NCBI RefSeq assembly: GCF_902652985.1
Contig: NC_047020.1
Coordinates: 28,954,001-29,018,000 of the forward strand
DNA length: 64,000 nt
Direction of reading: 5' to 3'
From: Pecten maximus
Lineage: Eukaryota
A program made the translations under genes and the position numbers. Shown here one piece after another: positions 1-64,000 of the stretch (position 1 is the stretch's first letter; every line of letters starts with the position of its first letter). The notes under the pieces were generated by a model. It did no database searches. It saw nothing but the letters and a program-made list of their open reading frames with translations, and was not told the origin of the DNA.

Positions 1-2325
1 AAACACTGATTGATGATTGGATGTACTGTCTGCCAGGATGTAGAAAAAAATCTGTGTTAAATATCCATCTTGCAGGAAATAGATCCCTCAATCTGCAGTT
101 AATTTGTCCAATACAAGTGAATATTATATGCCAGTCTTTAGGTTAGGGATAGGCAACTCTTAGGGACTATTTATTAGGAAAGAGATGGACATCAAAATTA
201 TAGCTTTAATCATATTAATCAATACCATTCTTTTCACTTCTTCCACATCGGGTCACAATGATATGATGAGTTATAGTGATGTCTAGGGCACTTTTAGGAC
301 GAACTGTCTTCTAAAACTACTTACAAACATATTATGGTACAGTTCCGTAACGGAGGGCTACTCCCTCACGCTGGTAGAACACTGACAGTATATATATGTA
401 GTCGATGAGACGAAACCTAGCAATAGGTGGAGTAATGTAGGTAGTTAATCACTATCTAACAAATTAACAGCAGAAAATATTAATATTAGTACCGATTAGT
501 AAAACCAACCCCTGCAAATTCCCTTTAAAACAATTCAGCTGTAATGTGGCATCTGTATATAATCATGGGTTACCCAATATGGTAGATTAGAACTTAAGGC
601 TGTTCACTTGTAAGATTTAACTTGATGATATATATATATGTGTGTGTATATAACAGAATTAATACTATATCATTGTGGTACATAATAAGGCCTCACTGAG
701 AGCTCTCCCACCTCTCCCAGACTGCTGCTGTCTGCTCTTTGTTCCACGTTCTCCGACCCCTTCTCTCTCTCTCTCTCTTCACTGCGTCGTCTGGTCGTCG
801 TCTCTTCCTTTTCCCTTCTGAGGTCTTCCCACATTTATTTTGTAGTCATTTTGCTCATCTTGCCTCAAAATGTGTCCAATCATCTTCCATCTATGGCATT
901 TTAGTCCCGACTCACAGTCTGATACCATAAGCCACCTAACTCAGAAGCTGCTGAACCACTTATGATATGCCACAACATCCCTTAAAAGGGACTTTTAATG
1001 TCGTAGAGATAAACAGTCGGAGACTACAAAATTATTATACTGACAAAAGTCTTGTAGATGATCATTATATGACATAAAGATATTAATGTAGGAAACAGTA
1101 CGGTTTGGACAGAAAGTTTTTTAACCATCAAATCAACAGTACCTTGGTTAAAATAACTATAGCAGGATAAGATATGTATATGTAAAAGGAGAAAGATCAT
1201 CACTATGACCTGAGTCCAGGAATCCTTGTCCTTAGAACTCTTGACAGAAGTTCTAAACAATTGAGCTACCTGGCTACAGCTGGCAATCAGTCCATTGTCA
1301 GTCCTGTTCCCTACACTCTTCGATCCTCCGTCAATAAAGTCTTATACCCTGAAGAAACACACAAGACTCTATACCACCATGAGTGCATTTAATTTGGTGC
1401 CAAAAAAGGAGAAAGAAAATGCCATGACATGAACGAGACTTTATACCACCATCTGTGAGTGCATTTAGTTGGGTGTCAAAAAGAGATAGAAAATGCAATG
1501 AAACCAGGTGGGCACACAAACTCTGGATGAGCGCTCCAACCAAACGAGCTACCTGGCCACAGCGATCATCCTAGTCCAGAAATACGCTCATATATCTGGC
1601 AGGAGCTTAAAAGCTGGTAAGCATGGTTAGGAATTAATATGATTCATTTAAAGTTTAATTACTCCTCTGACCATAAACATTATAACATGAAATGATCGTT
1701 ATTGATCATTAAACCACAGAAGGGAAGTATGGTCTAAAGGTCATTGATAGTTTTCCCCAGCATAGAGATTTTAATCCTTGCCTGTGGAATCATAAAGCTT
1801 CTTGTATCTGTCTACCTGTAAACTCGTTATCTTCAGGTGAAAACGACCTAGGAAGGCCCAGGAAGGGCACATAATAGAAACAAGCCATATCCCATAGATC
1901 GATAAACCCTTTACACCCCTGGATAAAGCGGCCAGGTTTATTGGGTTTATGTAGTGGTCAGTATCGGTTACTGGTCAATACCTTATCTCTCTAGTAGCTA
2001 ATATGATTTATCTGGTGACCTTGAGTGACCTACCTACAATATAGTTTATTCCTTACTGTATCTGGTATCCAGCTGTCAAAATCTACAGGCAGTCTAAAAG
2101 AGTTTTTATATCTCACTAAGTCATACTAGACGTTACTTTAAATATCTACACATATACATGTATGTATGTACGAGTATGGTACATTCAGAGAATATGGTAA
2201 AATATTCTGTTCTTCCTATACAAGTCCTAGGAGATCTTCAAATAAATATTGTTTAAATGTTTGCCTTTCAGATTTACAGGTGAAATTTGATGCATTGCTT
2301 GATTGTGATTGTCTTTTTTCATTGA

Positions 2326-2438
2326 TTTTTGGCACTAATTTTTCCAGTGCTATTTGGCACTAATTTTTTCAGTGCTATTTGGCACTAATTTTTTCAGTGC
2401 TATTTGGAACTATTTTTTTCAGTGCTATTTGGAACTAA
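2326..2438. repeat. ~24-bp tandem repeat, ~4 copies
   Basis: Unit ttttcagtgctatttggcactaat. Confidence 0.8.
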
Positions 2439-4191
2439 ATGAGATGTGAAGGAGGTGTAAATACAAACTAGACCTATTGATAAGTACAGGAAAAGGTATT
2501 TCTGTCATTTTACCCCACAGGTATCGAATGTGGGACTTCAGAGTATTCAAACTAGGCAAACGAACCATTTAACACGATGACAACCACACAGACACACTCC
2601 TTTTTGCTTTATAACAGTGCTATAGTGTAGCATAACTTTTTTCTCCCCCACATTTTCTGTGGTATGATATTGCAGAAAAAACTAGGGGTCTGTTCCATAT
2701 TCAGGTCACACCTACCCATAATTTGTTTCACTTCATGGCATTTTTGCATTATTAATAAACCCGTCAGTGCTACAATGTAGGTATCCCAGGCCTAAAGCTT
2801 GATCAGCTTAACCAGGCATTGCTCAAGGAAGTGTTCAGATCAATATCATTGAAAATCAGTTGTGATTTCTCCCTTAGACAATGATTTTGTATCTGTATTA
2901 CAGTTTAATATCAGTTATGAATTTAAATAATTTAGAATTTTACATAAAATTTTAGTATACATATGAATGAGTTGACAAAGGGTGACTATAGCTACCCTGG
3001 CGGAATGGGATTGTCAACTGTTGAGTGACTTTTATGAACAGAAGATATCTTAGTTGTGTGTATTGATCAGGATGTGTAAAGCATAGTGTTTGTCTTATAA
3101 AATGTCATAATCTTTTGGATGAACATCAATGGTTTGGATAAAAATCGATATAATCTGGATCAATATGGAAGACAAAAAAATGCAAGTAAATTTGACAAAT
3201 GTGAGAAAAAAATGATGATATATCCTGTATGTGTATTGGAGACACCAGGCATTGGCCAGGTATATACATATAGTCCCATAGAGTTCAGATACTTAGAAAT
3301 CCAGCATATCTATAGAGTTCAAGAGGTACCAGGTTCGAGTCTCAGTTAGGCCTTTATAGTGTTGTATTTTCCCATTTTTTGCTCCATCTAAATATATGTA
3401 TACCCAAGTACGCTGCAGAAGGACTGTTTACAGGTTTTTTTTATGTCTTTGGGATGACAAGTTTTGTTACATACGGGAGAAATGTAAATATAACTGGACT
3501 GAGAGATCATTTACCATTAGATCTGGTAGGATGCTGTATCAAGCATCTAGAATTTTAACATCACAGGTTTGGTTCCGATGTAGTCCTGTATCCCTTTAGT
3601 ATATAAACATTGTCACTATTTCACCAAGGTTTTTCATTATCTTTTTGCTATTCAATAAGTTCCCTTTTAAGATACTGTAAAATAAAAGGTTCTATACTTA
3701 GAATGAAAGCTGAGATAATGGTAGGGGTACTTTAGCCTGTAAACAACAGTCTGGCGTGAAGAATTGTGTGAAGACTATCATGGATGGCTGGATATTATTG
3801 GTATACACAATGTATATTAGATAAGATGTGAGGTATTGTTGACAAGGGTGTACCCGACTGGAAATCCTGGTGTGTTTCTCCCACAACAGTCATTCTGTTC
3901 TCATTAAAGTAAATACCATTGTTGTAAATGTTTAATGTGTTACAGTTTAGTCCAGTCAGCCAACCAAGGAACAAAATTGTCTTATTTATTAATTATGTAC
4001 ATATAGTATAATTACATACAAAATATAACTTCACTGTGTGAGACAAGCTGTTAAATGTAGTTAAGGTAAAGTCAGTTCTTGTGAGATTCAATGTAAATAA
4101 ATACAAAGTATGCATAAAAATGGTGAGCCCAACACGATGATTCAAAATGGTCCGATTTATTGGAGAGTGTTGTTGACAATTTTCAGCTATA

Positions 4192-4417
4192 GGGTTTGGT
4201 TTGGTTTGTTTTTGTTTAACGTCCTATTAACAGCCAGTGTCATTTAAGGACGTGCCAGGTTTTTTGGAGGTGGAGGAAAGCCGGAGTACCCGGAGAAAAA
4301 CCACCGACCTACGGTCAGCACCTGGCAACTACCCTACGTAGGTTTCAAACTCGCAACCCAGTGGTGGATGGCTAGTGTTAAAGTGTCGGGACACCTTAAC
4401 CACTCGGCCACCGAGGG
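4192..4417 (-). mobile_element. tRNA-derived SINE (Meta/V-type central domain)
   Basis: Minus strand: A box TGGCCGAGTGG, B-box-like GAGTTTGAAAC, core GGTCGGTGGTTTTTCTCCGGGTACTCCGGCTTTCCTCCACC, (AAACC)n tail. Confidence 0.85.
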
Positions 4418-6604
4418 TAGTTATCAGAACCGTTCTGATGACGACTACCCTATATACGCCATTCAGGGATGTAAATCTGTGCATGCAGGGTTGATTCACA
4501 TTATATTTTTAGATGTTTATTACATACTTTACTTACGCATTGTTGATGTAATTGCACGAGCAGATTTGACGGAAATTCAAGGAAGATATAACCAATAGGG
4601 GATTATGAAGTTTAATTTCATAGATTATTGTATATATTTATAAACAAATCATATAGAGGCTTTCATGTGACACTGGTAACAGTAATTATCCATGCATATG
4701 TTAAATGCTGAATGTTATTATTACCAACATTATTGGCCTCGTAGGTCAGAATGGATGCCATATGCAAGAGTGTGTCTGTGATCTGAATAATGAAAATTAT
4801 CAGAGGCTGTATTCTCTGTGCTTTCTCATGATTTGTTTTTATAGTAAGCTATCTTCCTTGTCCAATATGTCTTCTTCCTGAATTGTACACATACTGCTGT
4901 AGTACTACAAGAGTTGCATTCCCTGGTGCAGACAAGTTGTGAGGAAGGGACATAACTGTGTCAGCTTTGTTTTGTTAGGGTGGTCAGAGTTATGTCCCTT
5001 GCACTGTCAGGCCAAAAGCTTAGGAGCAATTACTGCTAGCTCTTCATTGTAAATCTGATCTCTGCTGGAGTTTAGACTGGCATAGCAATGATACTACATT
5101 CATTTGATTGACATAAATTTAATGCATGCAATTCTTACATATATATTTTTTAAATACATGTATACGATTGTATTATGTTAAACTATAAAATATATTCAGC
5201 ATTCTTTACATTTACAGTTACAGAGTTCCCCCAACACTTGGAATCAATATATATAACACTCATGCATGTATATTTAGAAAAAGTAAATTCCCTATCTAGT
5301 AATCAGCTAGTTTTCCCCCATCACATTCATGTAAAAAGGAAAATAGCAATTCCTGTTAATTTAACACCACCACTTATAATTAGTGATGCTACAATCACCA
5401 AAATCTAAATCACATGCATTCATGGTGCTATAGATGAAGTGGAATTGTTAGTAGCATCATGAAAGCTGCAACCAGGGTAATACGTATCTGTATTTATCCT
5501 GTAATAAACCCAGCTTAAACATTTCAGTTTTTATCCTGTAATAATCCCAGTTTAATTATGGTCCAATACATCAACTTTGAGGCAAGGTATGCACGATGGA
5601 AAATATTGCAATCCAGCTTATTGAAATAAGTTGCAATGAAGTGACATTTGAACCAAACTGCTATAGAAATGGATGGGCTTATATGACAGGTGACATTTGG
5701 AACATGAACACTGTTTGTAACTTTAATAGGGCTCTACAGGATGTACTTCTGTAGTGGTGTGTATATATATATATATATATAGCATGTTACAGGAACATTT
5801 TTGTAATAAGATAGCTATAGGTATATTTGGAGTTAGGCGATTGTATTGTAAAAAATTGTAAAAATGTTGATTATTTATAAATACACATATATACTGTACC
5901 TGGTTTCATGTGCTGATTTCACCCATGTTTTCTGCTTAAGAAATCAGATATTTGTCGGCTGGTCATCCATTCTGCATTGTTCCTGTGATAGTCCATACAG
6001 AAATCTGTCCATTTACACTGTCCATACAGGAATCTGTCCATTTACACTGTCCAGCAGCTGTCTTTGACAAATGGATATCCTACTCCAGGAATTAGTGTCC
6101 ATATATACAGAATCTTTCCTAACAATACTGCATCTGACTGGTTAACAGTGTGGCTATTATAACACCAGGGTTGTCAAGGATACTTGTATCCCTGAAAGTA
6201 CTAGTACTCAGAGGAACTTGCAATCCTAACACAACACACCTGTATTTTTTAACACAGTACCTATACCCAATGACTGTATCCAGGTGGTACTGCTGTCACA
6301 GCACCACAGGTGGTACCATGTTCCCAGACTAACTCCAAAGACTGTACACACCAGCTATTTGTGGAGGGGAGAAGTTACAGTCGGTGGAGTAAGCAGGCTG
6401 TAGAGTGGCTGGTACCATAGTGATGGTATACCATATGCATCGAGTGGGGAGAGAGATCTTCAGTCGTCAGTACCTCACTACCACTCGGTCCAGGCTATAC
6501 GTAATATAGTTCCTGCGACCAGGGAGGCTCCTACACTATGGAACTTAAGTCAACTTACGAGTTTCTGAAAATTCCTTTCTGAAAAGTTTTGTGTGAACTT
6601 TTCG

Positions 6605-6702
6605 ATGGGGAATGCTAGCTCTAGGAATTTAGGGACATGTGCCTGTATATCTCCTAGCAGACGAAAAGCTCACCCTAAACACTATCATATTGACAAGTTC
6701 AG
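6605..6702 (+). CDS. FRMPD4: Candidate first coding exon (MGNASSRNLGTCACISPSRRKAHPKHYHIDKF-S)
   Basis: ATG at 6605, open to strong donor AG|GTAAGC at 6702/6703; phase 2 matches the acceptor at 15172 (AG+T = Ser). Confidence 0.6.
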
Positions 6703-6890
6703 GTAAGCTGTTATCACTATCAGATTGACAACCTCAGGTAAGCTATTTTATCACTTTTACATTGACAAGTTCAGGTTCAGGTAAGCTTTATTATCACTAT
6801 CAGATTGACAAGTTCAGGTAAACTATTATCACTATCAGATTGACAAGTTCAGGTAAACTATTATCACTATCAAATTGACAATTCAGGTTA
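6680..6890. repeat. ~33-bp tandem repeat copying the exon end and donor, ~6 copies
   Basis: Unit cactatcagattgacaagttcaggtaa(a/g)ctattat. Confidence 0.85.
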
Positions 6891-7520
6891 ATTTGAAATT
6901 TAAAATGAGGTTAGCTGAACCTTGTACACATACACAAGATGTAAAGTTCTGTCAGCAGGTAATGCCACCATTTGTGGTCACCAAATACCCCTGGGTATTC
7001 ACATATCTTAGCAGGTATTGTTAAAAGTAGATAGCTGCAATTTGAAAAAAAATATGGCTTTCAGTTAATTATCTAAATTTTTGGTTGCCATGTAAATGAT
7101 ATATCCTGTCTATGCTATATTCTGGCATGTCTTATGATTGGTTTGTACTATATATACTCTGTGGTAGAACTCTTACAGGTGTATATGTAGGAGTTACCTG
7201 GCAGGTTAATGGAACCACCTACATGCTTCCTTCTAGGTATACAATATAGGTTCACATGGGAGCACATTAGTCTAAGGTAGTCTATGATACCTGTTTAATA
7301 ATGAAAGTAAATTCATACAAACTTTTGAAACTAATATTCACTGTTTTAATACTTATAGATTTTATTTTTGAATTTCAAAGAGGTTTCCAAATAAAATATC
7401 AGAAGGCACAATTTTAAGAACTGCAAAAGATGGTCAATTTATATTATTAGACAAGTTAATATAGATACAGGGTGTTCAGTGTAGAGAAGTCTGTAAACCC
7501 AGGATGGTCATTATGGAGAA

Positions 7521-9517
7521 ATCTGTACACACAGGTCAGTCAGTATACAGAGGTCTGTACACACAGGTCAGTATACAGAAGTCTGTACACAGGACGGTCA
7601 GTATACAGAGGTCTGTATACACAGGTCAGTCAGTATACAGAAGTCTGTACATACAGGTCAGTCAGTATACACAGGTCTGTATACACAGGTCAGTCAGTAT
7701 ACAGAGGTCTGTATACACAGGTCAGTCAGTATACAGAAGTCTGTACACACAGGACAGTCAGTATACAGAGGTCTGTACACACAGGACAGTCAGTATACAC
7801 AGGTCTGTACACACAGGACAGTCAGTATACAGAGGTCTGTATACACAGGACAGTCAGTATACAGAAGTCTGTATACACAGGTCAGTCAGTATACAGAAGT
7901 CTGTATACACAGGGCAGTCAGTATACAGAAGTCTCTATACACAGGTCAGTCAGTATACAGAAGTCTGTACACACAGGTCAGTCAGTATACAGAAGTCTGT
8001 ACACACAGGTTAGTCAGTATACAGAAGTCTGTACACACAGGTCAGTCAGTATACAGAGGTCTGTATACACAGGTCAGTCAGTAAACAGAAGTCTGTATAC
8101 ACAGGTCAGTCAGTATACAGAGGTCTGTACACACAGGACAGTCAGTATACAGAGGTCTGTACACACAGGTCAGTCAGTATACAGAAGTCTGTATACACAG
8201 GTCAGTCAGTATACAGACCTCTGTATACACAGGTCAGTCAGTATATAGAAGTCTGTACACAGGTCAGTCAGTATACAGATGTCTGTACACACAGGACAGT
8301 CAGTATACAGAAGTCTGTACACACAGGACAGTCAGTATACAGAAGTCTGTATACACAGGTCAGTCAGTATACAGAAGTCTGTATACACAGGTCAGTCAGT
8401 ATGCAGAGGTCTGTACACACAGGACAGTCAGTATACAGAGGTCTGTACACACAGGACAGTCAGTATACAGAAGTCTGTATACACAGGTCAGTCAGTATAC
8501 AGAAGTCTGTATACACAGGTCAGTCAGTATACAGAAGTTTGTACACACAGGTCAGTCAGTATACAGAGGTCTGTACACACAGGTCAGTCAGTATACAGAA
8601 GTCTGTACACACAGGTCGGTCAGTATACAGAAGTCTGTACACAGGTCAGTCAGTATACAGATGTCTGTACACACAGGACAGTCAGTATACAGAAGTCTGT
8701 ACACACAGGACAGTCAGTATACAGAAGTCTGTACACACAGGACAGTCAGTATACAGAAGTCTGTATACACAGGTCAGTCAGTATACAGAAGTCTGTATAC
8801 ACAGGTCAGTCAGTATACAGAGGTCTGTACACACAGGACAGTCAGTATACAGAGGTCTGTACACACAGGTCAGTCAGTATACAGAGGTCTGTACACACAG
8901 GTCAGTCAGTATACAGAAGTCTGTATACACAGGTCAGTCAGTATACAGAAGTCTGTACACACAGGTCGGTCAGTATACAGAGGTCTGTATACACAGGTCG
9001 GTCAGTATACATAAGTCTGTACACACAGGACAGTCAGTATACAGAAGTCTGTATACACAGGTCAGTCAGTATACAGAAGTCTGTATACACAGAACAGTCA
9101 GTATACAGAGGTCTGTACACACAGGACAGTCAGTATACAGAGGTCTGTATACACAGGACAGTCAGTATACAGAAGTCTGTATACACAGGTCAGTCAGTAT
9201 ACAGAAGTCTGTACACACAGGTCAGTCAGTATACAGAGGTCTGTATACACAGGTCAGTCAGTATACAGACCTCTGTATACACAGGTCAGTCAGTATATAG
9301 AAGTCTGTATACACAGGTCAGTCAGTATACAGAAGTCTGTATACACAGGTCAGTCAGTATACAGAAGTCTGTATACACAGGACAGTCAGTATGCAGAAGT
9401 CTGTATACACAGGTCAGTCAGTATACAGAGGTCTGTACACACGGGACAGTCAGTATACAGAGGTCTGTACACACGGGACAGTCAGTATACACAGGTCTGT
9501 ATACACAGGTCAGTCAG
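7521..9517. repeat. 32-bp minisatellite, ~62 copies
   Basis: Unit cagtatacagaagtctgtatacacaggtcagt. Confidence 0.97.
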
Positions 9518-12500
9518 AGATATAGATAGCTATATAGGTAAACACAGGTTTATCCATTATGATTAAGGAAGGTGTAAAATTTTACATCTGTATTAGACAT
9601 AGAAGTGATGTGAGGTCCAAGTTAGCTGTGGGTTGTCACCTGTTATTAGTACTAGGGAAATTGTAAAATCTGGGCCTAGCTGTGTGGGGCAGTAAGGGAT
9701 TAGTTAACTAAGGGGTAAACTTCCCTGTATATAAACAGTCTATTAGCTAAAGTTGATATCATACCTGGTTTAGCTACAGCTGCTGTGCAGTATGATATAC
9801 CAACTTATAAAACTGATAAGACAATTTTTACATACGGGCTGGCTACTACAGCTAGATCGCTAGGCCGATACCCACAGAGTGGAGGTAGGCTTGTAAGCTT
9901 CTGTTACTCACCAGTGCAGGGTATCTAAGGTTTGATATTTCTATTATGTCAAGAATTTAGGAGTAAAAAAAATAATGTCGATATTAAAATTGGTTTATGT
10001 AAAATATGACAATAGGACTAGTACTTTCTACAGCCAGCAATACATGCTGAGCCATCGCTGTAGTTTTGTATCAACTTGAATGTGTACAGCTTCTGTTTGG
10101 ACAAATATCTTCATAACATTTAAATGGGAAATGTAAAAAATAGATATAAAAAGACAATGAAGCCATAAAAATGAAATTACTGCCTTCGGAACTGCAGCTC
10201 TGCCATTAGGTGGCAACTGTGCTGATCACGGCATGTTCCTGTCGATATTGAAAGGTCGAACCCGACTGGTAAATAAAGACAAATGATATGTGGCTAGGAA
10301 CTAATCAAAACAGACTAGCACAGTACTGCAACATCTAGTTTGGAGAATTCTCGATCTGTAGTAGCTGTTATAGAGTGGAAGGAATTCTATCGAGTGTTAG
10401 GATATATATCTATCAATATATTATAAACAACTTTGATGTATATACCAGTGTTTGTTAGATGTCACTTGGTATTGATTACTGTATAAAACTAATTTGATAA
10501 TCAACATTCATGTGTCAAAACACACTGAAATATAGGATGCATGGGTGTGAAATATTGAAAGCTGAATGAAAGAGCAAAGCTCAGCTGCCTTTGTTACTAT
10601 ATAATTGTTTTAGTAAAACATTATTAAAGCCCAATATATATATGTACAGCTGATGATTATACACTATGTATAGTTATCAAATTGATACAAATGAATTTTA
10701 ATGGAACCCAGGAAAATTAACAAAAGCAAAATTCTATGAAATTACCTGCAATTACAAAATTACAAGTCCAAAATGTCTTTAACTTTTACCGGGTGACATG
10801 CATGTCTTGCACCTAGGATGGTATTAGCATTGGGAACTGGTATTTTTGATGTCTTACAGAATTTTGACATATCACGATTTGTGAGATATTACATGGTGTT
10901 TTACATGGTAAAAGTGACAATGTAAAATGTCATTTTGATTTATGTTATGTCTAATAAATTAAAGGTACCCCAGTATTTATACAACAAGATATTACCAAAG
11001 ATGCATAGACTATATAGTGGAACTTCGTTAACTGTATAACGAATCCATGGGTCGTGTGATGTTATGAGGGAGCAATAAAAGGCCATTTCATTATCAGTCT
11101 ATCATATTTCATTCTGAATTCTTCAACAATAATGATTCAATTTGAACCAGGATATTTCATATTTGGTGACACGTAAACTTCTGTTTTACCAATATCAAGA
11201 TATGAAATTGTTGTTGAGTAGATATTCTCCAAACTACTTATTGAATATTTCTTTTTTCTGTCTGCTAGTATACATTTTTTAGGATTAAAAAGAGCTGGTC
11301 AAAATTTGAGTGTTTGGCTCAATTTCTGTCAAGTCTGAAGTACGAGTTCATTCACCTCGTTTAATGTGAAACTGTTTTAGAGAGAAGATACATAAATCGT
11401 AAGGCAGTATAGTAGTATATTGATAGCACGTTACATATATAGCTATCACTTCATAGGGACCTTAACAGGAATGTGTGCTTACTAATCCCTCTGGAGAATT
11501 GTCTAATGTCTTGTTCCGTGGAGGAGTGTTGTACACTTAAAACTTGGTATTGCTATAAATCAGATGAAAACATTGCTATCGACTCCACCAATCAAAGCTT
11601 GTTGGGTTCAGATCGACTTGGCAACACTGTGTCATTGATACATGTCCAATCCTCGCCACCAAGTCCCTGTATCTGCCTCGAAATCAGGTCCACAGAGAGG
11701 GTTTGAAAGAAAAGCCACAAATTGATTTCTTGTCATAGAGTAAAGATTTCCTATCACCCTCCTTCAGAGATGCTTTCTGAGGGATAAGTCCGCTGCTCAT
11801 TTAGGGTTCAAAAGCACAGCCCCCAGGGGCAGAAATGTTACCATGGTAACATGTTAAGATACACTTTGACATAAATATTAGGCTAGAGAACATCATTGTA
11901 AATGAAATTGAATATTGGTCATATCTTATTAAAACTATATTAAGTAATTTAGCTTATTTTTTAAAGCCATTCCAATGGTTTGACAAATATTTTGTGTCCA
12001 GGTCTAATATTCATATACATATATATATACCATTGTCTGAAATTGTCAGATTTTGGGTTTTTGTCCTGCAAACAATTATAGAAGTAGAACTTTAGTCATT
12101 GTGCCAGAGAAATAAAATGGTATTGAAATACCATTAGATTTTGTGGGATTTGGCACATTGAATGGGAAAACTGTCAGTTTTTGTGTAGTTTGGCTTCTGA
12201 ATGGATTTGAGCGAAGAACCATCATTATCTGTTGTTTAATTGCAACATTTGAATGATTTTAAGAACAGACCATCCTGACAGTCGATAAGATACACCAGTA
12301 TGAGCTGCAAAGATAGATTTGGCACAAACTTCACAATTCTTGTGTAGTCAAACTGTTAGTATATACACACGAAATATGAAATTGTCCCTAATGGCATAAC
12401 ATTGGAGAGGAATTCGTACTACAAAACAGATTAATCTTCAAATAATTTGAGGTTGAAAATATCAGAAGTGGATGGTAGGGGTGAAGATGGAGAGATCGGA

Positions 12501-26673: not shown

Positions 26674-27795
26674 GTAAGTAGATATTTTCTGTTGAGTTTC
26701 CAGTGCCAGGTTTGGATAAACCCTGGGTCTTCGGGGTCAATGTTGCATAATTAAATGAAATATTTTAATAAGCAACTCATCGTACCCCATCATCTTTGAA
26801 TATTTGTTGATTTCTTAGCATCTACTCCAGGGGATTCAAAATTATTTAACTGATGGTTGTGGGAGCAGGGGATATTAAGTTAAGCATTTAGCTTACAATA
26901 TTAGTTAAACAATGGTACCAATCTGCCAGAAACTTCCTGTCTGTCCAATAACAAATTAAGACAGGTGAGTGATAGACCATATGGACTTAGAATGTTTCAG
27001 TATGATAAATAAATCTATATTGATTCTTATTGATGGTGAATATGAAGTATTGTTCATGTGACATGTAGTACAAAATAATTGTTTTCTTTCCAAAATACAG
27101 GGGGATGATCAGGTTTGTAAAACATTTTGTTAACACTGATTTTTTTTATGCATTCAGGTCATTCGTGAGTTTGTAACCAGTGTTGTGGAGTTTGTACCCT
27201 GTACCAATTTCCACACACATCTGTAGTCTGTTTATCGTACACCTCTGTTGTCAAGGTTTCCATTCCATACACCTCTGTTGTCAAGGTTTCCATTCCAAAC
27301 ACCTCAGGTTTTCTTGCTTCTTTTCTTAACTAGGATTTATTGACTATTTAAAAGTCTTTTTAATATTTTGATTTTAGATTAAGTTTTATTTATTTTTACA
27401 TAATTTTTTTTTTTTTTTTTTTGCAATCTTATTTGGTTTGTGATTTCAGTTGGTTGTGGCGAAATTTTCAAGCTAATTTGTCTTGACTAATGAGAGATTT
27501 TATTTGGGGAAAAGGTTCAGACTATCCGGCTGTGGTTGTGGGGTTTACTTGTGCTATTTTTGTGGTGCTGGCCTTAGGTTACTGTTCTCTTTGATATACA
27601 GGAGCTGGGCCTATACCTACATACTAAATTTCCCTGTAGTTGATCTGGGATTAGTTATCATCCAAATGACTGCTGGCATGCAGGTCCAGAACTTTTAATA
27701 AGTAACTTTAGTGAATTTGACAGTTCTAGGTAGATTATGATGTAGGTAGTTAAGAAGACTTATATATATATTGCAGTACAGAATCCTATTTCACC

Positions 27796-27995
27796 TGTAT
27801 TCCGTCTTTTAGTAATGCAGAGTTATCTGCTCTTGTGAGAAGGTATTGATTGGTAATGTCATAAGTTTGCACAAGAATATATTATTTTCTCATTTTCTTA
27901 CAAATTTATGACATAACTGTCACAAACAAATGTTGTACCAATCAATACCTGCTTACAAGAGCAGATAACTCTGTATTACGAAAAGACAAAATACA
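27796..27995. mobile_element. Foldback MITE-like element
   Basis: ~55-60-bp imperfect inverted arms (cagagttatctgctcttgt..aggtattgattggta / taccaatcaatacct..acaagagcagataactctg). Confidence 0.65.
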
Positions 27996-29307
27996 TATGT
28001 GGATGTTTTATAGAGATTCTTCCTTTTAAATGCTGGTCATCATGTATTTGAAGTTCAATCTTTTACTCATCATTGCTCAAGCTGCCCCAAAATGACACAT
28101 GGTGACCTTGAGTCTGTGACCTTTTATGTTCAGTATGTATGTTTATATGAAGCTCTATCCATAAAACTCCCATCCCAATAGCTACCTCATACATTTACGC
28201 AATACCCAACACCCCCTGCCATTTTGTCCTTTTGGCAACTGAATGAGTTCTTTGATCAGTCAAACTGTCCTCCAGTCGTTTTGGTATGTAAGGTTTCTGT
28301 AACGTATTTACCAGGATATAGTCTGTCTGTCCAGATAGATCTTGTATCCACCAATACAAGTTATCTAGTCTTTCCTACAGAAGCGATTACACTATACAGA
28401 GCCAGTCTAAATATCAACACCTTTCTTTTTCTCGCACAATTATCTACAAAATGTCTGTTGTAATTTCCAGAGTTAGAATAGAGATATGCTTTGAATATGT
28501 TTTGTTTTAACATCTTTTGATACAGATGATAAGACAACATTGAATGCTGGAATTTTCATGGTTATACAAACATCAAACTTATCCCCACATTATCACCTAC
28601 GTATTCCTTATACTCATAAAGAAGTAAAAAATTATAATTTTGATATATTATTTTGTGCATTCCTTCAGAGCATTTGAATTAAGCTAAAAAATCTTACTGG
28701 TAATTTCAAGCGTGAAACCTTCCTGGCCAATCTCTGATGATTTTGAGCAGATTTTGACTGATGACATTAATTATATTGGCTGTTAAAATAGAAAAGATAA
28801 CTACTGTGCTTCAGAATGTTCACAACAACAAATTATTTTGGTGTTTTAAGTTGCCTCACCATATCCTGGTGATGTTAAGGTGATGCTTGTTTATACAACC
28901 TGGTAGATTATACCAATCAGGATAATGTGTCCTATCTATAAGGAACAACAAGCAGTGTGTTAGTTGAATATATGTGAAATATTGTTGTTTATTTCTTAAC
29001 TTGGAGAATAAAGTTTGATGATCAGATAATATTGCAATTGCAAATTGACTGACTCATGAGCTAGCTGTTAGATTGGATTTTAGCGGCATCCTAAAAAAAA
29101 ATGCCATTTTTCGTTGTCAGTCCCATATATACCTACAGCTGTAGCTTCATATGAAGCATGATCCCTTTAGGAATGGTCACTATATGGAGTGAGGCATTAG
29201 AGAGCTGGTCACTTACTTACTAGAGAGTGTCGCAGTAGGGAACCATTATGTATGAGGTTGTAAGAGATACGGATGCTGATTGATGTTGTCGTTTGATTAC
29301 TTCACAG

Positions 29308-29424
29308 TCTACCAGGAAGTCCGCTCTCCTTACCGCAGCCAAGAAGGCCAAGCTGAAAAACAACCCTTCTCGTGTGCGATTCGCTGAATCAGTCACTGTC
29401 ACCATGGTGAATGGTATGCAAAGT
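29308..29424 (+). CDS. FRMPD4: Exon: linker STRKSALLTAAKKAKLKNNPSRVRFAESVTVTMVNGMQS
   Basis: ttcacag / gtaagt; 117 nt, phases 0/0; FRMPD-family linker. Confidence 0.93.
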
Positions 29425-29917
29425 GTAAGTGAAAATTATTTTGTCACCTGTGTAAATTTTCTCATTATTAGGAGGTTTTTTTTTGACCAAATACAGTCGG
29501 AAATGTCCTAACTGTAGAAGTTTTCGTGTAGTGATAGATTGTTCCTCATAACCTCGTATTCATCTAGGATAAAGTAAAAGATAGTTAGGTCCGATGTTCT
29601 GTTGTGAGATATTTGTTTTCCAAAAGTTAAATCTCAATTGATATAGATCCATTTTTTTTTTAACAAGACTTCCAAAATGGGGGTGGATTGGAGAGGACTT
29701 AAGACACACTAGAAGACTATCTTAGTTTGAGAATATGTCATTAAGATAAATGTACATTTAAATGGCTCTAGATGCCATTCCTACAAAGAGAACTTGATTA
29801 ACTTCTTATCCTAAGTAAAGTTTTAACTGGATTTGGAGTGAGAGGCTAAAGGGATACTTAGAACAGATTGAAACAGCTACAGCTGTAGGAACTAGGATGA
29901 TTTTAATTGTGTAGTTA

Positions 29918-30300
29918 CAGTAAAACCTCATTATACTGCCACCTGCTGTTCTCTGTGATTTTGGTGATATAATAAGTTTGGCGGTATATCAGATTTACCA
30001 TTTAAACTCGAAGTGTTCACACACCAATTGTTAGTCAGCAGTCGGGCGTGTGTAACAATATAATGTAAACGTAATATTCCCGTCAGTACACCCCATCTGA
30101 CCCAAGTTGGCGGTATTTAATGAGGTTATAATGATATTATTTTATCCTTTTGTTTTGAAAATAACATGGGGGATGGCGGTATGCGGGTTTGGTAGTACAA
30201 CGGGTGCCTCAATGTTGGGGGATATAGCCTTTCTTAATAAATTAATGGTGGTATGAGGGTTTGATGGTTTAAAAGGTGGCATTACAATAGGGTATTACTG
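29918..30300. mobile_element. Tc1/mariner (pogo/Tigger-like) MITE
   Basis: TA-CAGTAAAACC ... GGTATTACTG-TA; repeated ggcggtat subterminal motifs. Confidence 0.7.
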
Positions 30301-30501
30301 TATATCAGTATTTAAAAAAAACTGACCTGAAACGTTTGTCCCTGTTTAGATGTTGTGGTTTATCTTGAGGTGGTGATCAGAGCGTTCCTTTCTACTTACC
30401 GGTACTGTTATGATTTATCGTACACCATTAGCCTTGTGATATGGTACCTTTCAACTTATCATTACTGCACTCTCTATCTTATAATTTGGTTTATCTTACA
30501 G

Positions 30502-30609
30502 CCATCGCCAGATGAGAGTTATGTGCCTTTTATGCCAAATGTCCTCAAAGTGTTCTTGGAGAATGGTCAGACAAAATCATTCAAGTATGACAACAAAACA
30601 ACAGTGAAG
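30502..30609 (+). CDS. FRMPD4: Exon: FERM N-lobe start ([28 protein letters not shown])
   Basis: tcttacag / AAG|gtacag; 108 nt; hallmark FRMPD motif. Confidence 0.95.
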
Positions 30610-30654
30610 GTACAGTGATTTCTGTGGAGATTTATAGTAGACTAGGGGTGTGAG

Positions 30655-33200
30655 CAGAAGTGTGATAGTCAGTAGGATTAGAGGCTGGGACAGAAGTGTG
30701 ATAGTCAGTGGGATTAGTGGATAGAACAAAAGTGTGATAGTCAGTAGGGTTAGAGGCTGGGACAGAAGTGTGATAGTCAGTAGGGTTAGAGGCTGGGACA
30801 GAAGTGTGATAGTCTGTGGGATTAGTGGATAGAACAGAAGTGTGATAGTCAGTAGGATTAGTGGATAGAACAAAAGTGTGATAGTCAGTAGGATTAGTGG
30901 ATAGAACAAAAGTGTGATAGTTGGTAGGATTAGTGGATAGAACAGAAGTGTGATAGTCAGTAGGATTAGTGGATAGAACAGAAGTGTGATAGTCAGTAGG
31001 ATTAGTGGATAGAACAAAAGTGTGATAGTCAGTAGGATTAGTGGATAGAACAGAAGTGTGATAGTCAGTAGGATTAGTGGATTGAACAGAAGTGTGATTG
31101 TTGGTAGGATTAGTGAATAGAACAAAAGTGTAATAGTCAGTAGGATTAGTGAATAGAACAGAAGTGTGATAGTCAGTAGGATTAGTGAATAGAACAGAAG
31201 TGTGATAGTCAGTAGGATTAGTGGATAGAACAGAAGTGTGATAGTTGGTAGGATTAGTGGATAGAACAGAAGTGTGATAGTAGAATTAGAGGCTGAGACA
31301 GAAGTGTGATAGTCAGTAGAATTAGTGGATAGAACAAAAGTGTGATAGTCAGTAGGATTAGTGGATAGAACAGAAGTGTGATAGTCAGTAGGATTAGTGG
31401 ATAGAACAGAAGTGTGATAGTCAGTAGGATTAGTGGATAGAACAGAAGTGTGATAGTAGAATTAGAGGCTGAGACAGAAGTGTGATAGTCAGTAGGGTTA
31501 GTGGATAGAACAGAAGTGTGATAGTCAGTAGGATTAGTGGATAGAACAGAAGTGTGATAGTCAGTAGGATTAGTGGATAGAACAGAAGTGTGATAGTCAG
31601 TAGGATTAGTGGATAGAACAGAAGTGTGATAGTCAGTAGAATTAGAGGCTGAGACAGAAGTGTGATAGTCAGTAGAATTAGAGGCTGGGACAGAAGTGTG
31701 ATAGTCAGTAGGATTAGAGGCTGGGACCGAAGTGTGATAGTCAGTAGAATTAGAGGCTGGGACCGAAGTGTGATAGTCAGTAGGATTAGTGGATAGAACA
31801 GAAGTGTGATAGTCAGTAGGATTAGTGGATAGAACAGAAGTGTGATAGTCAGTAGGATTAGTGGATAGAACAGAAGTGTGATAGTCAGTAGGATTAGTGG
31901 ATAGAACAGAAGTGTGATAGTCAGTAGGATTAGTGGATAGAACAGAAGTGTGATAGTCAGTAGGATTAGTGGATAGAACAGAAGTGTGATAGTCAGTAGG
32001 ATTAGTGGATAGAACAGAAGTGTGATAGTCAGTAGGATTAGTGGATAGAACAAAAGTGTGATAGTCAGTAGGATTAGTGGATAGAACAGAAGTGTGATAG
32101 TCAGTAGGATTAGTGGATAGAACAGAAGTGTGATTGTTGGTAGGATTAGTGAATAGAACAAAAGTGTAATAGTCAGTAGGATTAGTGAATAGAACAGAAG
32201 TGTGATAGTCAGTAGGATTAGTGAATAGAACAGAAGTGTGATAGTCAGTAGGATTAGTGGATAGAACAGAAGTGTGATAGTCAGTAGGATTAGTGGATAG
32301 AACAGAAGTGTAATAGTCAGTAGGATTAGTGAATAGAACAGAAGTGTGATAGTCAGTAGGATTAGTGAATAGAACAGAAGTGTGATAGTCAGTAGGATTA
32401 GTGAATAGAACAGAAGTGTGATAGTCAGTAGGATTAGTGGATAGAACAGAAGTGTGATAGTCAGTAGGATTAGTGGATAGAACAGAAGTGTGATAGTCAG
32501 TAGGATTAGTGAATAGAACAGAAGTGTGATAGTCAGTAGGATTAGTGGATAGAACAAAAGTGTGATAGTCAGTAGGATTAGTGGATAGAACAGAAGTGTG
32601 ATAGTCAGTAGGATTAGTGCATAGAACAAAAGTGTGATAGTCAGTAGGATTAGTGCATAGAACAGAAGTGTGATAGTCAGTAGGATTAGTGCATAGAACA
32701 GAAGTGTGATAGTCAGTAGAATTAGAGGCTGGGACAGAAGTGTGATAGTCAGTAGGATTAGAGGCTGAGACAGAAGTGTGATAGTAGGGTTAGAGGCTGG
32801 GACAGAGGTGTGATAGTCAGTAGGGTTAGAGGCTGGGACCGAAGTGTGATAGTCAGTAGGATTAGTGAATGGAACAGAAGTGTGATAGTCAGTAGGATTA
32901 GAGGCTGAGACAGAAGTGTGATAGTTGGTAGGATTAGTGGATAGAACAGAAGTGTGATAGTCAGTAGGATTAGTGGATAGAACAGAAGTGTAATAGTCAG
33001 TAGGATTAGTGGATAGAACAGAAGTGTAATAGTCAGTAGGATTAGTGGATAGAACAAAAGTGTGATAGTCAGTAGGATTAGTGGATAGAACAGAAGTGTA
33101 ATAGTCAGTAGGATTAGTGGATAGAACAGAAGTGTAATAGTCAGTAGGATTAGTGGATAGAACAGAAGTGTGATAGTCAGTAGGATTAGTGGATAGAACA
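30655..33200. repeat. 36-bp minisatellite, ~70 copies, two unit variants
   Basis: Unit gaagtgtgatagtcagtaggattagtggatagaaca; variant ...agaggctgggaca. Confidence 0.97.
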
Positions 33201-33277
33201 CAAGTACAATATGTTTAGTATGTAATAATAATGAGTTTTAGTCCAGAGTCTTTTGCAAATATGATTTTGAAATTGGA

Positions 33278-35564
33278 TTTTTAGCCCACCATCATCAGAT
33301 GGTGGGCTATTCAAATCGCCCTGCGTCCGTGGTCCGTCGTCCGTCCGTCCGTCCGTCCGTCCCTCCGTCCGTCCCTCCGTCCCTCCGTCCGTAAACAATT
33401 CTTGTTATCGCTATTTCTCAGAAAGTACTGAAGGGATCTTTCTCAAATTTCATATGTAGGTTCCCCTTGGTGCCTAGTTATGCATATTGCGTTTTGAGAC
33501 CAATCGGAAAACAACATGGCCGACAGGCAGCCATCTTGGATTTTGACAATTGAAGTTTGTTATCGCTATTTCTGAGAAAGTACTGAATGGATCTTTCTCA
33601 AATTTCATATGTAGGTTCCCCTTGGTGCCTAGTTCTGCATATTGCGTTTTGAGACCAATTGGACAACAACATGGCCGACAGGCAGCCATCTTGGATTTTG
33701 ACAATTGAAGTTTGTTATCGCTATTTCTGAGAAAGTACTGAAGGGATCTTTCTCAAATTTCATATGAAGGTTCCCCTTGGTGCCTGGTTATGCATATTGC
33801 GTTTTGAGACCAATCGGATAACAACATGGCCGACAGGCAGCCATCTTGGATTTTGACAATTGAAGTTTGTTATCGCTATTTCTGAGAAAGTACTGAAGGG
33901 ATCTTTCTCAAATTTCATATGTAGGTTCCCCTTGGTGCCTAGTTATTCATACTGCGTTTTGAGACCAATAGGAAAACAACATGGCCGACACAGCAGCCAT
34001 CTTGGATTTTGACAATTGAAGTTTGTTATCGCTATTTCTGAGAAAGCACTAAATGGATCTTTCTCAAATTTCATATGAAGGTTCCCCTTGGTGCCTAGTT
34101 ATGCATATTGCGTTTTGAGACCAATCGGATAACAACATGGCCACCAGGCAGCCATCTTGGATTTTGACAATTGAAGTTTGTTATCGCTATTTCTGAGAAA
34201 GTACTGAAGGGATCTTTCTCAAATTTCATATGTAGGTTCCCCTTGGTGCCTAGTTATGCATATTGCGATTTGAGACCAATCGGAAAACAACATGGCCGAC
34301 AGGCAGCCATCTTGGATTTTGACAATTGAAGTTTGTTATCACTATTTCTGAGAAAGTACTGAATGGATCTTTCTGAAATTTCATATGTAGGTTTCCCTTG
34401 GTGCCTAGTTATGCATATTGCGTTTTTAGACCAATTCGAAAACAACATGGCCGACAGGCAGCCATCTTGGATTTTGACAATTGAAGTTTGTTATCGCTAT
34501 TTATGAGAATGTACTGAATGGATCTTTCTGAAATTTCATATGTAGGTTCCCCTTGGTGCCTAGTTATGCATATTGCGTTTTGAGACCAATTCGAAAACAA
34601 CATGGCCGACAGGCAGCCATCTTGGATTTTGACAATTGAAGTTTGTTATCGCTATTTATGAGAATGTACTGAATGGATCTTTCTGAAATTTCATATGTAG
34701 GTTTCCCTTGGTGCCTAGTTATGCATATTGCGTTTTAGACCAATCTTAAAACAACATGGCCGACAGGCAGCCATCTTGGATTTTGGCAATTTAAGTTTGT
34801 TATCACTATTTCTGAGAAAGTACTGAATGGATCTTTCTGAAATTTCATATGTAGGTTTCCCTTGGTGCCGAGTTATGCATATTGCGTTTTGAGACCAATC
34901 AGAAAACAACATGGCCGACAGGCAGCCATCTTGGATTTTGACAATTGAAGTTTGTTATCGCTATTTCTGAGAAAGTGCTGAATGGATCTTTCTCAAATTT
35001 CATATGTAAGTTTCCCTTGGTGCCTAGTTATGCATATTGCGTTTTGAGACCAATCGGAAAACAACATGGCCAACAGGCAGCTATCTTGGATTTTGACAAT
35101 TGAAGTTTGTTATCGCTATTTCTGAGAAAGTACTGAAGGGATCTTTCTCAAATTTCATAGTGAGGTTCCCCTTGGTGCCTCGTTATGCTTATTGCATTTT
35201 GAGATCAATTGGACAACAATATGGCGGACAGACCGCCATCTTGGATTTTGACAATTGAAGTTTGTTATCTCTATTTCTCAAAGTACTGAATGGATCTTTC
35301 TCAAATTTCATAAGTAGGTTCCCCTTGGTATTGCATTTTTGGACCAGTCTGTCCTGAAAACAACCTGACAAACAAACAGCCATTATCGTTAAATCTCAAA
35401 TTTCTTATATAGCTAGGATTCCCTTGTTTGAAAAGTACTGGAGGGATGTCTCAATTTGCACAGATTAGTAAAATGAAGGGAAAAGTAGAGAAAAGATCAA
35501 TCTGACATGGAACCTATGAAGATCATTCAATGGTGGGCGCCAAGATCCCTCTGGGATCTCTTGT
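33278..35564 (+). mobile_element. Non-autonomous Helentron-type (HINE/pearl-like) element with ~12.5 tandem ~155-bp core repeats
   Basis: T-run start, agcccaccat...atggtgggct hairpin, (GTCC)n microsatellite, ~155-bp array, 3' tggtgggcg subterminal IR and agatccc-tct-gggatct palindrome. Confidence 0.85.
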
Positions 35565-35592
35565 AAATGTGATTGTATGATTTTGTTTCCAG

Positions 35593-35724
35593 GATGTAGC
35601 TAATTCACTACAGGAGAAACTTGGGATCAAGAGTGTCAAGTATTTTAACTTGGTTCTGCAAAACATGAAAAGTCACATACCAGGTCGTCTTACCATTCTA
35701 CAAGACCATGAGACACTTGCAGAG
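35593..35724 (+). CDS. FRMPD4: Exon: FERM F1 (DVANSLQEKLGIKSVKYFNLVLQNMKSHIPGRLTILQDHETLAE)
   Basis: tttccag / GAG|gtaagt; 132 nt. Confidence 0.93.
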
Positions 35725-35772
35725 GTAAGTTCAAGTTAAAGGCTATACATTACCAGTTTATTTCAATAATAG

Positions 35773-35911
35773 CTCACCACCATATAGATAATAGCGTATC
35801 GCCTCCGGCAGCCCATAATTTGCATAACAAAAATGAAAATAAATATCCCGTGAGAGGACCCTTAATGCCCGATACGAACGCACCGCGCATGACCCAAAAC
35901 CTCACTTCCGC
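35773..35911. repeat. DIRS left inverted terminal repeat (139 bp)
   Basis: Reverse complement of 42198-42336 with no mismatch seen by eye. Confidence 0.95.
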
Positions 35912-36348
35912 TTATGGCAGCCATCATCCCAGAAGGATTTTGACGACAGCTCGTTTTCCCAGGGTTTTTGTTGCATTTAATTAGTTTTTCTTTTGCTTTG
36001 CTTTCGTAATTTGTTATTCTCATCTTTGTTGACAAGTTTTTCATTTTCGTTTGAACTGTCAGTCCGTTTGTGTGTCGTATTTCGTCTTTTTTGTCGAGTG
36101 GTTACTGCACACGTGGACTGTCTCGCTACGGTACCGCGGTCTAGTAGACCACTTCGGTGTCTATTTTTCTCGCTTTATTTGCTACCGTTTTGCTTTTGTC
36201 AACTCAGTTGTTTTATTTCTTTTTCATTTTGTACTTTTCTGTACTTATTTCCAGTTGACGGGACGTTTTTCCGTAATTTTATCGGTGGATTTTTCTTCCG
36301 TTTTTTGGCTGGATTTTCTCGTTTGCTGGAAGCTGCCCGCCTAGCAGA

Positions 36349-37449
36349 ATGCGAGGTAAGAGACTTACTTCGGGTCCAAAAACTCGGTCAGGAGACTGCG
36401 GTCATGTCATCCTCGATGGGGATGACCATGACACCTGTTCTACCTGCCGAGGCTGCTCCCGGGACAACATGTGTTCCGTCTGTTTGACATGGTCAAACAC
36501 TTTGTGGGACAGGGTGTTGTCCCATCAGTCTGTCGCCCGTAATAAGGGTGCTAAGTCTGGGGCAGACAGTAAACGTCAACCTAAAGTCCAGTGTGGTGCT
36601 GTTGTCAGCCTCCCACCTGGCAGTGAGGCATTTTTACCCCCTGAAGGGGAAGTAATTTTGTCTCACAGTGGTAGGCACTCTTTGGCTACAGAGGAACCTA
36701 TTCACACACATATTTCTGAGGCGGTAGGGCCTTTGGGTTCTATCGGTCATCAGAAGGGCACTCACCCGGGAATCTCCTTGGAGGTCGAAGGGAGCGAGTG
36801 TCCAGGTACCATCTCCGTTAGCGGAATGGTTACCGAACAGGCCAGTCATGCGACCCGGGCCCCATTGAGGGGTGCCGGCGTACCCACTGACAGTAGGCCG
36901 GCTGGTACTGCCAGTTTTTACGGTGGTTCTGGAGAGGCTGCACTAGGAGCTGGGAGTGTCTCTGTTTCACTCCCAGGCGTTGGTTTACCGTATTTTGAGT
37001 CTGGTTTGGGTTCCGGGGTTATGCACCCGTCGGTTCCTAGGTCTGCCTTGCCTCTATCTGGTCCTCCTCCAGTTAGAGCTCCTGGCTCAGTGGGGTTTAT
37101 GGGTGCTCCAGGGCATCCCCCACCTTATCCCTACCCTCATTCTGCACCCGGGTTAGGTGGTAGTTTGCAGTCTCCTGGCAATTTTGGCCATTTTCAGCCA
37201 TATTGGCCAGGCAGGTCTCCAGTAGGGGGCAATTCATTTCCTGGTCCTGCGGGTGTCGGAATGTTGCCTTCTCCCCAGTATTCTGGCTTCGGCCAACACT
37301 GGGGCCCCTCCCAGTCTATGGGATTTCCATACCCTGGGTATGGTCAAACCTTTCCAGGTTACACTGGTCAACCTTGGGTTTCCTCAGCTGTCTATAATCA
37401 GTCAGGTGTTGAGTTGGGTCCCCCCCCCTTCTCGCTCACGCCTTGTTAA
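36349..37449 (+). CDS. DIRS gag-like ORF1, N-terminal part (Cys/His motif, then G/P-rich region)
   Basis: CGHVILDGDDHDTCSTCRGC...CSVC motif typical of DIRS ORF1; first ATG-initiated long ORF after the left ITR. Confidence 0.8.
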   Translation: MRGKRLTSGPKTRSGDCGHVILDGDDHDTCSTCRGCSRDNMCSVCLTWSNTLWDRVLSHQSVARNKGAKSGADSKRQPKVQCGAVVSLPPGSEAFLPPEGEVILSHSGRHSLATEEPIHTHISEAVGPLGSIGHQKGTHPGISLEVEGSECPGTISVSGMVTEQASHATRAPLRGAGVPTDSRPAGTASFYGGSGEAALGAGSVSVSLPGVGLPYFESGLGSGVMHPSVPRSALPLSGPPPVRAPGSVGFMGAPGHPPPYPYPHSAPGLGGSLQSPGNFGHFQPYWPGRSPVGGNSFPGPAGVGMLPSPQYSGFGQHWGPSQSMGFPYPGYGQTFPGYTGQPWVSSAVYNQSGVELGPPPFSLTPC

Positions 37450-38872
37450 GTCTAAAAGGGTTCACCGTCCCTCGAAGACATTGGCTGAGACTCCCAGGTC
37501 ATCGCTTCCCAGCAGGGTTAAGCGTAAAGTCAACTTCTCTCATCTTAGTGCTGGCCTTTCTTCTGCTTCTAAGTGTAGGAGAATGGAGGCTCCAGACCAG
37601 ACTGTGTCTCGGTCAACCTCCAGTTTTGGCCAGTCTCCTCAAACTGATCTTCAGGAGACTGAGGATATGGATTTTGAGGAGTCCGAGACTGAGGATGTTG
37701 GTCAGCTGACTTTGCCTGATGATGGGGACACTCTGTCGTTGGATGCTGGGTCTGATGTGGATGCCGAGACTCGCTCATGGCTCCCATCAGTACCTACCGA
37801 GGGGTCAGATCATGAGTCTTTTCACTCTGAGGCTGATAACCCCGACTCAGATTTAGGTCTGGCTGCATCTCAGGCAGAGAGGAATCTTGATTCCTTTCGT
37901 AGCCTTCGTTTGGAGGTTGCTTCCCTTTTGGGAGTTGAATTTTGTCCCCCTCCCTCTGCTTCTAGCCTCCCAGAAAGGACTTCAACTTTAAGTGCCTTTC
38001 TTCCCTCGGAGCCAGAAGCTAAGGCATCAGGTAGGTCTTTGGCTGAAGGGACTATGGTCTCTTCAGCATTGGCCCAAATTGAAAAGGTTCTGCAGGCCAA
38101 AGGTTCTTCTAATAGGAAGCAGGATCTTTCTGGTTTGCTTCTGGGGGTTAGCGATATCGAGGGGTTTAGTCCTTCTCGATATTCTGTGCACAATTCCTCA
38201 GTTGAACCTACTCCAGCCAAGGTGGATCTTATCTTAGACCATCGCTGGCCTGGGAGATCAAATGATATTGTTCATTTATCTCCTAAGGAGCATAGTCGCA
38301 TGGAAAGACTGCTTCGTCTTGCCATTCATGTGCTGGCTTATGCAGATTCTTTTTCCTCTGCTTTGTTCGTAGCATCTTCTCATTCTGAGGAGAGCCTACC
38401 TAACAAGACTAAGCTTCTGGCTGAACTCAGCAAGGCCATGAACCGGGCCCACATGGATGGAACCGCGCTCATTTTGGCAGTTCTTGCTGATTTTGTTTTG
38501 GCCCGCCGTGCAGCAGTTCTGAAGCCCAGACTAGCTGTAGGTGAGCCATTCATTTCCGATCTCATGACTGCTCCCTTGTCTGGCTCAGAAATGTTTGGAG
38601 GTATTCTCACCTCTGTCATGGACCGAGTCAACAATGACAAGGCGGCTTCAGCTAGGCTTGAGAAGCTTAGGGCTAAGCCTAAACCTGGCCGGGTGCAGCG
38701 TCCAGGTAAGCCTAAGAGGGGTGCTCAGACAACTCAGTCTCAGACTCAGACTCAGCCTCCTGTAGCTTCGGCTGTTCGAGGTGGGCACTCTTCTCGGGGT
38801 CGGGGCAGTCAGAGTCACAGAGGGGGAAGGGGTGGAAAGAAGAATCCCAGCAAGAAGGGACAGAGTTCCTGA
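37253..38872 (+). CDS. DIRS gag-like ORF1, C-terminal part (probably continuous with the previous ORF across the C9 run at 37420-37428)
   Basis: Acidic segment, helical segment ending LARRAAVL...APLSGSEMFG, basic RG-rich tail; +1 frame relative to the first part. Confidence 0.8.
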   Translation: MSECCLLPSILASANTGAPPSLWDFHTLGMVKPFQVTLVNLGFPQLSIISQVLSWVPPPSRSRLVKSKRVHRPSKTLAETPRSSLPSRVKRKVNFSHLSAGLSSASKCRRMEAPDQTVSRSTSSFGQSPQTDLQETEDMDFEESETEDVGQLTLPDDGDTLSLDAGSDVDAETRSWLPSVPTEGSDHESFHSEADNPDSDLGLAASQAERNLDSFRSLRLEVASLLGVEFCPPPSASSLPERTSTLSAFLPSEPEAKASGRSLAEGTMVSSALAQIEKVLQAKGSSNRKQDLSGLLLGVSDIEGFSPSRYSVHNSSVEPTPAKVDLILDHRWPGRSNDIVHLSPKEHSRMERLLRLAIHVLAYADSFSSALFVASSHSEESLPNKTKLLAELSKAMNRAHMDGTALILAVLADFVLARRAAVLKPRLAVGEPFISDLMTAPLSGSEMFGGILTSVMDRVNNDKAASARLEKLRAKPKPGRVQRPGKPKRGAQTTQSQTQTQPPVASAVRGGHSSRGRGSQSHRGGRGGKKNPSKKGQSS

Positions 38873-41003
38873 CTCTTTCAGGCCCTCGGTTCCTCATTGT
38901 CACTTGTCCTCCCCATTAGACGATCCATGGTCAGGTCTCCAGCTTCCAAAGCCAGATCTGCCCGTCGGGGGTCGTCTATCCTCCTTCCTACCAGAATGGA
39001 AGGAGCTCACCAAGGACAAGTGGGCAATTTCGGTGGTTTCCGAGGGTCTAGGTATTCCTCTCTTGAAGGATCCTCCTCTGTCTGTGGACCCTATCTTCTT
39101 TCCTCCACCAGGCGATGTAGAGAAGGCTCAAGCCCTCTTAGACGAGGTCAATTCCTTGATAGCCAAGGGTGCTGTGGAGGAGCTTCCAAGGTCACTCTGG
39201 ACTCCAGGCTTTTACTCCCGGATGTTTCTTGTCAAGAAGAAATCCGGGGCCTGGCGTCCGATTATAGACCTCAGTGCATTCAACAAGCATGTAGTCTCGC
39301 CACACTTCAAAATGGAGACACCTCGAAGTATCTTGACTTCGGTAGCTCCAGGTATGTGGGCGACCTCAATCGACCTCAAGGACGCTTATTTCCATATACC
39401 GATAAAGAAATCGGTCAGGAAATTCCTGAGATTCACTTCTCAGGGCAGAGTGTTCCAGTTCAAGGCCATGCCCTTCGGTCTGACCACCGCCCCTTTGGTG
39501 TTCACCAAGCTACTTCAGGTGGTTGTGGGCTATTTACACAGTCGCGGAGTAGATATCCATATTTATTTCGACGACTCCCTGATGCTGCATATAGACCCAG
39601 TCTCTCTGCGTTGCAGCACCAGGTCGGTCTTGACAACTCTTCTACGCCTAGGTTTTATCCCTTCACGGGAGAAATCCGAGGTTCTTCCATCCCAGGACTT
39701 CATTTTCCTGGGAAACCGTTTCCTTACGGATCGGGGCCTCGTTCTTCCTCCTCAGTCCAAGTTCCAGAAAGCCAAGGAGTTGGTTATTCTGCTCAACAGT
39801 CTGGACTATATTCAGGTCAGGTGGTTTCTGAGGCTTCTCGGATTCCTCAATTCCCTTTCGGATGTCGTACCCCTGGGTCGGCTCCATATTCGCCCTCTTC
39901 AGATGTTTCTTCTTTCCAAATGGAAACCTGCATCCCTCGAGTGGGATGCTCGGATTCCATTGGAAGCTTCCGTCAAGGCCTCGGCCATGTGGTGGGCTTT
40001 GGAGGCCAATGTTTTGAAGGGCGTCTCTCTTCAGAGAGCGTCCCCTACAGTAACTCTGTATACGGACGCATCTATGACGGGTTGGGGTGCCTACCTCAAC
40101 GGTCAGTGTCGTTCAGGGGTCTGGCAGGGGGCTCAACTCCAGGAACACATCAATGTGCTGGAGATGAGAGCAGTTCTGCTAGCCATTCAGTCCCTACAGC
40201 CTCTGCTGCAGGATCAGTCCATTTGTCTGGCTACAGACAATGCTACAGTGGTAGCTTATTTGGAGAATCAGGGGGGTACAAAGTCTCACAAGCTATGTGC
40301 CCTCACTATCAGGATTCTTCTTCTTTGTCAGGATATGGGTCTGTCCCTCTCAGTGAGGCATCTTCCAGGGCACCTGAATGTTTTAGCAGACACGCTATCC
40401 AGATCACGGAGTCCAGTTATCACAGAATGGACCCTGAACAGGTCTATATTCAGGGCCATCTGCATGGTTTGGGAGACTCCTCTTGTAGATCTGTTTGCCA
40501 CAGCTCTGAATTTCCAGATTCAGACGTTCGTGTCTCCAGTTCCGGATCCTTTGGCTTGGGAAGTAGATGCTCTATCCCTGAGCTGGGAGGGTCTTCTGGC
40601 ATATGCCTTCCCTCCATTCAACCTCCTGGGCAGGGTACTTCACAAGGTCAGGAATCACGATTGCTCGGTTCTCCTGATAGCACCTCTGTGGCCCAGACAG
40701 CCTTGGTTTCCGGCTCTTCTGGATTTGCTGGTAGATCTCCCCTTGGCCATTCCGGCCAGGTGGAATCTCCTCAGCCAGCCCAAATCCAGACAGTTTCACC
40801 CCAATCCGGAACACCTACACCTTCACGCGTGGAGGCTATCTCGGTCTGTCTCTTGCAGGCAGGCTTTTCTGCAGAAGTTACCGATGGCATCACAAGATCT
40901 ATTCGATCTTCCTCATCTGCCATCTATGAGTCCAGATGGTCAGTCTTCTGCAGTTGGTGTATCAGCAGGAAGATTGATCCACTCGGTGCCTCTATTCAGT
41001 TAA
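38781..41003 (+). CDS. DIRS pol: reverse transcriptase, RNase H and DNA adenine methyltransferase-like domain
   Basis: RT: WRPIIDL, SIDLKDAYFHIPI, MPFGL, YFDD. RNase H: TDAS, HINVLE, TDN, ADTLSR. MT-like: DLFA, AFPPF. Confidence 0.97.
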   Translation: MGTLLGVGAVRVTEGEGVERRIPARRDRVPDSFRPSVPHCHLSSPLDDPWSGLQLPKPDLPVGGRLSSFLPEWKELTKDKWAISVVSEGLGIPLLKDPPLSVDPIFFPPPGDVEKAQALLDEVNSLIAKGAVEELPRSLWTPGFYSRMFLVKKKSGAWRPIIDLSAFNKHVVSPHFKMETPRSILTSVAPGMWATSIDLKDAYFHIPIKKSVRKFLRFTSQGRVFQFKAMPFGLTTAPLVFTKLLQVVVGYLHSRGVDIHIYFDDSLMLHIDPVSLRCSTRSVLTTLLRLGFIPSREKSEVLPSQDFIFLGNRFLTDRGLVLPPQSKFQKAKELVILLNSLDYIQVRWFLRLLGFLNSLSDVVPLGRLHIRPLQMFLLSKWKPASLEWDARIPLEASVKASAMWWALEANVLKGVSLQRASPTVTLYTDASMTGWGAYLNGQCRSGVWQGAQLQEHINVLEMRAVLLAIQSLQPLLQDQSICLATDNATVVAYLENQGGTKSHKLCALTIRILLLCQDMGLSLSVRHLPGHLNVLADTLSRSRSPVITEWTLNRSIFRAICMVWETPLVDLFATALNFQIQTFVSPVPDPLAWEVDALSLSWEGLLAYAFPPFNLLGRVLHKVRNHDCSVLLIAPLWPRQPWFPALLDLLVDLPLAIPARWNLLSQPKSRQFHPNPEHLHLHAWRLSRSVSCRQAFLQKLPMASQDLFDLPHLPSMSPDGQSSAVGVSAGRLIHSVPLFS

Positions 41004-41911
41004 TAGCGGAGTTTTTCCTCTACCTTTTTAAGGTTAGGGAACTAGCGCCTAGCACCATTCGAGGCTATCGTTCAGCCTTAGCCAATGTATTTTCTTTTCG
41101 GGGTCGTTCAGATGTTGGAACATGTTCCACTCTCTCTAATCTCCTCAGGTCTTTTTCGTTGGAGAAGCCTAAGGTAAGAATCTTGACACCCCAGTGGGAC
41201 TTGGCTTTAGTTTTGGACTCTCTTACAAGGTCTCCTTATGAGCCTTTGGCTTCTGCTTCTGTTAAGTTCCTTTCTTGGAAGACTGTTTTCCTGATTGCAC
41301 TTGCCTCAGGTAGGCGGAGAAGTGAAATACATGCTCTTTCTTCTTCTCCGTCATGTCTCAGGTGGTCACGAAACTATTCCCTAGTGACCCTTCTCACTGA
41401 CCCCTCCTTCTTGGCGAAAAACCAGGTTCCCAATTTTTCACCAGATCCTATTAAGATTCCTGCCTTAAAGGCTGTCTCTGGTCCCAATGATCAGGATCTG
41501 CTACTTTGTCCTTGTAGGGCTTTGAAGTTTTATCTTGATAAAACTAAGGGGGGGCGGCAGGGTCCTAGACCTCGTCTGTTCTTGTCCATCAAGGCAAAGC
41601 AGTCTGATATATCTTCTCAGACTATTTCCAGGTGGATCTGTGAAACTATTCAGAAAGCCTATGAGGGGTCTACTGCAGAGACTCGTGACAGTGTTCGGGT
41701 TAGGGCACATGAAGTTAGGGCTCTATCTGCCTCTTGGGCTTTTCTCAATGGAACCTCATATGATGAGGTCATGGCATCTGCCTTTTGGCGAGGCCGCAAC
41801 ACCTTTGCAGACTTCTATCTGCGGTCGCTGTCCTCCCATGCAGATGGGTTATATTCTCTGGGTCCTCTTGTCACTGCTCAGTCAGTCACTTGTCCCCCAG
41901 TCAATCCTTAG
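38897..41911 (+). CDS. DIRS tyrosine recombinase ORF, overlapping pol in another frame
   Basis: C-terminal ~350 aa has YR features: LAPSTIRGYRSAL, GRRRSEI (R), LCPCRAL, HEVR (HxxR), W...TF..FY (catalytic Tyr). Confidence 0.95.
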   Translation: MSLVLPIRRSMVRSPASKARSARRGSSILLPTRMEGAHQGQVGNFGGFRGSRYSSLEGSSSVCGPYLLSSTRRCREGSSPLRRGQFLDSQGCCGGASKVTLDSRLLLPDVSCQEEIRGLASDYRPQCIQQACSLATLQNGDTSKYLDFGSSRYVGDLNRPQGRLFPYTDKEIGQEIPEIHFSGQSVPVQGHALRSDHRPFGVHQATSGGCGLFTQSRSRYPYLFRRLPDAAYRPSLSALQHQVGLDNSSTPRFYPFTGEIRGSSIPGLHFPGKPFPYGSGPRSSSSVQVPESQGVGYSAQQSGLYSGQVVSEASRIPQFPFGCRTPGSAPYSPSSDVSSFQMETCIPRVGCSDSIGSFRQGLGHVVGFGGQCFEGRLSSESVPYSNSVYGRIYDGLGCLPQRSVSFRGLAGGSTPGTHQCAGDESSSASHSVPTASAAGSVHLSGYRQCYSGSLFGESGGYKVSQAMCPHYQDSSSLSGYGSVPLSEASSRAPECFSRHAIQITESSYHRMDPEQVYIQGHLHGLGDSSCRSVCHSSEFPDSDVRVSSSGSFGLGSRCSIPELGGSSGICLPSIQPPGQGTSQGQESRLLGSPDSTSVAQTALVSGSSGFAGRSPLGHSGQVESPQPAQIQTVSPQSGTPTPSRVEAISVCLLQAGFSAEVTDGITRSIRSSSSAIYESRWSVFCSWCISRKIDPLGASIQLIAEFFLYLFKVRELAPSTIRGYRSALANVFSFRGRSDVGTCSTLSNLLRSFSLEKPKVRILTPQWDLALVLDSLTRSPYEPLASASVKFLSWKTVFLIALASGRRRSEIHALSSSPSCLRWSRNYSLVTLLTDPSFLAKNQVPNFSPDPIKIPALKAVSGPNDQDLLLCPCRALKFYLDKTKGGRQGPRPRLFLSIKAKQSDISSQTISRWICETIQKAYEGSTAETRDSVRVRAHEVRALSASWAFLNGTSYDEVMASAFWRGRNTFADFYLRSLSSHADGLYSLGPLVTAQSVTCPPVNP

Positions 41912-42052
41912 GGAGGTTCCATTGCGGTTTCTGTTTTTAAAGAGTTTTATTGTAAATATCCCAGACCCTTAAGGGGTTTTTAACTGATGTCTTTGTTGCG
42001 GTCTTTTCAAGAGGTCATTGTCCTCGGAGACTCCTCTACGGTAAGACAAATT

Positions 42053-42147
42053 CGCTATTATCTATATGGTGGTGAGCTATTATTGAAATAAACTTGAGGT
42101 TTTTGTAGTAAAACCAATGTTTATGATATAATACTCACCACCATATA
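42053..42147. other. DIRS internal complementary region (ICR; circle-junction template)
   Basis: 42053-42093 is the reverse complement of the left end 35756-35796; 42094-42147 is the reverse complement of the right end 42323-42376. Confidence 0.95.
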
Positions 42148-42197
42148 CTAGAGTTCCCACCCTCCTCCCCTCGTCTCCTCATCCAATTTATTTGGTT

Positions 42198-42336
42198 GCG
42201 GAAGTGAGGTTTTGGGTCATGCGCGGTGCGTTCGTATCGGGCATTAAGGGTCCTCTCACGGGATATTTATTTTCATTTTTGTTATGCAAATTATGGGCTG
42301 CCGGAGGCGATACGCTATTATCTATATGGTGGTGAG
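42198..42336. repeat. DIRS right inverted terminal repeat (followed by 40-bp right extension to 42376)
   Basis: Reverse complement of 35773-35911. Confidence 0.95.
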
Positions 42337-42515
42337 TATTATATCATAAACATTGGTTTTACTACAAAAACCTCAATTTCATAGCAATCCAAGGTGTAGG
42401 TCAAAGGTAAAAAATTATTATCCAGTGATATAGTCTGCAGGTTTTATAAAGTTTTACATCAAAAGTTTTTATGGTTGCAAATAAAGACAGTCCAGACTGC
42501 AGATTTGTACTTACA

Positions 42516-44738
42516 ACAGTATTGACCTATATTTATATTATCCCTTATCTGTACAGTGTTGACCTATATTAATGTTATCCTTTGTCTGTACAGTGTTGAC
42601 CTATATTTATGTTATCCCTTGTCTGTACAGTGTTGACCTATATTTATGTTACCCCTCGTCTGTACAGTGTTGACCTATATTTATGTTATCCCTTGTCTGT
42701 ACAGTGTTGACCTATATTTATGTTATCCCTTGTCTGTACAGTGTTGACCTATATTTATGTTATCCCTTGTCTGTACAATGTTGACCTATATTTATGTTAC
42801 CCCTCGTCTGTACAGTGTTGACCTATATTTATGTTACCCCATGTCTGCACAGTATTGACCTATATCTATGTTGTCCCTTGTCTGTACAGTATTGACCTAT
42901 ATTTATGTTCTCCCTTGTCTGTACAATGTTAACCTATATCTATGTTACCACTTGTCTGTAAAATGTTGACCTACTATGTTATCCCTTGTCTGTACAGTGT
43001 TGACCTATATTTATGTTATCCCTTGTCTGTACAGTGTTGACCTATATTTATGTTATCCCTTGTCTGTACAGTGTTGACCTATATTTATGTTATCCCTTGT
43101 CTGTACAGTGTTGACCTATATTTATGTTACCCCTTGTCTGTACAGTATTGACCTATATTTATGTCTTCCCTCATCTGTACAGTGTTGACCTATATTTATG
43201 TTCTCCCTTGTCTGTACAGTGTTGACCTATATTTATGTTATCCCATGTATGTACAATGTTGACCTATATTTATGTCACCCCTTATCTGTACAGTGTTGAC
43301 CTATATCTGTTACCCCTTGTCTGTACAGTATTGACCTATGTTTATGTTCTCCCTTGTCTGTACAATGTTAACCTATATATATGTTACCACTTGTCTGTAA
43401 AATGTTGACCTACTATGTTATCCCTTGTCTGTACAGTATTGACCTATATCTATGTTACCCCTTGTCTGTACAGTGTTGATCTATATTTATGTTATCCCTT
43501 GTCTGTACAGTGTTGACCTATATTTATGTTATCCCTTGTCTGTACAGTGTTGACCTATATTTATGTTACCCCTTGTCTGTACAGTATTGACCTATATTTA
43601 TGTCTTCCCTCATCTGTACAGTGTTGACCTATATTTATGTTCTCCCTTGTCTGTACAGTGTTGACCTATATTTATTTTATCCCATGTTTGTACAATGTTG
43701 ACCTATATTTATGTCACCCCTTATCTGTACAGTGTTGACCTATATCTGTTACCCCTTGTCTGTACAGTATTGACCTATGTTTATGTTCTCCCTTGTCTGT
43801 ACAATGTTGACCTATATTTATGTTACCCCTTGTCTGTACAGTGTTGACCTATATCTATGTTACCCCTTGTCTGTACAGTTGACCTATATCTATGTTACCC
43901 TTGTCTGTACAATGTTGACCTATATTTATGTTACCCCATGTCTGTACAGTATTGACCTATATTTATGTTACCCCTTGTCTGTACAGTGTTGACTTATATT
44001 TATGTTATCCCTTGTCTGTACAGTATTGACCTATATCTATGTAACCCCTTGTCTGTACAATGTTGACCTATATCTATGTTACCCCATATCTGTACAGTGT
44101 TGACCTATATTTATGTTATCCCTTGTCTGTACAGTGTTGACCTATATTTATGTTACCCCTTGTCTGTACAGTGTTGACCTATATTTATGTTCTCCCATGT
44201 CTGTACAATGTTGACCTATATTTATGTTCTCCCATGTCTGTACAATGTTGACCTATATTTATGTTCTCCCATGTCTGTACAATGTTGACCTATATTTATG
44301 TTATCCTTTGTCTGTAAAGTGCTGACCTATATTTATGTTACCCCTTGTCTGTACAGTGTTGACCTATATCTGTCACCCCTTGTCTGTACAGTGTTGACCT
44401 ATATCTATGTCACCCCTTGTCTGTACAGTGTTGACCTATATTTATGTTATCCCATGTCTGTACAGTGTTGACCTATATTTATGTTCTCCCTTGTCTGTAA
44501 AGTGTTTGCCTATATCTATGTTACCCCTTGTCTGTACAGTGTTGACCTATATTTATGTTATCCTTTGTCTGTACAATGTTGACCTATATCTATGTTCTCC
44601 CTTGTCTGTACAGTGTTGACCTATATTTATGTTATCCCTTGTCTGTACAGTGTTGACCTATATTTATGTTACCCCTTGTCTGTACAGTGTTTCCCTATAT
44701 TTATGTTCTCCCTTGTCTGTAAAGTGTTTGCCTATATT
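42516..44738. repeat. 37-bp minisatellite, ~60 copies
   Basis: Unit tgtacagtgttgacctatatttatgttatcccttgtc. Confidence 0.97.
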
Positions 44739-45084
44739 TTCTCTTTATTGGTAACACTGAACTCTAAAGGTCTAATTAATTATTTGGAGATATGAGATGT
44801 TATCAGTGAATTTGTTTGGCAGAGAGAGAAAGCCTGAAACCTCTGTCATGTTGTGCTGGTGATCATATTAATCATAGACTCCGCGGGATGTATCATAGCT
44901 GAGGGATCAATCACAAAATTAATCTAGTGAAATAACAATAAATCCTTGTACATAAGAGCGCCACATATCAGATCATTACTCATCAGAACTTTCAACTATC
45001 TGTGTAAACTTGTCCCTCACATAAAAAAAATGTCCCCTGAACGATTTGGATATGGGACAATCTACTGTACATACCCTTTATAAT

Positions 45085-46282
45085 AGTCTGGTGGAATAGA
45101 CAGAAATCCTAACACCATAAACCTACTGTATGTCAGTGTGGTGGAATAGTCAGAAATCCTAACACCATAAACCTACTGTACGTCAGTCTAGTGGAAAGTC
45201 AGAAATCCTAACACCATAAACCTACTGTATGTCAGTCTGGTGGAATAGTCAGAAATCCTAACACCATAAACCTACTGTATGTCAGTCTGGTGGAATAGTC
45301 AGAAATCCTAACACCATAAACCTACTGTACATCAGTCTGGTGGAATAGTCAGAAATCCTAACACCATAAACCTACTGTATGTGAGTCCGGTGGAATAGTC
45401 AGAAATCCTAACATCATAAACCTACTGTATGTCAGTCTGGTGGAAGAGTCAGAAATCCTAACACCATAAACCTACTGTATGTCAGTCTGGTGGAATAGTC
45501 AGAAATCCTAACACCATAAACCTATTGTACGTCAGTCTGGTGGAATAGTCAGAAATCCTAACACCATAAACCTACTGTACGTCAGTCTGGTGGAATAGTC
45601 AGAAATCCTAACACCATAAACCTACTGTACGTCAGTCTGGTGGAATAGTCAGAAATCCTAACACCATAAACCTACTGTATATCAGTCTGGTGGAATAGTC
45701 AGAAATCCTAACACCATAAACCTACTGTTTGTGAGTCTGGTGGAATAGTCAGAAATCCTAACACCATAAACCTACTGTATGTCAGTCTGGTGGAATAGTC
45801 AGAAATCCTAACACCATAAACCTACTTTATGTCAGTCTGGTGGAATAGTCAGAAATCCTAACACCATAAACCTACTGTATGTCAGTCTGGTGGAATAGTC
45901 AGAAATCCTAACACCATAAACCTACTGTATGTCAGTCTGGTGGAATAGTCAGAAATCCTAACACCATAAACCTACTGTACGTCAGTCTGGTGGAATAGTC
46001 AGAAATCCTAACACCATAAACCTACTGTACATCAGTCTGGTGGAATAGTCATAAATCCTAACACCATAAACCTACTGTATGTCAGTCTGGTGGAATAGTC
46101 AGAATCCTAACACCATAAACCTACTGTACATCAGTCTGGTGGAATAGTCAGAAATCCTAACACCATAAACCTACTGTATGTCAGTCTGGTGGAATAGTCA
46201 GAAATCCTAACACCATAAACCTACTGTACGTTAGTCTGGTGGAATAGTCAGAAATCCTAACACCATAAACCTACTGTATGTC
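45085..46282. repeat. 50-bp minisatellite, ~24 copies
   Basis: Unit agaaatcctaacaccataaacctactgtatgtcagtctggtggaatagtc. Confidence 0.97.
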
Positions 46283-47653
46283 ACATCTAATCCTTACCCT
46301 GAATATATACCAATTTTACTATGAGAGCCTTATGCCAACCTGGATCTTGCATTACTCGTAGAATAAGTTTTCATTCTGCCAACATCAAATCACTCCTGGA
46401 TCAATCTGTGATCGGTGATGGAGCCTAAATCTAATTTGCTTGGCCCTTTTGGTTACTTTTTGCTGGCTGTAATCCAATCAACTCACAAATATTATTTCCT
46501 AAATACGTTACAGACGGCAAGGGCATCAGACGGGCAGTTCTAGTCGCCGTGTATCAGTAACGATCAACGTCAGCTATGGACTTTTTATTCATGGGATGCT
46601 GATAAAAAATGAATTTAGCTTTTAGTGGGTGTCATTATGGACATTTCATAGAGATGTTGTGTCATTATTTTACGTTACTAATCCCTACATTTTATATATG
46701 TAATTGGTATTATTTTTTTATTCAATTAGTGTAAAGATATTTTCTTGGTTCCTTAATTAGCTATTTATTCATCAGAGCTCAGTGTCTCAAGAGATATATA
46801 TGTCATAAATGGTTACCTCAGAGTTTAGCTGTCCATTTCTGTTGACTGTATCGATACAGTGGTCAAAGCCTGTCGTATGAGTTATTGTGAAATTTCTCCT
46901 GACTTGTCACTGTTAATTTAGTCTCCACTGTTAATTTAATTGGATATGAAACACTCATGAAATGCTATCTCACAAGAAAAAAGATTTCCAATCGAACATT
47001 AGACATACCTTTGAGTATAGTTTGTAAAATAAGAGTGACACAACATTGTATGGCCATCTATAACTTGTCACTTTTCATTCTGATAGCAACTGATGTTTGA
47101 CGGATATTCTTACATGAATAATGCCATATCACCAAAATCAATGAGGACCACAGGTCAAGGTCACTGTTACCTAAGATAAAACTAGAGTGACATTTATGGC
47201 TTGTACATGTCACTTTTGATTCTGATGATAAATTTATTCGGACGACCAGGTATTGATTGTTATATCATTTTTTTGTGTGAGAGTAACAGTATAAAGTTTT
47301 GTAAGAAAACAACACAATTTTGTGACATATACTCAGGTTGATAAGGACACATCCAAATCCTATAGTCCTAGGAAACATCATGGATTCTGATTGGCAGGGA
47401 CCAATCAGGCTGTTACGTCTGATATGTGGGTCTGGTTTTGCTCCTACTTTGTGGTAAATACTGCTTATCAGATTACATAGAAAAAAACGATTCCTTATTT
47501 CCATTATTACTACAGCGGTACTGAAGGTCTTCTGATGTGGGGCCCCAACCCTGGCGCCGGTCTAGTGTGTATCATTGTGTAAGAAGTATTAAGATTGCAT
47601 TTATTTATTTAGACCAGTGGCACATGACTGAAATTTTCAATATTTTTTAACAG

Positions 47654-47773
47654 ATTGCAGCTCGACCAGGGGCTCGTCACTTCCGTTGTTTGTTTCGTGT
47701 GATGTTTGTTCCCCGCGATGCCTTTGATCTTTTGAATGAGGAGCCAATGGCATTTGAGTACTTCTACATGCAG
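47654..47773 (+). CDS. FRMPD4: Exon: FERM F1/F2 (IAARPGARHFRCLFRVMFVPRDAFDLLNEEPMAFEYFYMQ)
   Basis: ttttaacag / CAG|gtaggt; 120 nt. Confidence 0.95.
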
Positions 47774-47865
47774 GTAGGTGTCAGTGTCATGAATACATAT
47801 ATAACACATCAGGCACTCAACCTTACATAATTTGAAACTAAATGCTTATTGGAAAAAGCTTATAA

Positions 47866-48272
47866 AACTCTTAATGAGCTTGTTAGATAAATATATTATC
47901 AATTTCTTAGTCATCTGGCATGATTAGAGAACTATATCAAACTCTTAGTGATCTGGCATAATTAGAGATATAGATTATCAAACACTTAGTGATCTGGCAT
48001 AATTAGAGAAATAGATTATCTAACTCTTAGTGAGCTGGCATAATTAGAGAAATAGATTATCTAACTCTTAGTGAGCTGGTATAATTAGAGAAATAGATTA
48101 TCTTACTCTTAGTGAGCTGGCATAATTAGAGAAATAGATTATCTAACTCTTAGTGAGCTGGCATAATTAGAGAAATAGATTATCTAACTCTTAGTCATCT
48201 GACATGATTAGAGAAATATATCCAACTCTTAGTGATCTGACATAGATCTGACATAATTAGATAAATAGATTA
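47866..48272. repeat. 41-bp minisatellite, ~9-10 copies
   Basis: Unit tcttagtgagctggcataattagagaaatagattatctaac. Confidence 0.9.
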
Positions 48273-48331
48273 TCACAATGTAATAATATGATTGTAAGAC
48301 ACTGACTAGATGATATGTGGCTATGTTTCAG

Positions 48332-48465
48332 TGCTGTAATGATGTGGTACAGGAGAAGTTCCCAGAGCTAAAAGGAGAGACAGTGTTGAAGCTTTCTGCA
48401 CTACAAATACAACAACATGCCATGCACAACAATGTAACAGGAAAAATCAACATTAAGGCGATAGA
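48332..48465 (+). CDS. FRMPD4: Exon: FERM F2 (CCNDVVQEKFPELKGETVLKLSALQIQQH...)
   Basis: gtttcag / GA|gtaagt; phases 0/2. Confidence 0.95.
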
Positions 48466-48490
48466 GTAAGTGTTCCTAATAAACAGAAGA

Positions 48491-49037
48491 ACCCCTAAGT
48501 ATGGTTGTCTCCCCTTATAAAACTGAAGTACCCCTATAAAAGTATGGTTGTCTCCCCTTATAAAACTGAATTACCCCTATAAAAGTATGGTTGTCTCCCC
48601 TTATAAACCTGAAGTACCCCTATAAAAGTATGGTTGTCTCCCCTTATAAAACTGAAGTACCCCTATAAAAGTATGGTTGTCTCCCCTTATAAAACTGAAG
48701 TACCACTATAAAAGTATGGTTGTCTCCCCTTATAAAACTGAAGTACCACTATAAAAGTATGGTTGTCTCCCCTTATAAAACTGAAGTACCCCTATAAAAG
48801 TATGGTTGTCTCCCCTTAAAAAACTGAAGTACCCCTATAAAAGTATGGTTGTCTCCCCTTATAAAACTGAAGTACCCCTATAAAAGTATGGTTGTCTCCC
48901 TTTATAAAACTGAAGTACCCCTAAGTATGGCTGTCTCCCCTTATAAAACTGAAGTACCCCTATAAAAGTATGGCTGTCTCCCCTTATAAAACTGAAGTAC
49001 CCCTATAAAAGTATGGTTGTCTCCCCTTATAAAAACT
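48491..49037. repeat. 43-bp minisatellite, ~12-13 copies
   Basis: Unit aagtatggttgtctccccttataaaactgaagtacccctataa. Confidence 0.95.
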
Positions 49038-49161
49038 AGGGTCGGTGTGACAGTGGAAAGAGTCTGAATTTGGTATACTAAGTAACATAGTGTGTTCGAT
49101 ATAACATTGTCTCACAGGAGTGAGGGATAGGTAAAACATAATTGTTATGGTTGTTTCACAG

Positions 49162-49382
49162 AAAAGAATGTGGACTGGAGAAGTTTGTGCCTTCCACACA
49201 ATTAGAGAGTATGAAGGGTAAGGATCTACGTAAACTGCTCAGTCAACAGCTCAAAGTGAACCAGAACCTCACACCACCTGGCCAGAAAGCAGCTGTCAGC
49301 CCTACAGGCAAAGCTCCACTACGTAAAGATTGTCAGTGAACTTAAGACATTCGGTAGTCGTGTTTTCATGGTCACTCTGCTG
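49162..49382 (+). CDS. FRMPD4: Exon: FERM F2/F3, with an apparent +1 A frameshift at 49286-49288
   Basis: KECGLEKFVPS...NQNLTPPGQK, then in the shifted frame QLSALQAKLHYVKIVSELKTFGSRVFMVTLL; tttcacag / gtaagt; 221 nt, one more than the phases require. Confidence 0.9.
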
Positions 49383-49831
49383 GTAAGTCATCAATATTTT
49401 ACACCACTTACATTGTTTACCCTTTAACCAAATATATGTTTGAGTAAACTGGTAAAATACGTGACATACCTTTCTTATTTAGAAGCTGTGAGTTGGACTA
49501 TGTTACCCATTATTTCAAGTGTGATGTCACAATTTCATAGATTGGAACTTTGGTATGTTATAAATAGAATCTTATAATTGTTTTCATTTCAGATGGGATT
49601 CATGAAAGTCGGCAATACATTTCTCATTTTACTTTCTAGATGCTTTGTAAAATGAAAACTACTTTGACTTATTTCATGAATCTTTTTTAAATTGTAAACA
49701 AATGCAAGTATACTTATATCCTAAAGTTTTACATTTGCAATAAAACATAAGATTTCTGATATACACAGTAAGAAGTTGATATAGGGAAGAGAATTTATGG
49801 TGACTTATATATACTGTGTGTGCTTTTACAG

Positions 49832-49909
49832 GACCAGAAGATGGAGGCAATGGTTTTAGTGGGACCCAAGTCTGGGATCAGCCTCATAACCAACATCAAA
49901 CGCTACACA
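49832..49909 (+). CDS. FRMPD4: Exon: FERM F3 (DQKMEAMVLVGPKSGISLITNIKRYT)
   Basis: ttttacag / gtgagt; 78 nt; LVGP..GIS motif. Confidence 0.93.
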
Positions 49910-49967
49910 GTGAGTTATCTCCCCTGAGGAATTATCAGTACCTTTGTTCTGTAGCATATACATAGAG

Positions 49968-50081
49968 GATATCTAAGTGTCTTCAGTAATACCAAATATA
50001 TTTCACAAATGGGCCTAATATTTTGGAAAATTAGCCACAAGAGTGAAATATATTTGGTATTACTGGAGACACTTACATATT
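49968..50081. repeat. Near-perfect inverted repeat (39-bp arms, 36-nt spacer)
   Basis: 49968-50006 vs 50043-50081, about 3 mismatches. Confidence 0.8.
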
Positions 50082-50330
50082 CTGACAGGTTTATTACATT
50101 TTTTTAGCAAATATACCAGGCCAGCTTTTAATATTCGCAATTGTCGTTAGAGTGTTTTGATTGGTCAAATCAGAGAAGTGATATTTTTCACTTTTATAGA
50201 ATGAATAATTTTTGATATTTCACTGGTAAAATGTAATAAATATCTGTGGACAATGTATAGTATTTGACAATGTAATTTGTATATACCATGGTGTGTTGTG
50301 TACCCAGTGTAGGTTTCTGTGGACGATGTA

Positions 50331-53060
50331 CAGTACGCGTCAGGTGGTATGGTCCCCAATCACCGCCACAGTGGCGAGGTCTAATCCCTTCCACTCACTC
50401 AGTCGGTGGCTTGTCGGTTGAAACACCGGCTGACACCGGCTCAAAACCCGAGTGTTCACCTGTTTACTGACACCGCGCGACACGGTGTGGAAGAGTGTTG
50501 GGGATTAGTGGAACAAAGGTCCTGATTCATGATTGACAGGTACACTGCCTGATACCGTGATGTGTTTGTTGGAACATACCTTGTCGTACAGTACAGGTAC
50601 TCTGTAGCTTGACTTACATTTTGTACTTACAGTATCCAGAAACGTGATATATCTGATATACACGTCTCTGCAGTATCCCAGCCCGGTGTTGAGAAAACGG
50701 AGATATTTTTTTATGTAATGAAATCACGATCTATACTAGCGATACTACAGATGTATTGTGTTGTAAATGTACGGTACATATATACACTCCAAATTATGTA
50801 CGTTTTTAGTTTTTAAATCCTAGCTAGATGAGTACCACAAATGTTTACCGGGAAATCGAGAAAACAAAACACTGTAACATTTAACGATATTTTGTCGCCT
50901 TGGTGTTTGTGTTATTTATAGCAATATTGTGATTGGAGCGCGAGCGAGTAAATCCCGCTCGGCTTTCGATTGACTTTGAAGTAAGTCTTGAATGATTAAT
51001 ATAATAATAACTTAACTAAAACAAAAAAAAAGCATCTGACACTTCTGTCTGTTTATGCCCCCATTGAACACTATACACCTGGTCTATCGTAACACTACCA
51101 TCACAAAGAATCCTGGATCTCAGAACAACTAAACTAGTATCATGAAATCTGAGACGTATATATCCTGATATACACAAGTCTCTGATGAAATGTAACTAAA
51201 CAGTTTGAACATCCTTTCGTAATATTCCGAGGTGGCATATTGAACAGAAAATATGTTATCGGTACTAGTGTATCGAGTGTGCTGACTTAACGTACATGTA
51301 CACTTATAATATGTATAAGAGCCACGATATAATTATTACAATTTGACAGTTTGAGTATGAGTAGAGTTTTAAAGTAATTTTTTTTCCGAATGTTAAATAA
51401 ACAAAGAGTTGTCATGGTATCATTATGAAAACTTGATGAAGCCATATATGCTCATGACCGCCTTTTTACTACCGGACGCTAATTATATAATTAGTATATA
51501 TTAACCCATGAATCCAGACACGACCGCGGCTCTATCACACGCCTCGGTTAGTTCAATGTACAGGCAGATACAATGTACGTATATTGTATATTTACATAGA
51601 TTCATATTAATTTCTGGTAAACTAAAAAAAATATTTGGACGTATTACCAGAAACGCGTATTAGGGATAAATAAAATCGCTATTTACCCGTACAACTGGTG
51701 CATGGCTCCTTTTATTTGTGACCAGTCAAACATATCCCTGATCGAAAAGGCCTTGTCCCCCATCACACACACGAGCACAGGTAACTCGGTCTTTGCTCAT
51801 GAGGGTATCACTTCGGGGCAAATAGAGAGCTACTTATCTCTGTTATATATGTTTCTGGTATTACAAATTGAAGCACCTTTTCATCAAAATTTTTGATTTG
51901 TTCACAAGTTAAGGGAAATGTGTGCAATTAAAAAAAATTAAGAACACAAACGATACATTTTTGTTAGCGCGGCATGCATCAATAACTAGTTGAATATCGT
52001 TTTGATACAATACGGAATACGAACTTAAATATTTACATTTGCGCTGCATTGTCGCTATATGAACCAACTAAAGTCTGATTCGGTTCACGAGACTAAACCC
52101 AAACAAGTATTAAAATGAACGTGCGATGAAAGTAAATAAAAAAAATGGCTTAGCTGATAATAATTTTCTGGTTATGGGTGCTGATGTTTCTATAAGATAT
52201 AAGTAAAAAGAGTATTTTATTTATTTTTGAATTATGTTTGCGGATGTAATACAACGTGAAGATATGTGACACGTTTCGCTCTGATGCGTTGATTGACACT
52301 CACTGCACCATTTGTGGGCGTGGTTTTAGAATCATGGATTGTGATTGGTTCGTAGCGTTGACAATATTACTCTTGTCAGCGATCAAATGTTTAAAACATA
52401 ATTATGGTTACACAATTCAAATCAATACCATTTGCTCACCCTTGAATCGATATACAAATTCTTTATTACATTTACATGTACATGTGTATAAAGCATTAGA
52501 GTTTGTACTGCAAGACGAGGTTCGGGCGTTTTGTGTGGCGTGATGCGATGGAGACAGGTACGAAAACTCTATGAGTTAGTGCTTGTTTTAAAAACACCAG
52601 AAATATTTTGTCTAAATTGATAATCATCCCACGTACTGATGCCTTACTAGGTATACTTGTGATAATTGACGTCCGTGAGAGTAATAGCAGCTAGGACACA
52701 AGTTCGTTGCCAATTAATAAAAATTACGTTTGACTTCATGATCATTCAGCAAATCTACGGCTATACTGTATTTTACGTTTTCTCAAAATGCGAAGGAGCA
52801 TGTAAATGAATTGTTACATGGTAAAACAATCAGTACAGGTAAAGGTGAAAGGTCGCAAAACTCTGACCACGACCACGTCTCCAGCTGTGAGTCTTCACAC
52901 CTTTTCCTACGATCTTAATCCCCTACACTCGCCAGGTCCCGGCCGGTGGTGGCCGGTGGAAACACCCGAGTTGAAACACGGGGTGTACTTAATCCCCTAC
53001 ACTCGAGTGACACTCGCAACCCTGAGGGTGAAAGAGAACCATAACACCTGACGCGTACTG
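50331..53060. mobile_element. 2.73-kb non-autonomous TIR DNA transposon, TA target duplication
   Basis: 23-bp TIR CAGTACGCGTCAGGTG(G/T)TATGGT with 1 mismatch; flanked by TA; splits a 66/73-bp tandem-repeat unit exactly (ggacgatgTA|TAtagtatttg); no transposase ORF seen. Confidence 0.88.
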
Positions 53061-53292
53061 TATAGTATTTGACAATGTATATATCACAGTGTGTTGTGTA
53101 CCCTGTGTAGGTTTCTATGGACGATGTATAGTATTTGACATTGTAATTTGTATATACCATGGTGTGTTGTGTACCCTGTGTAGGTTTCTATGGACGATGT
53201 ATAGTATTTGACAATGTATATATCTCAGTGTGTTGTGTACCCTGTGTGTTGTGTACCCTGTGTAGGTTTCTATGGCCACTGTATAGTATTTG
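53061..53292. repeat. 66/73-bp tandem repeat, continuing from 50245-50330 across the transposon
   Basis: Unit tatagtatttgaca...gtgttgtgtaccctgtgtaggtttctatggacgatg. Confidence 0.85.
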
Positions 53293-53812
53293 AAAATACA
53301 AATTTTCTCTTCAGAACTAAATTAATATCCCAGTATTTGTAGTAATGGAGACAGAGGATTGAATCACAATGTAGACATTTTATATAGTGGCCTTGAGACA
53401 AACATAATAAATTACTACTAGATTCTTCAATCATTGAGCTATCCTAATGCTAAAGTGTTGGTACTAGCTTCATCAGATAGCCTTGTGTTCACAGGTTGAT
53501 CAAGTTATCCTGTTTAAAAGACAGGGTAATCATATTATACATAACCAAGTCCATCTGGTATAGGTACCGTTACGTAACGTTACATAATAATTAAAATTAC
53601 ATTATATCCTATTGTCTTTTCGGGGCATAAAAAACAAGGGAGGTAATTCAGTAGAATTGGAGAATTTGGAAGAGAAAGACATTTCACAAAGTGTGTATGC
53701 CATTTTGATAAGATTAGGTGCAAGAATAATGATCTTTTATCCTCCAATGATATTTTTTTTTACAGAATATCGCACCTTGACTGAAATTAATTGATCTCTT
53801 ACACAAAAATAT

Positions 53813-54343
53813 ATTTTTTTAGGTCACCTGAGACAAAGTCTCAGTTGAATTATTGTGATCGCATTTTGTCAGCGCGTGCGTCGTAAACAATTTACATTTT
53901 CAACTTCTTCTCAATTACCAACAGGCCCAGAGACCTGATATTGGGTCTGTAGCATGATGGGATGAAGGGCTACGAAGTTTGTTCAAATGGATGACCTTGA
54001 CCTCAAGGTCACAGGGGTCAAATATGCTTAAATCTTTGAACGACTTCTTCTTGATAACCAAAAGGCCCAGAGACCTGATATTGGGTCTGTAGCATGATAG
54101 GATGAAGGGCTACCAAGTTTGTTCAAATGGATTACCTTGACCTTCATTCAAGGTCACAGGGGTCAAATATGCTTAAATTTTTGAACGACTTCTTCTTGAT
54201 AACCAAAAGGCGCAGAGACCCAATATCAGGTTGAAGCATGTTCAAATGGATGACCTTGACCTTTGTTCAAAGCCACAGGGAGCCAAATGTGCTTACATAT
54301 ATCAAAACTCAGTTGACCGTTAAGGCCCAGGGGCCTCTTGTTT
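53813..54343 (+). mobile_element. Non-autonomous Helentron-type element with 2-3 internal ~140-150-bp repeats
   Basis: ttttaggtcacctgagac...gtctcag start; internal repeat ggcccagagacctgatattggg...; 3' cagttgacc + aggccc..gggcct palindrome + T run. Confidence 0.75.
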
Positions 54344-54539
54344 TCTTTTAGTATATCTTCTTTTTTTTCTGTGAGTTTGATCAAGATGTTCTTCCATATA
54401 CCTCACAGGGATATTTTATTTTGTCAACAAATGACATTCTATAATCATAGTTATAAAAATGGGTTGAATTCTGTCAAATAGCAGCTGAACTCGAACTTTC
54501 TTTACTCCGGATTATAAACACAATGGATGTCATTTATAG

Positions 54540-54647
54540 TTATCCATGCTGGCCGACTTCAGTGAGATCGAGAAGATCAAAGTTTCCAAGGAGAAGGATA
54601 ATAACATGCAGAGAGTAGAGGTCACTGTCAAAGGCAAGGAAGCTGGG
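54540..54647 (+). CDS. FRMPD4: Exon: FERM F3 (LSMLADFSEIEKIKVSKEKDNNMQRVEVTVKGKEAG)
   Basis: tttatag / gtaagc; 108 nt; LADFS motif. Confidence 0.92.
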
Positions 54648-55192
54648 GTAAGCCTTTGTCAAGTTTCAGCTAGATTTAATGATGTCAAAATCAAGTAGAC
54701 TGTATATTAACTTGTAGACTGTGTGACATTCCAGACCATCTCTGTTCAACAATGTCTGTTAGGTCCAGATTGTCATCGACTGGAGGATTACACTAAAGTT
54801 GTGGGATAATACATACCAAATAAAAGAGGTTTAAACATATCACAGGCATTTGGTTGTCTCTTTGTCTAGAGCTGGTAAAATATTACAAAAATAAACGATG
54901 CAAATTCACTGCTCTTTTGCTAGAAAGGCAGTAGGCACTATTGATTATTGTCGGTATTACACGAGAAGTCTTCTAGGAATTTTTTTTTGATATTTTGATG
55001 TTGCTGCGCTGGGACATCAACATCAAGTTTTACACATAAAATGCTAATAAATCTAGTAACAACTTTGTGTGTATGGTCCTTTTAATTATAGAGCTAGACT
55101 ACATAAAAGTGAGTTATTGAGGTTTTGTGATAGTACTTTTTCCATGATTGCAGTCTCCACAAAATTTTACATGCTTTCACTTAATCCACTAG

Positions 55193-55328
55193 ATGCTAAA
55201 CCTCGGCCTGCTGAAAGATGATGTTCAGAACTTTGTTGGAATTGTGGAGGGATACTATCGTATTTTTGTGGACACAGATGCCTGCCTAGTGGAGAAACCT
55301 GCCAGCAAACAGACAGGCGACCCTGATG
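55193..55328 (+). CDS. FRMPD4: Exon: FERM F3 end (MLNLGLLKDDVQNFVGIVEGYYRIFVDTD...)
   Basis: ccactag / G|gtcagt; GYYR..VD motif; phases 0/1. Confidence 0.9.
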
Positions 55329-55867
55329 GTCAGTTTAGGGTGACCGTTATACATATTATTTATATGGGGAGGGAGTTTTGAACATAAAGGTCAAATAGGC
55401 CTATAGCTAGTTAAGTATACACTAAAATATGGAGATATCAAGTTTGACTGTGGTGATATTCTGGTGTATCTGTTTTGATTTTGGATGATACTCTGATAAA
55501 TTTTGAAGAAAAACCTTTCAGACAGAGTAAGCTAATTATTGATGTGATAGTAATATTCTCTTTGTTCTTTACATCCTTAAATGGCCATAGATGTTAATAG
55601 GATGATAAAGCAATACAAAACCAAGCTACAGTTCTTTACCATCCTTAAATGACCGTAGATGTTAATAGGATGTTATACAATACAAAACCAGGCTGTAATA
55701 GTTCTTTACATCACTCATACCCATGTAGGAGATACTGAACCCTCCATAACACTTGGCCTTATCCTCCTTTAATTGTTTCGATTGGTTCCATATAAGTGCT
55801 TCCTTTGTACATAATTTGCATGGTTTAGGGATTAATGGTCATATTCTGTTGATTTTGACTGTTACAG

Positions 55868-56055
55868 TACCCCCCTACACCAGTAAACATAAAGTTCTAA
55901 CCACTCCATGGAGTTATCCGGAAGACATTGTATCACAGACTTTGACGGAACAAATCACCGAGAACGAACGCCTCATTGACCTCTGTCAGGGACCACCTGC
56001 CTACGAGGATGATGAGGAATACATCAATCGCATCAAAATTGACCTCGGCATTAAG
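55868..56055 (+). CDS. FRMPD4: Exon: post-FERM (VPPYTSKHKVLTTPWSYP...PPAY...LGIK)
   Basis: gttacag / AAG|gtagga; phases 1/0. Confidence 0.85.
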
Positions 56056-56095
56056 GTAGGACTGATCACTCCATGACAATAGAAGAATTACAACC

Positions 56096-56258
56096 ATGAA
56101 TGTAGGGAGGATAACTCTCAATGAATGTATGGGAGATCACTCTCTATGAATGTAGGGGAGATAATTCTTAATGTAGGGAGGATAACTCTCAATGAATGTA
56201 TGATAGATCACTCTTAATGCAGGGGAGATAATTCTTAATGTAGGGGAGATAACTCTCT
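56096..56258. repeat. Degenerate ~20-25-bp tandem repeat
   Basis: Unit atgtagggaggataactctcaatga. Confidence 0.7.
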
Positions 56259-56563
56259 ATTAAGGAGGAAGATATTCCCTTTTGTGTACACTGTAGCTAA
56301 TCTGAATTGTCAAATTATAATAATTTTGATAATAAAAAATTTAATTTCAGTTGACCCATTGAGACTATTTTCAAAGTATCTGCATGTCATAGACACTCAA
56401 TAAGTAAGGCACCTAATGTGAAGTGTATTATAATTTAACTATGGACTGTGTTTCTTTAAGAATAAAATTCTGTCAATGGATAATATATTCTTTTGTCATA
56501 AGCTAAACAATTCATTTAGGTTACAAAAAACAATAAAGATTTTATGATACATAACATTTGTAG

Positions 56564-57038
56564 AAGGGTGAGGTGAATGAAGACGATGCAGTTATCTCCC
56601 TTGTGGAAGAGCAAGGAACTGACTTGGTGGATGGAACGGAGACAAGTATCAACAAAAGTGTGATAATAATAGGAAAGAGACCTGAAAATAATAACAAGGC
56701 CATACGCCGACAGGGGCCCCAGGAAGGGGGAGATATTCCTAAATCAAAGAAACCCAAGACATCCATTCCTGAGTTAGGACAGAATGGACATGTGTATCAT
56801 AATGGTGATATTTATGATGAAATCCATGACCAAAAAACAGTTGTCAGTGGTGATGAACTCTCCGATACGGACAGTGGGGTGGAGTCGGAGAGAAAGATAA
56901 CCCTGGAGGACCCTCCTACTCCTGAGTCTGGGGTTCCTGGTGGGCAGGGTGACCAAGGAGGTAGTGATACGGACAGCTGGGGCACACCTGTAAATAATCC
57001 TGACAAAGGTAGAGCACAGCCGCAATCACTCCCTATAT
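56564..57038 (+). CDS. FRMPD4: Exon: acidic, probably disordered region
   Basis: tttgtag acceptor, 158 open codons, T|gtgagt donor; phases 0/1. Confidence 0.85.
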
Positions 57039-57125
57039 GTGAGTACTAATCCACACTGCACTGTAGGATTTATTGTTACAGAAGGACAGAGTGTGTCATT
57101 ATAGGTATATTTAATTACATTAAAG

Positions 57126-59890
57126 GGTATTTACTGTAGTGGGGTACAGGGAGGGGTGTGTCACTGTAGTGGGGTACAGGGAGGGGTGTATTACTGTAGT
57201 GGGGTACAGGGAGGGGTGTATTACTGTACTGGGGTACAGGGAGGGATGTATTACTGTAGTGGGGTACAATGAGGAGTGTGTCACTGTAGTGGGGTACAGG
57301 GAGGGGTGTATTACTGTAGTGGGGTACAGGGAGGGGTGTATTACTGTAGTGGGGTACAGGGAGGGGTGTATCACTGTAGTGGGGTACAGGGAGGAGTGTA
57401 TTACTGTAGTGGGGTACAGGGAGGGGTGTATTACTGTAGTGGGGTACAGGGAGGGGTGTGTTACTGTAGTGGGGTACAGGGAGGGGTGTATTACTGTAGT
57501 GGGGTACAGGGAGGGGTGTATTACTGTACTGGGGTACAGGGAGGGGTGTATTACTGTACTGGGGTACAGGGAGGGGTGTATCACTGTAGTGGGGTACAGG
57601 GAGGAGTGTATTACTGTAGTGGGGTACAGGGAGGGGTGTGTCACTGTAGTGGGGTACAGGGAGGGGTGTGTCACTGTAGTGGGGTACAGGGAGGGGTGTG
57701 TCACTGTAGTGGGGTATACGGAGGGGTGTATCACTGTAGTGGGGTACAGGGAGGAGTGTATTACTGTAGTGGGGAATAAGGAGGGGTGTATTACTGTAGT
57801 GGGGTACAGGGAGGGGTGTATCACTGTAGTGGGGTACAGGGAGGGGTGTATCACTGTAGTGGGGTACATGGAGGTGTGTATTACTGTAGTGGGATACAGG
57901 GAGGGGTGTGTCACTGTAGTGGGGTACAGGGAGGGGTGTGTCACTGTAGTGGGGTATACGGAGGGGTGTATCACTGTAGTGGGGTACAGGGAGGGGTGTA
58001 TCACTGTAGTGGGGTAAACAGAGGGGTGTATCACTGTAGTGGGGTACAGGGAGGGGTGTATTACTGTAGTGGGGTACAGGGAGGGGTGTGTTACTGTAGT
58101 GGGGTACAGGGAGGGGTGTATTACTGTAGTGGGGTACAGGGAGGGGTGTATTACTGTACTGGGGTACAGGGAGGGGTGTATTACTGTACTGGGGTACAGG
58201 GAGGGGTGTATTACTGTACTGGGGTACAGGGAGGGGTGTATCACTGTAGTGGGGTACAGGGAGGAGTGTATTACTGTAGTGGGGTACAGGGAGGGGTGTG
58301 TCACTGTAGTGGGGTACAGGGAGGGGTGTGTCACTGTAGTGGGGTACAGGGAGGAGTGTGTCACTGTAGTGGGGTACATGGAGGTGTGTATTACTGTAGT
58401 GGAGTACAGGGAGGGGTGTATCACTGTAGTGGGGTACAGGGAGGGGTGTATTACTGTAGTGGGGTACAGGGAGGGGTGTATTACTAGTGGGGTACAGGGA
58501 GGAGTGTGTCACTGTAGTGGGGTACATGGAGGTGTGTATTACTGTAGTGGGGTACAGGGAGGGGTGTATTACTAGTGGGGTACAGGGAGGGGTGTGTTAC
58601 TGTAGTGGGGTACAGGGAGGGGTGTGTCACTGTAGTGGGGTACAGGGAGGGGTGTATTACTGTATTGGGGTACAGGGAGGGGTGTGTCACTGTAGTGGGG
58701 TACAGGGAGGGGTGTATCACTGTAGTGGGGTACAGGGAGGGGTGTATCACTGTAGTGGGGTACATGGAGGTGTGTGTCACTGTAGTGGGGTACAGGGAGG
58801 GGTGTATTACTGTAGTGGGGTACAGGGAGGGGTGTATTACTGTAGTGGGGTACAGGGAGGGGTGTGTCACTGTAGTGGGGTACAGGGAGGAGTGTGTCAC
58901 TGTAGTGGGGTACAGGGAGGGGTGTATTACTGTAGTGGGGTACAGGGAGGGGTGTGTCACTGTAGTGGGGTACAGGGAGGAGTGTGTCACTGTAGTGGGG
59001 TACAGGGAGGGGTGTATCACTGTAGTGGGGTACAGGGAGGGGTGTATTACTGTAGTGGGGTACAGGGAGGGGTGTATTACTGTAGTGGGGTACAGGGAGG
59101 GGTGTGTCACTGTAGTGGGGTACAGGGAGGGGTGTGTCACTGTAGTGGGGTACAGGGAGGAGTGTGTCACTGTAGTGGGGAATAAGGAGGGGTGTATTAC
59201 TGTAGTGGGGTACAGGGAGGAGTGTGTCACTGTAGTGGGGTACAGGGAGGGGTGTATTACTGTAGTGGGGTACAGGGAGGTGTGTATTACTGTAGTGGGG
59301 TACATGGAGGGGTGTATTACTGTAGTGGGGTACAGGGAGGGGTGTATCACTGTAGTGGGGTACAGGGAGGAGTGTGTCACTGTAGTGGGGTACATGGAGG
59401 TGTGTATTACTGTAGTGGGGTACAGGGAGGGGTGTGTCACTGTAGTGGGGTACAGGGAGGGGTGTATTACTGTAGTGAGGTACAGGGAGGGGTGTATCAC
59501 TGTAGTGGGGAATAAGGAGGGGTGTATTACTGTAGTGGGGTACAGGGAGGAGTGTATTACTGTAGTGGGGTACAGGGAGGGGTGTAACACTGTAGTGGGG
59601 TACAATGAGGTGTGTATTACTGTAGTGGGGTACAAGGAGGGGTGTATTACTGCAGTGGGGTACAGTGATGGGTGTATTACTGTAGTGGGGTACAGGGAGG
59701 GGTGTATTACTGTAGTGGGATACAATGAGGTGTGTATTACTGTAGTGGGGTACAGGGAGGGGTGTATTACTGTAGTGGGGTACAGGGAGGGGTGTATTAC
59801 TGTAGTGGGGTACAGTGAGGGGTGTATTACTGTAGTGGGGTACAGGGAGGGGTGTATCACTGTAGTGGGGAATAAGGAGGTGTGTATCAT
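57126..59890. repeat. 30-bp G-rich minisatellite, ~92 copies
   Basis: Unit gaggggtgtattactgtagtggggtacagg. Confidence 0.97.
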
Positions 59891-60965
59891 TGCAGGTATA
59901 TCTAAGAGCTGTTTTACAGTTCGGTCGGGAAGGTTGACATATTTTGTACTGGTCACATATTGCACTCTCTAACCCAAATATATTGCTTTATATGACAGAT
60001 ATCTAACAGAGTCACGATCATATTTATTTGTAGGTTTCAGGAAGATTGCTTTAATAACTGAAAATATTGTCTTTCCTGCTTGAAGCCTTGAAGAGTTTTC
60101 TAAATCTCAATACAGCAATTGAATAGAAATACAATTATAACCAAGACAATTGATAAAGCTCACAATGACCCCCAAGGAGCCCAACTCTTCAGCAATATAT
60201 GTTTATGGTCATTGCCGTTCAAGTGAAATGCTACTCTCCTTTCCAGTAAATCATGATAACATGCTTAAATACAGGTCTCAGAATCACAAATCATCTTCTG
60301 TTATTTAACTACATTATCTCCGATGGTTGGCACCAAGTTTCCTCTGTGAACTTAATTAAGTTTCCCCAGATACATTACCATGACTAATACCAAAATCTAA
60401 TTCATCTGGGTTCTCATGTGGTTCAATACAAAACAGGATATGATTGGATGTGTAATTTAAGGCTTGAAAACAATGGAATATTGTTTGGTTTAATGTATTG
60501 TTTATCTATCACGAAATGGTTTCTTATATAGTACCATACATATAAAATAATTCCTCTCCCCTAGTGGAAAAGTAAAGTACCATATTTATCCCTAAATAAA
60601 CTCAATTCCTTAATGTACAAAAGTTCTAACACACACACACACACACACACACACCCTTATCCCTAGTATAAAAGTTTAGTACCATATTTATCTTCTAATA
60701 ACCCCCTCACCTAGTGTTTAAGTTTAGCACCATATTCATCCTCAACTAAGCCTCCTCACTCAGGGTAAAAGTTTAGTATTAAAGTTTAGGGAAGGGCTTT
60801 AATTTGTGAATCACTTTTAACTTACTATTTAAATTATTTTTTCTTCAAAGATGAAGAATGGGGCTTATTTGTCGGCAGGAGCTTATATGGAATTGATCCT
60901 AATCAATGATACCCCTATGTATCTATGCTTGTCTTTCAGCTCCACTGTTCCTTTTTATCTTACAG

Positions 60966-61151
60966 TTGATGGAGAGAGTTTTGGTCTTCATAGTCCAGAT
61001 GTGTTACCTCGGTCTGAGTCTGATTTCCAGGCGATTGCCTCAAGCTTTGGGTTGCTAAGTCCTGATAAGATCCCACCAGGAATAGAGGAAGGAATTCTTG
61101 ATCCTCGCATGTTTTCTCAGCGCCAGCTTTACATAGATCCAGATATCATAG
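60966..61151 (+). CDS. FRMPD4: Exon: DGESFGLHSPD...SFGLLSPD...YIDPDII
   Basis: Long pyrimidine tract + tacag; G|gtaagg; phases 1/1; ends at what resembles the start of the FRMPD DIIDLT motif. Confidence 0.85.
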
Positions 61152-61396
61152 GTAAGGGCAGGTCACTGCTGATCTTCACATTAATTCTCATTGTCACCGA
61201 AATTAATCCTGATATAATTGATAAGGGGAGATCACTGTTTATCCTCACATTTTTCCAGTGCCATCTATATTAATTCAGATATAAAGGGGAGATCACTCTT
61301 TATAATGGAAAGTTATGTAAATGTAGAGCTATGGTAGATTGAATTTTCTTTTCTGCTCAGTTGATAGAATATGACATGTTCACCATTTTGTTTTAG

Positions 61397-61420
61397 CTTC
61401 ATGTAAATCTGAAATGATTG
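61397..61420 (+). CDS. Candidate 24-nt frame-preserving microexon (ASCKSEMI)
   Basis: ttttgttttag|cttcatgtaaatctgaaatgattg|gtaagt; phase 1/1, no in-frame stop. Confidence 0.5.
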
Positions 61421-63744
61421 GTAAGTTTCTGGATGCATCATCTATAAATACAATATTTATTTTTTTATTAATCCATTTCTTTGATTTTGCCTGCCAAAGT
61501 GAAGTTACTTCTATCTAATAGTACTTCCAGACCATTCACAGATACACAATATCATGGAGTGCCTCCAGCCCAATCACAAACACATGGTGGTTATGTAGCA
61601 ATAAGAACACTGATTTCTGTCCCAACTTCAGTTCTGTTAGTTACCCCTGTTTTCTAATTGCTGTGACCCCCTCCTTTCTCCCAATCAATGACTTTTTATT
61701 CATTGTTTCCTAAGAAGTTTAACCTAAACCATTTAAAGTTGAGGGGCATTGTGAGTGATTGAAGAATTTGCTTTTCTGTAAAATGTATTATATCAGACAA
61801 GTTGCTAGTATGGAGAGCTATCATGCTTGTTCAGATAAATTTGATTTAACTTAATTTATCACTTGATTACTTAAATTGATTACAAACAGATGTCAACACT
61901 ATTTGTCGAAGGTAAAGCAGGTGCTTTGTACCTTTTGTATCCATATTTCCAGGTTATTTCCATTTGAGAATAATTTTTTTTATCAGACATTAATTTCCTT
62001 TCTCCTGGTTTTCTCCCTTTGAATTGTTTGATTTTCGTCATATTCCTCAATCCCCACTTTGTGTTTTCCATGGATTTTTTTTCCTAGCAGCCTTAATTCT
62101 GAACTATTTCACATCATGGAGTGATGCTAGTTTTCCCTGGTGGTTACCTCCCTTTGATTAGTTTGTCGTGGTTATAGCTGATATTTTACATGCATTTTTG
62201 ATGGCATCTATGATGGAAGAGGTTTATCTCATAAAAGACTTTTCCTAACCTGACAGAGTTGTTCCCCATGATATGTAATTCCAAATACATGTGTAGGCTA
62301 CATCCAGACTTTGTATCAACATCAAGACCACATCAGAATCTGAAGTTTTTAACGTCAGGGTGCCTTTGGCACCTGCCGTTATAGGCGTGGTGGGAAAATG
62401 TTGTTACTGATAGATCTGTTCCGGCTAACTATTCCTCATTTCTGTCATACAAATGATATACATCCGCAGCCTAATATAGTTCCTATTTTGATAGCAATTA
62501 TTGACACAATTTAAGTGATGTAAACCGTGTTTACTGCAATTATTTAAAATGAAATGTTAATGTTTGGTGTTCTAGATTATTTTAGAGTATAATTATTAAC
62601 CTTTTCCTTCGTCAGTATATACAATTTTGTTGGCGTAGGATTACGTAGTTCCGTCTCGATACTGCCTTGAAAACGAAAGTAGAAAAATCAGTTTGATCAT
62701 CGTAGAAATTTACATGCATTCACAGAGAAACTATCCACATCTGTTCATCCTGAGTTAATATGCAGGAACATTTTATAGCTTAAAACCAATCCTATTTACG
62801 TAGTCAAATGCACCCGAGCATTCCACGAGATAACTTCAGCTGTCACGTGACTCTTCACGACACTAGTCAGCCAGACTGTAACTAAACCAACGACCGTTCG
62901 CAGTTTCAAATTCATTTGTAAGTCGCTAGAATAGAAAACTTCGGCTGTGTACATCTTGGATTTTATCTTTAGTTGTAGTTACTTGACAACATGTTCTGTT
63001 AATAGACCGATTTGTCACTCAGTTGATTCTTTTTTCAAAGTTTACAAGCAGCTTTACTGATTCAGGAGTATATCAATAATCTTCCACAAGCAATAAAGAA
63101 ATCAGGAAAGAACTATACTCAGCTTTTGTCAGCTGATATATATGTTATACATGTTTTCTTGAATATATATAGAATAGAAATACCAGGGCCAGATGAAGAC
63201 ATTTCATCTGATGCAAATGTAACTGTCTGACTATAAAATCCAATTTTAAATTTCTTATAATATGACCTCAGACCCTGACATTTCTCAGGGCCTTTGGCCC
63301 TTTGATTACCGAAGGTCAAGGTCACATCAGAATCTGGAGTTTTTACTAAAGTTCAAGGTTACATTAGAATCTGGAGTGAGCATGCATTAGTATATTGGCC
63401 ACTCTTGTGTTTTGTTATCAAACATTAACTATTGACTATAAAATGTATCACCGCATGAAGGATCTGTAAGGACAGTAGAGACAATAGTTACTTATAGGAG
63501 TAGGGCATGACCAGTATCAGCTTTACCTCAACAAAACTCAAAATATTGGGTATTCAGAAGCATTTCTATCATCATTTTCCATCAGCATACTGTGTGTTTA
63601 GGTTCTGTGGTAATCCTTCAAATCACATGATTTTTCTTATCGTGTAATATGAATTCAGTGGAAATAGTTACCATGAAACAGTATACATACAGTGCAGTAC
63701 AAATATATCATACAAATCTGGAGCATGTTTAAACTGAACACTCA

Positions 63745-64000
63745 GCACTGTCTCAGCTATTTATAACTACAATCTTTATGCTGACACGTCGAGCTATATG
63801 GACATGGTATGGCTGTACTCGGCACTGTCTCAGCTATTTATAACTACAATCTTTATACTGACACGTCGAGCTATATTGACATGGTATGGCTGTACTCGGC
63901 ACTGTCTCAGCTATTTATTACTACAATCTGAAAGCTGACACGACAAGCTATATTGACATGGTATGGCTGTACTCGACACGGTCTCAACTATTTATTACTA
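63745..64000. repeat. 77-bp tandem repeat, >3 copies, runs off the window
   Basis: gcactgtctcagctattta... starts at 63745, 63822, 63899. Confidence 0.9.

Follow-up and report, generated by a model that had tools for sequence, protein, structure and literature searches.

How does a DIRS retrotransposon join a host chromosome, and what does it need to find there? The view of DIRS integration has long been based on a model from 1985. The specificity of the DIRS-1 recombinase has been described as uninvestigated (PMC7192593). The question is raised anew by a stretch of Pecten maximus DNA of 64,000 nucleotides (the window), in which an element lies 31 bases into an intron, on the same strand as the gene, behind a host exon with splice joints at either end in RNA-type runs X15 and X19. 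A preliminary description of this element saw in it a complete, probably very recent DIRS retrotransposon that had integrated through recombination at an xTT overlap common to element and target. The features on which our analysis rests are the following, in window coordinates.

35593..35724, plus strand: host exon (FERM and PDZ domain protein 4-like; PDB match, E 0.0024)
35747..35755, plus strand: left side of the target (positions −9 to −1), ACATTACCA, with A at −9 and −7 and C at −8
35756..42376, plus strand: DIRS1-like retrotransposon of family A, 6621 bp, its ends recurring in 33 other both-ended copies whose flanks are unrelated
35756..35911, plus strand: left terminus, with a divergent part (35756-35772) and the conserved ITR (35773-35911); begins with the element's own GTT
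36349..38872, plus strand: ORF1 (gag-like, Cys/His-rich N-terminus), split in the window copy into 36349-37449 and 37226-38872
38766..41003, plus strand: RT - RNase H - adenine-methylase-like ORF, 745 codons from stop to stop
38870..38872, plus strand: ORF1 stop TGA, in the context TCC TGA C
38873..41911, plus strand: tyrosine-recombinase ORF, 1012 codons, with the recombinase domain at about 40838-41908
42050..42147, minus strand: ICR, a copy of the end-to-end junction, which falls between 42093 and 42094
42198..42376, plus strand: right terminus, with the conserved ITR (42198-42336), then a divergent part and a right extension ending in CCTCAA
42377..42381, plus strand: right side of the target (positions +1 to +5), TTTCA, host-derived according to the empty allele

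The architecture of the element is that of a DIRS1-like retrotransposon, with ITRs, an ICR, an RT/RNase H ORF and a tyrosine recombinase, in agreement with the initial assignment. The ITR arms (35773-35911 and 42198-42336) are 100% complementary over 139 nt, as had been judged by eye. Read in reverse complement, the ICR repeats the last 54 nt of the element (42323-42376) without change and, directly after them, the first 44 nt (35756-35799) with one mismatch. It thereby reproduces the end-to-end junction exactly, with CCTCAA joined to GTTTATTTC, so that the predicted junction of cctcaa with GTTtatttc proved correct. The ICR is intact in 34/34 both-ended copies, and a folding computation on the minus strand (42040-42376) has the right end folding onto the ICR with a z of −14.5. 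Left ends of family A start with GTT in 43/44 cases, and the NTT ends combined with the lack of a target site duplication are characteristic of DIRS1-like elements. Assignment to the PAT or Ngaro tyrosine-recombinase retrotransposons was rejected: split direct repeats are absent, the terminal repeats are inverted, and the only direct pair is 27 nt long, between the ICR and the right ITR.

The coding capacity is consistent with this assignment. The open frames hold DLKDAY, YFDD, YTDAS/NVLEM/ATDN/ADTLSR, VDLFA/FPPF and R-K-HxxR-W-Y, which we take to be the motifs of the RT, RNase H, methylase and recombinase, and the RT, RNase H and recombinase catalytic motifs are intact, as described previously. 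The RT matches Pfam RVT_1 above the cut-off (E 1.7e-20), whereas the RNase H match, with its motifs present, stays below the curated cut-offs (E 1e-4 to 4e-4), as does a match to an integrase SAM-like domain; the RT ORF has 1268 homologues, the best named one at 87%. The methylase-like region (40485-40619) carries DLFA and FPPF, presumably methyltransferase motifs, with no Pfam match. ORF1, which we call gag by position, gave no Pfam match in a profile search; it is unbroken in 15/34 both-ended copies, and in the window copy it undergoes a frame change, as assembled, at a C run (37420-37428). For this reason the term "complete" holds for the structure (ITRs, ICR and motifs) but not for ORF1.

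Past the ORF1 stop, the recombinase ORF continues in the same frame and the RT ORF lies in +1, the first 2.1 kb of the former overlapping the latter, and the layout of ORF1 stop, RT and recombinase is identical in two sister families of the same genome (B and C) and in 58 distant loci. UCC-UGA, presumably an antizyme-type frameshift motif, was rejected as a general rule, since TCC precedes the stop in A, B and C but in only 8/60 distant loci, and a putative splice acceptor near 38881 showed no spliced joint in RNA-type contigs. The recombinase matched Cre in a profile search (E 7e-6), although a single-protein search against PDB sequences gave no match. Its structure model (pLDDT 90.3) has Cre as the best fold match (TM about 0.70, E 5.7e-10) at 14% identity, with weaker matches to the Tn1549 integrase (E 3e-4) and the integron integrase (E 4e-4). 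The residues R160, K194, H291, R294, W317 and Y327 are invariant or nearly so among 58 homologues.

The insertion itself is precise, young and polymorphic. The empty site, with TACCA followed directly by TTTCATAG, is present in the assembled contigs of three DNA runs from three studies, with no duplication and no loss. Runs X9 and X11 join 35754/5 to 42376/7, skipping exactly the 6621 nt of the full element, and in run X7 the letters after 35755 read TTTCATAG. Both the polymorphism and the empty site tacca-TTTcatag, proposed beforehand as a check, were therefore found directly, and the alternative reading taccagtttcatag is wrong. The claim of insertion at ATTT without target duplication holds for the duplication but not for the motif: the target triplet is TTT, and the A lies to the left of the crossover. 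The filled allele was not among the matches listed for the other runs, and a search of the assembly for a haplotig of the window locus found none (1 match of 1 candidate). The young age of the family, too, was correctly anticipated, the 34 both-ended copies of family A having a median divergence of 0.5%. Structure, young age, polymorphism and precise insertion without duplication are established, and the insertion can serve as a presence/absence marker, lying as it does within an intron of a gene that is expressed.

To see what the target contributes, we compared 76 left and 74 right ends of family A and of sister families B and C, which share the same core, are about 70-76% alike and hence are not fully independent. 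The insertion register is proven by empty sites, namely that of the window, those of 15/64 copies inside repeats, and 3/3 tested by genome search. Left ends begin with the element's own triplet in 75/76 cases, and this triplet was not selected for because the census pattern began at +3. The target triplet equals the junction triplet of the element in only 22/74 right junctions and differs in 52/74 (identity in 15/42 for A, with GTT; 6/25 for B, with TTT; 1/7 for C, with TTT), which is not the recombination with an identical genomic trinucleotide that the model predicts. The joint is also one-way: among 64 both-ended copies, all 44 informative ones have the element's triplet on the left and that of the target on the right, 19 are uninformative, and one (L061), set apart, is best read as having lost a T. 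Nor is homology apparent further inward, as the 6-bp core CCTCAA was found at the left flank in 0/44 family A copies and in none of 32 from B and C (0/76 in total), and target and donor cores match on average at 1.6-2.0 of 6 positions, against 1.5 expected. Thus, neither the triplet nor the 6-bp core shows homology, the junctions reveal one crossover, at the −1/+1 boundary and always of the same polarity, and the shared xTT overlap is not supported.

What the targets do share is a loose preference for AA-N8-TT. TT is found at +2 and +3 in most of them (71 and 63 of 74, respectively), and AA occupies −9 and −8 in 43/76, compared with about 9-10% at the other offsets, which served as the control; the proportion is 23/44 in family A and 20/32 in B and C, which provided an independent test. 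The best symmetry axis of this dyad, scored without a shuffle control, falls between −4 and −3, with mirror pairs −8/+2, −9/+3 and −10/+4. AA at −9 and −8 is missing from 33/76 targets, including the window site, whose left half is a partial fit to the family consensus. AA accompanies 9/12 targets with an imperfect TT, compared with 28/52, so that compensation between the arms is a trend only. G at +1 is more frequent in the GTT family (18/42 versus 5/32, p 0.02), possibly a trace of pairing; 20/44 family A targets share a C at −3 with the donor core, and in family C the targets have C at +3 in 5/7 cases, where the donor has T. Of 99 distant loci fetched, only 10 had a defined left end, with 4 right ends at contig ends and 2 ambiguous; 5/10 of them (three alike, read by eye) carry AA at −9 and −8 in the junction of the element itself, so this spacing may not be general. 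A single right end from a distant fourth family (L114) reads AAA-GGGTGT, with the target GTT.

Taken together, the junctions suggest that DIRS elements of families A-C likely paste in by a single-strand swap rather than by three-letter matching. In the reading that we prefer, with a probability of roughly 0.55, a Cre-like recombinase would act at a loose AA-N8-TT target, with no match needed, and exchange only the minus strand, leaving completion to the host. A Cre-like recombinase combined with a one-way junction would mean that the inherited crossover took place on the minus (cDNA) strand only. The loxP site has an 8-bp spacer and a 6-bp crossover region, and each of its strands is cut after base 14 (bioRxiv 10.1101/2021.08.13.456142). 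By analogy, two recombinase monomers would bind the two target arms and cut a single base to the inner side of each, with a 6-bp core (−6 to −1) between the cuts. Such a placement, borrowed from Cre at 14% identity, would put the −1/+1 cut on the minus strand, and the partner cut (−7/−6, plus strand) would be unused or its product not inherited. Two other placements were rejected: an integron-like crossover between G and TT, as +1 at the right junction varies and the sister families start with T, and a Flp-like 8-bp overlap, which would place the element's +1 on the right.

The donor would most likely be the minus-strand cDNA, its two ends paired side by side on the ICR. In the folded attachment site so formed, the ICR would serve as the passive strand, as a cut there would break the element in two, and host replication or repair would finish the insertion. 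The cDNA of DIRS-1 is single-stranded, antisense, mostly linear and ICR-dependent (PMC7192593), and one exchange plus replication is known from integrons (PMC3458562) and CTXphi (PMC3442271). In line with the one-way joint, 7/8 published elements whose junction has 3 bases and whose ends are unlike each other match that junction at their start, by our own count from Table 3 of PMC3266345; AcasDIRS1 speaks against it, matching at its end instead. The junction footprint, counted from genomic copies, is compatible with one donor strand exchanged and inherited in the integron/IMEX style. A fuller version, to which we give slightly less than even odds, has the first-strand cDNA integrating directly: its ends, folded on the ICR, would make up a loxP-like site from which one strand is swapped into an AA-N8-TT-like site and fixed by replication. 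The "3-base circular junction" would then be one binding arm, the ICR would be more than a template for end repair, and one leaky ORF1 stop may meter three products, by termination, by a shift to +1 into the RT and by readthrough into the recombinase. If true, single-strand recombination of the integron/CTXphi style would extend to animals.

The published model (PMC3266345; PMC7192593) holds instead that the ICR templates a circle, which is made double-stranded and exchanges both strands across an identical 3-base overlap. It accommodates the frequent TT at +2 and +3 and the enrichment of G at +1 where the donor has G. However, triplets are identical in only 22 of the 74 targets, AA at −9 and −8 is left unexplained, and family C favors C at +3 where its donor has T. 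Random resolution of mismatched overlaps should moreover have yielded both polarities; the observed 44:0 contradicts the strict form of the model, which we regard as very improbable.

Two further explanations retain the homology-free core. The genomic footprint of the single-strand route would also be left by a double-stranded circle that undergoes one exchange, or by two exchanges followed by repair biased to one strand. In the former, the same dyad would be used on double-stranded DNA, only the minus strand would be exchanged, and a host fork or junction-cutting nuclease would resolve the immobile junction. This fits every junction count; part of the DIRS-1 cDNA is circular, with rapid conversion to double-stranded circles proposed (PMC7192593), and strand-biased exchange on double-stranded DNA has been described for bacterial SE elements (PMC9345347). 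Yet it offers no reason why the cDNA strand should always be the one exchanged, which a folded single strand does, and DIRS-1 yielded neither a double-stranded circle nor an amplifiable circle junction (PMC7192593), so we consider it unlikely. In our own data, the circle junction has the same sequence as the ICR along about 96 nt, and a circle-junction probe, being the reverse complement of the ICR, would match every genomic copy as well as any circle; no circle-type back-joint was among the matches listed for the assembled contigs. Exchange of both strands across a melted, mismatched 6-bp core, as in Tn916/Tn1549, with heteroduplexes repaired or segregated under a strong one-strand bias, has a structural precedent in Tn1549 (PMC6900584), whose integrase is among the weaker fold matches (E 3e-4). 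The bias, however, would have to be total and is unexplained, given a donor core in 0/76 left flanks; core-swapped copies should be visible, and would presumably be viable as the ICR rebuilds the ends. This route therefore appears improbable.

Three young families in one genome supply enough precise junctions to reject a strict identical-triplet overlap, and the junction set names a consensus for the target, the place of the cut and the strand concerned, all of which lend themselves to direct tests. A recombinase that seamlessly inserts 6.6 kb at loose sites, with neither homology nor double-strand breaks, would be of interest as a tool.

Among known systems, the closest are the DIRS1-like elements (PMC3266345), including SkoDIRS2, GaDIRS1 and TnDIRS1a with GTT ends, which share the three ORFs, the RT-RNase H-methylase arrangement, the recombinase, ITRs with divergent and conserved parts, the right extension, the ICR, NTT ends and the lack of duplication. 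The window element, at 6621 bp, is longer than any of the 28 in Table 3 of that study (maximum, 6283), and has a long RT/recombinase overlap, reported there for none of five molluscan elements; its "end" triplet is host DNA that need not match the element, and there is a second target arm at −9 and −8, of which the sections consulted make no mention. DIRS-1 of Dictyostelium discoideum has the same architecture, with an ICR complementary to both ends, but is clustered at centromeres (PMC7192593), whereas the families studied here are dispersed in introns and repeats. Cre/loxP provides the nearest solved fold and, as we infer here, an 8-bp spacer with a 6-bp core; in contrast to loxP, the arms are cut down to two or three preferred bases, the core requires no homology and one exchange would be inherited. 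AT-rich, loose targets without core homology are shared with Tn916/Tn1549. Those transposons bring along a core from the site they last occupied and join both strands, whereas in the DIRS families the ICR dictates the core, which remains at one side. Integron attC x attI recombination and CTXphi would work alike, through one strand exchange finished by replication and a folded single-stranded donor; the mechanism is demonstrated in those systems and inferred for this eukaryotic retroelement, the folded site of which would pair perfectly along the ICR rather than form a hairpin with extrahelical bases.

The element at 35756-42376 belongs to the DIRS1-like superfamily, with which, as that group is described in PMC3266345, it shares inverted terminal repeats (ITRs), an internal copy of the end-to-end junction (ICR), reverse transcriptase (RT)-RNase H, a recombinase, and NTT ends. 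It comprises the following features:

35756-42376, plus strand: DIRS1-like element, its length of 6621 bases taken from the skip in empty alleles
38766-41003: RT ORF, with a Pfam RVT_1 match and an RNase H match below the cut-off
38873-41911: recombinase ORF, retaining R, K, HxxR, W, and Y
42050-42147: ICR, matching the joined right and left ends in reverse complement

The two ITR arms, 139 nt each, are fully complementary, and the ICR junction, located between 42093 and 42094, spells CCTCAA followed by GTTTATTTC, with the end-to-end junction equaling the ICR over about 96 bases. The preliminary description, which reported ITRs identical over 139 bp, an ICR matching both ends and predicting the circle junction, and intact RT, RNase H, and recombinase motifs, is thus borne out for the repeats and the junction, and the motifs are present; in the RT ORF, we take them to be catalytic and methylase-like motifs. 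The closest named RT relatives are from scallops (87%), which makes a scallop the likely host. The recombinase catalytic residues are conserved among 58 homologues, a recombinase profile search found Cre (E 7e-6), and Cre is also the best fold match (TM about 0.70) of the structure model (pLDDT 90.3). As assembled, ORF1 of the window copy is split at a C run (37420-37428); among the 34 family A copies with both ends, ORF1 is unbroken in 15, and ORF1, RT, and recombinase ORFs are all full length in 6. The C run varies from 7 to 26 bases across copies, often breaking the frame, with shorter forms in public contigs, and is either a mutation hot spot or partly an assembly error.

The left-end search of the genome returned 105 candidates, of which the 40 scored were all 98-100% identical; 38 of the scored matches were fetched, and 33 had both ends within 8 kb (34/39 counting the window). 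Median pairwise divergence in family A is 0.53%, and the window copy, with two private substitutions, differs from its nearest neighbor by 0.12%, in agreement with the very recent origin initially proposed. The insertion lies 31 bases into the intron downstream of an FRMPD4-like exon, which is spliced in two RNA-type runs. Four public sequencing runs were examined for the empty site: X9 and X11 each contain a contig skipping exactly 6621 bases, X7 carries an empty allele that has variants of its own close by and reads TTTCATAG after 35755, and X4 showed no empty-site joint among the matches listed. Because X7, X9, and X11, which come from three separate studies, contain empty alleles, the site is polymorphic and the insertion precise. 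Both the suspected polymorphism and the absence of a target duplication are thereby established, and the alternative empty-site reading offered in the preliminary description is ruled out. The element is real and young. Contigs of the element in X15 (RNA-type by guess) and X19 (recorded RNA) denote presence in the library, not transcription. Three DNA runs also contain, at the depth of a single locus, a separate joint from 35816 to 42321 that skips 6504 bases; it is possibly a very short derivative built from both ends. A 155-bp satellite (33402-35565) stops just before the exon; its tail, at 35475-35565, is present in very high copy number, and copies of sister families B and C (L088 and L108) are inserted in other copies of the satellite. 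Long minisatellite arrays with 30-50 bp units occupy the introns around the element (7476-9517, 30655-33205, 42516-44739, 45085-46283, and 57131-59887).

Using two related RT proteins as queries yielded 35 loci, namely, 27 of family B, 7 of family C, and one distant copy. Families B and C (within L080-L113) are young DIRS elements, about 99% alike within each family and, for the RT query in question, about 70% identical to the RT of family A; their right-end core is CCTCAA, as in family A, but their junction triplet is TTT instead of GTT. A census pattern beginning at +3 (numbering from the crossover point, −1/+1, with the left flank negative) gave 81 matches, comprising left ends and ICRs, and 11 further places were fetched. 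The ends read over families A-C total 76 left and 74 right. The element's own triplet starts 75 of the 76 left ends. The right-end core is CCTCAA in 73 copies and CCTGAA in one old copy, and the triplet beyond it is that of the element in just 22/74. Among 64 copies with both ends, 19 are uninformative on polarity; all 44 informative ones carry the element triplet on the left and the target triplet on the right; and L061, which begins AGTT, has, judging from its tandem-repeat context, lost one T. Predicted empty sites had spanning matches in the collected DNA for 19/64: 15 in register and gapless at the joint, two self-matches, one gapped satellite, and L061. All three tested by genome search were exact, each with target ATT versus donor GTT or TTT. 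One element-bearing small contig (L049, G000:C2155) has an empty counterpart, 96% identical, on a chromosome (L228, G000:C12:8745057), the two being likely haplotypes of one individual. Unlike start and end triplets already appear in Table 3 of PMC3266345, where the accompanying section draws no mechanism from them; in our recount of its elements with a 3-base junction and unlike ends, the junction is matched at the start by 7/8 and at the end by AcasDIRS1.

The target has two arms. On the right, T occupies +2 in 71/74 and +3 in 63/74, +4 is mostly T or A, and +5 is mostly a purine. On the left, A is found at −9 in 52/76, −8 in 59/76, and −7 in 42/76. AA at −9,−8 occurs in 23/44 sites of family A, where it was first noticed, and in 20/32 of families B and C, an independent test, versus a background of about 9-10% at other offsets. 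Symmetry is best around a dyad axis between −4 and −3, with mirror pairs −8/+2, −9/+3, and −10/+4, and the elements' own junctions have AAA at −9 to −7. Scored by eye, distant relatives give a mixed picture: AA at −9,−8 is present in 5/10 junctions whose left end is defined and in 4/5 more for which only the right end is available, these coming from other families and from the distant fourth family (L114). The six middle target bases match the element core at 1.6-2.0/6 (1.5 expected), overall at chance level, with C at −3 enriched in family A targets. At +1, the GTT family has G more often (p 0.02), which counts against full independence from pairing; the TTT families showed no enrichment of T there (p 0.42).

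The 1000-codon recombinase ORF lies in the frame of ORF1, separated from it by a single stop (within 38867-38875 in the window copy), with RT in +1, a layout found in families A-C and 58/99 distant loci (L115-L213). This stop is TAG or TGA and never TAA in 55 loci, which are not independent; elsewhere, TAA ends 20/52 readable recombinase ORFs and 10/55 RT ORFs. The recombinase ORF has no conserved start, the first Met falling anywhere from codon 15 to 542. These two features suggest that the recombinase is made by predicted readthrough of the ORF1 stop. The base following this stop is mostly G or C, resembling leaky contexts (PMC3542737). DIRS RT or recombinase proteins also occur on element-size contigs of bacterial metagenome-assembled genomes (L195-L213, P0042, P0060, P0072, and P0140), 12 of 19 such genome contig loci under one isolate title, and are likely animal host contamination.

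The preliminary description invoked recombination at a short xTT overlap. In its strict form, with identical triplets, this standard model is contradicted by the 52 right ends with a different triplet and by the 44:0 polarity, given that a mismatched 3-base overlap should give both polarities, and we consider it very improbable. Two exchanges followed by biased repair, with melting as in Tn1549 (PMC6900584), would accommodate mismatches; however, exchanges over a mismatched 3- or 6-base overlap should leave both outcomes, and the donor core was found in 0/76 left flanks of families A-C, making this scheme unlikely. The data are most simply read as a single minus-strand exchange, completed by replication or repair. 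Such an exchange might start from a double-stranded circle, which would leave the same polarity and is a possible, if doubtful, source; we favor a folded single-strand donor, at a probability of roughly 0.55. The junction footprint itself is observed; the cut positions, the strand used, and the substrate are our inferences. These junctions matter because they run counter to the 3-base overlap model in its strict form and specify a site, a cut, and a strand that can be tested. No paper on DIRS targets with two arms, or on DIRS integration through a single strand, came up in the literature searched, and the parts covered of PMC9210276, PMC5633606, PMC13465315, PMC6681497, PMC4381057, and PMC9345347 give no DIRS target consensus; novelty is provisional because the main Goodwin, Poulter, and Butler reviews and supplements lay outside this search.

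In loxP, two arms flank an 8-bp spacer, each strand is cut after base 14, and the 6-bp crossover region must be homologous (bioRxiv 10.1101/2021.08.13.456142). Placed on AA-N8-TT, this geometry would put the plus-strand cut at −7/−6 and the minus-strand cut at −1/+1, and only −1/+1 is ever seen in junctions. The minus strand of the element is the cDNA strand, and its right end pairs with the ICR in the minus-strand fold (z −14.5); the cDNA ends may form a duplex site with the ICR as its other strand. DIRS-1 makes an antisense, single-stranded cDNA, requires its ICR once the first strand has been synthesized, and gave no junction product by PCR (PMC7192593). A single minus-strand exchange would then join the element to the target, with replication or repair completing the insertion, much as shown for the one-strand exchange of integron cassettes (PMC3458562) and described for the like one-exchange integration of CTXphi (PMC3442271).
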